This document shows positions 1-64,000 of a stretch of DNA of 64,000 nucleotides, piece after piece. The notes under the pieces were generated by a model, which saw only the letters and a list, made by a program, of their open reading frames with translations, ran no database searches and was not told where the DNA came from. The DNA is taken from positions 6,725-70,724 of IMG/VR virus record IMGVR_UViG_3300028831_000155; one strand, written 5' to 3'. Within the stretch, counting starts at the first letter, position 1; each line of letters opens with the position of its first letter. The position numbers were made by a program, and so were the translations under genes. The DNA is from a virus.

Positions 1-252
1 TACCGTTCGTGGCGTGGCACGGAGACACGAGCCGCGGTTTCACGGCCAGATTCCGGGGTCACTCCATGAGTGTCAGACCCTTCTGGATGGGCGATACATG
101 GACATGGGTAGTGACGCGGCCCACCGGGAAGCAGGAATACGGCACGGCTGAAGACCTGATCGCCGCCAAACGAGCCGCGACCGAAGTCGCGTTATGAGAG
201 GGGATGAGCCGCAGCCATTCGCTGTGATGGTAATGCGGCGCTCCTCGTCCCT

Positions 253-507
253 ATGAAGGCTAGGTTTTACGGCGGTCCACTGGACAATCAGGTGAGAACC
301 CTACCGCCAAATACGCAGCGCTTTGAAGTACCGCTAATCGAGAATATGCCGCCCTTCGATTGGGAGCGCGGCGTCTTCGTGGGCACCATCACGGATAGGC
401 CGCCGATACTACATCGAGCGATATATATCCGCCAGACTCGACGGGTGGATCAGCCAGATAATGTCAAGCTACTTCACGTGCCGTTCGTCCTAGAACGCGA
501 AATCTGA
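253..507 (+). CDS. hypothetical protein
   Basis: 84-aa ORF with no recognisable motif. Confidence 0.3.
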   Translation: MKARFYGGPLDNQVRTLPPNTQRFEVPLIENMPPFDWERGVFVGTITDRPPILHRAIYIRQTRRVDQPDNVKLLHVPFVLEREI

Positions 508-530
508 AATGTTGCGCGCGCCGCGAAAAG
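504..530 (+). promoter_or_regulatory. conserved early regulatory motif, copy 1 (CTGAAATGTTGCGCGCGCCGCGAAAAG)
   Basis: The 16-mer TGTTGCGCGCGCCGCG is repeated exactly at 3027-3042. It sits just upstream of the ATG at 535 and contains a TTGCGC hexamer that resembles a -35 box. Confidence 0.45.
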
Positions 531-534
531 ACAA

Positions 535-753
535 ATGACCGATCTGCCCCAAATCTTCGACGGTCGGAATTTGACGCCGCGCGACCTGCGAATCCTCGCT
601 GAGTACGGCCGTCACGGAAACATCCGAGATGCGGCCAAACAATTAGGCATAGCGCCGCAGACCATGAAGGACAAACTGCACCTGATCTATGCCCAACTCG
701 GCGTCCATTCGGTCGGCGCCGCGATCTGGAAAGTGTTTGTAGGAAACGAGTGA
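535..753 (+). CDS. LuxR/GerE-family HTH transcriptional regulator
   Basis: 72 aa; LTPRDLRILAEYGRHGNIRDAAKQLGIAPQTMKDKLHLIYAQLGVHS matches the GerE-type helix-turn-helix pattern. Confidence 0.6.
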   Translation: MTDLPQIFDGRNLTPRDLRILAEYGRHGNIRDAAKQLGIAPQTMKDKLHLIYAQLGVHSVGAAIWKVFVGNE

Positions 754-765
754 CCACCTAGAACA

Positions 766-862
766 GCGGCGAACAACATCCCCTTACAGGGGATTTGTTG
801 TTGTTCGGCGCGCTGTAACTAGGCCCGAACAAGTGTTTGGCCTGTTCGGAAGTGTTGTTCGG
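766..862. repeat. iteron-like repeats (core TGTTCGG/CCGAACA, 5 copies in both orientations)
   Basis: Copies seen: cgaacaaca, tgttgttgttcgg, ccgaacaag, tgttcgg, tgttgttcggg. They lie between the HTH regulator gene and the end of the RepA-like gene. Confidence 0.4.
778..806 (+). terminator. hairpin ATCCCCttacaGGGGAT followed by a T-rich tract
   Basis: Perfect 6-bp inverted repeat immediately after the LuxR-like stop codon, followed by TTTGTTGTTGTT. Confidence 0.4.
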
Positions 863-863
863 G

Positions 864-2237
864 TTAGAGGGAATTGCTTTTCAGACCCCAGCGCATTGTT
901 CCATCCGGCGCCGTGAAGGTGACGAATAGTTTTCCCTCCCCCCGCTTCAAAGTCACTCTCACCGCATCAGTGGTGGCATCCAATTCCTCAGCGATCTCCC
1001 AGATGGCGAGAGCGCCGCGTTTGAGAACCTCGGCGATCTGAATCTTGAGCGGCAAGCGCTGCGCGAGGGCCGGAACAGACTTGACCTCTGTGGGTCGGAT
1101 GCTTATGTGCTCGTCACTGAACACGTACTCAAAGGCCGTGGCTGGATACTGCGGCCCGAGATTGTTCTTCTTGCTGAACAAGCCAACCGTGATGCGGTCA
1201 GCGCCGGGTGACTGATGCTTTTTGACAAACCATGTGCGGCGCGCTCCGTTATGGAAGAACGTGCTGCCGAACGGCTTGTCCTCGTCCTGAGCCTTGGTGT
1301 TATGGGCGATGGTGATGACTGGCACCGCCAATCTGCGTACCGAACGGTAGAAGTTGCTGGCAATTTCTTGCTCGTTGGCGTCACCCCCGGCAGCCTGTGC
1401 CAGAGAGTCGAGCGCAACCAATTCGATCTTCTCGTCTCTGACGACTGCCCGTAACTGATCCACTGCGTCTGTTACGGGTCGATCCATACGTAGATAGCGG
1501 ATCACGGGACGCTCGTCGGTCTGCATGAGCTGGCGCATTCGGTCCTTGTGGACCCAATCCTCATCTTCCCAGTCGAGGTACAGCACCTTGCGCGTACTGA
1601 GCGGCTTGATGCCGATGAACGCCTCACTGCCAGTTCGTAACGCCAGCGCGAACGCGAGTAGCAGGGTCGATTTCCCGGTCCCTCCATCGCCAAAGAAGAT
1701 CGTTACACCGGACGGAGAAATAAAATTGCCGAGCAGTTCGTTCTCGGCAGGTGGATCAGGAGCATCCCATAGGTCCTCAGTAGGCTGACCATTACGGTAT
1801 GCCGTCAGCGCTCTGATAGATGCCCACTCGACCATGCTTTCCCACGCAAACCCGAAGTCTTTGGTGCGGCGGTCGAGCGTGTTCGCAAGTGTGACCTTGG
1901 AATTGGACGAGAGCAGGTTCAGACGGCTCTTGTTCAGCGGTCCCTCAAGCATGGCCGCCGCGCTATCTAGGTAGACCGTCACCTCAGCAAAGGTCTCTCC
2001 ATGGCTGTCAGTACGTAGAAGATCGAAGTCGATCTGCACGTGCTGGTCTTGGAAAAGGGCTGTGTGTATCTCGTGATCCGTGAAGAAGATGCGACCATCC
2101 GCAGTAGTGCTATGCAGAGCCTTGATCGCAGATCGCAGTTCTTCCGTGCGCTCAACAACTGTGCGTTGAGCAGGAGTGAGCATTTGGCCGCCCTTCTCGT
2201 TGTTGACAGCGGCTTTTGGAGGCTTATATGATGGCAC
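864..2237 (-). CDS. RepA-like AAA-ATPase (RecA-fold) primase/helicase-type replication protein
   Basis: 457 aa; Walker A GDGGTGKST; Walker B-like LYLDWEDE; DSLAQAAGG motif; C-terminal winged-helix-like tail. Confidence 0.7.
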   Translation of the reverse strand: MPSYKPPKAAVNNEKGGQMLTPAQRTVVERTEELRSAIKALHSTTADGRIFFTDHEIHTALFQDQHVQIDFDLLRTDSHGETFAEVTVYLDSAAAMLEGPLNKSRLNLLSSNSKVTLANTLDRRTKDFGFAWESMVEWASIRALTAYRNGQPTEDLWDAPDPPAENELLGNFISPSGVTIFFGDGGTGKSTLLLAFALALRTGSEAFIGIKPLSTRKVLYLDWEDEDWVHKDRMRQLMQTDERPVIRYLRMDRPVTDAVDQLRAVVRDEKIELVALDSLAQAAGGDANEQEIASNFYRSVRRLAVPVITIAHNTKAQDEDKPFGSTFFHNGARRTWFVKKHQSPGADRITVGLFSKKNNLGPQYPATAFEYVFSDEHISIRPTEVKSVPALAQRLPLKIQIAEVLKRGALAIWEIAEELDATTDAVRVTLKRGEGKLFVTFTAPDGTMRWGLKSNSL

Positions 2238-2412
2238 CAGCGTTCTCCTTGGAAGGTGTTTCGGCGCTTCTCCTTGGTGAGTGCGGTGCGAGAGCCGAAC
2301 GATTCGCGGGTCGAGCTTCCTAGCCCTCCTCGCGGTCTGTGCCCCGGCGAATCGCCTTCAGGACCCGTCTCGTAAGAGGCGGGTTCTGTCTTAGACAGGG
2401 AATCCTACGCCC

Positions 2413-2448
2413 AACAAAAAGCCGCCGCAAGCCTCAACCTGCGGCGGC
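2413..2448 (-). terminator. rho-independent terminator (9-bp GC stem GCCGCCGCA/TGCGGCGGC followed by TTTTTGTT on the minus strand)
   Basis: Perfect inverted repeat at 2421-2429 and 2440-2448, preceded on the plus strand by an A-run. It lies 18 nt downstream of the small minus-strand gene. Confidence 0.55.
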
Positions 2449-2466
2449 TGTGGATAGCCTGTGGAT

Positions 2467-2639
2467 TACTTCATGTTCGGGGCGCGGGCCTCCTTATCGG
2501 ACAGATCGGTCTGCGGCGCCGCAGGCTTGTTGGTGGTCTGCTCGCTCGACTGCTTGTCCACTCGCTCCTGCGTCGTCTTGTTCTGGGTGTCGGGTGTCTG
2601 CGACACATTCTGGGATGGATTGGGGTCTCGCTGCGACAC
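2467..2639 (-). CDS. small hydrophilic Q/T/K-rich protein (57 aa; below the ORF-track cutoff)
   Basis: GTG start 8 nt after a perfect AGGAGG; translation VSQRDPNPSQNVSQTPDTQNKTTQERVDKQSSEQTTNKPAAPQTDLSDKEARAPNMK; terminator follows. Confidence 0.4.
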
Positions 2640-3020
2640 GGGGTGTACCTCCTAGTATCTGAAGGGCCGCCGCACACCTGCTCGGCAAGTGCCATGCCAG
2701 AAGGGTCTTGACAGTGGTGATATCGTTTCGCTCACGTCCCGGCGACGGTCGGGGCGAGAGAGATAGCCCAACCCCGTTGGCTGAAGACGGGAAGGCACAC
2801 TCGGCAGCAGAAAACGGCGCCGCGAGGGTGACAGAGAGTAGCGGCGTCAGAGATGGAATCCCCGTCGAACCTGCGGGCCGCTCAGGGCCTTGAAAACTCT
2901 GGGTGGGGATGACCGAACGAGTGGTCGTGGTTGAATTGCTACATTCAAAAGGCAGCGCCACGTCGAGGTGAAGTCCTCGCTCTCAGCAAGAACCCAGCCG
3001 AAAGGTTGGGTTTCTTGTTT

Positions 3021-3058
3021 TCTGAAAATGTTGCGCGCGCCGCGGAGAGTGATATCAT
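3021..3058 (+). promoter_or_regulatory. early promoter with conserved motif, copy 2 (TTGCGC, 16 nt spacer, TATCAT); leaderless start for 3065
   Basis: -35 TTGCGC at 3031-3036 and -10 TATCAT at 3053-3058; ATG 7 nt downstream. Shares the 16-mer with 511-526. Confidence 0.5.
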
Positions 3059-3064
3059 CACAGC

Positions 3065-3439
3065 ATGGACAAGTTGCGACTGTTCATCTGGGAGGGCGAC
3101 GGGATCAGCGACGCCTATCACGATGATGGCACGCTAGTAATGCTGGCTGAAAGCCCAGATCAGGCACGCGAGGTATTACGGCGCACGATTGAGGCCGACA
3201 AGCCTCAACAGGAGATTCATAACGCCGCGTGGGAGTCCCAGATGGAAAAGTTCAGGCAGGCGGGTGGATTTAGAACTTCGACTCGCTTTTGGGAGAGCGA
3301 GTACGCCAAAAATCTTCCCGACCAACCTCCCAACCGAGCCGATGGTGGCACACTGAAGGCCATGGAGCGCGAGCCAGACCGCGTGATTGAACTCGACAAG
3401 CCGCGGTGGGTTGCCTTCAACGGCGGAGGATACGACTGA
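3065..3439 (+). CDS. hypothetical protein
   Basis: 124-aa ORF; its stop overlaps the next start (TGAATG). Confidence 0.45.
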   Translation: MDKLRLFIWEGDGISDAYHDDGTLVMLAESPDQAREVLRRTIEADKPQQEIHNAAWESQMEKFRQAGGFRTSTRFWESEYAKNLPDQPPNRADGGTLKAMEREPDRVIELDKPRWVAFNGGGYD

Positions 3440-3850
3440 ATGACTCTCAAGCGCTCCTACATTCGCCGCAAGCCGCGGCGCAACCGTGAACCCGTAGACT
3501 GGCCCGCCCTACAGGAACACGTACGCCTACGCGATGCAGCGCAGAGCGCCATCAAACTCCGCGAGCGGCTCGATCCGCTGACCGCGGCGAGGATGGCTTC
3601 GCAGGGCGACCTGCCCTGCGTGGCGTGGGTCATCGAGGGCGGCCCCATAGTGTGCGGGCCCACCAAGTCATGGCGTCTGGACCACGTGCAGGAGAACTAC
3701 GGACGTGCGGGCCGCAAGGCTGAGGATCAGGAGGATCGCTTAGTCTCGCTATGCGAGGTCCACGATGAACGGGGGATGAAGGGCGGCGCTCAATGGAATA
3801 CCTCGCATCGCGAGGATGAGCGCCGCTATCTGGAATCACTCTACGGTTAG
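3440..3850 (+). CDS. putative HNH-like nuclease
   Basis: Cys pairs plus LDHV...N...LCEVHD spacing resemble an HNH/zinc-finger nuclease core. Confidence 0.35.
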   Translation: MTLKRSYIRRKPRRNREPVDWPALQEHVRLRDAAQSAIKLRERLDPLTAARMASQGDLPCVAWVIEGGPIVCGPTKSWRLDHVQENYGRAGRKAEDQEDRLVSLCEVHDERGMKGGAQWNTSHREDERRYLESLYG

Positions 3851-3859
3851 GAGGAAGTC

Positions 3860-4450
3860 ATGGACCTATCTACCATCAGCATGCAGAAGGAGCAGGCCGA
3901 GGCCGCTTTCCGAGAGTATCGCGGCGCGTTCCTCGCCGAGCGCAATCGCATCGACGGCGAACTGATGCGCGGCTACAAGGCACTCAAGGAAGGCAAGCAG
4001 CTCATCCGCTTGGCCGAAACTATCGCCACTGGTGGCGTGGATGATCTGGGACGCCCGCGCCTCGCTATTGCACGAGCCGACGAGCGTGAAATCGGAATGG
4101 TTCGCTGGCGCTCGGGTGAGGTGAACTATGAGCCTTCCAGCCGACGCATCCGTGCCCGAGATCGAGTGTTTCGGTTCCCAAGCGGTACGCTGCCAGCCGA
4201 TGACAATGTGGAATGGAAGTACTGGTACGCGCTGACACCATTGGTGCCACCGCGTTTCCGAGCACCCAACTCCGCGCTGAGCAACTTCCACGTTCTTTGG
4301 GAGGCCGAGTGGTACGCTCAAGCCAAGACTCGCGTCGCACCACGCGACCCCGCACTACTTCGTCACCTCGGCGGTGATCTATGGGTCGTTCTCGCTACGT
4401 GGGACCTTACTGAACTAGAGCGGGCCGTACTAGAAATGCGCGCCAGTTAG
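3860..4450 (+). CDS. hypothetical protein
   Basis: 196-aa ORF with coding-like composition. Confidence 0.45.
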   Translation: MDLSTISMQKEQAEAAFREYRGAFLAERNRIDGELMRGYKALKEGKQLIRLAETIATGGVDDLGRPRLAIARADEREIGMVRWRSGEVNYEPSSRRIRARDRVFRFPSGTLPADDNVEWKYWYALTPLVPPRFRAPNSALSNFHVLWEAEWYAQAKTRVAPRDPALLRHLGGDLWVVLATWDLTELERAVLEMRAS

Positions 4451-4638
4451 GATGGCTTGCCCTTCTTGGCCTTGGCGGCAGAGGTCGCCGCAGGACGTAC
4501 GGCGGTGTTCTCGTCCTTCTCAACCACGCCAGCGCGGTCGCCATGCTTCGCGTTCCACTCTAGGGTGTTCTCCTGAGTGGGGTCATAGTTGCCGCGGTAC
4601 ATCGGGTCTTCTGTCTGGGTCTGGGTTTTATCGGCCAT
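4447..4638 (-). CDS. small hydrophilic, probably disordered protein, antisense to the early block
   Basis: 63 aa, rich in D/E/K/T/Q; AGGAGA sits 5 nt upstream of the ATG. Confidence 0.4.
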   Translation of the reverse strand: MADKTQTQTEDPMYRGNYDPTQENTLEWNAKHGDRAGVVEKDENTAVRPAATSAAKAKKGKPS

Positions 4639-4653
4639 CGGAGTCTCCTCTGA

Positions 4654-4869
4654 ATGGGTTTACCACATGAAGATGCAGAGGCCATGCCAGTGAGAGACCG
4701 TATCGAGGTCTCGCTGCTGGTGGGATTGCTGACCGCTCTGGGCATGGCCGCGATATGGGCTGGCTGGGAACTGGTTACCCATGGCTTGGTGGTGCTGACG
4801 GTGGTGTTCTTCGGTTTCATCGCCGCGATCCTGACCTTCATCATTGATACGGTGACATCGCGGCCATGA
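4654..4869 (+). CDS. small membrane protein
   Basis: 71 aa with two hydrophobic helices (LLVGLLTALGMAAIWAGW, VVLTVVFFGFIAAILTFII). Confidence 0.5.
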   Translation: MGLPHEDAEAMPVRDRIEVSLLVGLLTALGMAAIWAGWELVTHGLVVLTVVFFGFIAAILTFIIDTVTSRP

Positions 4870-5318
4870 AACCACTGAAGGTAACCGCGGTCGGCGTCAG
4901 CCCAAAGTCAGCGCCAGTCGTGGTTGATCCGGGGCTAGTGAGAGCCGAGGACCTATGCCGCAAACTAGCGGCGTGGGCTGATGTCGCGGAGGTTTCCTCG
5001 CCGCGGTGCGGCACTGGCAGCCTCGGCATCTGGAAGTCTGACCTCCTGAACCGGCTGATCTATGCGGCTGAGATGCCGAGTCAGACGCCTTGCCCAGTTC
5101 ACAAGGGCAAGTGGAGCGGCTGTCACTTCGGATGGCCCGGATCGACTTGGGTCGGCATCGACCCCAAGACTGGCGAGCGGACTGAGAAGCCCGCAGATGT
5201 TGAGCCACGTCTCCAAGAATGGTGGGACGCGGGTTGCCGCTGCGCCACCCATCAAGGCTCGTCCTGCACGACCGGGTGGAACCCCGACGCCGCGTGCGGA
5301 TGCCTCAGCAATGATTAG
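4866..5318 (+). CDS. hypothetical Cys-rich protein
   Basis: 150 aa; ATGA overlap with the upstream gene. Confidence 0.45.
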   Translation: MKPLKVTAVGVSPKSAPVVVDPGLVRAEDLCRKLAAWADVAEVSSPRCGTGSLGIWKSDLLNRLIYAAEMPSQTPCPVHKGKWSGCHFGWPGSTWVGIDPKTGERTEKPADVEPRLQEWWDAGCRCATHQGSSCTTGWNPDAACGCLSND

Positions 5319-5547
5319 CACCTTCCGACGTGACCTGCGGCGCTTCCGAGAGGAATGCGACCACGGCCGCAGTCACACCCAACTCGACCCGCACCAGCAT
5401 CGCATCCTGTGGCGTGACGGCCGCCATCATCACGAAGTCCTGTGCTCATGGTGCGGCCAGTGGGCCGAGATCAACAAGGAATCGGACCTACCCGACTCAT
5501 GGTCGCCGCAAGCCAAAGAGTTCTGGAAGCAGAAGCATCTGCGATGA
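5311..5547 (+). CDS. hypothetical His/Cys-containing protein
   Basis: Internal ATG at 5311 within track ORF 5062-5547; the upstream part of that ORF is an overlap artefact. Confidence 0.35.
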   Translation: MISTFRRDLRRFREECDHGRSHTQLDPHQHRILWRDGRHHHEVLCSWCGQWAEINKESDLPDSWSPQAKEFWKQKHLR

Positions 5548-5705
5548 GCAAACGTGGGCTAGCCGCTGTTCTCGCATTCTGGGGCTGGCTTATTGTCATC
5601 CTTTTGATCGGTTTCACCTTGTCGTGGAACGCCGCCGTAGTGTTCTGTTTCGGAACAATTATTGTTGTGTGTCTGAGCGCCATCGTCTATGGATTCGCCG
5701 CATAA
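5544..5705 (+). CDS. small membrane protein
   Basis: 53 aa, MSKRGLAAVLAFWGWLIVILLIGF...; ATGA overlap with the upstream gene. Confidence 0.4.
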   Translation: MSKRGLAAVLAFWGWLIVILLIGFTLSWNAAVVFCFGTIIVVCLSAIVYGFAA

Positions 5706-5707
5706 CC

Positions 5708-6025
5708 GTGAGCGCCGCAGAAGATGCACTGGCTACCCTGCTCAAGTGGGAGAAACTGGACTACGGCATGGAACGGGAGTTCAGGTTCGCGGCGCCGCGG
5801 CGATGGAGATTCGATTTCGCTTTCCCGCACGCCATGACCGCCATCGAGGTAGAGGGTGGTTCGTGGATCGGCGGCGCCCACACCCGCGGCGCTCACTTCG
5901 AGGCTGACTGTGAGAAATACAACGCCGCGGTCAGTGCCCACTGGAGGGTGCTGCGAGTGACGCCACGCATGATTGACGACGGTCGTGCTGTCGCCGCGCT
6001 CAAGGACTTGTGGGGCATCACATGA
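5708..6025 (+). CDS. DUF559/Vsr-like endonuclease-domain protein
   Basis: RFDFAFP...AIEVEGGSWIG...H...WRVLRV resembles the (R)xDFAxP...iEvDG...H restriction-endonuclease-like core. Start codon is uncertain (GTG at 5708 or ATG near 5768). Confidence 0.4.
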   Translation: MSAAEDALATLLKWEKLDYGMEREFRFAAPRRWRFDFAFPHAMTAIEVEGGSWIGGAHTRGAHFEADCEKYNAAVSAHWRVLRVTPRMIDDGRAVAALKDLWGIT

Positions 6026-6276
6026 GGATCAGCCGGAGGTATTCGTCCGAGGCCGCGGACTTCATCGAGAAGATCGAGCAGCACCTCGACGCGCCGCCGA
6101 ACTCGCTTTCGATCTACCTCGTGGCGCTGCTGATAAACAAGGGCGACGACCTGCCGCCACGCTGCCATGCCCATGAACTGGTGAGCGCCGCCAACTGGAT
6201 GCCGCAATTCGGAATGTTGCGCTGGCACCGGGAAGGAAATGAGACAGTGGTGTCATGGCGCGAACATCTGAACTAG
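6010..6276 (+). CDS. hypothetical protein
   Basis: 88-aa ORF. Confidence 0.4.
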   Translation: MGHHMRISRRYSSEAADFIEKIEQHLDAPPNSLSIYLVALLINKGDDLPPRCHAHELVSAANWMPQFGMLRWHREGNETVVSWREHLN

Positions 6277-6506
6277 AAAGATTCCGCATCCAGCGGCTCG
6301 CTAACTACAACAGCGAAACAGGCCGTGGCCTTGTGCATACCCGAGACTGGACCTACTTCATGGTCAAGGAACAGATGTGGTACGACAATGACTACATGCC
6401 GCACATGTGGGCAGAAAGAGGATACGAACCTGACCCCGATAGCAAGGGGCCATTCATCGTTTACCGCAAGGTCAAGCAGTCCCCATGGTGGAGGCGGCTG
6501 CTCTGA
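6255..6506 (+). CDS. hypothetical protein
   Basis: 83-aa ORF, W/Y-rich. Confidence 0.4.
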   Translation: MARTSELERFRIQRLANYNSETGRGLVHTRDWTYFMVKEQMWYDNDYMPHMWAERGYEPDPDSKGPFIVYRKVKQSPWWRRLL

Positions 6507-6766
6507 TGGTCTTCATGGATGTAGCACCGCCTAGCAACAAGCGTCGCGCCGAGATCAAGCGCGAGTACGAGAACAAGGAGTTCAACCGCGTGCGAGGGGC
6601 ACTGCGGCAGATGGTGGATGAGACCCGGATCGCCGCAGACCTGACCGAATTCCTAGTGTTGCATGGCGCGCCGCAGAACTTGATCGTATTCGTCTCTCAG
6701 AATCTCAAGCGCCTAGCGTGGGACCTCAACGCTGTGGGAGCAGGCACCGAGCCGCGTGACGAGTGA
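6485..6766 (+). CDS. hypothetical protein
   Basis: 93-aa ORF. Confidence 0.4.
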   Translation: MVEAAALMVFMDVAPPSNKRRAEIKREYENKEFNRVRGALRQMVDETRIAADLTEFLVLHGAPQNLIVFVSQNLKRLAWDLNAVGAGTEPRDE

Positions 6767-7128
6767 GAGTCTTAGTCTGCGGCGACCGTCACTGGAAGGA
6801 CTACGGCTATATCTTCGACCGTCTGGATGATATGAGTCTCTACTACAACATCACCGAGATCATAGAGGGATGTGCTCGCGGCGCTGATCGTTTCGCTGAA
6901 CATTGGGCAGCCGGTAAGGAAATGCCGATCCAGCACTTCCCAGCGGACTGGAATAGGTATGGTAAGGCTGCTGGAATCATCCGCAATCAGCAGATGCTCG
7001 ATGAAGGCAAGCCCGACATGGTGGTGGCCTTTCACACTGCCCTCATGCAGAGCAAGGGCACCAAGGATATGGTGCAACGTGCCCGCGCCGCTGGCATCGA
7101 GACCTTTGTATTCCCGCACCACGAGTGA
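6763..7128 (+). CDS. DUF2493 / SLOG-family Rossmann-like protein
   Basis: VLVCGDRHW...GCARGADRFAEHWA...IIRNQQMLDEGKPDMVVAFH matches the phage DUF2493/SLOG pattern. Confidence 0.5.
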   Translation: MRVLVCGDRHWKDYGYIFDRLDDMSLYYNITEIIEGCARGADRFAEHWAAGKEMPIQHFPADWNRYGKAAGIIRNQQMLDEGKPDMVVAFHTALMQSKGTKDMVQRARAAGIETFVFPHHE

Positions 7129-7553
7129 GGTTCATCCTCGCCGCGAACCGTAGCCTTCCGATTGCGGCGGTCGCCAACCACACGCTGATGAAGTTAGCGG
7201 CGCTGCCCATGGATGCATGGGTGCTGCTCCGCAAACCAGTCTCAGGCAATCCCGCCGCATACGAGACCTTCGTGGCCCAGTTGTGCGGCGATCTGGGCAT
7301 CAGCGTGGAGTGGTTCGCGCCTGACCCAGAAGGTCATGGCCGCTCCTCTGTCTATGAACGCGACGTGAGAATGGCCCGCGCCGCAGACGGTGCCATCTGT
7401 TACTTCGATCCAGACACCCCCATGGACGGCGGCACAGGTCACGTCGCAGAGCGCTGCATCGAGGAGGACACTCCGGTCGAATGTTTCGTGTGGGAGCCAA
7501 CTGTCAATCGCCTCGATTTGATCGGCTCGATTGAAAAGAACAGCGGCCTTTGA
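7125..7553 (+). CDS. hypothetical protein, possible divergent SLOG-like paralog
   Basis: 142 aa; ATGA overlap with 6763-7128; the GGTGHV motif loosely parallels DUF2493. Confidence 0.35.
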   Translation: MRFILAANRSLPIAAVANHTLMKLAALPMDAWVLLRKPVSGNPAAYETFVAQLCGDLGISVEWFAPDPEGHGRSSVYERDVRMARAADGAICYFDPDTPMDGGTGHVAERCIEEDTPVECFVWEPTVNRLDLIGSIEKNSGL

Positions 7554-7574
7554 CATAAGTGCTACCCTACGCGC

Positions 7575-8102
7575 GTGCTCGCCGCCGCAACCCTACAGTG
7601 GACAAATGCCACTGTTGCGCGCCTCAGTTACGAATGGAAGTCCGAAGTACCCCTGTCCATGCACCGCATGGGTGAGCGCGGCTTAGGCTCGGATGGGAAT
7701 CCGCAGTGGACTCAGGAATTCGAGTTCTACCTGACGCGCGGCATTGGCAGAGCCGAAACCGATACGCGACCCGACGACTGGGAGGAACGAAACATTCACG
7801 AGCGCCGCGGCCCGTACCAACAGCCTCCCGCCCGAGTCAGGACCACCCGAGCCTTCCGCAAACTGCGCCGCCATTCCAATGCCGAGTTCATCGTGGCCTA
7901 TCGGCTATGCGTCTTGGACCCGCCGCTATACGACCACAAGAACCTCGAAGCCTCGTCTCGAAGTTTCTCGGGCGCGCTAAACAGGACCGTCCACTGGCTC
8001 AACCAGCGGGCGGTGCAACGTGAAACAGGAGAGACCTACACCTTCGAGCAGGTGGCCCTGCTCGCCTACGCCGCCGCCGAGAAACTCAATTCTTGGGCGT
8101 GA
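7575..8102 (+). CDS. hypothetical protein
   Basis: 175-aa ORF. Confidence 0.45.
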   Translation: MLAAATLQWTNATVARLSYEWKSEVPLSMHRMGERGLGSDGNPQWTQEFEFYLTRGIGRAETDTRPDDWEERNIHERRGPYQQPPARVRTTRAFRKLRRHSNAEFIVAYRLCVLDPPLYDHKNLEASSRSFSGALNRTVHWLNQRAVQRETGETYTFEQVALLAYAAAEKLNSWA

Positions 8103-8655
8103 AGGCGGTGTTGGGCAGTAGGACAGGCGGCGCCACGATCAGCGCCGGGACTGGCAACGGACGCAGTGGCGCGACAGGCGGCAGCACTGCCTTGGGGATG
8201 GCTAGGTAGCAGTCGAAGAACCAGCGGTCGCTGGTGGAGATCACGACGTGGGTGGCCCCGCAGCCGATGCGGGTGTAACTGCGATTCACGAGGATGGCGT
8301 GATGCTCGGGGCTCGCCATCCACGCACTCACGATCTGTGCGACCGGATCAGCGGCGCCGCCGTTGTAGCCGATGACTTCTGCTTCACCCCCGGCTATGGG
8401 GCAGTCGTGTAGCGCCTCTGCTGCGGCCATCCGCAGCGTGCAAGCCGCAGCACGTACCTGAAATCCCAAATCGACCGTGCGCGAGATGCCGGTCACCGCC
8501 GCGATCTGACCCTCGATGGTCAGCGGATCGGGTGCAGCCTGCGGTCGGGCAGTGGGACTGGGAGTTACCTGATGGGCTGTCGGTGCAATCGCTGAGGTGG
8601 GATGAGCCAGCAGCAGCAGCATGACTACAGCCAATGCGCCGAGCAGGACTTTCAT
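8086..8655 (-). CDS. secreted CAP/SCP (PR-1-like) domain protein
   Basis: N-terminal signal peptide MKVLLGALAVVMLLLLAHPTSA; SPEHHAILVNRSYTRIGCGA matches the CAP-domain signature region. Confidence 0.55.
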   Translation of the reverse strand: MKVLLGALAVVMLLLLAHPTSAIAPTAHQVTPSPTARPQAAPDPLTIEGQIAAVTGISRTVDLGFQVRAAACTLRMAAAEALHDCPIAGGEAEVIGYNGGAADPVAQIVSAWMASPEHHAILVNRSYTRIGCGATHVVISTSDRWFFDCYLAIPKAVLPPVAPLRPLPVPALIVAPPVLLPNTAFTPKN

Positions 8656-9162
8656 TCAGCGCCGCCGATAGAGCACCGACGATGACAGCAGGACGCCCGC
8701 GAACAACACCAGCCAGCCTGCATCACCCTGCCTTGGCGGGCCCGGACAGGTTCTGCCGTGGTTGACCCAGCCGAGGTGCTTACCCTTGGTCACGCAGGGA
8801 AGCGGGGTCGGTAAAGGGACTGGGCTCAGGCTGGGTAATGGCAGGCTCGGGAGAGGGAGAGTCGGGATCGGAATAAATGTGCTCGTGGGAGATGCCGTAG
8901 AGGAGGCCGAGGCGGCCGCTTTTGTCGGGGTGCTCGTGCGGGACGGCACGGGCGATGAGGTCACCGCGGGCGTTGGTGATCTCGTGGGTGTGGCGGAGGA
9001 TTGCGCTGATGGTGATGGGGAGATCGTGCTCGGGGATGGCGTCACCTCCTGTGAGGGCGTGGGAATGATTTTGACACCGACCGCTACACCCCCTGCCATG
9101 ACGCTCAGTCCCAGAGCGACGACCACCCATGGGCGGAACAGGAGTGCGGCGATGAGTTTCAC
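8656..9162 (-). CDS. Pro/Ser/Thr-rich membrane-anchored protein
   Basis: N-terminal TM helix, about 90-aa PST-rich spacer, C-terminal hydrophobic segment plus RRR tail. Confidence 0.5.
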   Translation of the reverse strand: MKLIAALLFRPWVVVALGLSVMAGGVAVGVKIIPTPSQEVTPSPSTISPSPSAQSSATPTRSPTPAVTSSPVPSRTSTPTKAAASASSTASPTSTFIPIPTLPLPSLPLPSLSPVPLPTPLPCVTKGKHLGWVNHGRTCPGPPRQGDAGWLVLFAGVLLSSSVLYRRR

Positions 9163-9635
9163 GATGTATCCGGCTTCTCGGTGGGTTTCGCGTGCTCGGC
9201 CCGTTTCGCCTGCTCGGCCCGCTCGGCGGCAATGCCTTCCAGCCTGCCCTCGGCTATGGCTGCCTTGCGGGTCAGTTCCAGCAGTTCGGTCAGTTTCCCA
9301 TCCACACGTCGGTCAAGGGCGTACACGTCCTTGCCGACTTGGATCAGGGTGGCCTCGTTCTTTGCGGCGGCTTCCTTAGCCTCGCGGCGCGTCTGCTCGG
9401 CGGCGACCTTGGCTGCTTCAGCCGCCGCTACCGCGTTTGCCTGTTTCTCGGCCAGAATTTCAGCCTTGTGACTATTGCGGTTGGCGATCCAGAAACTACC
9501 GACAGCGACGATGGCGGCTCCGGTGGCCGCGATGAGAGTGCCGATAGACGTGATCGTCGCTGAGATATCGGCTACTGGATTCACAGGGGCACTCCACGTT
9601 CTCCTAACGGTAAGCGGCGTGGGCGCCGCAGCCAT
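9159..9635 (-). CDS. membrane-anchored coiled-coil protein
   Basis: TM helix (ITSIGTLIAATGAAIVAVGSFWIA) followed by an A/E/K-rich helical region. Confidence 0.5.
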   Translation of the reverse strand: MAAAPTPLTVRRTWSAPVNPVADISATITSIGTLIAATGAAIVAVGSFWIANRNSHKAEILAEKQANAVAAAEAAKVAAEQTRREAKEAAAKNEATLIQVGKDVYALDRRVDGKLTELLELTRKAAIAEGRLEGIAAERAEQAKRAEHAKPTEKPDTS

Positions 9636-9647
9636 TCTAACAGCGGA

Positions 9648-10379
9648 CTAGACAATCACCGCATCCAATCTCAGAGATGCGGAACGCAGCACCTTGTGCT
9701 TCTCACGGGCCGTGATCCGTGCGTCGAGGTCAATCAGCACGTCCATCAGGTCCTCGTTCTTGGCGTAGCGATCAAAGCCCTGAGCCAGTACGTGGTCCAC
9801 CACGTGGTCCACACCGGAGTGGAAAGTGGTGCGGTCGTGCTTGATAACCGCGAGGTCGAGGTAGGCATCGAGAGTAAGGCTGCGAGACTGGTTGCGTTTG
9901 ATGACTGCGGCGGCGGTGAGTGAGGTCGAGACAGTTCTGACCAGCGCCGCATCGAGGGTAAATGACCTCGAAATGGTGTTAGTGATGGTCGCGTCGAGGG
10001 TGAGGCTCGAAGACTGAGATCGCCGCAGAACCGCGTTGGCTGTGAACGAAGCGTTCTGAGTTCTGAGGAGAACGGCATCGAGGGTGAGGGTCGCGGTTCC
10101 GGGCAGCGCCGAAGTCTGGAAAGCGTCGGTTTGGAAGGCATCGCTTTGGAATGCAGGAGCGCCCGGAACGCCCTGAATGACCGCATCCAGCGTGAATGAG
10201 TATTGGATAAAGGCATTGAGGGTGAGGGACGCGCTCTGGGAGCGCCGCAGGACACCATCTAGCGTGAGACTAGATGTCTGGCTGCGGAGCAGGACCGCAT
10301 CGAGAGTCAGGGTCGGACTAGCGGCACCAGTCTCGAACGAGTCGCCTTGGAATGAATCTGACTGGAAGGCTCCGGCCAT
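9648..10379 (-). CDS. fibrous protein with 14-aa SASLTLDAVLxRTQ tandem repeats (tail fibre or decoration paralog)
   Basis: 243 aa; about 9 repeat units shared with 29329-30903 and 30873-34079; strong SD (AAAGGAGGGTGAGGC). Confidence 0.5.
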   Translation of the reverse strand: MAGAFQSDSFQGDSFETGAASPTLTLDAVLLRSQTSSLTLDGVLRRSQSASLTLNAFIQYSFTLDAVIQGVPGAPAFQSDAFQTDAFQTSALPGTATLTLDAVLLRTQNASFTANAVLRRSQSSSLTLDATITNTISRSFTLDAALVRTVSTSLTAAAVIKRNQSRSLTLDAYLDLAVIKHDRTTFHSGVDHVVDHVLAQGFDRYAKNEDLMDVLIDLDARITAREKHKVLRSASLRLDAVIV

Positions 10380-10390
10380 GCCTCACCCTC

Positions 10391-10443
10391 CTTTAGATTT
10401 CGACTAAACACGCGCCCCGGATGATCGTAAACCGGAGCGCGTG
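10391..10443 (-). terminator. candidate intra-operon terminator/attenuator hairpin
   Basis: CACGCGCCCCGG/CCGGAGCGCGTG stem (one mismatch) with an 11-nt loop, followed on the minus strand by TTTAGTCGAAATC. Confidence 0.35.
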
Positions 10444-10480
10444 GGGAGAGAAGGTATTCAGTTGTGGGGCGATTATAGGA

Positions 10481-11011
10481 CTAGGACGACGTGATCTGAA
10501 GAGCCGTGAGGCTTGAGCCCTTGTTGGTGATGCCACCGTTGTTCGCTGTCCTGAGAATCGTCCCATCCGAGCTGCGGCTATCCCAAGCGGCGGCCCGGAT
10601 GGCAGTGCTGCCATTGACCGTGACACGGGCCTGAATCACCATTGGGAAGTCGTTGGTAGACAGCCCCGGTGTGACGGCGCCCATGCTCTTCACGCCGGTA
10701 TCTCCGCTCAGGACGTTGCTCGACAAGCTGCCGCCCGTTGCGATCTTGGCCGCCATACCCGTCTGGGAGGCGCTGGCCGACTGCAATTGCAGGCAGGCAG
10801 TCACGAGATAGTCGCCAGCCGGTGGAGTCAGGGCTAGGTCGGCGTGGCTGTACCAAGTGCTGGAACTGGCCATCGAGACGTCCGCAGTGGTAAGGAAACT
10901 TTCGTAGCAGTTCGACCCTCCGGTGTGGTTAGCGTTCCAGTCGCTGGGCCTGACTAGCGTCGCGTCTCCCCCGTCCGACTTGGCGCTGACGAATGTGTGC
11001 GTAATGGGCAT
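10481..11011 (-). CDS. minor tail protein (hypothetical)
   Basis: 176 aa, Gly/Ser/Thr-rich beta-type composition, within the tail block. Confidence 0.4.
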   Translation of the reverse strand: MPITHTFVSAKSDGGDATLVRPSDWNANHTGGSNCYESFLTTADVSMASSSTWYSHADLALTPPAGDYLVTACLQLQSASASQTGMAAKIATGGSLSSNVLSGDTGVKSMGAVTPGLSTNDFPMVIQARVTVNGSTAIRAAAWDSRSSDGTILRTANNGGITNKGSSLTALQITSS

Positions 11012-11551
11012 CTAACAGACCTCGCTGACTGCAGTTCCGCTGCTGTAGTTTGTGGCGGCAGTAGGTGAAATTGTCCACGTCGTGCTGCCAGCGCCGCCTG
11101 TCACCGTGTACTGCGTGGAGCCGATCTGGATGGTGTAGCCGTTCGCGGCAGGGAAGGTGACGGTGCTCGTCACGGTGATGGTAGAAGCGCCGCTAGACAC
11201 AGGTGCGGCCAAGGTAGTCGAGCCGCCCGCGTGATCGAGGAAGTAGGCGTCTAGGCTTAGGCTGCGGCTGACTGTGCCGCGAATCTGAGCATCAAGCGTC
11301 AGGTTCTTGGCGGGCCGAATCACCGCATCCAGTGTCAATTGCCGCGGCCCGCCGATCCACGCCGAGAGAAGCAGGGTAGTTACTACGCTTCCCGGATTAG
11401 CCTCGATAAAAGTCAGGCGTGCGGCCATATCAGTGAGCACGACTTGCACCGTGGTGCCGCTCGCATAGCGACCAATGGGCGCGGACAGCACTGCGGTATC
11501 AGTAGACTCGGTGCCAGTGTGATAGATGGTCCGGTCGTGCTGACTGGTCAC
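11012..11551 (-). CDS. minor tail protein (hypothetical)
   Basis: 179 aa, adjacent and co-oriented. Confidence 0.4.
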   Translation of the reverse strand: MTSQHDRTIYHTGTESTDTAVLSAPIGRYASGTTVQVVLTDMAARLTFIEANPGSVVTTLLLSAWIGGPRQLTLDAVIRPAKNLTLDAQIRGTVSRSLSLDAYFLDHAGGSTTLAAPVSSGASTITVTSTVTFPAANGYTIQIGSTQYTVTGGAGSTTWTISPTAATNYSSGTAVSEVC

Positions 11552-13119
11552 AACATCCGCGCGTATATGAATAGTGCGGCGCCAGAGTGCGGCGCGGTGG
11601 TGAAGGTGATCTGGCCGATGGCCGCGTTGCTCACCGTGTATTCAAATCCCGGTCGCTGGAACAGCAGGTCCACCGTTACCACTTGGGTCCCAGAGATGAA
11701 GCCAAGGTCATTCGGTACGTGGAAGACCTTGTTGGTCCCGTCTGCGGCGGGCAGCAGAGTGAACTGCCCGAATGCTCCATAGGTGGTGGTGGTCGAGGAA
11801 TCATTGGCGATGCCCGCTATCGAGCCCTGCACTATGCGCTGGCGTGCCAGCAGATAGCGCCACAGCGTGAACGGATCATCGGCCAGCAGCCCGAACATGC
11901 CATCGAAGCGAACGTAAGGCAGCCCATCACTGAGCGTGACGATGGTGATGGTGGTTTGCCGTAATGGAAGCAATTGGATCAGCCCGCTGGGCCAATTGGC
12001 ATCCTCCATCACGAACAGCACGATGGTCACCAGATCGCCCGGATTGAGGTGCTGCGGCTGACCCGCGTAGACCGGAACGTCCTGCCCGAACCACGCGAAG
12101 CGGAACGACCATTGAGGATTGAGATAGCCGCGCCGCGTGCCGGTGCTCGGGTCAGTGCCGCCATCGGTTCCACTTACGATCTGGTTGGCCCTGACTGTCA
12201 CCGTGTGCTGGCTCCCAAAGCCAGTCTGGCCCGCATGATTCTCGGCGTACTGCCAGCGGCCATGAATGGACTCAGAGGTCGCGTCCTGCGCACGAGCGAA
12301 GAAGATGCCCGCTCCCGACGGATCGCCTATTGCCGAGCCGCCCCATATCAGCGCATCGTTGACGATGATCGAGCCGTCCTCAGTGGCATCCAGTTCACGG
12401 AAGCCATAGGTTGCCAGCGGACTGGGTGTGCCGTTCAGCGGCAGTTTGTTGGGAACGTCGGAAAAGCCCCAGATGGCCTGCGTGTCCTCGATGGCCTTAT
12501 AGATCAACTTCTTGTCGGCATTGATGTAGTAGATCGTGCCGCAGTTGATGGCGAGGTCGTCCATCTGCTGGCGCCACGTGGTGCCTTGGATGTTGTTGCC
12601 GGTCGAGTACCACTGGAAGAACGGCGCGTCGATGGCAGGCTGAGTCACGTTCTGCACCAGCGTGGTGGTGTCGAAGCCCGCGGGGATGTCGAGGTAGGTC
12701 GAGCACAACTTCTTGACCAACGCGCCGTCATACGAGGTGTTCGCCTCGTTGGGTGGCTGGGTGGTGTAGGAGGTCGGGTAGCGGAACACCAGTTTGTCGA
12801 ACAGGATGTTGTAGTCCACGCCGCGCAGCACCCACTGCCGTTCCTTGACCGCAGAAGGAGTAGTGGTATCCGCCGCTGGGAAGGCATGCGTGCGGCTGAC
12901 CTGCGTCAGGTAGCCACCAAACAGCCGCTTGCTGTCCAGCGTCAACACGATCTCCTTGCCGGTGATGAACGAATGCGTCTGGTTCGGATCACGCACCGTC
13001 ATCTCGAAGGTCCCCGGCTGCGCTGACAACTGGGACTCGAAGGACACCGAGGAATAGATCACGTCGGTCGAAATCTCGACGTTGTTGTACTTGATCGAGA
13101 TCGTTGACGGCCCGCTCAT
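11548..13119 (-). CDS. minor tail protein
   Basis: 523 aa downstream of the tape measure gene; start/stop overlaps with neighbours. Confidence 0.5.
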   Translation of the reverse strand: MSGPSTISIKYNNVEISTDVIYSSVSFESQLSAQPGTFEMTVRDPNQTHSFITGKEIVLTLDSKRLFGGYLTQVSRTHAFPAADTTTPSAVKERQWVLRGVDYNILFDKLVFRYPTSYTTQPPNEANTSYDGALVKKLCSTYLDIPAGFDTTTLVQNVTQPAIDAPFFQWYSTGNNIQGTTWRQQMDDLAINCGTIYYINADKKLIYKAIEDTQAIWGFSDVPNKLPLNGTPSPLATYGFRELDATEDGSIIVNDALIWGGSAIGDPSGAGIFFARAQDATSESIHGRWQYAENHAGQTGFGSQHTVTVRANQIVSGTDGGTDPSTGTRRGYLNPQWSFRFAWFGQDVPVYAGQPQHLNPGDLVTIVLFVMEDANWPSGLIQLLPLRQTTITIVTLSDGLPYVRFDGMFGLLADDPFTLWRYLLARQRIVQGSIAGIANDSSTTTTYGAFGQFTLLPAADGTNKVFHVPNDLGFISGTQVVTVDLLFQRPGFEYTVSNAAIGQITFTTAPHSGAALFIYARML

Positions 13120-16052
13120 CCGATTACCACCACCTCGAAATTGAAGCAGCCGTAGGCAATGTGGGTCTGGCCGATGTTCTGGCCGTACGCCTCATTGATG
13201 GCGGAGTTGGTGATGATGATGAGGCCGTTCACGTAGTCCTCGGTGTAGTCCAGCAGGTAGCGCAGGAACAAGCCGTCGTACCAGACCTGACTGGTTCCCG
13301 GCTGGTAGGAGTTACCCGGATAGCCTGTACCTGTGGAGTAGTAAAGATAAGTCGTGTTTGAGCCCTGCGGCGGATCAATGTGGGTCAGGTTCAGGCAGGA
13401 GTGGCCGTTGCTGGTGCCCGCACACGGTTCGTGGAACAGATGCAGCAGGTGAGTATCGCCAGCACCACCAGCGTCGCTGGGGTACTGGAAGGTGGTGATG
13501 CCGTTGAACCATGTATTCGGTGTGGGGCTGGACAGGGACAGACGTGGCAGGATGCGGCCCGCGCTGTCGCCGCCGAGGTTCCCTCCGTCTGCTCCAACGA
13601 TAGAGTAGGTGCGCAGGAAGAACTGGATGTACTGCGGGTTGGGGACATTCCAAGACACGCTGATGGGAATGACCTGATCCTGACCCGGATGGATGCCGGT
13701 CGCCACCACGTAGGCATTGCCGGGGAGTTGCCATTCGATGTCGGCCACATTGACTGGAGTCGAGCCCGACAGGCCGTAGAGAGCCTTGGGGTCGCCCAGA
13801 TCGACCGCAAACAGTTTCCAGACCGCGGGTATGTTCTGGTTGCTGAACGGCACACCGTTGGTGTTGGGCAGGACCGCGTACAGATTTCCCGTCAGCAGGA
13901 CGCCATAGCAGCCTGTCCCTGAGTACAGCGGGTTCACGAACGAGAGGATGTTGTAGGTCTCCACGTCGGTGACCCACGTCGGGCTACCGCTCAGAACGTC
14001 GTCCTGCCACGTCCCGAACAGGCGAGGAATGCTTGCGGACGTGAACAACTGGAAGTGATAGAACTCGTCCACGTGCTGCGTCTGGCTAGGAGGATAGGTG
14101 TCGTAGTGATGGGTCGCCACCACGCAGGTTCCAGTCGTCCCGTGATTGGCTTGGGCTGGAGACAGGACCAAGGCCGCTGGACGGTCATCACATGTAGTTG
14201 GCGGCGGCGGCGGTAGGAAATCGAATGGCGGAAATTGGAATGGCGGAAACGCTGGCAATCGGAAATCGAATGGGAAGAAGTCGAATCCCATCCATGGCTG
14301 GTCGTACTCGGTGCCAATGCCCAGTTCCCACTTTGGCTCGTGCTGGGTCTCAAATGTGATGCGGCAGGTCCGAATCGGCAATGTCAGGTCAGTGCCGAAC
14401 ACGGTGCTGATGACCCGGATAACCTGCGCCACCCGCAGTCCAGAACGGTAGACTGCGCACTTGATGCCTATCGCGTCGTCCTTGTGACCGCGATGGTGCT
14501 GCGGCGAGCCGTAGACGTAAGTCGATGAGGTTCGATCCGCCGTGGTCTGCTTGTAGATCGGCAGTAGCGCGGTGCCGACCTGCCAACGACTATGGGTTGA
14601 GATACTGGTTGCATCGGTACTGCGCGAGAACACCACCGAGTTAGAGCCGAGGCCCGCACCCCACACCAAGGCATCATTGATGAGGTTGGCTCCATCCAGC
14701 AGTTCTTCGTACTCGGAGTAGCCGACCTGACCGCCAGTCGGCCTGTCCGAGATCACGAACGGGGCGCTCTCGGTCTCGTCGTCAGCCCACACCAGTTTCT
14801 TGTCAGGATTGATGTAATAGATGGCCCCGATGTTGAAGTTGATGAAGCCCATAAACTGCTGCCACGACCACGACGCTGCGGCGCTGATCGGCGCGTCGGT
14901 CGAGGGCGTTCCCACATGCTGCACGAGGCTGGTGGTGTCGATACCGTCGCCAGACAGGTCGAGGTGGTTGGCGCAGTAGTACTCGATCACGGTCTGGTCG
15001 GGAGTATCGGCCGGGAACGAGGTCAGGCTGGTAAGAGTGGGGTTGGACTTGTCGTACAGGAAGCGCCGCTGGAATAGGACATTGGTATCGGCACCGATGA
15101 TCTCGAAGTAACGCGGCACGCTATGGCAGCGGCACTTGGTGTCCTCCACGTCGAAGAAGTAGCCGCGCTTGATCTGCTGCAGAAAGCCGGTCCATTCCCG
15201 CACGCCGTCAATGGTCAGGGTGATCGGAGCGCCAGTGGTGAATGACTCGACGTGCGTGAGATCACGTACCCGGAAGTGGCAGGTGCCCGCCTGTGCATTG
15301 GCCGCGGACAGGAACTCGGCGTCAGCATAGATGACGTTGTTGGTGATGTCGTTGCCAGCCACGCTGATAGAAACGGTAGAAGGCGTGATCGGCGGATTGA
15401 CGGGCGGCCCCAGCCCCGCCACGACCGCATCCAGCGTGAAGGTTTGGGTGTGGGTGACCGCATTCGGGCCGTAGGTGATACAGAAGTCGTCGGTGTCGAA
15501 CTCATCGCTGGCTGATGAGCCGAAGAAAGTGAGTGACAGGAAGTCCCAGTTGCCGGGGTTGTAGGTGCCTGAGGCGTGGCTCTGGGTGATCTGCGGGGCA
15601 GGTTCGGCCCCGGTGGCCCACACCGCCAGCGTAGTCTGAGTGTCGGTGATGACCAGATGGATATTGACGGTGCCGCCCGTGAAGCCGGTGATGACCGGCG
15701 TATCGCTGCCGCCCTCGACATTGGCATTTACGGTGGTACTTGCGGCAGCCTTGCTGATCGCTAGATCGAACGGATTCGTGAGCGGCGAGAAATCGAATTC
15801 TAGGAAGCCCGAGCCGCTAGGCCAGATCGTCTTGACCCGGAACTCGATTGGGAAGTCGCTGCTGGTGTACGGAACCGACGAGAAGTTGAGGTTGCTGGTG
15901 GCACGGTTGAAGCTGCCATTAGTGATGGCGATGGCCTTGGAGCCATCGGTGGATAGCGTGCCACGTTGCTGCTCCCAGATGGCATTCGGTATTTCACTGG
16001 TGCCCCAATCACCGCTAGTCGTGCGGCTAAAGGTGTCGCAGGCCTGAGTCAT
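13116..16052 (-). CDS. large minor tail protein (tail tip or baseplate-like)
   Basis: 978 aa immediately after the tape measure gene; contains an FPPFDF-type aromatic/proline repeat block. Confidence 0.55.
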   Translation of the reverse strand: MTQACDTFSRTTSGDWGTSEIPNAIWEQQRGTLSTDGSKAIAITNGSFNRATSNLNFSSVPYTSSDFPIEFRVKTIWPSGSGFLEFDFSPLTNPFDLAISKAAASTTVNANVEGGSDTPVITGFTGGTVNIHLVITDTQTTLAVWATGAEPAPQITQSHASGTYNPGNWDFLSLTFFGSSASDEFDTDDFCITYGPNAVTHTQTFTLDAVVAGLGPPVNPPITPSTVSISVAGNDITNNVIYADAEFLSAANAQAGTCHFRVRDLTHVESFTTGAPITLTIDGVREWTGFLQQIKRGYFFDVEDTKCRCHSVPRYFEIIGADTNVLFQRRFLYDKSNPTLTSLTSFPADTPDQTVIEYYCANHLDLSGDGIDTTSLVQHVGTPSTDAPISAAASWSWQQFMGFINFNIGAIYYINPDKKLVWADDETESAPFVISDRPTGGQVGYSEYEELLDGANLINDALVWGAGLGSNSVVFSRSTDATSISTHSRWQVGTALLPIYKQTTADRTSSTYVYGSPQHHRGHKDDAIGIKCAVYRSGLRVAQVIRVISTVFGTDLTLPIRTCRITFETQHEPKWELGIGTEYDQPWMGFDFFPFDFRLPAFPPFQFPPFDFLPPPPPTTCDDRPAALVLSPAQANHGTTGTCVVATHHYDTYPPSQTQHVDEFYHFQLFTSASIPRLFGTWQDDVLSGSPTWVTDVETYNILSFVNPLYSGTGCYGVLLTGNLYAVLPNTNGVPFSNQNIPAVWKLFAVDLGDPKALYGLSGSTPVNVADIEWQLPGNAYVVATGIHPGQDQVIPISVSWNVPNPQYIQFFLRTYSIVGADGGNLGGDSAGRILPRLSLSSPTPNTWFNGITTFQYPSDAGGAGDTHLLHLFHEPCAGTSNGHSCLNLTHIDPPQGSNTTYLYYSTGTGYPGNSYQPGTSQVWYDGLFLRYLLDYTEDYVNGLIIITNSAINEAYGQNIGQTHIAYGCFNFEVVVIG

Positions 16053-16055
16053 GGG

Positions 16056-19000
16056 CTAACTAGGAGAAGGGCCGCGGAATCCGAGGAGCGAGGTTTTCCG
16101 GGCAAGCGACTGCTCGATGGCTCGTACCAGTTCGGCCCGCATGCGCGCCTCGTCCTGACGGGTCTGGAACTGGTTGCCAGTGATGGTGATGTTGATCGTG
16201 ATTCCACCGCCACCGAAGATGGCGCTTGGAGCAGAACCCACGAAGCCACCAGCGTAGTGCGGCACCTCGCCCTGCCCCATGGTCCCGAAGTAGCCTTCCG
16301 CATAACTCGGCGGGTTCTTGACGATGCCCACCGTCTGGCCCTGAGCCTGCCCGACCGTCATCTGCATCGGGCCACGGGGATGGACTGTCACATCGCGCGG
16401 CTGGGCTAGGACTGCCACCTTCTCGGTGCCCGCCTCGCCAGCATGGAACAGGGTGTCGGTGCTGACGTTGCCGAGATAGCCGATCTGCGCACCAGTTCCG
16501 CCCGGATTGGGAGTGCCGTATCCCAAACCAGTACCACTCAGCAAACCGCCCTGCGTGGCGCTCTGGAATGACTTGAAGGCGGCATCGAAACCTGCTGCAG
16601 CCTGCAGGGCACCTTGGCTGATGGCGGTGCCGAATGCGGACGAGATGCCTTGGAAGAACTGAGCGGCACTTTGCTCCAGCGTTTCGGTCGATTTCTTGTA
16701 GGTGGCGACGTACTTGGCGGCCTCGCTGTTGATGGCGCTGATGACCGCCTCACCCTGCTGCAGGAGTTGCTGGAGATCGGCCTCGGCCGCCTGCATGCGG
16801 GCCTGAATGAAGGCAATCGCCTCTTGTGCTCCAGCGGTGTCGATGGTGACCTGCCGCGCACGCTCCAGCAGTCCTAGCGCATTGCGGGCGCTGATGTAAT
16901 CGCGGTTGTGCTGGATGTCCTCGATGCGGAAGGTGATCGGCAGGATTTGGCCTGCCAGCCTGACCTGCCGCGTGGCGAGCGCTTGCTGCTCCTTCTGGAT
17001 ATCGAGTTGCTTCTGGGCGTAGGACGCTTCCTGCTTGGCTTCTTCCTGCCGCGCGGCGCGTTCCTCTGGGGTGGCACCCGGACCGCCCGCGAAGCCAGCC
17101 ACCGCGACTTGGAAGTTGATCTGGCGCTGCGCCAGTTGAATCTGTAGCGCTTGGCTCTGGAGTTGGAGTTGCTGAGTCTGGAGTTGCAGTTCGGCGCTCT
17201 GCCGTCCTAGCACGATGGCTTGGCGCTCGTAGATACCAAGGTTGTCTCCAGCGGTCTGGCCGATCTTGCCGGTGATCTGGGCAAGGTCGTTGAGAGCGAG
17301 GCTCTGCTGGCGAATCTGCTCATCGAACTGCGCGGTCTGCAGCCCGACCTGCTCTTGGGTGATCCCGGCTTGGATGCCCGCGATCTGCCGCCCGCCAGCC
17401 TGAATGGCCCCGAAGTCGGCGACTGCCTGACGAGAGGCACCCTCGAAGCCGGGAGTGCCGTTGGCGCCCGCAATCTGGGCGATCTGGACCTGCGCCGCCT
17501 GAATCTGGCGGACTTGGATAGTGTCGAAGTTCTGGGTATTGCCGATCAGCCCGCGGATGCCCGGAGAGACCGATCCGATACCTCCCGGAATGCTGGTGCC
17601 GAGCGGCAGCAATGGCTGCTGTGCAGCCTGTATCCCGATCTGGGCCGTGGATACCTGCCTCTGCAGAGCCGCCTGAGTAACGGCTTGGAAGATGGCGGCT
17701 GGGAGAGTCCGCTCACGGGTAGTCGCCAGCGCTTCCTCGCTGGTTGGCAGTGCGGCGCCTTTCTGGGCGGCGGTAGCGAAGGCCTGAGCCTGAGCCGCGG
17801 TCGCCACTGGAGCAGTCGGGCCCGTGCCACCCGGCCCCAGCAGAGCGAAGCCCTGCGCCCGGAGTTGCTTGATCTGGTCGTCGGTGGCGCCTTCTGCCTT
17901 GAGCAGGTTGGCGGTGGCATCTGCCTGTGCAGCCGTGGCGTGCAGGACCGCGGTGCCCAAAGCCTCGACATTCGGTGCGCCGCGCTTGGCAGCGTCATCG
18001 AGGTTGGTGATACCCAGTTGCAGAACATCGAGGTCCTGCTTGGACTGGGTTGCGGCTTGCTTTAGGTCCTGTGGGCTGGGTCCACTTATCAGTCCGCCGA
18101 GGAAGCCAGCGGCACCGCCCACTCCGGGCGCCAGCACGCTGGCACCACCACCCAGCAGGCCACCGACGACTGGCACTTGGTTGACTGCGTTCTGCAGAGA
18201 CCGGCCAGCCGCGGCGCCCTGTCCTAGCCCGCGAACCGCGATGTCGAAGTTATTGGGTGAGGGTGTGCCGGTAGCCGCGGCTCCGATTCCGCCACCAGCG
18301 ATCCCACCGATAGCACCACCGATCAGGGCTCCAGCCAGCGTACCGGGACCGGGCAGGATGCTTCCGGCGATGCCACCCGCAATCGCACCGCCGAGCACGC
18401 CTGCTCCGGCACCCAGCGCCGCGCCGCCGATCTGGCGCTGCTGCTGCGCGCCCTGCGGTGTCAGGCGCGCCAGTTGCTCGATGATGCCCGGTGTCTGGAA
18501 CAGCGGCGTGTTGAGGAAACCGCCCGTGCCAGTCGTGAAGCCCGGAATGGCACCCGGTGTCTGACCCAAGCCGACTGCCTGACCGCCTTGCGCCAAGACT
18601 TGCTGGTGCTGGAGTTGAGCGGCGGCATTGATCTGGTCGATCTGCTCGCCGAGTGCCTTGTTGCCCGCCTCGATGGCGACGCGCTGCTCGATCAGCGGTC
18701 GAATGGTGTTGGAGACATTCTCGGACAGACCAGACTGCGCGAACGAGGCCGCCACTACCAGATCGGTACTGCCATGCAGCGCGCGACTCTGGTCCGCCAG
18801 CGTGCTAACCATGTTGTTGGTCAGCGTCGTGAAGCCTGTGGCCCGCTCGATGGCTGGGTCGAATGCCTTGGCAACCAGACCGACTACGGCAGTGACACCC
18901 TGCATGGCGACACTGAAAGCGAGGCCACCCGCCACACCACCAGCGAAGGATGCGGCCAGCGCTGACCCGCCCGTGCCAGCGTTCTTGAGTTCTTGGTTAA

Positions 19001-20825
19001 CGCCAGCCAGTCCTTGCCGCAGTCCGGGCAGTTGGCTGCGAATCTCTCCCAGCCGCTTGCCAGAAGCCTCGTACTGCCGGTTGAGTTCCTCGAACTTATC
19101 AGTCCCAATCGCATTGGTGACCTGCTCGAACTCATCGGGCAGCCGCTTGGTGATCCTTTCTTCCTCACCGATATTGGCGACGATGCGACTGGTGAAATCG
19201 CGCTGCTGATCTTCGAGTTCGGCTACCTTGCCACGAGCACCAGATAGGGTGAAGAACAGCGAGGAGATGGTGGAGCGCAGGCTCCCTACTCGCGCCTCGC
19301 CCGCGGTGGTCACTCGCTGTGCGCGGGCCTCAGCGATTTCTGGCAATTCTGCCGCACGAGCAGGAACCACCTCGCCAGCGGTAGGCGTCAGACCTGTGGC
19401 CGCGACCTCCTCCAGTGGGCGGGGAATCTGTGGCACTGGGGTTCCGGCTTGCAGCAGCGAACTGATGACACGCTGCTGCTGGTCAGGCGGCAGGTCGGCA
19501 ATGCGACGCCCGCCATACGGCACGTTGGCAAAGGCCGCGGTGTGCTCGGCAGTGACCGGCACCGCACCTCGTGGCGCGGTCGCCACTGGCTCGGCTGCGC
19601 GTGGCACCACCACTGGTGCCTGCTGGATGGGAGGTGATGGCAAGACCGCTGGGAGATTGCCAGTGCTGATCTGGCGCAGGAGTTCTACGGCACCCTGAGC
19701 ACCGCCTATCGCTGGTCGTTGCAGAGAAGCAGTCTGGGCCGACTCGATCTGCTGTCGAGCAGGAAGCCGCACGATCTGCTGAAGGAATTGCTGGGTCTGC
19801 TGCAGTTCAGCGCGGCTCGACCTAGCGAATGTACTGCTCTCATCAGATAGCGCGGACAGTTGGCGGCTGACCTGAACGAGAGCCTGCTGCGCTGGAGTAT
19901 CGGTTGGAGCGGCGACGATCCTGCCGCCCGGACCACGGAACTGCGATCCGGTGGCCGCCAGACGAGGATCGAAGATAGGACCACTGGGCGCAGGCGCACC
20001 ACGTCCGAGTTGTCCTTCTAGTTCTGAAACCCGTGCCGAGAGACTGCGGATGATCTCGCCCGAGGTGGGAGTGGCACCCGCTTCTTCAGCGCCGCGGATA
20101 CCACGAGTAAGAGGCAGCGCGAACTCGCCGACGGTCTCTGGCCGCTCTCCTTCTCCGACTGGTCCCGCCGTCTGCGGGAAGACACGGCCGAGACCTGTCG
20201 CTGTTTGGAATTGGACCGCGCGGCCCAGCCGATTGGCACGTTCCTGTGCAATCTCAGTCTGGCTTGGTTCGCCTGCGACTGGGATCGTGACCGAGGCCTG
20301 CGGGATGGTGGCCGCGATAGCCTCTCGGACACCTCCGCGAGTCTGAGTCGAAGCGACTCCGATCTCCTGCGCCAGTTGAGCATCGTGGGTCCGCAGCGCC
20401 AGATCGGTGAGTGGCGTGCCAGACAGAGCCGCAGCCTGAACAGGAGAGATGAAGCGACCACCGATACCACCCGCTGCACCAGCCGGAGCCCGCAATTGCT
20501 CGATGGCGACCGGGCTGACGGTGCCTTCTGCGATGAGCCGCTGGGTCTGCTCCCGAACCGTGGCGGCCTGCTGACGAGTAGGCGCCGCGATAGTGGCGGG
20601 GATCGCAACCGCTGACTCACGGCCCAGCCGTGCTGACAGTTCGCGCGCGTTGCCGACAAGCGCCTGCTGGTTGGGCAGTTGCAGATTGGCGGCGATCTGG
20701 ACGGTGGTGTGGCCCCAGCGAGAATCGAAGGCCCGCAGTGCGGCCTCCGCCTTTTCCAAGGCAGCCAGAAGCGGAGCCGCATTAGCGGTAATCTCCGCAG
20801 ACAGACCTTGGATTTCGTCAGGCAT
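16056..20825 (-). CDS. tape measure protein
   Basis: 1589 aa; long Q/A/L-rich helical segments plus a glycine-zipper hydrophobic stretch (GGAIAGGIAGSILPG...); position after the chaperone pair. Confidence 0.8.
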   Translation of the reverse strand: MPDEIQGLSAEITANAAPLLAALEKAEAALRAFDSRWGHTTVQIAANLQLPNQQALVGNARELSARLGRESAVAIPATIAAPTRQQAATVREQTQRLIAEGTVSPVAIEQLRAPAGAAGGIGGRFISPVQAAALSGTPLTDLALRTHDAQLAQEIGVASTQTRGGVREAIAATIPQASVTIPVAGEPSQTEIAQERANRLGRAVQFQTATGLGRVFPQTAGPVGEGERPETVGEFALPLTRGIRGAEEAGATPTSGEIIRSLSARVSELEGQLGRGAPAPSGPIFDPRLAATGSQFRGPGGRIVAAPTDTPAQQALVQVSRQLSALSDESSTFARSSRAELQQTQQFLQQIVRLPARQQIESAQTASLQRPAIGGAQGAVELLRQISTGNLPAVLPSPPIQQAPVVVPRAAEPVATAPRGAVPVTAEHTAAFANVPYGGRRIADLPPDQQQRVISSLLQAGTPVPQIPRPLEEVAATGLTPTAGEVVPARAAELPEIAEARAQRVTTAGEARVGSLRSTISSLFFTLSGARGKVAELEDQQRDFTSRIVANIGEEERITKRLPDEFEQVTNAIGTDKFEELNRQYEASGKRLGEIRSQLPGLRQGLAGVNQELKNAGTGGSALAASFAGGVAGGLAFSVAMQGVTAVVGLVAKAFDPAIERATGFTTLTNNMVSTLADQSRALHGSTDLVVAASFAQSGLSENVSNTIRPLIEQRVAIEAGNKALGEQIDQINAAAQLQHQQVLAQGGQAVGLGQTPGAIPGFTTGTGGFLNTPLFQTPGIIEQLARLTPQGAQQQRQIGGAALGAGAGVLGGAIAGGIAGSILPGPGTLAGALIGGAIGGIAGGGIGAAATGTPSPNNFDIAVRGLGQGAAAGRSLQNAVNQVPVVGGLLGGGASVLAPGVGGAAGFLGGLISGPSPQDLKQAATQSKQDLDVLQLGITNLDDAAKRGAPNVEALGTAVLHATAAQADATANLLKAEGATDDQIKQLRAQGFALLGPGGTGPTAPVATAAQAQAFATAAQKGAALPTSEEALATTRERTLPAAIFQAVTQAALQRQVSTAQIGIQAAQQPLLPLGTSIPGGIGSVSPGIRGLIGNTQNFDTIQVRQIQAAQVQIAQIAGANGTPGFEGASRQAVADFGAIQAGGRQIAGIQAGITQEQVGLQTAQFDEQIRQQSLALNDLAQITGKIGQTAGDNLGIYERQAIVLGRQSAELQLQTQQLQLQSQALQIQLAQRQINFQVAVAGFAGGPGATPEERAARQEEAKQEASYAQKQLDIQKEQQALATRQVRLAGQILPITFRIEDIQHNRDYISARNALGLLERARQVTIDTAGAQEAIAFIQARMQAAEADLQQLLQQGEAVISAINSEAAKYVATYKKSTETLEQSAAQFFQGISSAFGTAISQGALQAAAGFDAAFKSFQSATQGGLLSGTGLGYGTPNPGGTGAQIGYLGNVSTDTLFHAGEAGTEKVAVLAQPRDVTVHPRGPMQMTVGQAQGQTVGIVKNPPSYAEGYFGTMGQGEVPHYAGGFVGSAPSAIFGGGGITINITITGNQFQTRQDEARMRAELVRAIEQSLARKTSLLGFRGPSPS

Positions 20826-20993
20826 CTAGGTCTACCTCCTCTGGAGGTTTCTTCCACGCTTCGGCGTCCATGTCGATCCGGTCCCACAAGGCATCCAGCA
20901 TTTCGCGGTACTGCGCCGCGGGTCTGGCCCTCACCTCATCGGGCCACTTGCCGAATGACATGGCGACCATGTTCTGCCAGAAGGCGCGCTCGC

Positions 20994-21452
20994 TCAGGCG
21001 CCTTCCGCTTTTCCCACTGGTCGGCTCGGGAAGTGGACCGCGTTGACCGTATCGAACAATTCACCGCGCTTGGTGAACGGCAGTTTGTTGATCTCGGCGA
21101 GACTCATCTTGGGAGTCACAGAGCGCTCGGTCATGAACTTCAGGAGCAAGTTGGTATCGACGCCCGTCTCGGTCTTGGCGAGGTCGATGCACTCGTCGTA
21201 GACGCCGCCCTCCAACTCGTTGACGGTGTACTCGGTGTCACCGATGGTGATGGTCTTAGAACCGAATAGGGACTGCGGCTCGTCACTCACGGCTTTGAGG
21301 CTTCCTCGGGCAGGCATAGCCTGACTCCTTCCATCTCTAGCGTGCCGGGGTCTTTCTCGAAACGAGTGGCACGCCCCTCGTCCTGACACAGTTGGTAGGC
21401 CTTCTCGCGCGAGAGTTTGACAGTCACGGTCTTTCGATAATCCTGAGCCCAC
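20994..21452 (-). CDS. tail assembly chaperone, T-frame part
   Basis: Overlaps 21287-21619 in the -1 frame directly upstream of the tape measure gene; own ATG at 21317. Confidence 0.45.
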   Translation of the reverse strand: MGSGLSKDRDCQTLAREGLPTVSGRGACHSFRERPRHARDGRSQAMPARGSLKAVSDEPQSLFGSKTITIGDTEYTVNELEGGVYDECIDLAKTETGVDTNLLLKFMTERSVTPKMSLAEINKLPFTKRGELFDTVNAVHFPSRPVGKAEGA

Positions 21453-21619
21453 AGCGTGGCATTGACATGGGCAAAAGTGCCACGGAACAAGTAGGTTCCA
21501 TCTCCCTGCTTACTCATGTGCCATGAGGAAAAGTAGCCGACCAGCACGCCGATATCGGGCATGCGAACTTGGCCGTCTGTGCCCTTGATGGACTGGATGT
21601 CAATCGGGACCATGGTCAT
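21287..21619 (-). CDS. tail assembly chaperone (G-like)
   Basis: 110 aa between the major tail and tape measure genes; 3' end overlaps the -1 frame ORF. Confidence 0.45.
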   Translation of the reverse strand: MTMVPIDIQSIKGTDGQVRMPDIGVLVGYFSSWHMSKQGDGTYLFRGTFAHVNATLWAQDYRKTVTVKLSREKAYQLCQDEGRATRFEKDPGTLEMEGVRLCLPEEASKP

Positions 21620-21749
21620 AGGATGTGGGCCTCCTTACAAACACAAAGACGCCAGCCCTCAAGGCAAACGTCACGCTCATTCGCGTGGGGTGTCTGCTCT
21701 GAGGACTGGCGTCAGTCTACGAGGGTTGTCGCGCGGCGATGACCGCTAA

Positions 21750-22139
21750 TTACAGGTCGATTACCCAGTTACCACTGGCGCGGAAGTTGCCAGTGATGCG
21801 GATCGCATCCGACACGCCCGCGGTCACCGTGGCATCCACATAGCCGGAACCATGCGCCACTTCAACCGACGAATCAGTCGCCCACAACGCGATGCCAACA
21901 GGAGTCGAGTTCGCGGCGTTGGTCAGCAGCAGGTCGCCGGAGGTATCGAGGAATCCAGCGAAGGAGCCTGACACATCGGGCAGGCCCGCCACGTAGGTCT
22001 TATTGGTGTCACCAAACGAGGTGACCTCAATCGTGTCTCGGGCGCGGTTCAAGGTCCACTGCGCTTTGGCAGCGATCTTGGTGCCAGCGATGTAAATCGC
22101 AGCATTGGCACCCGAGATTCTGGTATCAGAGTTAGCCAT
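21750..22139 (-). CDS. putative major tail protein
   Basis: 129 aa; synteny (precedes the chaperone pair); AGGA ribosome-binding site. Confidence 0.4.
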   Translation of the reverse strand: MANSDTRISGANAAIYIAGTKIAAKAQWTLNRARDTIEVTSFGDTNKTYVAGLPDVSGSFAGFLDTSGDLLLTNAANSTPVGIALWATDSSVEVAHGSGYVDATVTAGVSDAIRITGNFRASGNWVIDL

Positions 22140-22186
22140 GATGAGCAGTCCTCATTCCTAGTGGGGACCGCGGCGCGTGGGCACGC

Positions 22187-22600
22187 TCAGGTCAGGGATT
22201 GGTAGGAGATCACGTGGTAGGTGCCTCCGCGGCGGTACACGCGATTCCCGGTTTCGTCTATCTCGGTGATTCTTAGTCCCTCGATACGACGAGCGAAGAT
22301 GACCGTCTGGCCCGTAACCGATACGGAGTCCTCTAGGGTGCTCATCACCATCTGGTCGAGGTCGGAAGCGGTCACCTGATCTCGCGCCCAAGCCCAGACA
22401 TCCCAGTCTGATCGGATGGTGCGCGCCGAAAAGTCGTCTTCATACGGCGCGGACACCAACCCGTAAGTCAGGAATGGGTAGTCAGTGTCCTTGGGTGCGA
22501 CTTCCTCGTGAATGCCGTGAACCGCAGCCTTGAGAGTGGTGTTGGCCCGCAGCGTACTCACGATGGCTTGGACGATGGGCTGCTCAGTGGTTCTGGTCAC
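22187..22600 (-). CDS. head-tail joining / tail terminator-like protein
   Basis: 137 aa; position in the head-tail joining block. Confidence 0.35.
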   Translation of the reverse strand: MTRTTEQPIVQAIVSTLRANTTLKAAVHGIHEEVAPKDTDYPFLTYGLVSAPYEDDFSARTIRSDWDVWAWARDQVTASDLDQMVMSTLEDSVSVTGQTVIFARRIEGLRITEIDETGNRVYRRGGTYHVISYQSLT

Positions 22601-23085
22601 TGGCCTATCGCCGTGGCTAGGCGTTCTCGGTAAGCAGACCGTTGATCGGCCAGCGCCGGACGCAGGTAAGGTTGGGCTCGGTTATGCCGCGTCCCGAACT
22701 CCACGTACTTGGCGTACGGGGTAGGCGACAAAACCGTAGCGATGAAGACCGGACCGCCACTAGCAGGCTCGGCATAAATCTCGGATCGCAGTCTGCCACC
22801 AAGGTAGGTGCGTGATCCGACTTGGATGTTGGCTCGTCCTGTTTGCAGCTCGTACCGGCCACGAGTGGTGAGCGGATTGTTGAAGCGCAGCCTGCCCGGA
22901 GCGGCCAGCACCCGTCGCGCTCCGAAGCCATGAATAGAGGCGCCGCGCGGCGCCGCGAACACCTTGCGCACCGGAGCGCGCTGCTGGGCATTGAGCGCCG
23001 CAGCCTGCGCTGTCTCATTGACCGCAGCCTCGATCTGGGCGCTGACGCGCTTGAAGATAGCCTGCGCTGAATAGGTGACCGTCAT
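22597..23085 (-). CDS. HK97 gp10-like head-tail joining protein
   Basis: C-terminal YAKYVEFGTRHNRAQPYLRPAL matches the gp10-family yvEfGT...aqPyl motif. Confidence 0.5.
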   Translation of the reverse strand: MTVTYSAQAIFKRVSAQIEAAVNETAQAAALNAQQRAPVRKVFAAPRGASIHGFGARRVLAAPGRLRFNNPLTTRGRYELQTGRANIQVGSRTYLGGRLRSEIYAEPASGGPVFIATVLSPTPYAKYVEFGTRHNRAQPYLRPALADQRSAYRERLATAIGQ

Positions 23086-23453
23086 GTCAACTTCCGGCAG
23101 GTGCAGATCAGGAACAGGCGGTAGGTATCCTCATCGTTGGTGTGCTCGACGGTGAAGCGCTGGGAGCCATCCACCACCACTTGATCTCCCGACTTGACTC
23201 CTGAATCTGGCGGCAGAAACAACTGGAATAGTTCTGGCACGCCGATCACGCCACCGACGTTTTCAAGAATCTCACGAGCAGGAGTTATCTCGGCCAGCCA
23301 ACCGGGAAGCGTCGCGACTTGAGCCATGTAGGTCTCGGGATCATCGCCTTCGGGACCTTCAGTGGCAGGTTGAATCCGAAAGACGCTGACCGTGCTGGTC
23401 AGGGTGATATGGCCCAGATCACGGAGCGCCTGTATCTCTGCGGCGCTTATCAC
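23082..23453 (-). CDS. head-tail connector/adaptor protein (hypothetical)
   Basis: 123 aa; synteny. Confidence 0.35.
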   Translation of the reverse strand: MISAAEIQALRDLGHITLTSTVSVFRIQPATEGPEGDDPETYMAQVATLPGWLAEITPAREILENVGGVIGVPELFQLFLPPDSGVKSGDQVVVDGSQRFTVEHTNDEDTYRLFLICTCRKLT

Positions 23454-24337
23454 GAGCGGAACCTGAACGGCTCAAGCAGCCACGCGGCCTCCTCGGGAAT
23501 CGAGGGCAGGTCCGAGTTACGCGGCAGGGTCGCCACGCCGCCTTGCCGCAGTTCGATCTCCCCCGGTGCCACACGGATGGATGACAGGCCGGTCAGACCT
23601 CGGGCCCGGATACGGGCCTGACCGATCATGTCCGCGGCGATGACCGCGCTGGCACGCGCGATCTGTGGAAACAGGCGGTAGTTGTAATCAGCGCTCACCA
23701 CGTCGCCTGCATCCAGTTCGCTGCTGTAAGTGGCGGTGCCCTCGTTGTAATCGAGCGTGAAATCAGTGGTGTGATCGGTGCCGTTGATATAGACCTTAGG
23801 TGTGACAGTCGAGTCCCACCACTGGTTGGCAGCACGGAAGGTCTGGCCGTCAGTCTCCAGCAGTTCCTCGCCTGCCACCGGGAATGAGGAGCCGTAGGTG
23901 TAGCCCAGCGATGACACCGGCTGCGACAGCGACAGGTTGGCGAGCACCGGGAAGATGCCGATGCCCAGTGTCAGAGCCACAACCTCGACGTAGCCCGCCG
24001 AGTTGTTGATGAACATGTCATCGGGCTGAATGACGATGTAGTTGCCCTCGGTGACGAGGATGCGGAACGAGTCGATGGATTTGACCGGCTGGTGCCACGG
24101 CCGCACGCGACGCGTGCCGACCCGCGACTGGCCGCCGATATCCCACTCGTGGCGCTCATCGGTGATAGTGCCGCCGCGAAAGTCATGCGGCTGTGGCAGG
24201 TTCGGAGCACTGGTGTATGCATTCACCCGCGCCGCCGCAGCCTGCAGAATCGAGCGCAGTTCCTCATCAGAATACGGAGTCAGGTCCACACCCAGACCTT
24301 GGGTACGAAACGCCGCGGTCGTGATGTACGAAACCAT
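23450..24337 (-). CDS. hypothetical structural protein
   Basis: 295 aa immediately downstream of the capsid gene. Confidence 0.4.
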   Translation of the reverse strand: MVSYITTAAFRTQGLGVDLTPYSDEELRSILQAAAARVNAYTSAPNLPQPHDFRGGTITDERHEWDIGGQSRVGTRRVRPWHQPVKSIDSFRILVTEGNYIVIQPDDMFINNSAGYVEVVALTLGIGIFPVLANLSLSQPVSSLGYTYGSSFPVAGEELLETDGQTFRAANQWWDSTVTPKVYINGTDHTTDFTLDYNEGTATYSSELDAGDVVSADYNYRLFPQIARASAVIAADMIGQARIRARGLTGLSSIRVAPGEIELRQGGVATLPRNSDLPSIPEEAAWLLEPFRFRS

Positions 24338-24398
24338 CAGCGCCTCCTAGAGATGTGGGGGAGGAGGGCGGCGACGAGTGACCGCCCTCCTCGGAAGA

Positions 24399-25721
24399 CT
24401 AGGCCTCGAACTGGGCCTGAACCTTGGCTTGGAACTGAGGCACCAAGAGCGCGAAGCCGATCATGATGTACACGATGTAGTAGTGGACCAGTTGGCCCGC
24501 CACACCGATTGGGATGTCAAGAGTCGTGATCGAGTCCGAACCGAGGTACGGCATCACGATCTTGCTCTCATCGAGCACGTAGATGTCGGCGGTGTCCTTG
24601 GTGGGGTTGTCGTAGAAGCCGATGGAGTCTCCGGGCACGCCCACGAAGGGCACGAATCCGGCGTCGGTGGCGATGCCGGTCACGTTGATACCGGGCACGT
24701 ACTCCACGCGGTCATTGCCATTGACGATTCGCACGAACTGGAGGTTCTGGCGATTCCACTCAGTGTGCTCGGCAAAGCGAGAATAGACCACTGAGGGGCT
24801 GCCACCAGAGTTGCTGACGTTGGATGCGGCCTGATTGATAGCGGTGGTGATATCGCCGCGGCTGGAGAGTGTGGCCGAGGAGATATCCACCGTGGTGTTG
24901 TTGGCGTTGCTCGCCAGCAACTTGCGCAGACCGTCGAACGCGTTGGCGTCATAGGCGCCGTTCTCATCGTCAGCAGTTCCACCCGAGGCGGTGGCGTTGC
25001 CTTGGAAGATGGTCTTCTGGAGTTTGTGCGCCATGGCGGTCAGGGCGCCTTCGATCTCCAGTTCCTCCAAGTTGTAGCCAGCGCCGCCCTGCTGGACCGC
25101 GAACTGGCTCTTGAGGCTGACGCCCACCCGGCGAGCCAGCACCGCGACTGGGCTGGTTGCTCGGTTGTAGACGTTGTTGTCATCGACCACGGTGCCCAGT
25201 TCAGGCATGAACTGCGCATCGCCGTACGACGTGATCTGGTTGAAGGCGTGGACAAGGCCGTTGGACGGGACCTTGCGCATGCGCTGCCATGCTGGGAACT
25301 TCGACACGAAGATGCGGTACACCATTGGGTCGAGGTCCTGCCGGATCAGCGCGCCAGCGCCGGTCGAGTCGATGGCCTTCTGGAGCATCTGACCATCGGG
25401 GCCAGAGGTCGAGAGGGCGTCGTAGATCGCCTGCGAGTTGCCGCTATGCGCGGCCCACTGAGCGAAGGGAATGCCCTGATCCTTGCGTGACGCCTGCTCG
25501 TTGAGCAGGGCCATCGTCTCAGGAATGGATTTGGTCAGCATCCGCTCGCGCATCTCCATCAGAGCCGAGCGACCCATGACCTTGCTCAGGTTGCCAGAGG
25601 TGCTACCAGTGATGGCGGCAGGCTCGACAGCCGGAGTGTCGTTGAGTTTGTCCAGCGCGCCGGACTTGGAATACTCCTCCAGCGCTTCGTGGACCTTGGT
25701 CAGAAGGGGGTCCATTGACAT
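24399..25721 (-). CDS. putative major capsid protein
   Basis: 440 aa directly after the protease/scaffold gene; composition consistent with an HK97-fold capsid protein. Confidence 0.55.
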   Translation of the reverse strand: MSMDPLLTKVHEALEEYSKSGALDKLNDTPAVEPAAITGSTSGNLSKVMGRSALMEMRERMLTKSIPETMALLNEQASRKDQGIPFAQWAAHSGNSQAIYDALSTSGPDGQMLQKAIDSTGAGALIRQDLDPMVYRIFVSKFPAWQRMRKVPSNGLVHAFNQITSYGDAQFMPELGTVVDDNNVYNRATSPVAVLARRVGVSLKSQFAVQQGGAGYNLEELEIEGALTAMAHKLQKTIFQGNATASGGTADDENGAYDANAFDGLRKLLASNANNTTVDISSATLSSRGDITTAINQAASNVSNSGGSPSVVYSRFAEHTEWNRQNLQFVRIVNGNDRVEYVPGINVTGIATDAGFVPFVGVPGDSIGFYDNPTKDTADIYVLDESKIVMPYLGSDSITTLDIPIGVAGQLVHYYIVYIMIGFALLVPQFQAKVQAQFEA

Positions 25722-27458
25722 CTATTTCTTCTCCAGCGACTTGAGGACTTCAGGCGAATAGATGCCGCCGAACTTGGTCTCCAGAGAATCAAACTCCGAG
25801 ACCTTTTCGGCGACCACCGCCTTGCGTCCAAAGGGGGTCTTGGCGATCTGCCCCACGATCTGCTTTGCCAACACCAAGTTGGTTTCGGCATCGTGGAGTT
25901 TCTGCTTGAGCGTGGCGTTCTCACTCTGGGTGGTCTCCAACTGCTTGCGAAGCGTCACGTTCTCACGCGAGGTGGACTTCACAAGATCAGCCAGAACCGC
26001 CGTAGAGCGAGTGAGCGTGTCACTCAGCAGAGCGTCTTCCTCAGCGGACTCAGGGTCACCAGACGGTTCCTGCGCTGGAGTCTCGTCAACAGGATCAGCA
26101 GCGACGACAGCCGCTTCCTTGACGAGTTCAAGAGGTTCGGCGGCCTTCTCGGAATCTCCGATACCGGCCTTGCGGGCTGCGGCACGCACTGTGTCACATC
26201 CGCATTGGTCATTAGACGAGTCTCCGCAGCGGCTCAGTGCCGCGCGGATGTGGGCCTTGTCATGGATGGGGTACTTACGCTTGGACGGACACGCGAACTG
26301 CGAATCGCCGAGGTTGTTGCGAGCCGCCGCACTCAGTGGCGCCTTGAGCAGGTCAAGGTTAGCTGAGAAGGAGACTTCCTCCTTGGCCGCACCCTGCGCG
26401 TCCATCTCGGCATACCACGCCTCGGCTTCGGCATCGTCGCCTTCGGGCAGGTTATCGAAGTCGATGTCGAGGTCCTTGAGCAGGTCGAGGTCGGCATCCT
26501 TCTCGGCCTCGGCTGGCTGGACAAGTTCGGCCTCCTCGCCTTCCTTGACCTCGATGCCCTCCTTGACGCTGCCGTCAGCCGCGGCCACCTTCTCAACCTG
26601 TGGGTCTTCTATGACCGCCTGTGTGCCATCCGCCGCGATCTCGACCGCCTCCTCGGGGGCCACGTTCTTCTCGGTCTCGGTCACGAACCCATCGTTGGTG
26701 TCTTCCTCGTCCTCGACCTCGATGTCGAAGGCTTTGATCGCCTTGACCGCGTTGAGCACGAAGGCACGCGGGTTGTCAGGGATACCGACGATGGAGGCTT
26801 CTAGCAGGCTCAGGTTGTCGAAGGTGTATCCGCCCGCGGCATTCTTCTTGGCGCCACCCGCAGGAATCTGGGCACCAATCGAAACGCCCAACTGCAAGCC
26901 GTCAGTCACCATGTCGTAGGTGGCTTGGCTTTTCTCGTCCTTATTGACGATGATGTCGCTCATCAGGTCCCAGACCGGACTGCCATTCGAGTCGAAGGCA
27001 TTGGTCTGCTGCACATGCGCCGATTCGATGTAGCCGAACACGTCGTCGGGCACCTTGTGAGAATGATTGCGGAAGACGGTCAAGCCCTTGGCCGAGGCCG
27101 CCATTCTCTGCAGGGCAGGAAGCGATACGACATCGCCGGAGCGATCCTCGATTGAGGAACTGACGATGGTGCGCACGCGCTTCTTGCCATCTCCAGTGTC
27201 CGCGATAGGCCGCATTGCGCCTGATGCGATCTTGAAATGTGGACCCTCGGGATTGCGGGTCTCCGCATTCGTAAGTTCCATAGACTTCGTGCCTCCTTGA
27301 CAACGTTTGGCGGCGGCATGTGCAGTCGCAAAGGCGCGACCTTCATCGCCGTGATCCGCGTACTCGCCGTTCCACGTTGCGCGGAAGGCGTCTTGACATT
27401 TGTCGGAATAGCGGCTTCTGACTGCGGCAGGCAGGTCGCTATTGCTTGAATAGGGCAT
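25722..27458 (-). CDS. ChaB-like N-domain + HK97-family prohead protease + acidic scaffold-like C-domain fusion
   Basis: N-terminal LPAAVRSRYSDKCQDAFRATWN...GDEGRAFATAHAAAKR (ChaB-like); SSSIEDRSGDVV...GLTVFRNHSH (prohead protease); C-terminal D/E-rich helical region. Confidence 0.6.
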   Translation of the reverse strand: MPYSSNSDLPAAVRSRYSDKCQDAFRATWNGEYADHGDEGRAFATAHAAAKRCQGGTKSMELTNAETRNPEGPHFKIASGAMRPIADTGDGKKRVRTIVSSSIEDRSGDVVSLPALQRMAASAKGLTVFRNHSHKVPDDVFGYIESAHVQQTNAFDSNGSPVWDLMSDIIVNKDEKSQATYDMVTDGLQLGVSIGAQIPAGGAKKNAAGGYTFDNLSLLEASIVGIPDNPRAFVLNAVKAIKAFDIEVEDEEDTNDGFVTETEKNVAPEEAVEIAADGTQAVIEDPQVEKVAAADGSVKEGIEVKEGEEAELVQPAEAEKDADLDLLKDLDIDFDNLPEGDDAEAEAWYAEMDAQGAAKEEVSFSANLDLLKAPLSAAARNNLGDSQFACPSKRKYPIHDKAHIRAALSRCGDSSNDQCGCDTVRAAARKAGIGDSEKAAEPLELVKEAAVVAADPVDETPAQEPSGDPESAEEDALLSDTLTRSTAVLADLVKSTSRENVTLRKQLETTQSENATLKQKLHDAETNLVLAKQIVGQIAKTPFGRKAVVAEKVSEFDSLETKFGGIYSPEVLKSLEKK

Positions 27459-27573
27459 GTGATATCCTCACGCCAATCCGGCTTCGTCACCGGAGGTGGA
27501 TAGCGGGTCCCGCTATCGGAGCGTCAACGCTGGCTACGTCGGGTGACTCCCGTTCCTCTAGACCAGCGCCGCT

Positions 27574-28896
27574 CTACGCAGTCAGCGCAGTGCTCTGCGG
27601 CTCCCTGATTGCAGCATCGAAGACTGCGGCCGCATCACTCCACCTGAATGTCTTGCGCACGTGCTCGATCCCCGCGCGGCCATAGCGCTTGCGGAAGCCG
27701 CTGTTCAGATACAGGTGCTCTATCGCCTCGGTGAAAGCGGGGATATCTGCGGCGAACATATCCTGTCCACCGGGCGCGGTGACCATGAAGCCGCCCTCGA
27801 TCAGCACGCCTCCGGGTCCAACCACCTCGGGAATGGATGACACGTTCTGAGCGATAACCGGCACGCCACAGGCCAGTGCCTCGCCGAGGGTGAGCCCGAA
27901 ACCTTCTCCGAACGAAGTCGTTACAAACAGGTCCGCGGCGTTGTAGAGCGCCACCAGATCGTTGTTGTCCCAGCCGGTCCAGTCGATGAAATCGGTCGGC
28001 AATTTGAAGCGCGGTGCGGTTTCCACGTCCCTCGTGAACAATTCCGGCATCTGCACGCCACCTGCCGCAGGGTCGCTGCCTGCACAATGGAAATGCGCGT
28101 ACACGTCATCGTGGCGCTGCATGACTGGCAGGATGGCCTTCCACGTCGAGGCGAAGTCCTTGCGCCACGAGTTCTTGTCCACTCGCAGGATCAGGAACGA
28201 ATCGGGCGGATAGCCAAACAGTTGCTTGGCTTCACGCTTGGAGGTGATCTTGCGGTCCCGCGACCAGATCGGCTGCTTGTCCGATACCGGATGGAAGACT
28301 TCAGTGTCGATGCCGTGATAGGCGAGGTCCGATCCGGGCATCTGGGCCTGCCCGAACTTGCTCATCGCGATCTGGTGCGATACCTCGAACGTCTCGCCGT
28401 TGACCTTGATCTGGCGCAGAGCATCCCAGCCCTTCGGCCCGTTCAGGCCATCGCGCGGCTGGTAGGTAATCAGCGTCCGGTCCCCGCTATCGAACAGGGT
28501 CTTGTATTTGAGCAGGACCAGTTCAGGATCGAACTTGTTGCGGAACAGGTAATGAGTGCAGATAAACGGGTCGTTGAAGATGACGACCGCGTGCGGCATG
28601 ACCTTGCCCAGCACCTCGACCACCCGCGTGTATCCGTAGATATCCGAGGGCTCGATGCTGCTCGCCATCATCAGGCTGACCTTGGATGGCTTGGAGTCGC
28701 CGCGATAGTTGACGCCTAGAACCGTGACCTCATGGCCGCGATCCACTAGCCGATTGCAAATCTCCTGCGTGGCCCTTCCGAACCCTGTAGACGCCCAATC
28801 TCCAAGCCACAGGACTCTAGCCATTCGGGAAGCAGCGACGGCAGGCACGCGCCCCGCCGTTCGCCAGTAGTTCCTCTGCCTGCTCTCGGCCCGCAT
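27574..28896 (-). CDS. GT-B glycosyltransferase (family 4-like)
   Basis: EGFGLTLGEALACGVPVIA (E-x7-E motif); 440 aa. Confidence 0.7.
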   Translation of the reverse strand: MRAESRQRNYWRTAGRVPAVAASRMARVLWLGDWASTGFGRATQEICNRLVDRGHEVTVLGVNYRGDSKPSKVSLMMASSIEPSDIYGYTRVVEVLGKVMPHAVVIFNDPFICTHYLFRNKFDPELVLLKYKTLFDSGDRTLITYQPRDGLNGPKGWDALRQIKVNGETFEVSHQIAMSKFGQAQMPGSDLAYHGIDTEVFHPVSDKQPIWSRDRKITSKREAKQLFGYPPDSFLILRVDKNSWRKDFASTWKAILPVMQRHDDVYAHFHCAGSDPAAGGVQMPELFTRDVETAPRFKLPTDFIDWTGWDNNDLVALYNAADLFVTTSFGEGFGLTLGEALACGVPVIAQNVSSIPEVVGPGGVLIEGGFMVTAPGGQDMFAADIPAFTEAIEHLYLNSGFRKRYGRAGIEHVRKTFRWSDAAAVFDAAIREPQSTALTA

Positions 28897-29011
28897 CGCC
28901 GATGAACTCGGTTCGGCCCTTCAGGGCATCGAGGTTATCACCCTCAAAACTGCGGCCATCCACCACTAGGTGCATAACCTTGGTCGCTGCATTGAGCACG
29001 TAGGTTTTCAT
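28817..29011 (-). CDS. hypothetical small protein
   Basis: 64 aa; overlaps the end of the glycosyltransferase gene; Cys-containing. Confidence 0.3.
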   Translation of the reverse strand: MKTYVLNAATKVMHLVVDGRSFEGDNLDALKGRTEFIGDAGREQAEELLANGGARACRRCFPNG

Positions 29012-29319
29012 TGCCTTCTCACCACGATCTGATTGGTGGGATCGGTGGTCTGAATGGATGCATCGTTGTAGTGAAGCTCGAATTGGACCTGATACGTGCC
29101 GGGACGGGATAGGTCATCCGCGGCCCACGAGTAGCGGACCCTGCCGGTTGGCTTGTCCACGAAGTCCGCGGCCGCATTGACCGTGTAGCGCTTGTCAGTG
29201 TTCTCGCGCATCTGGAAGCGGACGGTAGCCACATCGGATAGGTCAATCGGATCGCCGCTGACCGAATCTTTGAGTGTGGCATTCAGGTCGGGCTTGGTGT
29301 CGCCCTGCACAAATTCCAT
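29008..29319 (-). CDS. hypothetical structural (Ig-like?) protein
   Basis: 103 aa upstream of and co-oriented with the fibre genes. Confidence 0.35.
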   Translation of the reverse strand: MEFVQGDTKPDLNATLKDSVSGDPIDLSDVATVRFQMRENTDKRYTVNAAADFVDKPTGRVRYSWAADDLSRPGTYQVQFELHYNDASIQTTDPTNQIVVRRQ

Positions 29320-29328
29320 GCCACTCTC

Positions 29329-30903
29329 CTAACTGACAGGGTTGCTGTCGGTCTCGCTCCAAGGGCCGTAGCGTACATCCACGAAGGCGTCGAGACTGAA
29401 CGAGGTTTCGACTGGTGGCGCTGCCGCGCTGATCTCGGAGTCTAGCGTCAGGCTCGCGCTCTGGCTCGCGAATAGCACCGCATCTGCGGCAACGCTGGTC
29501 TGGGCGCTCCTGAGCAGGACCGAATCTAGGTTGAGCGCCGCAGCCTGCTCGGATTGAATGACCGCATCTAGGTCGAGATGCAGGACTGCCGAAGCACTGA
29601 TGAAGGCATCCAGCGTCAGGCTTGCTGTCTGCGGCGCGGACAGAACCGCATCTAGGTCGAGCGAAACCTGCTGGCTGCCTCGCAGCACTCCATCCAGCGT
29701 TAGGCTCTGTGATCGCGGCGCCTGTAGAACTGCGTCCAGACCCAGTGCTGCAGACTGGGTGACCTTGATAGTCGCATCCGCTGTCAGGCTTTGCGAATGG
29801 CTACGAGACAGAAGCGCATCGACCGTTAGTGTCGCCGAGTGCGTAACCCGCAGGACCGCATTCAGGCTGGCTGAGACGCTCTGGGTGCGGAGCGTGGTCG
29901 CATCTAGGCTCAGGCTGGCGGCTTGTGTCTTACGTACGACCGCATCTGCGACCAGCGAGGCTGACTGGGTTCCTTTGAGGACCGCGTTGAGCGGCAGCGA
30001 GGCAGATTGCGTCTTGGCAATAAGCGCATTCAGGCTGAGTGACGTGCTCTGGGTCCTGAGCAGCGTTGCATCTGCGGTGAGGCTGGCCGTCAGGGTCTTC
30101 TTGAGGACCGCATCAGCCGTCAGTGAGGCCGACTGGATGCTCTTGAGAATCGCGTCAGCGGCTAGCGAGGCCGACTGCGTGTCTTGCAGGATCGCGTCCG
30201 CTGTGAACGAGGTAATGACCGTCGCGCCGGGGCGGAAGACCGCCGCGACTATCGCGGCACCGGATAGGTTGGTGGTGACCGAGAAGGCCGCAACAGCAGT
30301 ATCGGCACCGGAGTTCGAGTTGGTGATGCCGTAGGCGAACGAGTAGTGGTTCTGACTCGATGTACCGTTGTTATTGCCAGCCGCAGTAACGGTGGTGACG
30401 TGGTTCGAGGTGAACGTGTCGTTCGGCGAGCGAGCCGTCGAGCGGCGGTCTGCCACCGCCATGAGCAATAGACAAGCACTGGCAGGATCGGCGCCAGACA
30501 GGGTGACTGTGGTTGGTGAGGCCGAGGCGGTGCCCGATCCATCTGCCACATCCAGCGAAGAAACCGCACCTGAGTACTCGGCCAGTTGCGCGGCGATGAC
30601 GCCAGAGGTGATGGCCGCGATAGTCGGAGCAGCATCAGAGCCGAGCGCGACCTTGGCATAGATCGTGGCCGAAGCGTTGGTGCCCGCTATCTGCTTGGCA
30701 ATGAACCAGCCATCAGGCGTGGTTGGCAGGGTGGCAACGCCCTCGACCGATACGAAGCAGACCAGCAGGTTGCCAGCGGTGCGGTTCTCGGATACTCCGA
30801 AAGTCGGGCTGACGGCATTACCCGCGGTGCCCTGCGTGGCAGTCCCGATGGTCCCAACCAATGCGATTGCCACTACACGCCTCCCCGCACGCGGCGATAC
30901 CAC
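29329..30903 (-). CDS. fibre protein with 14-aa tandem repeats (about 19 units)
   Basis: 524 aa; C-terminal half built from SASLTADAVLKxTQ-type units. Confidence 0.55.
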   Translation of the reverse strand: MVSPRAGRRVVAIALVGTIGTATQGTAGNAVSPTFGVSENRTAGNLLVCFVSVEGVATLPTTPDGWFIAKQIAGTNASATIYAKVALGSDAAPTIAAITSGVIAAQLAEYSGAVSSLDVADGSGTASASPTTVTLSGADPASACLLLMAVADRRSTARSPNDTFTSNHVTTVTAAGNNNGTSSQNHYSFAYGITNSNSGADTAVAAFSVTTNLSGAAIVAAVFRPGATVITSFTADAILQDTQSASLAADAILKSIQSASLTADAVLKKTLTASLTADATLLRTQSTSLSLNALIAKTQSASLPLNAVLKGTQSASLVADAVVRKTQAASLSLDATTLRTQSVSASLNAVLRVTHSATLTVDALLSRSHSQSLTADATIKVTQSAALGLDAVLQAPRSQSLTLDGVLRGSQQVSLDLDAVLSAPQTASLTLDAFISASAVLHLDLDAVIQSEQAAALNLDSVLLRSAQTSVAADAVLFASQSASLTLDSEISAAAPPVETSFSLDAFVDVRYGPWSETDSNPVS

Positions 30904-33900
30904 GTGCCAGCCGAGAGCGGGTCAACGATGGTCAGGCGCGCCGCGTTGCCGCAGTATGCGATTGGGACTCCACTGGGCGGGAATGGCTGCCACGTGGCTC
31001 CGTCAAAGTATTCCCAGTTGGCCGTATCAATAGTGGTCCGATAATCACGGTAATTCGGACCGTTGAAACTTGGTGTCTGATCGAGTTCGATCTCGAACTG
31101 CATGGGCAGTACCGAGTTCGGCATCTGGAAGGTCAGGACCGGCGTGCCGCTGATCGGGTCGCCGTCTGGCGGGCTGATCCACGTCGGCTGCCCAATCAGG
31201 ACGATGACCGCATCAAAAGTCAGGCTGCGGCGATGGACTCCGTAGTCGAACTCGGCGTAGATGAAATCGGCGGCCAACTCAGCGGTGATGGCGCTCGTGG
31301 TGAATTCGGCAGAAATCCCTGAGACTTCCAAGTCAGCGACGAGCGTCGCAACAGAGAGTTCGGCACTGATGGCCGCCGCAGAAATATCGGCGCTGATGTG
31401 GGAGGGATGAATCCCCGCGATCCACGCCGAGAGGGTTAGGCTCTTGCTCTCGGTGGCCCTGAGAACCGCGTCAGCGGTAAGTGCCTGATTGACTGCGGCG
31501 CTGATGATCGCATCGAGTCGCAGTGTGGCCTGCGTCGCACCACTGATCGTGGCATCCAGCGTGAAACTGGTGCTCTGGCTGCGGAAAACAATTGCGTCCG
31601 CAGTGAGAGAACGCTTCTGAACACGGAGCAGGACCGCATCGAGAGTGAGGGCAACGGTGGGCGGTACGAGGACCGCATCGAGCGTAAGAGAGGCACTTCG
31701 CGGGGACAGGATTACCGCATCGGCGGTGAAGGCACCTGTGCGCCCCTTGCGAAGCACCGCATCCGCCGTGAGGGCGGCGGAGAATGTTCTCTTTACAACG
31801 GCATCAACGGTGAGCGAAGCGCTTTGCGCTCGCCGCAGAACCGCGTCGAGTGTGAATGTAACAGATTGCGTCCGCTTTGCAATAGCGTCGAGCGTTAGGC
31901 TCGCGCTTTGGGTGCGGAACAGGACCGCATCGACCGTCAGGTTATGAGTGGCCGATGTTGAAATCGACGCATCTAGCGTCAGTGATGCACTGCGGCCTGC
32001 CTTTATGACCGCATCGGCATTCAGGCTGGCAGCCTGCGTGCGCAGGATTACCGCATCGGTAGTGAGAGCCGCAGATTCGGTCGCTCGAATGACCGCATCG
32101 AGTATCAAAGCGGCGTTTTGGGTCGCCTTTGTAACGGCGTCGAGGTTGAGTGCGGCGCTCTGGGTTCGGAGGAGTACCGCGTCGGTCGTTAGGGCCGCAG
32201 ACTCAGTGGCCTTGAGAACTGCGTCCAGACTGAAGCCGGTAACACCGACGCCTTGGACCCAAGCGTTGAGATTGAGGCTGGCGCTCTGCGTGACACGGAT
32301 GACCGCATCTAGGGTCAACCGTGGACTGATGACCGCATCGAGGCTCAGGCTCGCGGTCTCGGTTGTCTTGATTACGGCGTCGAGCGTGAAGCTCGGCATC
32401 AGTACCGCGTCGAGGCTTAGAGCAGCGGCCTGCGTTCGGAATAGAACCGCGTCTGCGGTCATCACCGCCGACTGGCCGCGCAGGATCACCGCATCCGCTG
32501 TGAGGGCGGCCGTCTGAGTGACACGCAGAATCGCGTCAGCAGTCAGGCTGGCGGCTTCGATACGCTCGATGACAGCATCGAGGGTTAGCGAGGCGCTTTC
32601 GGTCGCCTTCAGCACCGCGTCCGCTGTGAAAGCGGCGGTCTGCGTGTGCAGGATTACAGCGTCGAGGCTCAGGCTTGCCGATTGGGTCCTGAGCAGAACG
32701 CTATCGAGCGTGAGAGTCGCAGTCTGACTACGCAGGATGACTGCATCAGCCGTCAGCGCCGCGCTCTGAGTGACGCGCAGAACCGCGTTGAGGGTGAACG
32801 AGGCTTGCTGCGTACCGGCCGCGATAACCGCGTCGAGAGTGAACGAGGCGGTGTGACCGATCTGCATGGTCGCCACGTCGCTGGTCTGCGGCGATTCAGC
32901 AGTTGTTCGATTGAAACTCCCGGTGCGGGTTGCTACATCAGAAGTCAGCGGCGACTCAGCAGTGGTGCGACTGAAGGTTGCAGTGCGAGTCGCTACGTCG
33001 GAAGTGGTCGCACTCTCTGTGTCAGTCCTGTTGAATGTGCCGATGCGTGTAGCCGCGTCTGAAGTAGTCGGCGACTCCGAATCAGCCCTGTTGAAAGTGC
33101 CGATTCGCGTGGCTACGTCGCTGGTAGTCGGAGACTCAGATGTAGTACGACTGAATCCGACCTGCCGAGTGGCGACATCGGCCGTAGTCGGCGTCTCGGC
33201 CGTTGTGCGAGAGAAGGTGCCGGTACGTGTCGCTACGTCAGAACTTGTCGGCGACTCGTTCTCGTTGCGGCTTTCACCCTCGACCGCCAGCGCCGAGTCA
33301 GAGGTGGTGGGCGCCTCTGAGGTGGTGCGATTGAAGGTCCCGGTTCTGGTGGCTGAATCGGATGTAGTCGGTGATTCAGACGTGGACCGCGGGAAGCCGA
33401 CCGACCGTGTGGCTGCATCAGAAGTGGTCGGCGCTTCAGCGCTGGTGCGACTGAAGGTGCCGGTTCGAGTAGCAGCATCGGAGGTCAGCGGCGATTCACT
33501 GGTGGTGCGCGAGAACGTGCCCGTCCTCGTCGCCACGTCCGAGGTGGTCGGAGACTCACTGGTAGTTCGATGAAGACCGACTACACGGGTGGCCGCATCA
33601 CTGCTGGTAGGCGCTTCAGTGGTAGTGCGTGTGTAGCCCACCGACCGCGTAGCAACGTCTGAAGTTGTGAGCGCCTCCGCGGTAGTCCTAGAAAGAGTGG
33701 ACGTTCGGGTAGCAACATCAGAAATGGTCGGGGCTTCTGAAGTGGTGCGGCTGAACGTACCAGTGCGCGTCGCCGCATCAGAACTAGTCGGCGCTTCCGA
33801 GGTCGTTCTCTTGAACGCGCCTGTTCTGGTGGCTACATCGGCGGAAGTTGGGGCTTCGGCAGTAGTGCGAGAGAACGTACCTGTTCTGGTCGCAACATCG

Positions 33901-34079
33901 GAACTAGTCGGTGCCTCGGCTGCAGTACGGCCGAACGTACCAGTACGGGTGGCAACGTCTGAGGTGGTGGGCGCCTCTGTAGTAGTCGCCTGCGCGTTCT
34001 GGGGCCCGCTAACAGGCTGAGTTGGAGGCAGCCGTTGAATAAACGGCCCGCGGCGAAATAGGCCACGAGAACTCGCCAC
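30873..34079 (-). CDS. giant fibre protein: about 19 Ser/Thr-rich 20-aa repeats (APTSSDVATRTGTFSRTTAE) + about 38 14-aa repeats (SASLTLDAVLxRTQ) + C-terminal globular domain
   Basis: 1068 aa; 60-nt and 42-nt tandem DNA repeats are visible on both strands. Confidence 0.6.
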   Translation of the reverse strand: MASSRGLFRRGPFIQRLPPTQPVSGPQNAQATTTEAPTTSDVATRTGTFGRTAAEAPTSSDVATRTGTFSRTTAEAPTSADVATRTGAFKRTTSEAPTSSDAATRTGTFSRTTSEAPTISDVATRTSTLSRTTAEALTTSDVATRSVGYTRTTTEAPTSSDAATRVVGLHRTTSESPTTSDVATRTGTFSRTTSESPLTSDAATRTGTFSRTSAEAPTTSDAATRSVGFPRSTSESPTTSDSATRTGTFNRTTSEAPTTSDSALAVEGESRNENESPTSSDVATRTGTFSRTTAETPTTADVATRQVGFSRTTSESPTTSDVATRIGTFNRADSESPTTSDAATRIGTFNRTDTESATTSDVATRTATFSRTTAESPLTSDVATRTGSFNRTTAESPQTSDVATMQIGHTASFTLDAVIAAGTQQASFTLNAVLRVTQSAALTADAVILRSQTATLTLDSVLLRTQSASLSLDAVILHTQTAAFTADAVLKATESASLTLDAVIERIEAASLTADAILRVTQTAALTADAVILRGQSAVMTADAVLFRTQAAALSLDAVLMPSFTLDAVIKTTETASLSLDAVISPRLTLDAVIRVTQSASLNLNAWVQGVGVTGFSLDAVLKATESAALTTDAVLLRTQSAALNLDAVTKATQNAALILDAVIRATESAALTTDAVILRTQAASLNADAVIKAGRSASLTLDASISTSATHNLTVDAVLFRTQSASLTLDAIAKRTQSVTFTLDAVLRRAQSASLTVDAVVKRTFSAALTADAVLRKGRTGAFTADAVILSPRSASLTLDAVLVPPTVALTLDAVLLRVQKRSLTADAIVFRSQSTSFTLDATISGATQATLRLDAIISAAVNQALTADAVLRATESKSLTLSAWIAGIHPSHISADISAAAISAELSVATLVADLEVSGISAEFTTSAITAELAADFIYAEFDYGVHRRSLTFDAVIVLIGQPTWISPPDGDPISGTPVLTFQMPNSVLPMQFEIELDQTPSFNGPNYRDYRTTIDTANWEYFDGATWQPFPPSGVPIAYCGNAARLTIVDPLSAGTWYRRVRGGV

Positions 34080-34208
34080 GTCAGAGCCGCGATTCGATTA
34101 CGACGAGAGGGTCGGCCATTGCATTGGCCTCGACGCTAGACCTGATGGTATTCAGGTAGCCCCGTAACGTGGGGCCAGACGGCGGCTTGGGAACGCCGCT
34201 AGATGCTA

Positions 34209-35060
34209 CTACCCGGTTGTGGTGACCGTCGAAGTCACGGTCAAGGTGTCCGTGTTCACCAGAACCGCATCAGCATTCAGTACGGCTTCGAAGACCAAGA
34301 CTCCGCCAGCGGTCGTGTTCAACGCGGTGAACAGACCCATCTTGTGAATAGTCACCGAACTGGTCGAGGTGAATAGGTGCTGCATGGTGTAGTTGTTGGT
34401 GCCGCCCGAGTGAGCGAAAGTCGCAATTGCTCGCTTGAGGTCTGCGCCCGTCTGCTCCGTGGCAAGCGTGGTGTCAGCAGCAGATGCGGGGTTCGTATCC
34501 GCCGTCAGGCCCATGAAGCGCGGCGAGCAGGTGGGAGCGATGAAGTAGCCGTTGGTAGCAGCAGGGGTGGTGCCTGCGGTGTCGTTCACCAGCCACCACT
34601 GGTCCACGGTCACCACTGTGGCTGAGTTGGTGCCGACGTTGCCGTACACCGGAGCCGTGGTCAGGCCCGTGACCGGGCACCAGATCGTCCAGCCCTTGTA
34701 CTGGTCTGTGGTCATTCCACCGCCAGAGGGCGTGGCAGAAGTGGCAGAGGAAGCGGTCAGTGCTCCAGATTTGGCAGGTGAGTAGCCAAAAGCCGCATCC
34801 CACAGGTCACGGCCCACGTTGGTCAGCAGGTTATAACTGACACCGAGGTCCTCGAACGTCCCATCGGCATGAGTGACGAGGGCGTGGACAGCATCAGGTC
34901 CGAGATGCAGGGAATGCTCGACCTTGCGATTACGCATGATCGAGACTTCAGCGATATCGGAGGCGTGCAGGTGCTCGATACGCGTGCTGACCTCGCCGCC
35001 GAGAACAATCTTGGGATGTGCCATGGGTAGGTCCTTTCGGTACAGGGGATGACGGCGCAT
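34209..35060 (-). CDS. putative fibre tip / receptor-binding-like protein
   Basis: 283 aa, Thr/Gly/Asn-rich beta-type composition; true start probably the ATG at 35024 (MAHPK...). Confidence 0.35.
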   Translation of the reverse strand: MRRHPLYRKDLPMAHPKIVLGGEVSTRIEHLHASDIAEVSIMRNRKVEHSLHLGPDAVHALVTHADGTFEDLGVSYNLLTNVGRDLWDAAFGYSPAKSGALTASSATSATPSGGGMTTDQYKGWTIWCPVTGLTTAPVYGNVGTNSATVVTVDQWWLVNDTAGTTPAATNGYFIAPTCSPRFMGLTADTNPASAADTTLATEQTGADLKRAIATFAHSGGTNNYTMQHLFTSTSSVTIHKMGLFTALNTTAGGVLVFEAVLNADAVLVNTDTLTVTSTVTTTG

Positions 35061-35113
35061 TTCGCCTCCTAACAGAAGACCCGCCGAATGGCGGGCCTTT
35101 CTTGAAATCGCCG

Positions 35114-35461
35114 CTAACCGCGGCTTAGTAAATGCTCTGGTAAGAACCCAACTGCACCATCGTCGGTCACGATCTCCCAGTGCTCCTCGGTTCGCTTGCC
35201 GACCGCGATGCCTTCTTCGTCGTAGACCCGCTCGGCCTGCTCAAAGTGACGGATGGTGCCCTTCACCTTGCGAAGGACTGGTTCGCCAGCCTTACCGTAG
35301 GAATCGGAGTCTGGCGGCAATTGCTCATGGACCTTCTCGTAGACACCATGCTGCAGAGTGAAGGTGCCCTTGTCTCCATCTTTGGCAGCCTTGCCATCCT
35401 TGGTCTTGAGAGCCTTGGCTGGCATCAGGTGACCTCCTCGAACTCTAGATCGGCATTCCAC
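35114..35461 (-). CDS. hypothetical protein
   Basis: 115-aa ORF; internal Met at MPAKALK is the likely start. Confidence 0.3.
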   Translation of the reverse strand: MECRSRVRGGHLMPAKALKTKDGKAAKDGDKGTFTLQHGVYEKVHEQLPPDSDSYGKAGEPVLRKVKGTIRHFEQAERVYDEEGIAVGKRTEEHWEIVTDDGAVGFLPEHLLSRG

Positions 35462-35919
35462 GATGTGAGGGTCGTAGGTGTGCCCTGAATCTGTAAGAGG
35501 AAGGTGAGGTCAGGCCCAACCAGCGGTCGATCCTCAGGTAGAAAGATCAATTCCCAGCCATTTAGGTTGTTGAATCCCCGCTGCCCCATGGCGGTAAAGG
35601 TGCCTGCCCCGTTGGCACTGGCATTCGTTCCGCAAGTGGCCGCGGCGTTGGTGGTCCCACCTGCGATGGCGGAAGCAACCGAGTTGATCGCTGTTGGTGC
35701 CGGAGTGGTACTCGTGAACGTCCCGAATGCGCTTGCTTTCAGCCCCCAGCGAACGGCCAGTTCTTGGCTGGTAGAGGTCCCATGCTGGCCGAGGCTCATA
35801 CGATAGATGCGTAAGACTGAGGCACGGCTCGTGTAAGTAGTCGCGGCACGGATGGTAATGACTTCGCCATTAGCGATTACGGTCGCCGCCGCCATCGTTA
35901 CGGTGTACAGAGATGCCAT
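35425..35919 (-). CDS. hypothetical structural protein
   Basis: 164 aa, Thr/Ala-rich. Confidence 0.4.
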   Translation of the reverse strand: MASLYTVTMAAATVIANGEVITIRAATTYTSRASVLRIYRMSLGQHGTSTSQELAVRWGLKASAFGTFTSTTPAPTAINSVASAIAGGTTNAAATCGTNASANGAGTFTAMGQRGFNNLNGWELIFLPEDRPLVGPDLTFLLQIQGTPTTLTSWNADLEFEEVT

Positions 35920-35928
35920 GGCGGCTCC

Positions 35929-36450
35929 TTACTGGGCTAGATATTGGGGCATGGGATTGACATAGGGCACCTGAGCACTTCCGGCCACGAACAGGGTGAT
36001 GTCTTGGCCCATGTCGATGTAGGACGCGGCGTTGGTGGCTGAAGCCTCAGTGGTGCCGTCATACCAGACCGTATTGTTGTAGGAGGTGTTCATGCCTTGA
36101 GAGGCGACAGCGCGCCAGACCTCGAACACCAAGATATCTTGGTCAAGGGCGGCGACACCCACCTGACCTCCATAGGCGTCGCTCACCCAAACCTCGGACG
36201 TACTGGTATCTGACCCAGAGCTATTTCCGGTGACATTGAAGTCAACCACCACGCCGATCTTGGCTCCGGTACTCGGCCTCCATACCGCTATCACCATGCC
36301 CAGCCGGAATACAGAGTTGGTATTGCTCTCCTGCATGCCGGAAGCAAGCGTCATTCCGGCGGTGCCCACAGTCTGAGCAGCAATGGGTGCTGAGACACAG
36401 CGCAGGATCAAACTGGGCTGCGAAGCAGTCGTGGCGTTGGTCGCCAGCAC
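35929..36450 (-). CDS. hypothetical structural protein
   Basis: 173 aa. Confidence 0.4.
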   Translation of the reverse strand: MLATNATTASQPSLILRCVSAPIAAQTVGTAGMTLASGMQESNTNSVFRLGMVIAVWRPSTGAKIGVVVDFNVTGNSSGSDTSTSEVWVSDAYGGQVGVAALDQDILVFEVWRAVASQGMNTSYNNTVWYDGTTEASATNAASYIDMGQDITLFVAGSAQVPYVNPMPQYLAQ

Positions 36451-36614
36451 GATCGAGGTCTGCGCCGAGACGCTGATGGTTCCGTCCGCGACGCGGTTGG
36501 TATCCCCACCAGTGGCGATCTTGGTGGGCGTCGTGGCGCTGACACTGGCTCCAGCGGCAGGAAGTGTCCCAGTGTCCGTTGTCGTGCCCCTGTGGAGATA
36601 AAAGCGCTGAGTGA

Positions 36615-37016
36615 TTAGAGGACCGTCACCTTGAGGTCGCAGCAGCCTGAGAAGCCGGGGCCGACCGGATTATCCAAGCGCGTTTCCCTTGGGCCGAGGA
36701 TCGGGTCGTTAGCACCCACCAGACAGTCGCCTCGGTAGTCACATGTCCCCCGAACCTCCCAGCGCCGTCCGTCGGTGCAGGAGTAGCGGACATAGCCTGC
36801 CCGCTCCTCCTCGATGAAGACGTAGGGATCAGCGGTCGGAATCACGGGCTGACGCTGAACTCGCAAGAGGCAATCGCGGCCCCGCCCTGATTCTTCACGA
36901 CCTTGACCTTGGCCGTTCCCGGAACGCTGAAGGCGATCATCCCGCCCGAGCCATCTCCGTTCGCATCGGTCACGAAACCGATCTCGTCCTTCTGTCGGTC
37001 GGAGTAGGTCGTCCAA
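36615..37016 (-). CDS. possible Cys-rich small protein (start uncertain)
   Basis: C-terminal 75 aa has 6 Cys (SCTDGRRWEVRGTCDYRGDCL...GCCDL); the 5' part overlaps the next gene in another frame. Confidence 0.25.
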   Translation of the reverse strand: MDDLLRPTEGRDRFRDRCERRWLGRDDRLQRSGNGQGQGREESGRGRDCLLRVQRQPVIPTADPYVFIEEERAGYVRYSCTDGRRWEVRGTCDYRGDCLVGANDPILGPRETRLDNPVGPGFSGCCDLKVTVL

Positions 37017-37177
37017 GCCACAACCGAGGTATCGGCAGGGCCGCCCGTCAGGGTGACGGTATAGAGCTGCTGCTGGCCAACCGGATCAGGTGAGACAGAG
37101 CAGGAGCCTGTGCCTGCCATAACGGTTCCTCCTGCGGATAGGGCGATGGCGAGTGAGAGCGCGATGAGGAGTTTCAT
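36842..37177 (-). CDS. secreted or lipoprotein-like protein
   Basis: Signal peptide MKLLIALSLAIALSAGGTVMAGTGSC from the ATG at 37177. Confidence 0.45.
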   Translation of the reverse strand: MKLLIALSLAIALSAGGTVMAGTGSCSVSPDPVGQQQLYTVTLTGGPADTSVVAWTTYSDRQKDEIGFVTDANGDGSGGMIAFSVPGTAKVKVVKNQGGAAIASCEFSVSP

Positions 37178-37256
37178 TGGAATGACCTTTCTTGCTTGCG
37201 GCACCTTCTGGCACCATGTGATATCACTATAGTCATCTGATATCACGCTGGCAAGC

Positions 37257-39089
37257 CTATTTCACCATTCCCGCCATAGAAGTGGCCGTGGCATCCGCGG
37301 CCTGATACGGCAAACCGAAGATGTCCTCGGTGGTCCGTAGCAAGCCGAAGTGATTGTATGCGGTGGCGTCGGTGAAAGCGGCCTTCGCCATGCTGCCCGC
37401 GAAGACGGTAAGCACCTGATTGCCCTGCGAGCCGTCGTCCTCATCCCACGTCAGGATCACCAGACACTTATCGACCGTGCAGGCGGGGCTATTGAGAATA
37501 GTGGGCACGTGCTGGCTCAACCATGTATCCCCAGTGCTTATCGAGCAGTCGTGAGTATCGTCGCAGTTATCGGGCTTGACGAAGGACCAGTTCGGAGTGG
37601 TCGCGGCGCTGGCTAGATCGTTGGTCAGGTTCGGGAACATCGGGACCACGTGCGTGTAACACAGGCTACCCGGTGCGGTGTTCTGCCACATATCATCGAA
37701 ATAGATCAACGGATCATGGTGCGCCCGGTAGGTGCCGGGATTGGTCAGCGTGCAGGGTGCAGGCATGTTCTCGAAATAGCCCTTGGCGCTCAGGCCCTTG
37801 GCTAGGAACTCATCGAGCAGGCTGGTCCCCGTGATGTGGCACGTGCTCGACGGATCACAGTCGGTGGTGATGCCGTGGTTCGACCCGGCATACAGATCGA
37901 GGTAATTGGGCAGCGACGGATGCATGATCGCGAAGTAGTTCGAGGCATGCGCCCATGTAGCCACCAGACCGTTGGTGTACGGCGTGGCGCTGGTTCCGAA
38001 CACCTCGCTGTATGAGTGGTTTTCCATCACGATCACGAAGACGTGCTTGGCGCCCGAACTAGGAGTGCTTGTAGGGGTGGGAGTGGGCGTGAAGGTGGAA
38101 CTCGGGCTTGCGGTTGGTGAGGGTGATGCCGTCAGGGTTGGTGTGGGAGTGGGCGTGAACGTGCCGGAGGCCGATGAGGTAGGCGTCGGGGTGGGAGTGC
38201 CGGTGGGATTCTCGACCGTGATCCAATCGACCTGAATCTCGGAGTTTCCAGAAGTTCCAGATGGGCATCCTGTCGCGTGGCACTCCTGCTGCAAGACGAC
38301 GTGCTTGAGGGTATCGGGCAGCGTGGTGCTGCTACCTGAATAGGTCCAGACCACGGTCCCGTCGATGCTCGCGGTCACGACATGGTTGAGCCGCGTGAAC
38401 TGCAGCGTGTGGAACTGGCTCAGGTCAACGCTATAGGCATGGGCGACCTGCTGATTAGTCGAGGAGTAGTGCAGGTACGTCGAGCAGCCAGTGGTTACGT
38501 CAGCCTCGCAGTAGTCTTCCTCACCGCCAGCGGGCCACGATGAGTCATCGTCCGGCCAGCGCATGGGAATGACGTAGTGGGCGCTGACGCCCGAGTCCAC
38601 GATGCGGAAGCGCAGGGTGACTCTCTGGTCAACCGTCGAGAAGCCGTTGAGCCGCATGCCGCCCGTGTACCAAGCCGCCCCGCAGTTCCCAGAGGGCAAG
38701 TATGACTCTAGGAGGTGGAGGTAGCCACCCGTAACGAAGTCCTGCGAGGGTGCGGCACAGTTATGGGCATTGCTCCCGTAGGGGCCGTTGTAGAGACCCC
38801 AGTGGCTAGGTATCCCGCCGCTGTTGAACTCGTCGTCTACGACTAGGGACCAGCCGTTCGATGGTGATGGGCTGGGCGACGGTGATGCCGTGAGCGTAGG
38901 AGAGGCGGTAGGTGACGCCGTAACCGAAGGTGTGGGTGTCGGTGTCAAAGAGGCTGTCGGTGTAGGGGTAACGCAATGCGGGTTGCTCGGATGGAGTTGA
39001 CAAAAGTCTGGCGGCCTTGCCGCTACCGAAGATGTAAAGCTGATGACCAACACCACGACGGCGATGATCGAGAGGGCTGCTCGGGCCAC
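37257..39089 (-). CDS. secreted two-domain enzyme: GH16-like glucanase/lectin domain + phosphoesterase (PLC/acid phosphatase family) domain joined by Pro/Thr linkers
   Basis: Signal peptide; WSLVVDDEFNSGG...W and EEDYCE (ExDxxE) fit the GH16 pattern; KHVFVIVMENHSYSEVFG matches the phosphoesterase family N-motif; TPTPTPT linkers. Confidence 0.55.
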   Translation of the reverse strand: MARAALSIIAVVVLVISFTSSVAARPPDFCQLHPSNPHCVTPTPTASLTPTPTPSVTASPTASPTLTASPSPSPSPSNGWSLVVDDEFNSGGIPSHWGLYNGPYGSNAHNCAAPSQDFVTGGYLHLLESYLPSGNCGAAWYTGGMRLNGFSTVDQRVTLRFRIVDSGVSAHYVIPMRWPDDDSSWPAGGEEDYCEADVTTGCSTYLHYSSTNQQVAHAYSVDLSQFHTLQFTRLNHVVTASIDGTVVWTYSGSSTTLPDTLKHVVLQQECHATGCPSGTSGNSEIQVDWITVENPTGTPTPTPTSSASGTFTPTPTPTLTASPSPTASPSSTFTPTPTPTSTPSSGAKHVFVIVMENHSYSEVFGTSATPYTNGLVATWAHASNYFAIMHPSLPNYLDLYAGSNHGITTDCDPSSTCHITGTSLLDEFLAKGLSAKGYFENMPAPCTLTNPGTYRAHHDPLIYFDDMWQNTAPGSLCYTHVVPMFPNLTNDLASAATTPNWSFVKPDNCDDTHDCSISTGDTWLSQHVPTILNSPACTVDKCLVILTWDEDDGSQGNQVLTVFAGSMAKAAFTDATAYNHFGLLRTTEDIFGLPYQAADATATSMAGMVK

Positions 39090-39102
39090 ACCGATCTCCT
39101 AA

Positions 39103-39381
39103 TCACGGTGGGCCGTCCTCACTTATGGATGGGTGGGTAGGTGGTTCTACGGGCGAAGTAGTGGAATCCGCCACGGTCACGGCTTTCTCAACGCCTGCAA
39201 AGACTGCGGCAAGGATGCCGAGCGTGAAGGTTTGCACGGCGTGCCTGATGTCGATAAAGCCGGTGATTGCCCCAGAGGCATTCACCGCCACAGTATACAG
39301 CGCGACCTTGGTAAAGCGTTTCGCGGCGAGTTTACGGGCTAATGCCAGATCGCCTTGGAGGAGCAGGCGAGGTGACTTCAC
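39103..39381 (-). CDS. membrane protein (lysis-associated?)
   Basis: 92 aa with a hydrophobic core (ITGFIDIRHAVQTFTLGILAAVFAGV). Confidence 0.35.
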   Translation of the reverse strand: MKSPRLLLQGDLALARKLAAKRFTKVALYTVAVNASGAITGFIDIRHAVQTFTLGILAAVFAGVEKAVTVADSTTSPVEPPTHPSISEDGPP

Positions 39382-39695
39382 TTTCTCGCTTTGCGGCCCG
39401 CCATGTTGGCAACAAAATCGCCGCCATCAGATGCCTTGGAGGCTGTGCCGTAGATCGCAAGGAAGGCTAGAAATGCCGCAAACACGTTCTCCACGTTAGG
39501 CGTGGCGCCACTTCCCAGCGCAGCAAGGATCACGAACAAGGCTGAGATGGCAGCCAGCACCAAGTTTCGCACTTGGGCCGTACTGGGAATGCTGGGGACG
39601 ATGGACTGAAGATAGCCCCAGATCAGTCCCACAATGGTCGCTGCGGCGCCTACTCCGGCCGCGGTCCAGATACTCTGCAGGTCGAAACTCGGCAC
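39378..39695 (-). CDS. holin-like membrane protein
   Basis: 105 aa with 3 predicted TM helices and a charged C-tail (RKARK); immediately downstream of the peptidase gene. Confidence 0.45.
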   Translation of the reverse strand: MPSFDLQSIWTAAGVGAAATIVGLIWGYLQSIVPSIPSTAQVRNLVLAAISALFVILAALGSGATPNVENVFAAFLAFLAIYGTASKASDGGDFVANMAGRKARK

Positions 39696-39704
39696 GTCTA
39701 TCTC

Positions 39705-40460
39705 CTAGATACGAGTAAGAGTGAATGGTCCAGATTTGCCAGAGATGAGGTAATAGCCCTCGTAATACCCAGCCTGAATCAAGTAGTAGCCGGGTAGAGT
39801 GCTGGTCGCGGTCCCGGCTCCGCTGGCCCTAGCCCAATATCCACTCTTGCTGCCGGTGATGGCGCGGGTATAGCGAGCGATATGGAAGCCAGTCACGGTG
39901 CCGGGGCCGACCGTAACCTTGAAGGTGCCGGTCGGAGACGGCGCTGGTGCGGGCCGGATCAGCGATGAGCCAGCGTACACGCCGCCAGTCACGTACTGCT
40001 CAGGATTGTGGAACAGGCTGACCCCGTAACTATTGACCGTGCGGCAGGCAGTGTGCTTGTGCGGTCCGGTGGCGACCCCAGTGGCGCCTTCATAGCCAAG
40101 CAGTTGCCCGCGTTTGACGCTCTGGCCACGGCTGACCGCAGCGGAATTCAGGTGGCAGAAGGTGTAGTACATCCCGCCGTAAATCTTCACGTCCACGATG
40201 ATGCCGCCACCAGCGAAAGTGCCGGGGTTCGGCGCCCAGCCCTCGTACTGGACCACGCCTGCCTCCATCGCGTACACCGGGGTGCCTAGTCCGTCAGACC
40301 AGTCGGTGCCTGCGTGGTAGTGCTGCGCATAGGAAGAACCGTAGTACTGGCTGAAGGCGCAGGTCTGAACGCCAACATGCCAGTAGGCGTATTCGAGGTA
40401 ATTGGACTGATTGCCAAAATGCTGGGTCAGAATGCCCAGAGGCAGCAGCAGGCCACTCAC
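39705..40460 (-). CDS. M23-family peptidase (endolysin-type) with a C-terminal domain
   Basis: HYHAGTDW (HxxxD) and GPHKH (HxH) zinc-ligand motifs. Confidence 0.65.
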   Translation of the reverse strand: MSGLLLPLGILTQHFGNQSNYLEYAYWHVGVQTCAFSQYYGSSYAQHYHAGTDWSDGLGTPVYAMEAGVVQYEGWAPNPGTFAGGGIIVDVKIYGGMYYTFCHLNSAAVSRGQSVKRGQLLGYEGATGVATGPHKHTACRTVNSYGVSLFHNPEQYVTGGVYAGSSLIRPAPAPSPTGTFKVTVGPGTVTGFHIARYTRAITGSKSGYWARASGAGTATSTLPGYYLIQAGYYEGYYLISGKSGPFTLTRI

Positions 40461-40723
40461 TGGGTCACCTCGATGCTGGCCTCAGCCAGAACCTCACCTG
40501 TCAGCGACTTCAATTGGTAGCGATAGGCTCCAGCAGCCTGCCAAGACATGAGGGTATCGAATTCAGCATCGGCCTCGATCCCCAACGTCCCTTCAACTTG
40601 ATTGCCGTCAGGAGCGGTAACCGACAATATCGTGTTCTCATCGGTCGGCATGTCGGCGACCTTGACCGAGAAGGGCTCATCCACTTTCGCAGTGGCCGGA
40701 TCAAACGTGATTGCGGGCATCAC
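40457..40723 (-). CDS. hypothetical protein
   Basis: 88 aa; start/stop overlap with neighbours. Confidence 0.4.
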   Translation of the reverse strand: MMPAITFDPATAKVDEPFSVKVADMPTDENTILSVTAPDGNQVEGTLGIEADAEFDTLMSWQAAGAYRYQLKSLTGEVLAEASIEVTQ

Positions 40724-41148
40724 TAGCCTCTCATCAGCGAATCAATGTCGTGGTCATCACACACCAGACCATCCTGCGTGATCCACACTCCATCACGCGT
40801 CCCGTCCGCTCGCTTGGCACCGATGCCGTAGGCCACCCATTCGATTCCTTGGAACGGGCCATTCAGATCGGTGGTGTGGCGCTTGTAGTAGAAGGGTTGG
40901 TCGTCTTCGTAGACCTCTATCCCAAACACCACCGTGTCATTCGACTTGCGGCACAGATACCAGCGCGACCGAACGCCGCGTATCCAGTCCTTCCAAATCT
41001 GCGCCCAGCCCGGATAGTCGAGGTCGATCTTGGTGTTCTGCGTGTTCTCACGGACGATGAACAGGAAATATGGGTTGTCGCCTACCCATTCGTGATGAAC
41101 CTCGCCCACGGCCACATCGGCGGCTTGAACGCTCTCATGTACGGTCAC
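40723..41148 (-). CDS. hypothetical protein
   Basis: 141 aa, W-rich. Confidence 0.4.
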   Translation of the reverse strand: MTVHESVQAADVAVGEVHHEWVGDNPYFLFIVRENTQNTKIDLDYPGWAQIWKDWIRGVRSRWYLCRKSNDTVVFGIEVYEDDQPFYYKRHTTDLNGPFQGIEWVAYGIGAKRADGTRDGVWITQDGLVCDDHDIDSLMRG

Positions 41149-41996
41149 TGCTTGAGCCTGTGGAATGCCTGCAGCGGGGTGACCGTGCTCAGTCCCATGC
41201 GGTTATTCGCCTTGCGGCGCTCCTTGACGACTGCCTTGTCACGCAGGGCCAGTTCCACTAGAAAGTCACGCTCGGTGATCTCCCGCTCTGCGACATGCCC
41301 GATCTTGATGCGGGTGTCCACGAAGATGTGACAGCCCGCGGCCTTGGCATCCTGACAGAATCGCAGGTCCTCTCCGAGTAGACCCTGCCACTTGAAGAAC
41401 TCGGGTGGCCCAGTCCTCATCCGATCTTCGAGAGAGGGGATCGGGTTCCCGGCGATCTTCTCGAACACGCGCTTATGAATCACGGCGAAGGCGAGGCCGG
41501 TGGCGTCCACCTCGGCAATGTCGGCATCCCATGACTCGACGTAGTTGTAGAGCCCCGCATCGGCGGACTCACGCATGTACATGGTCGGCTGGAACGGCTC
41601 GGAGCGCCGGAAGCACAGAGCGCCCAGCATGTCGAGATCGTATTCCTCGCGGGTCGCGATCAGCCTACCCACCGCGTCGGGCTGCCACACCATATCGTCG
41701 TCAATGAAACAAATCCAATCGCCCTCAAGCCTCTGCACTGCCTCATTACGGGCCAGTGTCAGTACTGAGGAGCCGTGGATAATCAGCGGCCCTTTGACGT
41801 AGTACTCCGGCTTGAGCCATGTCCAGTCTGTACCGACCAGTGACATGACTGAGGAAGCTGGCATGCGATCCAGCATCGGGATCGCCACCGTGCCCGCGCA
41901 GACGCCGCCGCCACCCTTGCGAGTCGAGTAGATCATGTGCTCGCCGTCAGGATTTGGCGTTAGCGGTTGCTTCACCGTGATATCATTGTAGGCCAC
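41145..41996 (-). CDS. GT-A glycosyltransferase (family 2-like)
   Basis: ICFIDDDMVWQPD (DxD motif); 283 aa. Confidence 0.65.
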   Translation of the reverse strand: MAYNDITVKQPLTPNPDGEHMIYSTRKGGGGVCAGTVAIPMLDRMPASSVMSLVGTDWTWLKPEYYVKGPLIIHGSSVLTLARNEAVQRLEGDWICFIDDDMVWQPDAVGRLIATREEYDLDMLGALCFRRSEPFQPTMYMRESADAGLYNYVESWDADIAEVDATGLAFAVIHKRVFEKIAGNPIPSLEDRMRTGPPEFFKWQGLLGEDLRFCQDAKAAGCHIFVDTRIKIGHVAEREITERDFLVELALRDKAVVKERRKANNRMGLSTVTPLQAFHRLKQ

Positions 41997-42065
41997 CGCA
42001 TGGCTCTGCTCCGCTCATCAGCGCAAGGCAACGCAGCGCCAATCTCCGTCTCGCTCCGCATCGGA

Positions 42066-42986
42066 CTAAGCTGCGTGGGCACGGCTTAGGCTGTCCATCA
42101 CTTTCTGAAGCCCTTGATAAAGGGTCACTCGCGGTCGGTAGTATTGCAGCATCTCACTCGGGTCCGCATAGCGCGCATGCACACCTTCGGGCTTCGATTC
42201 ATCGGTCACGATCTTCGGCTTGTAGCCCGCGATTTCTGCAGCGGCCTTGGCGATCTCAACGAAGGTGACTGGCACCCCAGTCCCGATGTTCATGGGCACG
42301 TAGCCCAGCACGCCCCGGCTCAGGCGTACCACGGTGGCTGCCACGAGGTCTTTGACATGGATGAAGTCACGGCTCTGGTGGCCCGAGCCCCAGACCTGTA
42401 GCGGGTCCTCATGGTTCAAGGCCCGTTGGCAGATGGCGGTGACCGGATAGGAAGCCGCCTGTCCCTCGCCGTAGCCCGAGAAGGGCCGCAGCACCAGCGT
42501 GTTGAGGCCGAACTTCTCCGACGCCATCCACGCTAGATACTCGGCCATCATCTTCTCGACGCCGTACCACTCGTCAGCCCGAGCCCACTCGGTCTGGGAG
42601 GGATGGAACATGGACTCCGCCAGTTTCATGCCCTTGTCGGACTGGTACTTGATGCCGTACACCGCCGAGGACGAGGGATAGACGGCAACCTTGGTATGCC
42701 CGGCCGCCCAAGAGAAGAAGGCCGCATCCAATCCCGCGTTACCGACCTGCTGGAACGGGTCGTTCTCGATCACTTCGCGGCCACCGACCACCGCCGCGAA
42801 ATGCAGGGCGATGTCGAACACGCGCCCGGAAGTGAATATGTCCATGGCGTCGATGTGCAGCACGCCCTGTGGGCGTTCCTTGGCAGTATCGACTGCCACC
42901 ACTTGGGTATTCGGCTGTGAATGGTAGTGATCGAGGAAGTGGCGACCCAAGAAGCCCGCCGCTCCCGTAATCAGGACTTGGCTCAC
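42066..42986 (-). CDS. NAD-dependent sugar epimerase/dehydratase (SDR family)
   Basis: ITGAAGFLGRHF (GxxGxxG) and YGVEK (YxxxK) motifs. Confidence 0.7.
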   Translation of the reverse strand: MSQVLITGAAGFLGRHFLDHYHSQPNTQVVAVDTAKERPQGVLHIDAMDIFTSGRVFDIALHFAAVVGGREVIENDPFQQVGNAGLDAAFFSWAAGHTKVAVYPSSSAVYGIKYQSDKGMKLAESMFHPSQTEWARADEWYGVEKMMAEYLAWMASEKFGLNTLVLRPFSGYGEGQAASYPVTAICQRALNHEDPLQVWGSGHQSRDFIHVKDLVAATVVRLSRGVLGYVPMNIGTGVPVTFVEIAKAAAEIAGYKPKIVTDESKPEGVHARYADPSEMLQYYRPRVTLYQGLQKVMDSLSRAHAA

Positions 42987-43033
42987 GACTTTCGGGTGGG
43001 GGGCGGGCGGCCCACCACCACGCCCCCCATGTT

Positions 43034-43360
43034 CTAAGAGACGACCACGTCGGCCGAGGCGATCTGTGAATCGTCCGAGGTGTCACGCAGAGTCAATGTC
43101 CACGTGCCAGCAGCCGGGAAAATCACGCTGTTCCATTCGGCCGTGCCGGATGGGTTGGTGCTGAACGGATTGCTCAACAGATCATCCGAGCCTGACTTAC
43201 GAAGGCGGAAGCGGTACACGATCTCCGGCTCGGTCGGATATGTGGACGCACTGAAGGCGCCACTATCGTTGCTCGGCTCATCAACACAGGTGATGTTGCA
43301 CGCGGTCAACTTGGCGGTGATGTGTCCTGAAGTGGGGCTGATAGCGATTCCTGCGGCCAT
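43034..43360 (-). CDS. hypothetical small beta-rich protein
   Basis: 108-aa ORF. Confidence 0.3.
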   Translation of the reverse strand: MAAGIAISPTSGHITAKLTACNITCVDEPSNDSGAFSASTYPTEPEIVYRFRLRKSGSDDLLSNPFSTNPSGTAEWNSVIFPAAGTWTLTLRDTSDDSQIASADVVVS

Positions 43361-43369
43361 AATTACCTC

Positions 43370-44128
43370 CTAGAGCCATTCAGATCGGGTCCAGACTGCG
43401 GCGGGATCGTAACGCTCGATCAGTTCGCCACGAAACAACTTCGCACGTTCATCGTCATAGCGGTAGTAGACACAGCGCGTGCATTGCACGTACTTGAAAG
43501 ATTTTCGAGTAGTTTCCACTAGGTCGTGTACGGCGCAGCCGTTGATCTTGGGCGGTAGCCACGGTGCCCGTTCGCGGGTATCGCCATGCTTGAGTTCGAT
43601 GGAGTGCCACGAGAACGGCGGCTCCAGAATATAGACCGCGTGCTCCTCAGAGCGCTGCATCAGACGCGAGCCGAGTTGCTGGTCCTCTGACTCGTGCAGG
43701 CCATTGAAGGCCATGTCGAAAGCGCCAAAGTCCTTGATGAACTGCGTATCGGCGGCGAACATGCCGCCATAGCAGGACTGGTAACCGTGCCAGTGCGGAG
43801 GTTCGGGATGCTCGCGGCTCTCGCCGTCCTTCATGTTGAGCGCCATGATCTGGTCTGCGTTGTAGTTGGCGAAGTCCACAAGGCGATGGTTGCCCCACAA
43901 GTACTCGTCAAGGTTTTCGATCACGTCACCGATCATGGAATGCGGCGCGATCTGGTCATCGCCTTGGATCACAATCGTGTCGCACTTCGCGGCGAAGATG
44001 CCCACGTTCTGACGCAGTGCCACATCGAGATAGCCAATCGGATACCTCTCCGATGAGAAGCGCAGCAGCCGCACCTTCAGCCCGTAGTTTGAAAAGCGAT
44101 GCGCCTCATTGGTCACCACCGTCACCAC
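43370..44128 (-). CDS. putative glycosyltransferase / sugar-modifying enzyme (uncertain)
   Basis: 252 aa within the glyco island; possible IVIQGDDQ DxD-like motif. Confidence 0.3.
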   Translation of the reverse strand: MVTVVTNEAHRFSNYGLKVRLLRFSSERYPIGYLDVALRQNVGIFAAKCDTIVIQGDDQIAPHSMIGDVIENLDEYLWGNHRLVDFANYNADQIMALNMKDGESREHPEPPHWHGYQSCYGGMFAADTQFIKDFGAFDMAFNGLHESEDQQLGSRLMQRSEEHAVYILEPPFSWHSIELKHGDTRERAPWLPPKINGCAVHDLVETTRKSFKYVQCTRCVYYRYDDERAKLFRGELIERYDPAAVWTRSEWL

Positions 44129-44202
44129 ATCGGGCTGCGGATCGCACTTACTGAGTGAGTAGACCAGCCGCTCGACAGGTTCCTGCCGTAACGACGGGAT
44201 AA

Positions 44203-45114
44203 CTACTTCAACGCCGATTCGTAGACCTTCACCAGTTTGGCCGCGACTTTGGCTTCATCGTGGTACTTCTCGACATGGAAGCGACCCAGAGCACCGAAAT
44301 GCTTGCGTAGAACCGGATCGGCGGCCATCTCACTGATTCTCTGCCGCAATCGGCTCTGATCGGTGAGGAGAAATGGCAGATACCCGTACACGTAATTCAT
44401 CAACATGAGGATCGCCGGGTCAAACGCGCCAGAAATGACCGGAATCCCCATCGCCATCGCTTCGATGGCCGAGAGGGCATAGCCGATGTGGAGTTGATCG
44501 TAAAAGATATCTGCTTGGGACTTGCGCTGGAGACACTCGTCGTGGCTGGTCCACTCGATGAGGTCCACGTCGAGGTCGAGTTCTGCCACTGCACCCAGAA
44601 AGTCATCAGTGTTCTTGACTCCTCTGTGTGTCGGTGAATGAGCGATCTTCAGTCTGCGGCGCTTGGCTAACGACCGCATGGCCGCCAGTCTAGGGATATC
44701 GACCGGATTGGGGAGCCATTCTGCGTCAGGGTCGATCAAGGTCAGGTCGATAGTCGAGACGATGTGCTGAACCCCGTATTCCTTGGTGGTTCGCAGAATC
44801 TCGGCGGTGTTATCGACTCGGAACTCGGTGCCGTGTGAGTGAAACACCATCGGCTTGTCACGCCAGTTCGGAAACTCACCGGCCGCAGACCAGCGCTCCA
44901 TGATATGGATTAGGTCGGCTTCATCCCAGAGCCGCAATAATTCCTCTGTAACCGGCTCACCCTTGGGCCAGAAGATGTCCTGCTCGTAGCCGATGTAGTT
45001 CTGATGCCGCGTCACCGAACGGGCAGTCCAGTCGGTGTATCGCTCCAAGGCGTGCTTCAGAGCGATCCCGACGCCACCCACATCCTCGTGGTCGCTGAGG
45101 ATGAGTGATCTCAT
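44203..45114 (-). CDS. GT-B-type glycosyltransferase
   Basis: LSAIEAMAMGIPVISG resembles the GT4 C-terminal motif. Confidence 0.5.
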   Translation of the reverse strand: MRSLILSDHEDVGGVGIALKHALERYTDWTARSVTRHQNYIGYEQDIFWPKGEPVTEELLRLWDEADLIHIMERWSAAGEFPNWRDKPMVFHSHGTEFRVDNTAEILRTTKEYGVQHIVSTIDLTLIDPDAEWLPNPVDIPRLAAMRSLAKRRRLKIAHSPTHRGVKNTDDFLGAVAELDLDVDLIEWTSHDECLQRKSQADIFYDQLHIGYALSAIEAMAMGIPVISGAFDPAILMLMNYVYGYLPFLLTDQSRLRQRISEMAADPVLRKHFGALGRFHVEKYHDEAKVAAKLVKVYESALK

Positions 45115-45761
45115 TCCACGCGGCGACCCACTCCGATCACCATATCTGGGTAGGGTCCCATGTTGAAGTGGAACGCTTCTTCAAGGCGGTGCCCGTTGGC
45201 CGAGAACCAGTTGTAGAAATCAGAGAGTTGATAGGCCCACCGATGACCCGGCTCGTCATCCGAGGCATCTCCGACCAGCGGATGGCCGATGACGCTCCAT
45301 CGGGCTCGCGGCATCCAATCTGCGGCAACCTTGAGTGGATCGGTGAGGTGCTCAAGCACCTCAGTCAGGATCAGAACGTCGGAATCCCTCGGCTCGACAT
45401 CCTCGACCTTGGACAGGATGAAGTCGAGGTCCGGCCATCGTTCGGCGCAGATGGTCTGAGCCACCGGCACCACGTCCACACCATGGACCTCATGGCCGTT
45501 GCTGAACGGGCCAGAGATATCCGCCGAGCCACAGCCCAATTCCCAAATGGTGCCCGGAAACTCCACCGCGTCGAGGCAGCGCCACACCAGTCCGCGGGCC
45601 ACCGCGATCCGCCACGGCTGAGTCTCTACGAATAGCGGAGCGTCATTGCGGTCAAGATGAACCTGTACCACGTCGAGTTCGGGAGGTTTGGCAAGCCGCA
45701 TCAGGCGGCCAGTATGCGCTTGAGGGTCTCCACATCCTTGGCAAATCCGTTTGCCATCCAT
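45111..45761 (-). CDS. class I SAM-dependent methyltransferase
   Basis: IWELGCGSADIS (motif I) and acidic motif II VLILTEVLEH. Confidence 0.55.
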   Translation of the reverse strand: MDGKRICQGCGDPQAHTGRLMRLAKPPELDVVQVHLDRNDAPLFVETQPWRIAVARGLVWRCLDAVEFPGTIWELGCGSADISGPFSNGHEVHGVDVVPVAQTICAERWPDLDFILSKVEDVEPRDSDVLILTEVLEHLTDPLKVAADWMPRARWSVIGHPLVGDASDDEPGHRWAYQLSDFYNWFSANGHRLEEAFHFNMGPYPDMVIGVGRRVE

Positions 45762-46390
45762 CTCGCGAAGGCGGCCTTGTCGTGGTCGATCATCTCGCTA
45801 CTGTTCACACGCTGGTAGCCCATATCCATCGCGGCTTTCCCGGCGAACGGATGCAGGTGCTCGATCACCACCTCTGGGAAGTAGAACAGCCGTCCTGTAG
45901 CCGATCCCAGCGAGCGCCAAGCGTTGTCCACCCACAGGTGCTTGAGCACTGGCGGCGCCATCCAACCCAGCGCGCTGATGATCGAGGAACTCATCACGAC
46001 TTGAGTCGGCAGGTTCGCACCCTGATATAGATCATTGCCGTAGGCAAAGCCGCCACCTCTCCTGTCGAGTTTGGTGACGAATATCTTGTCCCAGCCCTTG
46101 GTGCGAGGGCGATGATCGTCTCCGAAGAAACCGATGTAGTTGTAGACCCCAATCGCTGAGTGCAGCGTGGCGGCCGCATTCAGCGCACGGACCATGGAGC
46201 CAATCGACTCGTTGATCTCGATATTGCCCGAGGGCAGCAGTTCAAGATAGGCGTCCAGTTCGGGATCATCCTCATCGACCACGAACAGGCAGGTCGTGTG
46301 CTTGAACTTCTTGGTTGCCTCGAACTCGGTCAGCAGTTCCAGCGCGTTGGTGGGTCGCCCTCTGCTCGGGACTAGGACGAGAAGAGACAT
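45701..46390 (-). CDS. GT-A-like glycosyltransferase
   Basis: LVLVPSRGRP N-terminus and FFGDDH DxD-like motif. Confidence 0.45.
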   Translation of the reverse strand: MSLLVLVPSRGRPTNALELLTEFEATKKFKHTTCLFVVDEDDPELDAYLELLPSGNIEINESIGSMVRALNAAATLHSAIGVYNYIGFFGDDHRPRTKGWDKIFVTKLDRRGGGFAYGNDLYQGANLPTQVVMSSSIISALGWMAPPVLKHLWVDNAWRSLGSATGRLFYFPEVVIEHLHPFAGKAAMDMGYQRVNSSEMIDHDKAAFARWMANGFAKDVETLKRILAA

Positions 46391-46392
46391 CT

Positions 46393-46539
46393 AGAGCGCC
46401 GGAAAATGTACCTGCGCCAAGATCAGGAGGGCCACTCCCAACGCCCACCACTTGGGAGCCAGCGTGCCCAGAGCCACCGAGAACGACTCGAACAGGAAAC
46501 AGATCGCCGCGGCTATCAGGAGAATCAGAACCAGCATCA
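46393..46539 (-). CDS. small membrane protein (48 aa; below the ORF-track cutoff)
   Basis: MLVLILLIAAAICFLFESFSVALGTLAPKWWALGVALLILAQVHFPAL, two TM helices. Confidence 0.3.
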
Positions 46540-47466
46540 CGTCAGTCCTTTCGCTTTAGCCCATTCCTGAGCGGCCAGTGCCGCCGCCCTATTGCCCCGA
46601 GCATGACGCAGGACGGCCCACTTGGCGATCTGCGCCCAGAAGGTGATGTCGCAGGCCTGCGCCAGACAGCCAGACGGTTGCGGCGCAGGGGTCGGTGTGG
46701 GGAGAGGGATCGGGAGATCGTGGCCGGTGAGGCTCTTGAAGGCCGCGGCCAGTTTGGTCGAGTCAATGCCGGTCAGGAATTGGGTGGTGCCGAGGTTTTC
46801 GGGCCAGACCACCACCCATGCCTCCTCGACCAGATGTGACCAGAAGCCATCGGTGAAGGAAGTCTCCTTTGCCCACGTGATGAACTTCTCGTCTGAGCCC
46901 GGCGTCGAGGGGTTATAGCCGCCAGTCTCCACCGAGTGCCCGCCTTCAATCCCGGCGTTGGGATGGTAGTCCCACGGCCTGCCCGCATCGAAGTCATCCA
47001 TGTTGGCGTTCTGGACGTTGATGCCGACCCAGATATGGCCGAAGATCGCCATCGCCGCGGCGGCTTCCTGCGGATTGGTGTAGTCCACCTTGGCGAACGC
47101 AATGGCCTTGACGCCATCCGGGCCACCCTTGCTGACGAGGTACTCCAAGCAAGTCTGGATGTCCATGCCATTGTCGTCGTTCGGAAACTGCGGGTTCTGG
47201 GTCTTATAGACCTCGATCACGTCGCTCTGGCTCGGATAGTTCTCCTTGCCTCCCAGCAACGCGGTCATCAGGCGGCGCTGGTTGGCCCACGTGACGGCCA
47301 CGCAGTCGCCCCAGCGGTCGTTTCCAAGCATCGCCCAGCCAGACAAACGGCCTAGATAGTCGGCCGAGGCTGGATGCTCGGGCACCACTCCTGATAAAAA
47401 CTGAGAGAGCCGCAGTGCAGGAGCATTCTTGGGTGGGCGCCGTCCGAGTTTCACGTCAGGCATCAA
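46537..47466 (-). CDS. putative papain-like cysteine peptidase
   Basis: GDCVAVTWAN (Cys region) and IEGGHSVETGGYN (GGHxVxxxGY His region) resemble the C1-peptidase catalytic dyad; 309 aa. Confidence 0.35.
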   Translation of the reverse strand: MMPDVKLGRRPPKNAPALRLSQFLSGVVPEHPASADYLGRLSGWAMLGNDRWGDCVAVTWANQRRLMTALLGGKENYPSQSDVIEVYKTQNPQFPNDDNGMDIQTCLEYLVSKGGPDGVKAIAFAKVDYTNPQEAAAAMAIFGHIWVGINVQNANMDDFDAGRPWDYHPNAGIEGGHSVETGGYNPSTPGSDEKFITWAKETSFTDGFWSHLVEEAWVVVWPENLGTTQFLTGIDSTKLAAAFKSLTGHDLPIPLPTPTPAPQPSGCLAQACDITFWAQIAKWAVLRHARGNRAAALAAQEWAKAKGLT

Positions 47467-47832
47467 AGGCTCCTTACATGGAAAGACTCGCGGCTGATGT
47501 GGGCGATTCAGTCACGAGTCCTGCCATTCACGGCAACCGATACTGCAGATGGTGCTGCGGGCCGCCGCTATTCAAGGGGAGGGCTTGCGGGTCCTCGCAA
47601 GGGATAATTGCTGCCCAACTGCCCGCTCGCTCGCCGCAAGCCCTCTAGGGAGACTCCGCCTTGCGGCGATTGCCCGAGCCATCCCTGTTTCTAATGCGGC
47701 GCCACGAGTCAGATTAGGAGTTTTGCGCCTTCGCTTTTAGCAAAGAACTCCGTGGGCCGAACCCGCTCGCGCCGCGATATCACCTTAGCGACTGGACTCA
47801 GTAGAGTCAAGCCTTTTCCTACGATAGCCTTC
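47467..47832. other. 366-nt structured noncoding spacer inside the late operon
   Basis: Nested inverted repeats GGGCTTGCGG...CCGCAAGCCC, CTTGCGggtcctCGCAAG and GGAGTT(23 nt)AACTCC; no ORF. Confidence 0.3.
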
Positions 47833-48321
47833 CTAGGTCTCATCGTACGAGACACTCGCTATTTCCTGTGTCCAGTTGCCGGGTCCGCAGGTTGCGTCAA
47901 CTTGCAACTGGAAGACGAAGTACTTGGTGGTGGCGTTGGTCGCCGAGTACGACGCCGAGTCGAAGGTCAGTTTGTTGCCCGCGGTGAAGTTGACGAAGGT
48001 CGTGTTGGCGACCGTGCTGGTCGCAGTGGTTGGAGTGGCCCCAGTCACATAGGCGCCAGTCACCATCAGCGTGGTGCTGGTTTGTACGGCGCCGTCACCC
48101 CAAATCTTGAAGTTGGTCACCGCGTTGGCGGGAGCGGTGTCCACCTTCATCTTGAGCCACTTCTCGTAGGAGTTGGTGCCGACCGTGATCGGGTTGGCTT
48201 GGCGGTTGCCAAGCGTGTTGGTGGCGTTGTCGGCCGACTCCAGATCAATACCTGTGACTACGGCGGATTCGGTTCCGGCTGAAGCGCCGGTATAGACCCT
48301 GAACGAAAGACTAGCGGCCAT
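47833..48321 (-). CDS. hypothetical structural protein
   Basis: 162 aa, Thr/Ala-rich, directly downstream of the portal gene. Confidence 0.4.
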   Translation of the reverse strand: MAASLSFRVYTGASAGTESAVVTGIDLESADNATNTLGNRQANPITVGTNSYEKWLKMKVDTAPANAVTNFKIWGDGAVQTSTTLMVTGAYVTGATPTTATSTVANTTFVNFTAGNKLTFDSASYSATNATTKYFVFQLQVDATCGPGNWTQEIASVSYDET

Positions 48322-48338
48322 GAGATATCACATTTCTC

Positions 48339-49736
48339 CTACGCTGGACCCTTGGATGCGGCGTTGGCTGGAGCCTGTGGGCGCGGCTGGCTCACCCCAT
48401 TTGCGGGAGGGTTGGATGGTGCCGCGGCGGCGGCCTTCTTGGATAGACCCGCCATATCGGCAGGTGTTGGAATGTCATCGGCCTTGCCCGTCAAGCGGAC
48501 AATGCCGAGCGGGGTGTTGGCGATCAATTGGTTGAACGGGTTTTCTGGATCGTTCACATCACCGATTGGCTCGCGGCCCGCGTCAATCAGAGCGGCATTG
48601 ATGGTCAGGTACGGCATACCCGCCAGAGCGATCTTGTTGATGGTGGCCTGCGCGGTGGACTCGCGGATGGTCAGGCGCGGGAAGCGGAAGGCGAGATTGT
48701 TATCGGGGCCGCCGAAACTGTGGTGCCAGACGTACTGCTGGGTTAGTTCGTCTTGGATCAGATCGGCAAGGGGCCGCAGACCACGGTCCTCGGACAGATC
48801 GACCTGCGTATCGGAAGTAGAACGGTTGATGTCGAACAGCAGGCCGAGGTCTTGGATCGACAGGCCGAACACGATGGCGAACTGGCGCACCAGCCATTGC
48901 TGGTACTCCAAGAACTGCATGTCCTTGTTGGTCGGACGGAACGCGGTGTAGCCGGGATTCTTGCCGCCCGCGGTGATGGCAAGCGCCCCAGACGACTGCA
49001 GGTCTTGGTAGAACTCTGACTTGAACCGCTCACGGTCATCGGGCGTCACGCCCTCGCCCAGATGTAGCAATCCATCAGGAATCGGGAAGTCGATCAGGCG
49101 CCGGTTGTAATCACTGGCCGCCATCTCCGAGACGACCACATCACGCAGCACTTCCAGCGGCGAGACACCCAGCACGGTGTAGGTGCTGGGGTTCTGCATC
49201 ATGTAACTCATCTGGGAGTTCTTCCATGACGTGCCGTGATATTGGCCGTCTGGATACCAGAAGTAGCGCGGCTCGTTGCGATCCGAGCCATCCCACGTGG
49301 TCGAGACACGCACCTTGGCCGCATCTACTGGATGAATCTGGACCAGATCGCGGAAGCCGTCCTCTACGCCCTCCGATACGCCCGCATCCAGCGTCATCAG
49401 GTCTTCGATGATGGGGGTGATGAAGGCTCGGAAGGAGCGCTGCGTGTCATTGGGATGCGCGAACAGATCGGTGATCTTGGCGGCCAGACGCTTGGAATAG
49501 GGCCGGTTCACGTCGAATGGCCCGATCTCGAAGTCTGCTGAGGCGATCTGGTTCTTGCGAATGTCGATGGCGCCGCGAATCCACGGATTACTTCTGGTCC
49601 ACGAGCGATAGCCATTGACATTGGTCTTGAAGGCACGGTTCTGGGATACGGCGATAGACGCCAGCGTGGACGGGCTGCGATCAACCGCCTTGGGGGCGAT
49701 GGCGCGCTGCAGCCATTGGGTAACAATTCCTGCCAA
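48339..49736 (-). CDS. portal protein
   Basis: 465 aa immediately after the large terminase gene; HK97-type portal-like composition and size. Confidence 0.65.
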   Translation of the reverse strand: MAGIVTQWLQRAIAPKAVDRSPSTLASIAVSQNRAFKTNVNGYRSWTRSNPWIRGAIDIRKNQIASADFEIGPFDVNRPYSKRLAAKITDLFAHPNDTQRSFRAFITPIIEDLMTLDAGVSEGVEDGFRDLVQIHPVDAAKVRVSTTWDGSDRNEPRYFWYPDGQYHGTSWKNSQMSYMMQNPSTYTVLGVSPLEVLRDVVVSEMAASDYNRRLIDFPIPDGLLHLGEGVTPDDRERFKSEFYQDLQSSGALAITAGGKNPGYTAFRPTNKDMQFLEYQQWLVRQFAIVFGLSIQDLGLLFDINRSTSDTQVDLSEDRGLRPLADLIQDELTQQYVWHHSFGGPDNNLAFRFPRLTIRESTAQATINKIALAGMPYLTINAALIDAGREPIGDVNDPENPFNQLIANTPLGIVRLTGKADDIPTPADMAGLSKKAAAAAPSNPPANGVSQPRPQAPANAASKGPA

Positions 49737-49740
49737 CGCC

Positions 49741-51294
49741 TTACCTCATTCCAAAGTGATTGGACAGCAGTTGCCGCATTTCACGCTTGATAAGGTCCGA
49801 TTCTTGGCTCTTGGCGGCTGCCGCGATCTTCTCAGGTTCTACGGGCTTGGGGCCGTGTGCGATTTTCACATCGCTGGGACGTATCACGCTAAAGGAAAAA
49901 TCACCGCCACCGAGGTCCATGGCGAAGCCCAACGAGTCCACGAAGTCGTCATGGCCTCGGTTGAAACTGAGCAGTTCGCGCTCGAAGTCACTGCCACGCA
50001 GTGAAACGTGGTGATAGACCTTGTGAGCCTCGTATCGCGCGGCCACGCCTCGGCCGCGGGTGGTCTTGTCGGTATCGGTCTTCTTGGGGCTGACCGGGAT
50101 GCGCGGATAGTCCCGCATCAGTTCTTGGACCAGAAGCGTCTGCGCCTGCACCGCCTCGACCTTGACCAGCGAGATTTGGGGGAAGGCCTGATAGCCCGCG
50201 TTCACGAAAGCGGCGTGGCCGCCCTCCATCTTGTCGCGGTAAGCACTCATCACGAAGAAGTCGCCGGTCCGATTCTCAGCCACCACTACCCGCGCGGTGT
50301 AGTCGGCGCGCTCGCGGGTGCTCATGGCGAGGTCTACGCCCATGCGGTAGGTGTACTCGCCCTCCGGCAGGACATCGAAGTACTGGAACCACTCGGCGCG
50401 GAAGATATTGCCCTCCAGCAGGCCGGTGATGTCGTTGAGGTAGGCGCACGCGAAAAGCGGGCCGCCCATGTTCTCCTTCATTTCCAGCAGCTTGGATACG
50501 GGCCACACCTCAGGCCAGTACGAGAACAGGTTGCCTTCTCGCTCGATCAGGGCTGAGGTGATGCGGTGCCGCCAGCCGCGGCCCTTGGGCTTGGGCTGGA
50601 TCAGCATTTGGTACAGGTCGTCCTCGGCCCACGCGGTGCCGATGACCAGAATCACGCCCTGATCCGAAAGACACGGGTACAGCGTCTTCCACATCCACTG
50701 GTTGACGCGCTCACGCTGCTCGGGAGTGGCCGAGTTCTCGTCGTCAATCACGTCATCGAGGATCACCACATCGAAGCGCTTGGATACGACCTGCCCGCCC
50801 ACGCCTCCGGCGAACATAGTCACGTCCTTGGAGCCTTCCCAGCGGCTTCCGGCCCGCAGCCACGTGGCATCGGTCCACTTGGTATCGGACACCAGATGGC
50901 CGAATATCTCCCTGAAGCGCTCGTTGCGCTCTAGGGTCAGCCGAATACCACGGCTCATGTCGAAGGCGCGCTCGGCGGTCTTGCTGAATAGGCCGATGCG
51001 GATATTGGGCCGTTTGGCAACGAGGTAACTGCCGAGGATGGTGGTCACCCACGTGGTCTTGGCACCACCGCGCGGCTCCATATCAACCGAATCGGTGTGA
51101 GTATCTATACCCTCAAGGCAGAACTCCACCATCTCGCGATGGTGTTTGGCGGGTTCGTAGCCGAATACGTACTCGCCGTACTTGAAAACGTCATTCGGCG
51201 CCTGAAACCTCAGAATCAGGTCCAGCGCTTCTCTGGCTTCCTCCGGGCTCAACGAGTCGGAGTCGGGAGGCTCGTTCGATCCGTTCGATGGCAT
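49741..51294 (-). CDS. terminase large subunit
   Basis: GGAKTTW Walker A-like and VVILDDVIDDE Walker B motifs; C-terminal nuclease-like region; 517 aa. Confidence 0.75.
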   Translation of the reverse strand: MPSNGSNEPPDSDSLSPEEAREALDLILRFQAPNDVFKYGEYVFGYEPAKHHREMVEFCLEGIDTHTDSVDMEPRGGAKTTWVTTILGSYLVAKRPNIRIGLFSKTAERAFDMSRGIRLTLERNERFREIFGHLVSDTKWTDATWLRAGSRWEGSKDVTMFAGGVGGQVVSKRFDVVILDDVIDDENSATPEQRERVNQWMWKTLYPCLSDQGVILVIGTAWAEDDLYQMLIQPKPKGRGWRHRITSALIEREGNLFSYWPEVWPVSKLLEMKENMGGPLFACAYLNDITGLLEGNIFRAEWFQYFDVLPEGEYTYRMGVDLAMSTRERADYTARVVVAENRTGDFFVMSAYRDKMEGGHAAFVNAGYQAFPQISLVKVEAVQAQTLLVQELMRDYPRIPVSPKKTDTDKTTRGRGVAARYEAHKVYHHVSLRGSDFERELLSFNRGHDDFVDSLGFAMDLGGGDFSFSVIRPSDVKIAHGPKPVEPEKIAAAAKSQESDLIKREMRQLLSNHFGMR

Positions 51295-51739
51295 CGTTGT
51301 CTAGTCCTTGGAAGGCATGGAGGTTGAGAACACCTTTTCTCTCCTCCGTGCGGGCCGTGGGCTGGCCGATGATGACGCGGACCAATTTGGAGATCAAGTC
51401 GAACTCGCGCACGCTGATCGGGGTCTTGCCCGCGGCGATCTGTTCTTCCCAGACCGGGACCTGCTTTTCAACGAGGCCGAAGACCTGATCGGCGATCTTG
51501 AGCATTGCCATGTTGCGCTTCGCCAGATCGACCGCACCCGAGTCGGCCATGAGGTCGTACGCCTTGGAGGACAGCGAATTGCGGTAGGCGTCGCGCTTGG
51601 CGTCCCAGCCACCCTTCTTCGCCTCGCGGCTGACAGTCGAGACGTTGATCTCAAAGCGGCGCCCGATCTCGCGCATCGAGTACTCGCCGGTCACGTACTC
51701 GGCCTCGATACGAGCCCAGTCCATCGCTTTTCGAGACAT
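51191..51739 (-). CDS. terminase small subunit (HTH)
   Basis: N-terminal HTH (YSMREIGRRFEINVSTVSR); located upstream of the large terminase gene. Confidence 0.5.
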   Translation of the reverse strand: MSRKAMDWARIEAEYVTGEYSMREIGRRFEINVSTVSREAKKGGWDAKRDAYRNSLSSKAYDLMADSGAVDLAKRNMAMLKIADQVFGLVEKQVPVWEEQIAAGKTPISVREFDLISKLVRVIIGQPTARTEERKGVLNLHAFQGLDNDAIERIERASRLRLVEPGGSQRSAGPDSEVSGAE

Positions 51740-52083
51740 CAGTCCTTCTTTCGGCGCTGGACGCTGACTAGGACCGCGATCCGGTCAGAGACGGTGCGCT
51801 TCTCAGGATGCGGCTTGGAGTAGCCGTGACGATCCCACTCCCTCTGGCGCCGTTCCTCACGATGCACTGGATCGAGCCGATAGTAGGTCGTGCCCTCAAC
51901 TACCACCTCGGCCGTCGTGAAGCGCCGACCGCAGTCCATGCAGCCTCGCCAGCGTATGCGGAGTTGCTCTGGCGCTTCGCTGTAGCCACTGGCGCGAGTC
52001 TGGGACCACGTAGAGCCGCAATATGGACATTCTGGACCACGATAGTTGACGGAGCGCCGCTTGCGCGGCCGCTTCAACGCCAC
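51739..52083 (-). CDS. zinc-ribbon protein
   Basis: CPYCGS...CMDCGR Cys4 pattern. Confidence 0.4.
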   Translation of the reverse strand: MALKRPRKRRSVNYRGPECPYCGSTWSQTRASGYSEAPEQLRIRWRGCMDCGRRFTTAEVVVEGTTYYRLDPVHREERRQREWDRHGYSKPHPEKRTVSDRIAVLVSVQRRKKD

Positions 52084-52262
52084 AGGTGCTTGCGTCGCTT
52101 GGCCCTCGTGAATTCGCGCCAGTCCAATTGGACGTTCTTGCGTTGCGGCAATTGCTCGTCTTCCGCCTGCTCAAGCATGCAGGCTGCGCATACGATCACG
52201 CCATGCACGTAATTGCCGCGCTCGATGGGCTTGGAGCAGATAGCGCACGTTAGGGACGGCAT
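52074..52262 (-). CDS. small zinc-finger protein
   Basis: CAIC...CAAC motif. Confidence 0.35.
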   Translation of the reverse strand: MPSLTCAICSKPIERGNYVHGVIVCAACMLEQAEDEQLPQRKNVQLDWREFTRAKRRKHLWR

Positions 52263-52747
52263 TGCGCCTTCCGTGCTGCAGCATAGCGCCGCATGTTCAA
52301 TCTAGCCGCATTTCTCCTGCAAATCCGGCAGTCCCTTCTACCGTCTGGATAACGATACAAGTTCAGACCAAAGAGGGCATGACCTCGCTTACAGATCACC
52401 TTGTGAGTGTTCTGATTCCCTGAACGCCGGTTATTTTCTAGGCGAGTGACTGGTTCTAAGTGAACCGGATTTACGCAGCGCCGAACACCGCATAGATGAT
52501 CGAGATGCAATCCATCTGGGATAGGACCTACCAATTCCAAGTAGGCGCGGCGCTGAGCCGTAGTCTGGACACCCCTCCAATGCGCTCGCCCGTATCCACT
52601 GGACGAAACAGCGCCAGTCCAGAGCCAGCATTCTCCAGACTTATCCACGCGCTCCCAAAATGAGAGATATTGGCGGGGAGCACAAAACACAGACCTACTG
52701 ACTCGACTATCGAGCATGGGGCTATTCGGCTTCGGTGGCAGCGCCAT
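52250..52747 (-). CDS. HNH endonuclease
   Basis: LHLDHLCGVRRCVNPVHLEPVTRLENN is a canonical HNH motif; adjacent to the terminase genes. Confidence 0.7.
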   Translation of the reverse strand: MALPPKPNSPMLDSRVSRSVFCAPRQYLSFWERVDKSGECWLWTGAVSSSGYGRAHWRGVQTTAQRRAYLELVGPIPDGLHLDHLCGVRRCVNPVHLEPVTRLENNRRSGNQNTHKVICKRGHALFGLNLYRYPDGRRDCRICRRNAARLNMRRYAAARKAQCRP

Positions 52748-53003
52748 CTTCGTCTAGCAAGGAGGGTATGTCAACCTCGTTTTGCTCTCGCGGCGCTTCA
52801 AACTTGTCGCGCCACGTCCCATCGGGGTCCATTCGCACGTCGAAGATGAATTCCTCGCAGGACGCGAAGCCTACGCTACCGTCCGTCTCGCAGAATAGGA
52901 AGCGGTCTCCGGTGACGTAGGCGTAGACCAGCACATTGCGGATTCCAGACGAAAATCGGCCTAATTCGGCGCCGATTGGCGATTCAAACGCAAATCCAGC
53001 CAT
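52722..53003 (-). CDS. hypothetical acidic protein
   Basis: 93 aa; ATGA start-stop overlap with the upstream RHH gene. Confidence 0.35.
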   Translation of the reverse strand: MAGFAFESPIGAELGRFSSGIRNVLVYAYVTGDRFLFCETDGSVGFASCEEFIFDVRMDPDGTWRDKFEAPREQNEVDIPSLLDEDGAATEAE

Positions 53004-53242
53004 TATTTCCCATTTTCGGCCGTTTTTTGCCTCCAGCCGCTATTCTGGAGTGTTTTATGCCGAGATTTAGCCTCTGAAAGCGCTTTTATGGCCCACGGCT
53101 CTGCCATTTCAATAGCGGACACCCATTCAGCGCTGAGAGCCTCGACTAAGGCCGTAGTGCTGACTCCGACCGATTTGGCCGCAGCCCGCAGATCGTCCCA
53201 CGTCTCATCCTCGAAGCGGACTGCACGCTGGATTCGAGTCAC
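53003..53242 (-). CDS. ribbon-helix-helix (CopG/Arc-like) DNA-binding protein
   Basis: RAVRFEDETWDDLRAAAKSVGVSTTALVEAL fits the RHH beta-alpha-alpha pattern. Confidence 0.45.
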   Translation of the reverse strand: MTRIQRAVRFEDETWDDLRAAAKSVGVSTTALVEALSAEWVSAIEMAEPWAIKALSEAKSRHKTLQNSGWRQKTAENGK

Positions 53243-53267
53243 GCCGCTCTTATATCACATCACGCAA

Positions 53268-53756
53268 CTAGCGCGTGCTCGTGTTCGGAAGAAGCATTCT
53301 AGGAGGGGATGCAGCGGATTCCACATCAACTGGCCACAATCCGAGGGCTGGATTCAGACCGAGGGCCGCTACGACACCACTTTGAAGGTCAACGATCCGC
53401 TCGTCTGGGGTGCCTGTGTAGCAGTCGCAGAAATCTATGGGCCTGACAGTCACAGAGCGGCCGGTCTGGACGGATGTAATCGTCAGCAAGGAACAGCCTG
53501 AGCTGTGGCGGAGCGCCCAAGTACACGCGTTGGTCGCCACTCCCCTCCCCGGTCCGTAAGTCGAGGCCATGCCGCGACCGAGCCGCAGACAGCCCGCTAT
53601 TCCTGTCGGAGTGTTGGCCGTGACTGGGATTGGGTAGCAACCGGATAACTCGATTCGTGGGCTAATCGGAGGCTCGGTGCTCCGAGATAGGACTGGTGAC
53701 AAAACCAAGGGGAAAAGGATCGCGGCGCTAGTTGTAGCGAGTAGTCTGGCCCTCAC
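53268..53756 (-). CDS. secreted RlpA-like double-psi beta-barrel (DPBB) protein
   Basis: Signal peptide; MASTYGPGRGVATNACTWAL...VTVRPIDFCDC...IVDLQSGVVAALG matches the RlpA/3D-domain pattern. Confidence 0.55.
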   Translation of the reverse strand: MRARLLATTSAAILFPLVLSPVLSRSTEPPISPRIELSGCYPIPVTANTPTGIAGCLRLGRGMASTYGPGRGVATNACTWALRHSSGCSLLTITSVQTGRSVTVRPIDFCDCYTGTPDERIVDLQSGVVAALGLNPALGLWPVDVESAASPPRMLLPNTSTR

Positions 53757-54102
53757 TAGGCGGGGTCCTCATAGCGAGTTCGGACAGAGCGGCGTCGCGC
53801 TGCGCAAGCGCCGCATCGGTCAGGCTAATCGAGTCTGTCAATATGCGGTGCTGGTTAGCGAGGAGGTTCTGCTGCTTGTCAATGACCGCGGTCTGCTTGC
53901 GCGAGAGACGAATCCACAGCAGCGATACGATCATCCACAGCACGGCGCACAGCCAGCCAGCAGCCGCCAAAACAATCAGAGCCGCGATCATAGGTACTGC
54001 TTCAAGAACAGCCACAGCAGCGCCGCAATCACCAGCACGATCACCAGCCGCACCAGTATTTCGCGCTCGCTCACTCTGAATCCCTCTTTCTATACCGCCC
54101 AA
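53728..54102 (-). CDS. membrane protein with coiled-coil tail
   Basis: TM segment (MIAALIVLAAAGWLCAVLWMIVSLLWI) followed by a helical Q/L-rich tail. Confidence 0.4.
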   Translation of the reverse strand: MGGIERGIQSERARNTGAAGDRAGDCGAAVAVLEAVPMIAALIVLAAAGWLCAVLWMIVSLLWIRLSRKQTAVIDKQQNLLANQHRILTDSISLTDAALAQRDAALSELAMRTPPSEGQTTRYN

Positions 54103-54115
54103 GGGGTCGGCTTAG

Positions 54116-54436
54116 TCACGAAGTCTCCCCCACTCCCGGCATGCCCTCAGATTTCTTAGAGGAGGATGGGGCGGCGAGTTCCCAAGGATGCTTGTTGCAG
54201 TAGGCGCATCGGGTGTGGTTGGTCTGCTGCTCGGTCCACCAGACGTGGCGGACATGCTCACCGTTCTCCCAGCCGAAGGCCGCAACCGTGAATGCCACGG
54301 CCTCATCGATGATCCGTAAGGTGAGGCGGCCTGAAGCCGAGTTGTCGCAGTAGTCAGTCACCGTTCCACTCCCGGCATGGGGGTTGTGTCGGACTTGGAA
54401 GGGAGGGAGGCGTGGCACTTGCACAAGCACGGGCAC
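54116..54436 (-). CDS. hypothetical protein
   Basis: ORF with W/H/C residues; start uncertain. Confidence 0.3.
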   Translation of the reverse strand: MPVLVQVPRLPPFQVRHNPHAGSGTVTDYCDNSASGRLTLRIIDEAVAFTVAAFGWENGEHVRHVWWTEQQTNHTRCAYCNKHPWELAAPSSSKKSEGMPGVGETS

Positions 54437-54579
54437 TCGATCCCGATGGTGCTGATCGTCCCCTTGCAGAGATAGTGCAGGTGCTTACCGCAGGCTCGCG
54501 TCAGGTCGCCATTGAGCCATCGAGGGAACTCGGGTTCTCCGAAAGCGGGCTGGCCCGGAATCCGCCGCACCATCCTCAC
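54358..54579 (-). CDS. hypothetical Cys-rich protein
   Basis: 7 Cys in 73 aa. Confidence 0.3.
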   Translation of the reverse strand: MRMVRRIPGQPAFGEPEFPRWLNGDLTRACGKHLHYLCKGTISTIGIECPCLCKCHASLPSKSDTTPMPGVER

Positions 54580-55148
54580 TCCCGATCCCCTCCTACAGGT
54601 TGGCTGGAAGACTGCCCTGCAAGGCGGTGATATTCGGCGGCGATGGAGCGCCAGTCATCGGGCCTCGTATCGCGACCACTCAGGCGCACAGCGATGTCGC
54701 GACCACCGACCCGCCGCCCATCCATGACATTGCCCCAAGCCTCTGCAACGAGACTCCAGTCCACGTCCACTGGCGCAGCGGCGGGGTCCACGATGATCGC
54801 TTTGTGTCCATCGCTTCCATCAACGACATCAAAGGTTGGGGGTGGCGCAGCGGCGGGGAGTCGGAGTGCGATTGCGTAGTCGAGCCCGTCCTTCCAGCCA
54901 GCCTCGTAGTCCTCGCTGCCTTCTCCAAGCGGCCCATCCCGCAGCCGTTCCAGCGCAGCCCTCACCGCGTCACTCGGGGCAGCGGGGTCGGTCATGCGAT
55001 GCGCCTCAGACGGCGTTCGCGGCGCTCGGCCTTTGCTGCAAGCGTGGCCGAGGTCAGGGCGGGCTTCCAATCCCAGGTATCCGCCAGATGAAGCCCGTTG
55101 ATGTCTGCTCGCCGCAGATGCCCGGACTTGTCCACGACGACTGCCCAC
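54576..55148 (-). CDS. hypothetical protein
   Basis: Likely starts at internal MTDPAAPSD... Confidence 0.35.
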   Translation of the reverse strand: MGSRRGQVRASAASRHQRASSGGYLGLEARPDLGHACSKGRAPRTPSEAHRMTDPAAPSDAVRAALERLRDGPLGEGSEDYEAGWKDGLDYAIALRLPAAAPPPTFDVVDGSDGHKAIIVDPAAAPVDVDWSLVAEAWGNVMDGRRVGGRDIAVRLSGRDTRPDDWRSIAAEYHRLAGQSSSQPVGGDRE

Positions 55149-55225
55149 TTCGGAGGTAGGAAGCCCACGATACCCACTGGCTCGCCGCCGTTCGTGATCG
55201 CTGCCATTGCTCGCACACTAGTCAT
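54992..55225 (-). CDS. hypothetical protein
   Basis: 77-aa ORF. Confidence 0.3.
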   Translation of the reverse strand: MTSVRAMAAITNGGEPVGIVGFLPPKWAVVVDKSGHLRRADINGLHLADTWDWKPALTSATLAAKAERRERRLRRIA

Positions 55226-55253
55226 CGCTTTCTCCTTCGTTCCTCATGCTCGC

Positions 55254-55475
55254 TCACTTCGGTTCCTCCGCCTTGATTCGGCGTTCAGCTACTTGGAGGG
55301 TGGGGCAGTCGCAACGCTCGACGGCGTGATTGCAGGCATCACACATGAGCCAATACTCATGGCGGCGACCGAGCCAGCCCATCCGTCTCTTGGTCGCGCC
55401 GCAAACAGAGCACCGACCGTCAGTCTTCCCCAGCGACGCATAGATGTCGGCTTTGGCCGTGATTACGGAGGTCAC
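55254..55475 (-). CDS. zinc-finger protein
   Basis: CSVCG...CDACNHAVERCDC motif. Confidence 0.4.
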   Translation of the reverse strand: MTSVITAKADIYASLGKTDGRCSVCGATKRRMGWLGRRHEYWLMCDACNHAVERCDCPTLQVAERRIKAEEPK

Positions 55476-56047
55476 TCCCTCTCCTCTCCGGGCAGGAACC
55501 GTCCGAACCGATCTCGCTGCCGTTCCCTACCAGTCCACGGTCGCTTATTGCGGTTCTGCTCGCTGTGAGTAGCCCACCTGACATTCCCCGGCTCATAGCC
55601 TCGCTCGTTGTCGATGCGATCGAGCGTGTAGCCGAGACCGGGGCGAGGACCGATGTGGGCTAGGAAGGCCGGGAAGTCATTGACCCATTCGGGAGCCATC
55701 GTGATCCCGCGCTCACCGTAGTTCTTGTAGCTCTTCATCTTGGGGTTGAAGCACCGAGCCTTGGCGTTCTGCCAAGCCCAATACTCCCGATGCGTCTCTT
55801 TGTATCTGCGGTCGGCCTCCACCTTCGCATCGTGGCTGCCACGGTAATCGGCATGGGCTAGGCGATACCTGCGGTTCTCTTCCCGCTTGGCGGCTGCACA
55901 GATATCGCAACGGCAGCCCTGCGTGTAGAGATACGAGCCGTGCTGGACCGTCCTATTCATCGTCCTGCTCCTCTGTGGCCGCTGGCGGGTCCGGATCGGG
56001 CCCTTCGGGGCGGTGACCCTGCTCTTTCGCAGTTGGGCGACGGTCAT
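55472..56047 (-). CDS. HNH endonuclease (AP2/HNH_3-like)
   Basis: GYTLDRIDNERGYEPGNVRWATHSEQNRN; N-terminal Cys cluster. Confidence 0.65.
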   Translation of the reverse strand: MTVAQLRKSRVTAPKGPIRTRQRPQRSRTMNRTVQHGSYLYTQGCRCDICAAAKREENRRYRLAHADYRGSHDAKVEADRRYKETHREYWAWQNAKARCFNPKMKSYKNYGERGITMAPEWVNDFPAFLAHIGPRPGLGYTLDRIDNERGYEPGNVRWATHSEQNRNKRPWTGRERQRDRFGRFLPGEERE

Positions 56048-56492
56048 CTTCCGCGCCTATCCCAGAGCTCTGACCAGCAGAGTTGTGGCGTGGCCGGTCG
56101 ATCGGCACCCGATCCGGTGCTGTGGCCGCTGGCGGGTTGGCGGCAAGGAACCGGGCGCGATGGCCTTCGTCGCCCCACGTCACGACGCCCTCGTTCTCCA
56201 TAAGCGCGACGGTTCGGGCGGCGGCTTCAACCTCGATAGCGAGGACCGTCTTGAGTGCTGCGGCCCGCAATGCATCCTTCTGCGACTCAGGGATGAATGG
56301 GTCACTAGCCGTGGCCTCCACCACGGCCCGTCCCGCATCCGTCCGTGGTTCCAGCAGCGCCTTTCCAGCGGGGGTCATCGCCGCGTACCAAAGGCGGTGT
56401 CCAAAAGTTTCCCAACCTTCTTCAGATCGTAGTCTACGAGGGGGCACCACATGCGGCGGTCTGCGGTCAGGTACATGTTGTCCTTGGGACAC
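55953..56492 (-). CDS. hypothetical protein with acidic C-terminus
   Basis: ORF; start uncertain. Confidence 0.3.
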   Translation of the reverse strand: MSQGQHVPDRRPPHVVPPRRLRSEEGWETFGHRLWYAAMTPAGKALLEPRTDAGRAVVEATASDPFIPESQKDALRAAALKTVLAIEVEAAARTVALMENEGVVTWGDEGHRARFLAANPPAATAPDRVPIDRPRHNSAGQSSGIGAEDDRRPTAKEQGHRPEGPDPDPPAATEEQDDE

Positions 56493-56613
56493 GCAAAGCC
56501 GCGGATATGGGTCCTGCCGTCCGCGGCGGTGGCAGAGCCTTTGATGCCTCGCGCCGCATTCCGGTCAAGGTTCTGACCTAGCCGCCCTGAGCCGTGAGAT
56601 TTCTTGTCGATCA

Positions 56614-57504
56614 TCACTTGGCCGGGATAACCACGCCAGTGCTGCTGCCCCAACACGAGAATCCGGCAGGCAGAGCGTAGCCCTTACTGATTGCATCGTT
56701 GAGCAGATCAAAGCATTTCGACACCAGCACGTTGGGGTCCTTGGATACCGATGCGGCCAGTTCGGCATTGGCGTTGGCCTGTGCCTGAGCCGTCTTGACG
56801 GCCTGCTGTGCAATGCGGGTCTGGGCGATCTGAGCCTGTAGTGCATTCAGACGGGCCTGCGTGCTGGTGTCAAAGTGCAGAACCGGGATGAACACGCTCA
56901 AGACTTCGACCTGAACGCCAATCTGGGCCTGCATCTGGGCAAGGACCGAGGCGGCCAACGAGCTGAGTGTCGGCGCTGCCGAGTTACCGCTGCTATCGAC
57001 CAGCAGCGGATCGTAGTCAGCCAGCACTGCATTCAAGTCGGTCGCCAGTTCCCGAGTGACGAGCGAGTTACGCACGTTGTCGAAATCGCGGTAGTCCTGA
57101 AACAACTCGGGTGCGGCCGATTCTCTGATCCGCCAGCGAATGGTCACGTCAGTGCAGGCCACGATCTGGTGCGCAATGCGAGTAGGTACGCACGAGTTCT
57201 GGTTAGAGGCGTCGCGCAAGTCGGTCTGCACCGCCGCATCCATCTCGGTCACATCTTCCCAAGGCGCCTTCCAATGCAGGCCGTTATCCAACACGCCGAC
57301 TGGACGCGCGAAGGCGGTCACGATGCCGACTTCCTTGGTACCGACGATGACGATGGTCGAGAACAGGATGGCTATCAGCGCCAACAGCAGGCTGCCGATG
57401 CCAGCGGCGATGAGTCCGCCGCGCTCCTGAACATCAACAACGGCTGCGAAGAACAGCGCGATGGACACCAATATCAGTACAAGGCCAAGAATGAAAGGAA
57501 TCAT
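56614..57504 (-). CDS. SPFH/band-7 (prohibitin-like) membrane protein
   Basis: N-terminal TM helices; TKEVGIVTAFARPVGVLDNGLHWKAPW matches the SPFH core. Confidence 0.65.
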   Translation of the reverse strand: MIPFILGLVLILVSIALFFAAVVDVQERGGLIAAGIGSLLLALIAILFSTIVIVGTKEVGIVTAFARPVGVLDNGLHWKAPWEDVTEMDAAVQTDLRDASNQNSCVPTRIAHQIVACTDVTIRWRIRESAAPELFQDYRDFDNVRNSLVTRELATDLNAVLADYDPLLVDSSGNSAAPTLSSLAASVLAQMQAQIGVQVEVLSVFIPVLHFDTSTQARLNALQAQIAQTRIAQQAVKTAQAQANANAELAASVSKDPNVLVSKCFDLLNDAISKGYALPAGFSCWGSSTGVVIPAK

Positions 57505-57821
57505 GTGCTCACCTTATGGGTGCGCTGGTATTGGTGGGCCTGAGAAGAATTGATGCCGTGCGCCTTCACGATCTGGTTCCACTCGGCATCATCCCATAGC
57601 GGCTTTTCGACCAACTCCAAAGGGGGCTTCTGGGCGCTGACTGAAATATCGCCGGGTGAATACGTGGCGGTCGAAGTAGACAGCATGCCCAGCGCATCCT
57701 TGAGCACGAGGTTGGTGAACTGGCTGGCCGACTCACCGCGCTTAGAGGAATGGGAAACGAGGTTGTCCCAGACCTGATCCTCGATGTTCAGGGTATGCGG
57801 CCGCGACAGAGATCGGCTCAA
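57501..57821 (-). CDS. putative RHH-like DNA-binding protein
   Basis: LNIEDQVWDNLVSHSSKRGESASQFTNLVLKDAL; ATGA overlap with the SPFH gene. Confidence 0.35.
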   Translation of the reverse strand: MSRSLSRPHTLNIEDQVWDNLVSHSSKRGESASQFTNLVLKDALGMLSTSTATYSPGDISVSAQKPPLELVEKPLWDDAEWNQIVKAHGINSSQAHQYQRTHKVST

Positions 57822-58063
57822 TTCAGTCTCCCCATATCGGTGACCTCAGCCACACGGCGATGCAGCCATGTCAGCGAGTCCTCCGGCTTCGGAGCCGTCT
57901 CCTGCAAGATGGGGTCGGAGGAGACAACTGGCCTCGGGTAGGCAACACCTGTCTGATAGGTGCTGTTATCGCTCCACGTGCTGAAGTCGGTGTACAGGAT
58001 GGTGTTGGAAGTGGTCGCGGACGTGTTCAGGTTGAAGACCGGCCACGGCTCGTAGACGGGCAT
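57818..58063 (-). CDS. hypothetical protein
   Basis: 81 aa; translationally coupled. Confidence 0.35.
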   Translation of the reverse strand: MPVYEPWPVFNLNTSATTSNTILYTDFSTWSDNSTYQTGVAYPRPVVSSDPILQETAPKPEDSLTWLHRRVAEVTDMGRLN

Positions 58064-58599
58064 CAGTCATCCACCAGCGCGGTCTTCTTACCTGTCGGTC
58101 GCTTGCTGCCATTGGCGCCACCCAGCGCAATGTGCTCGGTCACGTTGGGAAGACGCTCCAGCACCTTGCCGATGGTCTTGTGCAGGTACTCGACTTCCTT
58201 CTCGAATCGGGCGGTGGTGAACTTCATCTGCTCCTCGAACCTGTCCCGGTCGGCCTGCAGGTTCTCCTCGCGCACCTCAAGAATAGCCTTGTCGCGCTCC
58301 AACTTGGTCTCGGTCTCGACCTGCTTCCTGAGTAGACCGACCTCGTGCCGAACCTCGCGCTCCTTGCGGGCCTGCTCCTCCTCTTTGGTTGATTTCTCGA
58401 TCTTCAGCGTCGAGATTTCCTCCCGCAGCAGATTGATCTCGGCGACATATTTCTTGGCCTTGGCCAGCCCCTCCTTATCGCCGGACAATTCAGCGATCTG
58501 CTTCTTGAGTCCACGGATTTCTTCGAGCAATTGGTCTTGCCCAGAATAGTCGCGGACCTTGCGGAGAAATTGCTGCTCAGAGCCGACCCAGAAACCCAC
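58063..58599 (-). CDS. coiled-coil protein
   Basis: 178 aa, E/K/L heptad-rich; first gene of the leftward operon. Confidence 0.5.
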   Translation of the reverse strand: MGFWVGSEQQFLRKVRDYSGQDQLLEEIRGLKKQIAELSGDKEGLAKAKKYVAEINLLREEISTLKIEKSTKEEEQARKEREVRHEVGLLRKQVETETKLERDKAILEVREENLQADRDRFEEQMKFTTARFEKEVEYLHKTIGKVLERLPNVTEHIALGGANGSKRPTGKKTALVDD

Positions 58600-58777
58600 C
58601 GGCGTTCTCCTTGCTGAGTTAGTGCGGTAAGGCGTCCATTGTAGCGTTCAGGCAGTAGGATGTCAATGTTGCGTGGGGTACGGAATACGACGCTCGACCA
58701 CCATTTCCCTTGCTCGGGAACTTTCGAGGTGGGGCCTAGCATAGGGCTGGTGGTGAGGTCAAGCTGATTGTTTGGGC

Positions 58778-58805
58778 TTGCGGTAGCGCCGCAAGGTGGT
58801 ATGCT
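58778..58805 (+). promoter_or_regulatory. early promoter copy 3: TTGCGG, 16 nt spacer, TATGCT, with an embedded palindrome TTGCGGtagcgCCGCAA
   Basis: Near-consensus sigma70-type spacing; shares TTGCGnnnGCGCCGC with the motifs at 511-530 and 3031-3047; ATG at 58812 lies 6 nt past the -10 (leaderless). Confidence 0.5.
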
Positions 58806-58811
58806 GAGTGC

Positions 58812-58991
58812 ATGAGGATCGTAGAGGAGAGCCGAACCTATAAGAATGCGGCTTTCGTGCTCATTGGCGCCTCAGAACAGGAGGCGTACTTGTGGGCGCG
58901 GCGCAACCGGCCTAGCGGCTGGACTATCGCCGCAGTCACACGCACCAAGCACACAGCCGACAACTATACGGTTCGGTTCAGAAAGGAATGA
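58812..58991 (+). CDS. small hypothetical protein (59 aa; below the ORF-track cutoff)
   Basis: MRIVEESRTYKNAAFVLIGASEQEAYLW...; ATGA overlap with the ORF at 58988. Confidence 0.3.
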   Translation: MRIVEESRTYKNAAFVLIGASEQEAYLWARRNRPSGWTIAAVTRTKHTADNYTVRFRKE

Positions 58992-59209
58992 TGCGAGAAA
59001 CAATCGAAGGCGCCGGAGTTACGGCACCAACCAACAGGGTCAATCTTCGCTTCAGCGTTGACGTTGATCTGGCCGCATGGCGAGCCGAGTACGGTACTCG
59101 TGAGTCATGGGCTGACATCAAGGAGAGCATCCGATATGCGGCGCTAGAGGCCATTCGCACGGCGGCATTCGGCCACCTAGCGCACGTCTTGACCGTTCAG
59201 GAGTCGTGA
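58988..59209 (+). CDS. hypothetical protein
   Basis: 73-aa ORF. Confidence 0.4.
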   Translation: MMRETIEGAGVTAPTNRVNLRFSVDVDLAAWRAEYGTRESWADIKESIRYAALEAIRTAAFGHLAHVLTVQES

Positions 59210-59343
59210 GGGCAGCGGCGATCATGCGGCACCGCTGATAGGCCGTCATCCGTATGCGGCGGTCTGGTTAGATCACGGCGGACAGTATCGCGGCGCGGTC
59301 CTGTCCAGCGCGATCTAGCGCTAACGGCTAGGAGTAGAACGCA

Positions 59344-59688
59344 ATGGCACGCACCTACAACAGGCTAGGCGGCGAGAAGACCAGCATCGGCGGCATGGTC
59401 GCTGCGGCTGTAGAGGACTTGGAGAACGGGCAGCGCAGCGTATGGCGCAGCGTCACTCACTACAGCGTAGAAGGTGAGGCTAGCAGGAGCGGCCGCGTAT
59501 GGTCGCTGAAGCTCCGCCACTACGGAACGATCATTCTCGCAGTCTCGCAGCACTACAGCGGCGAACGTACATCGGCCATCGGCCCCTATTGGTGGGGATC
59601 AAAAACCGACATGGCCGCGATTGCCAAAACGCACCGCGCGCTAGGTATGCGGCGCTCAATCAAGCGCGGGCAACTAGTCAGCTACTAG
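59344..59688 (+). CDS. hypothetical protein
   Basis: 114 aa; GGAG 8 nt upstream. Confidence 0.4.
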   Translation: MARTYNRLGGEKTSIGGMVAAAVEDLENGQRSVWRSVTHYSVEGEASRSGRVWSLKLRHYGTIILAVSQHYSGERTSAIGPYWWGSKTDMAAIAKTHRALGMRRSIKRGQLVSY

Positions 59689-59702
59689 AGGAGTAAGAGG
59701 CT

Positions 59703-59897
59703 ATGCAGTCATTCCCGATTCGCGGCCGATTCGTGCCGTGCTGGTGTGGGCTTCCGCCCGCTAATCACAATACCAACCTAGCAGCTCAGGACCGCGGCGC
59801 TTGGGCAGGGCACGAGTACGCGCCGATCAAGCCGCCGCAGGAATCCCCATTCGTTAGGCGGGCACGCTCTGCGGCGCTGCCCACGAAGGAACTTTGA
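59703..59897 (+). CDS. hypothetical protein
   Basis: 64 aa. Confidence 0.3.
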   Translation: MQSFPIRGRFVPCWCGLPPANHNTNLAAQDRGAWAGHEYAPIKPPQESPFVRRARSAALPTKEL

Positions 59898-60184
59898 GCA
59901 TGAGCGGGCCGGATGGCTTCCGCCGAGTCTCGGCTACGGCTGAGGAGCGGGCAACCTACGGCAAGCGGGCGCCTGCGGTCTATCGCCTAGAGTGCCTAGA
60001 GTGCGGCGCGCGCATATGGGGATCGGGTCTCGGCATCGGATCACATCGGCGCAGTCGTGCTCACATGCGGCCCGGACTGCTACGGCAAGCCGAGCACATG
60101 GAGTCACTCGCGGCACAGGCGAGCGGCACGGATGCCGACTGGTACAAAGCCGATGCTGCCCGACTGCGGGCGCTCGCTGAGTAG
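59894..60184 (+). CDS. hypothetical Cys/His protein
   Basis: 96 aa (CLECGARIWG motif). Confidence 0.4.
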   Translation: MSMSGPDGFRRVSATAEERATYGKRAPAVYRLECLECGARIWGSGLGIGSHRRSRAHMRPGLLRQAEHMESLAAQASGTDADWYKADAARLRALAE

Positions 60185-60262
60185 ACTTGCGGCGCTGCCG
60201 CAGTCCTGCTAAGGTGATTAGGGCACACAACAAGGCAACGCAACGGCTAGGAGAATGACGCA

Positions 60263-60475
60263 ATGACAACGCGCAAGCATCGCAAGGCGAGCGACCAGTA
60301 TCCGCCCGCGGGACCATCGGCTATGCCGCATGAGGACCGCCCGATATGCGGTTGGTGCGGCGGTCGGTACGTCCCCGGATTCTGGCCTTGGCACGCAATG
60401 TGGAATCACACTCACGGCCCGTACACGAAAGGCGACTGGCGCGATGCCATGCCGCCAGACGTTCCGAGTAACTAG
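60263..60475 (+). CDS. hypothetical W/C-rich protein
   Basis: 70 aa (CGWCGG motif). Confidence 0.35.
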   Translation: MTTRKHRKASDQYPPAGPSAMPHEDRPICGWCGGRYVPGFWPWHAMWNHTHGPYTKGDWRDAMPPDVPSN

Positions 60476-60531
60476 CGGCAAGGCACGCCGCACAAGCATC
60501 GCGGCGATGGCCGCGGAGAAAGGCTAGGACC

Positions 60532-61062
60532 ATGACACTTACTAAGGCGTTCAGGGATCGCGGCGTCACGCAAGAGGACGTGACGCGCTGGATAGAGGAG
60601 ATGCGGCGCGATCTGCCGCCCGGTAGCACGGTCTATACCACTGTCAAGCACGTCGCACGCTCCGGCATGAGCCGATCTATCGACGTGCATACCATCGAGG
60701 ACAACGAGCCGCGTTGGATGAGCTACCGCGTCGCGGCCATTCTCGGCGAGTCCTTTGATGAGCAGCGCGAATCGGTGAGGGTCTACGGCGCGGGAATGGA
60801 CATGGGCTTCCAGCTTGTCTACAACCTGTCCAGTGTGCTCTACCCTCGCGGTTTCGGCTGCATCGGCAAGGACTGCCCATCGAACGATCATTCAAACAGT
60901 GACCGCGACTACACGCCGCACACACTGAGCGGCATGACTGGCAAGGGTGAGGACGTAGTAGCCATCGGGCTCGCACAGGAGCAGGACAACGGTCCCAAGG
61001 CGGGCGGTTACTGGCACTGGCACAGGAGCGGCGGCTATGCGCTGCGTCAGAGGTGGATGTGA
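60532..61062 (+). CDS. hypothetical protein
   Basis: 176 aa. Confidence 0.45.
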   Translation: MTLTKAFRDRGVTQEDVTRWIEEMRRDLPPGSTVYTTVKHVARSGMSRSIDVHTIEDNEPRWMSYRVAAILGESFDEQRESVRVYGAGMDMGFQLVYNLSSVLYPRGFGCIGKDCPSNDHSNSDRDYTPHTLSGMTGKGEDVVAIGLAQEQDNGPKAGGYWHWHRSGGYALRQRWM

Positions 61063-61511
61063 TGATCGCACCCGATCCGACCATGCCCGAACTCGATATT
61101 GCGGCGATGGTCGCCTACCTGTCGGAGCATGGTTACTCCGTGAGAAAGGCTAGAGCATCGCGGGCCGAGGGTCCGCTAGGCACGACACTAGCGAAGGCAC
61201 CCAAAGGGCACGAGCACTGCGCCGAGCACTATAAGGTCAACGGCTACCGTAAGCCTGTCTGCATCGCGGCGGCTGGCACGGTTCGGGAGAATGGCCGCGA
61301 CACTGGCGAACCTATCGGCCCGCAGTGGACCGAGCGCGACACGGTTCTACGCTTCGCGCTCGACATGGCCGCCGCACGTCCCGATCCGTCGCAGTCACAC
61401 GACCGCGCATGGTGGGACGCATGGCACGAGGCACGCAACGCGGCGCTAGACGCCGCACAAGAGGAACGCTACGCGGCGCTCCATGAGACACGAGAGGAGA
61501 ACGCAGCATGA
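61053..61511 (+). CDS. hypothetical protein
   Basis: 152 aa. Confidence 0.45.
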   Translation: MDVMIAPDPTMPELDIAAMVAYLSEHGYSVRKARASRAEGPLGTTLAKAPKGHEHCAEHYKVNGYRKPVCIAAAGTVRENGRDTGEPIGPQWTERDTVLRFALDMAAARPDPSQSHDRAWWDAWHEARNAALDAAQEERYAALHETREENAA

Positions 61512-61867
61512 TCCCGGTATTCCCGTGCAATGAGCGATTCGGCAAGCGTGCGTATTGCGCTCTGGATCGCGGCCACGATGGGCGGCACCTGTCCGCCAGT
61601 ACACCCCGAGGACGAGAGGCGCAGATTCAGCGAATGCTCAACGGCATCCCCGTACCGGAGAATCCGGCACGCTTGCAAGGGCCAGAGGTCGGCGCTCTAT
61701 GTCTCTACAAAGGCGAGCCGGTCACCGTCACGGCGCGGTCCTATGTCTGGTCACCTGAGAAGCAGCAGCCGAGCGGCTACTACGGATTCCGCCGCTATGA
61801 CCTGAAGGTGATTCAGCGCGCGCGCGGAAGCCTACTCGTTGACGACAAAGACCTGACGCCCGCATGA
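61508..61867 (+). CDS. hypothetical protein
   Basis: 119 aa. Confidence 0.4.
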   Translation: MIPVFPCNERFGKRAYCALDRGHDGRHLSASTPRGREAQIQRMLNGIPVPENPARLQGPEVGALCLYKGEPVTVTARSYVWSPEKQQPSGYYGFRRYDLKVIQRARGSLLVDDKDLTPA

Positions 61868-61938
61868 ATCAACGCGAGACAAAGCCGCATCAGGATCGCG
61901 GCCAAACAATCACCTAACGCAACGGAAAGAGGCTAGGA

Positions 61939-62631
61939 ATGGCAACGAAAACAGACACGCGGCAACAGGCTAAGGAACGGTCTGAGCGAGCATTCACAAC
62001 CATGCGAGCGGCAGAGGCGAAAGGCTTAGACGAGATGGCAGCGGCCAGTATCGCGCGACGCTTGGAGTATCTACGCGGCGAGATCGAGGCCGAGCGTATC
62101 AGCATGAGCGAGGTGGCCGAGCTGCAATCGCTGGCGGAGTACATAGAGCCGAGCGACGTGGTGCTCCTAGAGTGGGCGGGCGTACCGGAGTTTCCCGAGG
62201 AGGAAAGTGACTGCGGATCATGTGGCTCCATCCTTGGATTAGAACTGGCGGACGATGGCGACCTATATCACGAGCCTGATGAGGACTGCCGCGCGGTTCG
62301 CATCGCGCACAAGCCAAAGGGCGCAGACAATGACGACCTAGAGGCACTGGCCGCACGCTTTGAGCGCAACGCGGCGGATTGGCGAGCGATAGGCGGCAAT
62401 CCTGACCTAGCCGCCGCAAGAGGACTTGGATTCTCTAGCGGCATGGCTGAGGCGTGGCGTTTAGCGGCTGAGGAGGTACGTCGCGTCCTGCGGCGCGATC
62501 CCGACTACTACGACCTAGACGATGAGGAGCGGCTAGTCGCCGCATCACAGACGCTTGACGACATGATCGGCCTACCACGCGACGTGCTGGATTCCGTGGA
62601 AGCCAAGCGCAAGACCCTAAAGGACGGCTAG
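61939..62631 (+). CDS. hypothetical acidic protein
   Basis: 230 aa; GGAAAGAGG 7 nt upstream. Confidence 0.45.
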   Translation: MATKTDTRQQAKERSERAFTTMRAAEAKGLDEMAAASIARRLEYLRGEIEAERISMSEVAELQSLAEYIEPSDVVLLEWAGVPEFPEEESDCGSCGSILGLELADDGDLYHEPDEDCRAVRIAHKPKGADNDDLEALAARFERNAADWRAIGGNPDLAAARGLGFSSGMAEAWRLAAEEVRRVLRRDPDYYDLDDEERLVAASQTLDDMIGLPRDVLDSVEAKRKTLKDG

Positions 62632-62634
62632 GAC

Positions 62635-62832
62635 ATGGCACAGAAGCACACGGCGGAGGGGATCGTAGAGAGACTCGCCAACCGTCTGAGCACCGATCTT
62701 GGATCGAGCCGTCTGTCGTTTCATGTCTGCGGCGACTGGCACGAGTTTTCGCTATTCATAGACGATGGCATCCGAGTTACAGCCAGTTTTTGGACGCGCT
62801 TCTTAGACGACGAGAAAGGTGGCACGGCATGA
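62635..62832 (+). CDS. hypothetical protein
   Basis: 65 aa. Confidence 0.35.
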   Translation: MAQKHTAEGIVERLANRLSTDLGSSRLSFHVCGDWHEFSLFIDDGIRVTASFWTRFLDDEKGGTA

Positions 62833-63071
62833 TCTACACGCAGACGACCTATGACGTGGTAGAGATCAACGGCACGCGGCACGAGGACGTGCTCCCCACT
62901 CCTCGCCTCATCAGTGAGGGAACGGCTGGCAACTGGCTGCCGCGCTTCCCTGTCGAGGCATACCGCCAGAGCGTCTACAACGGCAAGGAGATATGGCGCG
63001 TGCGTGACGATGCTTATGACCCGCCGCAGACCGAATACGTCCGCGTGCGCGTCGAGGTGGTCGAGCGATGA
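62790..63071 (+). CDS. hypothetical protein
   Basis: 93 aa. Confidence 0.4.
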   Translation: MDALLRRRERWHGMIYTQTTYDVVEINGTRHEDVLPTPRLISEGTAGNWLPRFPVEAYRQSVYNGKEIWRVRDDAYDPPQTEYVRVRVEVVER

Positions 63072-63226
63072 GCACGCTAACCGTTCGCCATTGCGTGGGA
63101 GCGCCGCGAGCCATGAAGAAGAAGCGCACGACCCCACGCTGCCCGCTGTGCGGTCGCTTTGCCCGCTATGACGCTTACTACAGCCGATGGTGGTGCGAGC
63201 GTGACGAGAGAGAAGTCAGGCCATGA
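63068..63226 (+). CDS. small zinc-ribbon protein (52 aa)
   Basis: CPLCGR...WWCERDE; ATGA overlap with the upstream gene. Confidence 0.3.
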   Translation: MSTLTVRHCVGAPRAMKKKRTTPRCPLCGRFARYDAYYSRWWCERDEREVRP

Positions 63227-63360
63227 GCCGCCGCAATCAGGCATCCCCTATTCGTCCCGCGTCACGCTGGCGAATCGCGGCGAACTATCTACTCGGCGCC
63301 GCATTCTTTCTCGGCATCTTGTTCGGCTTGTACTGGATGCTGCTAGGAGCGCCGCAATGA
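63223..63360 (+). CDS. small membrane protein (45 aa)
   Basis: YLLGAAFFLGILFGLYWMLLGA hydrophobic helix. Confidence 0.3.
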   Translation: MSRRNQASPIRPASRWRIAANYLLGAAFFLGILFGLYWMLLGAPQ

Positions 63361-63569
63361 CTGCTAAGACGGTCCAGATCATGAACGTAGTCCCGAGCCA
63401 TCCGGGGCGCGGCGAGCCGTCACGAATCACGGCCTACGTCCTGCTCGAATACATCAAGAGTCAACCCCTAGCTAGTCAAGAACTGACCGAGGATGCGGCA
63501 CTCAAACTGGCTAGCCAAATCCTCGCCGCAGTCATGGCGGTACGCACCGCGAATAGGACGCCGCGATGA
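63358..63569 (+). CDS. hypothetical protein
   Basis: Internal ATG of track ORF 63159-63569. Confidence 0.3.
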
Positions 63570-64000
63570 TGGGTCCAGACGACGACTACACGCTACGCAT
63601 GGAGGAACGCGGCGATCCGTTCTATGACGGAGAGCAGGAGCAGTGCTCGGTATGCGGCGCCGCGAGCACAATCGAGATTCACGACGAGGAGCAGTCCATC
63701 ACGGTCTGTGCGCTCTGCGGCAATGACCAATGAGCGCCACCGGCTGGCTGATATTCGCAACCATTGAGTACTGCGTAGCCTTGTCCGCTCTGATACGCGG
63801 CGCTCGGTCTAGCGAGTACCTTGCATCAACGGTTGGCCTATTGCTCGGCACTTTCTTCGCTTGTGTCGGCACCGTGTGCGTACGGTTGGCTTTCCCATGA
63901 TTGCCGCGAAGATCGGCAAGGTGCTTGGAGCATGGTGCGACAGCGAGCGTGAGTCCGCATTCGTGGTGCTCACGAGCGAGGATGAGATTGCGGCTATAGC

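Follow-up and report, generated by a model that had tools for sequence, protein, structure and literature searches.

A variable sugar-enzyme cassette among the structural genes of an uncultured soil phage lineage

We analyzed a stretch of 64,000 nucleotides from IMG/VR virus record IMGVR_UViG_3300028831_000155 (positions 6,725 to 70,724; hereafter the window). The window leaves out about 6.7 kb of a genome of roughly 70.7 kb, and the absences given below are therefore not absolute. The phage belongs to a lineage without a cultured relative, its TerL being at most about 30% identical to that of any cultured phage. The sole hint of a host comes from a single relative, which was binned in a Lysinibacter MAG, and an actinobacterial host for this uncultured soil phage is unproven. 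A sugar-enzyme island occupies positions 41145-46390 on the minus strand, the same bounds as in a previous sequence-only reading of this DNA, and lies in the gap between the portal and the prohead protease. The features of the gap used here are as follows.

48339-49736, minus strand: portal, the upstream bound of the gap
47833-48321, minus strand: g162, a predicted beta-sandwich protein with 26% Ser/Thr, directly after the portal
45701-46390, minus strand: GTa_229, a small GT-A-like glycosyltransferase
45111-45701, minus strand: class I SAM-dependent methyltransferase
44203-45114, minus strand: GTB_303, a putative GT-B (GT4-like) glycosyltransferase
43370-44218, minus strand: unkGTA, a glycosyltransferase of predicted GT-A fold
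43034-43360, minus strand: s108, a conserved 108-aa non-enzyme protein inside the island, 26% Ser/Thr
42066-42986, minus strand: extended SDR, an NDP-sugar epimerase or reductase
41145-41996, minus strand: GT2_283, a GT-A (GT2) glycosyltransferase
40723-41148, minus strand: g141, a conserved 141-aa protein closing the island, its start overlapping the GT2 stop by 4 nt
27574-28896, minus strand: GT4_440, a GT-B family 4 glycosyltransferase
24399-27458, minus strand: prohead protease/capsid, the downstream bound of the gap

The eight-gene block from 46390 to 40723 and the separate GT4 gene share their strand with the terminase, portal, protease and capsid genes. The gaps along the island string are 0, -1, -4, -16, +9, +47, +69 and -4 nt, most joints being overlaps of 0 to 16 nt, and no promoter or terminator signal rose above background. 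The co-orientation and translational coupling with the structural genes that had been proposed from the sequence thus hold. Strong Shine-Dalgarno sequences precede s108 (GGAGG) and g162, and the enzyme genes rely on coupling. Genes for an M23 peptidase, for holin-like proteins and for a secreted phosphoesterase also lie in the gap, as do fibre-like genes, and a lysis-like block follows directly downstream of the island.

All six island enzymes and the GT4 at 27574-28896 passed profile or fold tests, which upheld the earlier count of about five glycosyltransferase candidates: five glycosyltransferases (three GT-A and one GT-B in the island itself), one SDR and one methyltransferase. HMM searches on each ORF gave scores above cutoff for GT2_283, the SDR, the methyltransferase and GT4_440; GTa_229 was supported by PHROG, GTB_303 by a profile that we built and unkGTA by its fold. 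GT2_283 matches PF00535 (4.7e-8; 33.6 bits versus a cutoff of 23.3) and phrog_1574 (1.9e-16), contains a DDD motif and has homologs of 46-60% identity in the related genomes L019, L081, L084, L085, L088, L089 and L090. In those relatives that could be checked, it lies directly 5' of g141 wherever both are present. GTa_229 matches phrog_14945, annotated "glycosyltransferase" (2.1e-47), and more weakly the GT-A structure AvpGT in the PDB (0.017); its invariant residues include R10, D39, D42 and a GDD motif (G90-D91-D92), and homologs of 41-63% identity occur in L001, L019, L084, L085, L088 and L089. Most relatives carry this gene, which opens the island's series of enzymes. Tested against the GT-A fold class (a single Rossmann-like alpha/beta/alpha domain with a DxD metal and nucleotide-sugar motif), unkGTA, GT2_283 and GTa_229 were all assigned to it, the last being the weakest of the three.

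unkGTA, previously described as an uncertain sugar enzyme, had no Pfam match. Its AF2 model (pLDDT 94.7, pTM 0.93) gave Foldseek matches in the PDB that were all GT-A: K4CP (5.7e-10), AvpGT, ppGalNAc-T, TarP, TarS, SpsA and polysaccharide synthases. A profile match to heparosan synthase (0.003) was also obtained, and a GDDQ motif is invariant in the family. On this modelled fold, unkGTA is predicted to be the fourth glycosyltransferase of the island. The conserved N-terminal part begins at an ATC (44218), which is non-canonical, and a GTG at 44128 is the sole canonical start. For GTB_303, the Pfam match was sub-threshold (1.2e-3), and a 27-sequence profile matched GT4/GT-B structures in the PDB (MshA, 2.5e-8; PimB', 9.3e-6; PglA, 1.9e-4). 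These matches span residues 211-305, where E218, M222 and P225 are invariant in the region of the C-terminal E…G-x-P motif. Together with an NCBIfam EpsE GT4 match (4.1e-7) and PF00534 in some homologs, the profile points to a GT-B enzyme of family 4 as judged by the C-terminal nucleotide-sugar-binding domain.

The fifth glycosyltransferase, GT4_440, scored above the gathering thresholds of PF13692 (2.4e-18) and PF00534 (2e-16), which places it in GT-B family 4. A 115-nt gap separates it from the prohead protease/scaffold gene that follows. Homologs of 41-50% identity in L002, L004, L007, L081 and L088 always lie just before the protease, and L093 carries a GT4 (by Pfam) in the same place; a GT4 thus precedes the protease in all six relatives whose sequence reaches there.

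The SDR matches PF01370 (Epimerase, 9.6e-30) and phrog_540 (nucleotide-sugar epimerase, 2.6e-41) and contains the motifs TGAAGFLG (GxxGxxG), SSSAVYG and YGVEK (YxxxK), that is, the glycine motif and Ser-Tyr-Lys triad of extended SDRs. Its best NCBIfam match, GDP-L-fucose synthase, covers the full length (6.3e-22) far below the cutoff of that family, and no NCBIfam equivalog cutoff was reached. The enzyme had been proposed as an epimerase/dehydratase; the epimerase family assignment stood, and an NDP-hexose 4,6-dehydratase (RmlB, Gmd) was rejected, with SSSA in place of TDE and 57 bits against a cutoff of 365 for TIGR01181. The methyltransferase matches PF08241 (Methyltransf_11; 6.6e-6, 27.1 bits versus a cutoff of 21.2). 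Its maximal ORF reaches 45761 and relatives align from residue 22; the start is probably Met21, an ATG at 45701 with a 1-nt overlap with the GTa stop.

Three small genes frame the cassette in the relatives. g162 marks its upstream border and is 59-88% identical in relatives whose portal is 44-72% identical; its AF2 model (pLDDT 72) is a beta-sandwich, for which the fold search returned no significant match. We regard g162 as a candidate for a virion protein or for the acceptor. The s108 gene, which the sequence-only reading had overlooked, is present in 13 relatives of the aligned set; it has no Pfam or PHROG match, no search marks it as an enzyme, and it might be an acceptor or a component of the virion. 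Directly upstream of s108, 9 of these 13 have a GT-A gene, as does the window by fold; in that position L002 has a gene with a weak GT2-like match, L003 an unidentified gene and L004 a 126-aa ORF. g141 has homologs in L002, L003, L019, L081, L084, L085, L088, L089 and L090, and family searches gave no match.

Between these conserved genes the enzymes turn over. Each of the 14 related metagenomic phage genomes covering the site has sugar genes there, and the gene sets differ, comprising glycosyltransferases, SDR enzymes, methyltransferases, a DegT aminotransferase and hexapeptide acyltransferases. L001, for example, has the DegT aminotransferase and three further GT2 genes, L090 has a CmcI/rhamnosyl-O-methyltransferase family gene and two SDR genes, and L002 and L004 have the hexapeptide acyltransferases. 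Since different enzyme sets lie between the same conserved flanks, strains of the lineage should display different glycans.

The sequence-only reading had held that actinobacteriophages have no known island of this extent, a claim that did not survive comparison with published genomes. In the cluster J mycobacteriophages Thibault, Optimus, BAKA, Omega, LittleE and Courthouse, an insertion of 8-10 genes in the virion structure operon, between the capsid and head-tail connector genes, encodes five predicted glycosyltransferases and SAM methyltransferases (PMC3706429). The present locus matches it in kind, as a multi-gene block in a structural operon with about five glycosyltransferases, a methyltransferase and a content that varies among members, and one cluster J glycosyltransferase resembles chondroitin synthase, the top fold match here. 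However, the position differs (portal/protease here), cluster J carries a Ser/Thr kinase and a metallopeptidase-like gene, and an SDR is not reported there. A tblastn search with GTa_229, GT2_283 and GT4_440 against 50,697 phage records gave no mycobacteriophage match. Corndog (cluster O) has, between its portal and protease genes, three glycosyltransferases together with an O-methyltransferase (PMC4351075); the gap is the same as here, and the pairing of a methyltransferase with several glycosyltransferases is similar. It differs in having four genes against seven enzymes here and no nucleotide-sugar tailoring enzyme, and when all window proteins were compared with Corndog gp32-41 by BLASTP, no enzyme-enzyme match fell below E = 0.4, gp35-38 included. 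According to PMC12363180 and PMC11600133, phage-encoded glycosyltransferases of Che8, Corndog and Myrna glycosylate capsid and tail tube, and the enzymes are expressed in infection and absent from virions, O-glycosylation having been proven (Freeman et al. 2023, cited in both). As in those phages, glycosyltransferases and a methyltransferase lie within the structural genes here.

Annotated cassettes occur in other phage lineages as well. Synechococcus phage S-CBS4 has portal, a hypothetical gene, GT4, galactosyltransferase and methyltransferase, with protease and capsid further downstream; Tetrasphaera phage TJE1 has a nucleotidyltransferase, kinase, nucleotide-sugar epimerase, methyltransferase and glycosyltransferase by its terminase. 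Among cultured phages, GT4_440 has its nearest relatives in the GT4 proteins of these two (25-27% identity), but their cassettes are smaller, with one or two glycosyltransferases, are known from annotation only and belong to unrelated phage lineages. Giant viruses encode their own glycosyltransferases, SDR/dehydratase, aminotransferase, acetyltransferase and methyltransferases (PBCV-1 Vp54 glycan enzymes such as A064R; Mimivirus fibril clusters), and with these enzymes they make, in the cytoplasm, virion-protein glycans that differ between strains and are partly methylated. The BFVD fold matches of unkGTA are giant-virus and phage GT2 proteins, the top ones from giant viruses; however, these are eukaryotic viruses with much larger gene sets, and the common ground is the GT-A/GT-B superfamilies only. 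The novelty here lies in the tailoring of sugar nucleotides, in a cassette whose content varies and in the lineage itself, multi-gene cassettes per se being already known in mycobacteriophages.

With modest confidence, we favor the view that the island is a late-expressed, cytoplasmic protein-glycosylation cassette. Epimerisation or 4-reduction by the SDR would turn a nucleotide-sugar of the host into a less common one. The soluble glycosyltransferases (three island GT-A, one island GT-B and the conserved GT4 beside the protease gene) would attach sugars one after another, straight to a structural protein of the phage, either ahead of assembly or while it proceeds. The SAM methyltransferase would O-methylate one sugar of the glycan, and the end product would be a glycan on the virion surface. 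The site itself is a swap-in, swap-out locus. The multi-sugar, possibly methylated, phage-made glycan that had been predicted is reasonable. Stepwise cytoplasmic glycosylation of a virion protein is the best reading. The enzymes lack a membrane segment (no hydrophobic 19-mer above 1.63 in any of them), and neither a flippase or polymerase nor a base hydroxymethylase occurs in the window; nor did Pfam scans across its remainder turn up a phosphoglycosyl transferase or a sugar nucleotidyltransferase. The portal-to-protease position, shared strand, tight junctions, variable content, conserved flanks, the strong Shine-Dalgarno sequences of s108 and g162 and the precedent in Che8, Corndog and Myrna also speak for virion glycosylation. 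[quoted passage not shown] Against the preferred reading, the capsid and tail-tube C-termini (…QAKVQAQFEA and …NWVIDL) have, by inspection, no Ser/Thr-rich tail. Published acceptor sites in mycobacteriophages are C-terminal, and those regions have no obvious counterpart here. The lack of BLASTP similarity to Corndog gp35-38 and the replication-module setting of the nearest cultured-phage homologs of GTa_229 (below) also count against it, as does one homolog of the unkGTA family, in L080, which sits amid early and recombination genes.

Some observations point to targets other than the virion. The enzymes might alter a wall polymer or glycolipid on the cytoplasmic face of the host envelope late in infection, which could hide the receptor and so spare progeny from being lost to debris, or could block superinfection. 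Soluble GT-A enzymes such as TarP work on wall polymers, two wall-teichoic-acid glycosyltransferases, TarP and TarS, and polysaccharide synthases are among the fold matches of unkGTA, and the best weak NCBIfam matches of GT2_283, GTB_303 and GT4_440 are exopolysaccharide, teichuronic-acid and PIM enzymes. The adjoining lysis-like block fits such a role, and surface-polysaccharide loci also typically vary in cassette content. TarP and the Gtr proteins, phage-encoded systems that change a surface glycan (TarP with a GT-A enzyme), come from temperate phages, where they are expressed in lysogeny, and Gtr needs a flippase (GtrA), a bactoprenol glucosyltransferase (GtrB) and a membrane glycosyltransferase. 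However, the window holds no GtrA/GtrB-like protein, none of these Pfam families and no integrase or recombinase; the locus is therefore not that of a classical seroconverting prophage. The missing membrane segments, flippase and polymerase, and the embedding between portal and capsid with small conserved proteins bearing strong ribosome-binding sites, also make envelope remodelling unlikely in our view. A non-structural host or phage protein, or a small molecule, modified in the cytoplasm for takeover or counter-defence, would make the structural-operon position an incidental, permissive insertion site. The clearly non-head genes in the gap (M23 peptidase, holin-like, secreted phosphoesterase, fibre-like) indicate that it tolerates cargo, and GT4_440 matches PF20706, "GT4 in conflict systems" (5.5e-9). 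Yet the sugar genes occupy the exact site in all 14 relatives and the flanks persist through complete enzyme turnover, which speaks for a function tied to those neighbours, and PADLOC returned no matches; we regard this alternative as quite improbable.

Sugars might instead be placed on modified bases of the phage DNA, evading restriction; DNA-hypermodifying phage glycosyltransferases are well documented (cited in PMC12619734). The nearest cultured-phage homologs of GTa_229 (39-44% identity) lie in DNA-replication modules of Streptomyces phages, adjoining a nucleotidyltransferase, dNMP kinase, phosphatase and polymerase subunits. Arthrobacter phage homologs likewise adjoin a nucleotidyltransferase, and phrog_2675, annotated "DNA methyltransferase", also matches GTa_229. 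However, Pfam searches of 86 ORFs in the window, which is about 6.7 kb short of the genome, found no thymidylate-synthase-like hydroxymethylase, dNMP kinase or other base-modification enzyme, and the genes lie in the late structural string, away from replication genes. The DNA base glycosylation class (T4-like and others) was rejected on these two points. We know of no DNA glycan pathway with as many as five glycosyltransferases plus an SDR and a methyltransferase, and hypermodification seems to us very improbable.

A bolder form of virion glycosylation is a tentative possibility that we rather doubt: an O-antigen-like, cassette-swapping "glycotype" locus in which g162 and/or s108 would be virion decoration proteins bearing a strain-specific, tailored, methylated glycan. 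If so, phage particles in soil would show a serotype-like diversity of surface sugars under diversifying selection, and virion glycan diversity would extend well beyond the mycobacteriophage and immune-evasion setting of its discovery. The lineage is an abundant, uncultured one of soil, with more than 800 distinct g162 homologs (803) in public metagenomes.

All genes of interest in the window (GC content approximately 60%) lie on the minus strand and are listed here in the direction of transcription.

Gene order around the sugar-gene island
49741-51294, minus: large terminase (TerL; phrog_38, 2.9e-83)
48339-49736, minus: portal (PF04860)
47833-48321, minus: g162, a 162-aa protein
46391-47466, minus: g309, a 309-aa protein (phrog_19005), then g49, a 49-aa hydrophobic protein; both precede the island
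45701-46390, minus: glycosyltransferase GTa_229, followed by the SAM methyltransferase
44203-45114, minus: glycosyltransferase GTB_303
from 43370, minus: unkGTA
43034-43360, minus: s108, a small non-enzyme protein
42066-42986, minus: SDR enzyme
41145-41996, minus: glycosyltransferase GT2_283
40723-41148, minus: g141, downstream of the island with g88
37257-40460, minus: M23 peptidase, two small hydrophobic proteins, then a 610-aa secreted phosphoesterase-family protein
next, minus: several genes without assigned function
29329-34079, minus: two long repeat proteins (1068 and 524 aa), then g103
27574-28896, minus: GT4 glycosyltransferase
next, minus: putative 578-aa prohead protease/scaffold fusion (from position, length and the protease annotation in relatives)
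24399-25721, minus: major capsid protein (phrog_752)
next, minus: connector and tail genes, including the 129-aa major tail protein (tail tube, 21750-22139)
tail region, minus: 1589-aa ORF, putative tape measure (from size and position; no family match)

This order places the island within an accessory-gene stretch of approximately 21 kb that separates portal from protease. The gaps at its junctions are 0, -1, -4, -16, +9, +47, +69 and -4 nt, and promoter and terminator scans of the island gave no signal over the shuffled background. The co-orientation and translational coupling with the structural genes, described in the sequence-only reading, are thus real. Third-position GC of the island genes (0.71-0.78) falls within the structural-gene range and agrees with that of the remaining genome; on this measure, there is no sign of recent horizontal transfer. 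None of 50,697 phage records matched the island in a blastn search, PADLOC matched no island protein, and Rfam matched nothing in the whole window.

Every enzyme assignment that had been made from the sequence alone survived profile or fold tests. GT2_283 scored above the Pfam GT2 gathering score, the GT4 assignment was unambiguous in Pfam, and the methyltransferase passed Methyltransf_11 as a class I SAM enzyme. The SDR protein matched PF01370 (9.6e-30) and a PHROG nucleotide-sugar epimerase family (2.6e-41) and bears the GxxGxxG, Ser and YxxxK signatures; its best family match, GDP-fucose synthase-like, was far under the cutoff, and the protein is a nucleotide-sugar epimerase or reductase, not a 4,6-dehydratase. 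GTa_229 had no Pfam match; it matched a PHROG glycosyltransferase family (2.1e-47), its GDD motif is invariant across nine homologs, and its profile weakly matched the GT-A enzyme AvpGT. GTB_303 reached only a sub-threshold Pfam score, and its 27-sequence profile matched the GT4 structures MshA (2.5e-8), PimB' (9e-6) and PglA. The uncertain sugar enzyme of the earlier reading, unkGTA, had no family match in Pfam, PHROGs or NCBIfam. Its AlphaFold model (pLDDT 94.7, built with 38 metagenomic homologs) had leading Foldseek matches that were all GT-A glycosyltransferases, including chondroitin polymerase (5.7e-10), AvpGT, polypeptide GalNAc-transferases, TarP and SpsA in the PDB, and giant-virus and phage GT2 proteins in BFVD. 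On its modeled fold, unkGTA is thus a fourth island glycosyltransferase, which with the GT4 enzyme gives the phage a total of five, in agreement with the number first proposed. No island enzyme has a hydrophobic 19-mer above 1.63; the set, counting the GT4 enzyme, is a soluble one of five glycosyltransferases, one SDR and one methyltransferase.

Two start codons required correction. For the methyltransferase, the likeliest start is Met21 (45701), which gives a one-base overlap with the GTa stop. In unkGTA, the conserved N-terminus (VEVVIPSLRQEPVERLVYSLSKCDPQPD) is encoded upstream of the sole canonical start, a GTG at 44128; the stretch 44128-44218 (minus) encodes the first 30 conserved residues, and the codon aligned with the Met of the homologs is ATC (44218-44216), which lies 16 nt within the gene before it. 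The short form is also called in two other close homologs, P0003 and P0004. This arrangement could reflect translation that re-initiates at a non-canonical start, decay of the gene or an error in the sequence.

The portal, SDR, unkGTA and g162 proteins were used as queries and yielded 14 distinct related phage contigs covering the site (from IMG/VR, JGI, ENA, Logan and two MAGs), whose TerL and portal proteins are 50-72% and 44-72% identical to those of the window. An additional contig, L086, is the same phage (protein identity 99.7-100%); the soils in which this phage occurs include those sampled for L086 and L087. Sugar-metabolism genes lie between portal/g162 and s108/g141 in 14/14 relatives, and the gene sets differ.

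Gene sets at the cassette site in the related contigs
L019, L084, L085, L089, L091, L093 (commonest): GTa, second gene of ~260 aa, s108, methyltransferase, SDR, GT2, g141; the second gene in L089 is a relative of a GT2 of L001 (tblastn), and in L091 and L093 only its size and position support this assignment
L088: the methyltransferase leads, followed by the genes of the commonest set
L001: GTa, GTB, methyltransferase, GT2, GT2, DegT aminotransferase (8.6e-87), gene without assignment, GT2, s108, SDR
L090: CmcI/rhamnosyl-O-methyltransferase family gene, two SDR genes, gene without assignment, unkGTA, s108, GT2, g141
L092: SDR, methyltransferase, SDR, gene without assignment, GT2, 105-aa gene, GT2
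L081: SDR, gene without assignment, unkGTA, s108, GT2, g141
L003: SDR, 327-aa gene without assignment, then s108
L002: hexapeptide acyltransferase, weak GT2-like gene, then s108
L004: hexapeptide acyltransferase, gene without assignment, GT2, then 126-aa ORF, s108

L002, L003 and L004 were considered as island-less relatives and rejected, as Pfam identified different sugar genes there. Several positions are constant. The GT2_283 orthologue directly precedes g141 in every relative having both, and the gene directly upstream of s108 is a GT-A gene in the window and nine relatives, the weak GT2-like gene in L002, the 327-aa gene in L003 and the 126-aa ORF in L004. In L002, L004, L007, L081, L088 and L093, the GT4 gene is likewise retained immediately before the prohead protease gene. 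Cassette exchange at a fixed position, a pattern like that of surface-polysaccharide loci, suggests a product that is exposed and under diversifying selection, and would imply selection for glycan diversity in an antibody-free environment.

Two of the conserved genes that frame the site provide, in our view, the best candidates for the acceptor. Identity of g162 among the relatives is 59-88%, above the conservation of the portal, and the protein has 803 homologs (all at least 75% identical among the 120 matches listed). Many of these are on contigs of 66-77 kb from soil and other samples, and the lineage is therefore common in metagenomes. PHROGs gave no match for g162, s108 or g141. The AF2 model of g162 was only moderate (pLDDT 72), and Foldseek against the PDB returned no match under E = 0.04, those listed being generic pilin- or Ig-like folds. 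A profile match to residues 510-635 of lambda gpJ (E = 0.014) was too weak for use, and the idea of N-glycosylation was dropped because the five NxS/T sequons of g162 were not significant against the 3.2 expected from shuffles. A variable loop occupies approximately residues 86-115 of g162, and s108 has an insertion (the DSGAFSASTYPTEPE region). We favor g162 and s108 as candidate acceptors because Ser/Thr make up 26% of each, both carry strong Shine-Dalgarno sequences, which the enzymes lack, and both are fixed neighbors of the cassette. [quoted passage not shown]

The 1068-aa protein is a further candidate acceptor, judging from its approximately 20 tandem Thr/Ser-rich units of 20-21 aa (…TSEAPTTSDVATRTGTFSRT…). 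These are followed by approximately 35 units of 13 aa (…QSASLTLDAVLxxT…), which the adjacent 524-aa protein shares; in relatives, the 13-aa repeats are combined with different inserts, the HAVIWDLLNPTDPP repeats of L081 being an example. Both proteins may be fibers and possible glycan acceptors. The homolog of the following gene, g103, bears a BppU_N domain in relatives.

Pfam scans of the window found no Wzx/Wzy-type, GtrA/GtrB-type or phosphoglycosyl-transferase families, and neither a sugar nucleotidyltransferase nor a hydroxymethylase-type base-modifying enzyme. From the soluble enzymes, the late coupled genes and the lack of a flippase, polymerase or base modifier in the window, we infer that a soluble acceptor would be glycosylated stepwise in the cytoplasm at the expense of host nucleotide sugars, one of which the SDR would tailor, and that the methyltransferase would O-methylate the glycan. 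The replacement of the methyltransferase by a rhamnosyl-O-methyltransferase/CmcI family member in one relative fits sugar O-methylation. As a direct precedent, three reports (PMC12363180; PMC11600133; PMC12619734) describe capsid and tail-tube subunits of Che8, Corndog and Myrna as glycosylated by phage-encoded glycosyltransferases.

The strongest rival, which we regard as unlikely, is that the island enzymes modify a host wall polymer in the manner of the prophage-encoded TarP, a soluble GT-A enzyme that is among the fold matches of unkGTA. However, neither membrane components nor an integrase or recombinase was found in the window, and close linkage ties the cassette to conserved small proteins that are apparently highly expressed. 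A cytoplasmic target outside the virion is quite improbable in our estimation. Glycosylation of DNA would agree with the location of the nearest cultured-phage homologs of GTa_229 in Streptomyces phage replication modules, but the window has no enzyme able to create an acceptor base and the island genes are late, which leaves this explanation very improbable.

To our knowledge, phage-encoded virion glycosylation has been demonstrated only in a few mycobacteriophages, in which it is discussed mainly as an antibody shield. The sequence-only reading is partly supported: the enzyme set and the late position stand, whereas the claim that only single virion glycosyltransferases were known in actinobacteriophages is wrong, and novelty was overstated, as cassettes of Cluster J and Cluster O precede this one. 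In the structural operon of Cluster J mycobacteriophages, an insertion of 8-10 genes includes five predicted glycosyltransferases and SAM methyltransferases; its content differs from member to member, and one of the glycosyltransferases is similar to chondroitin synthase (PMC3706429). In Cluster O, an O-methyltransferase and three glycosyltransferases lie between portal and protease (PMC4351075), and the cassette of its member Corndog occupies the same gap as our island. Annotated cassettes with glycosyltransferases and a methyltransferase also occur in Synechococcus phage S-CBS4 and Tetrasphaera phage TJE1, with an epimerase in the latter. The island had no significant BLASTP match to Corndog, and no homology between the window locus and the Cluster J or Cluster O cassette genes was detected by BLASTP/tblastn.

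What sets the locus apart is that cassettes turn over systematically between conserved genes that do not encode enzymes, in a lineage that has no cultured representative. It also adds nucleotide-sugar tailoring, by an SDR here and by an aminotransferase and acyltransferases in relatives; giant-virus clusters for capsid and fibril glycosylation likewise have such enzymes. More notable than how large this one island is, in our view, is the pattern that emerges from comparison of the relatives. If our interpretation is true, virion glycosylation would extend to an environmentally abundant soil phage lineage without a cultured relative, the glycans would be made from nucleotide sugars that the phage itself tailors, and fixed-site replacement would mean that glycan diversity is selected where antibodies are absent. 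A compact soluble glycosyltransferase set beside candidate protein acceptors would also be attractive for glyco-engineering.

The TerL is at most ~30% identical to that of any cultured phage, and tblastn with the capsid protein found no match in phage records. A scan of genome contigs found two relatives binned in MAGs, one assigned to Lysinibacter (Actinomycetota) and the other to Patescibacteria. We rejected host assignment from these bins, which conflict, the binning of a phage contig being weak evidence.

Several other features were observed. Homologs of GTa_229 (~40-44% identical) adjoin a nucleotidyltransferase in large Streptomyces and Arthrobacter phages. In Streptomyces phage Blueeyedbeauty (57494-59200), a second glycosyltransferase is also present and the whole group is part of the DNA-replication module; therefore, the target there may be different. 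In L088-L093, a PTPS/QueD-like gene (PF01242) adjoins a ParB_N gene immediately ahead of the terminase genes, ~4-5 kb upstream of g162, and may point to DNA modification of the 7-deazaguanine type; the window ORFs scanned with Pfam contained no PTPS/QueD-like gene. A tRNA-Thr(AGT) of 88 nt predicted by ARAGORN (15890-15977, plus) lies on the opposite strand inside a 978-aa tail-region ORF and is probably a false positive.

A 366-nt non-coding gap (47467-47832, minus) follows g162; its predicted RNA fold is far more stable than those of shuffled controls (z = -3.8; 0/100 shuffles as stable), and Rfam gave no match. Most relatives have no gap of similar length, their sugar genes beginning within ~200 nt of g162, and tblastn did not detect g309 or the strongly hydrophobic g49 in the related loci searched; all three features were seen only in the window phage. 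The g309 protein has a GDC…H pattern resembling a papain-like cysteine peptidase. The M23 peptidase and its neighbors form a lysis-like block amid the head genes. In this block, the N-terminus of the 610-aa protein resembles a signal peptide, and the protein also has linkers rich in Pro, Thr and Ser and a phosphoesterase domain (PF04185; phospholipase C/acid phosphatase family).
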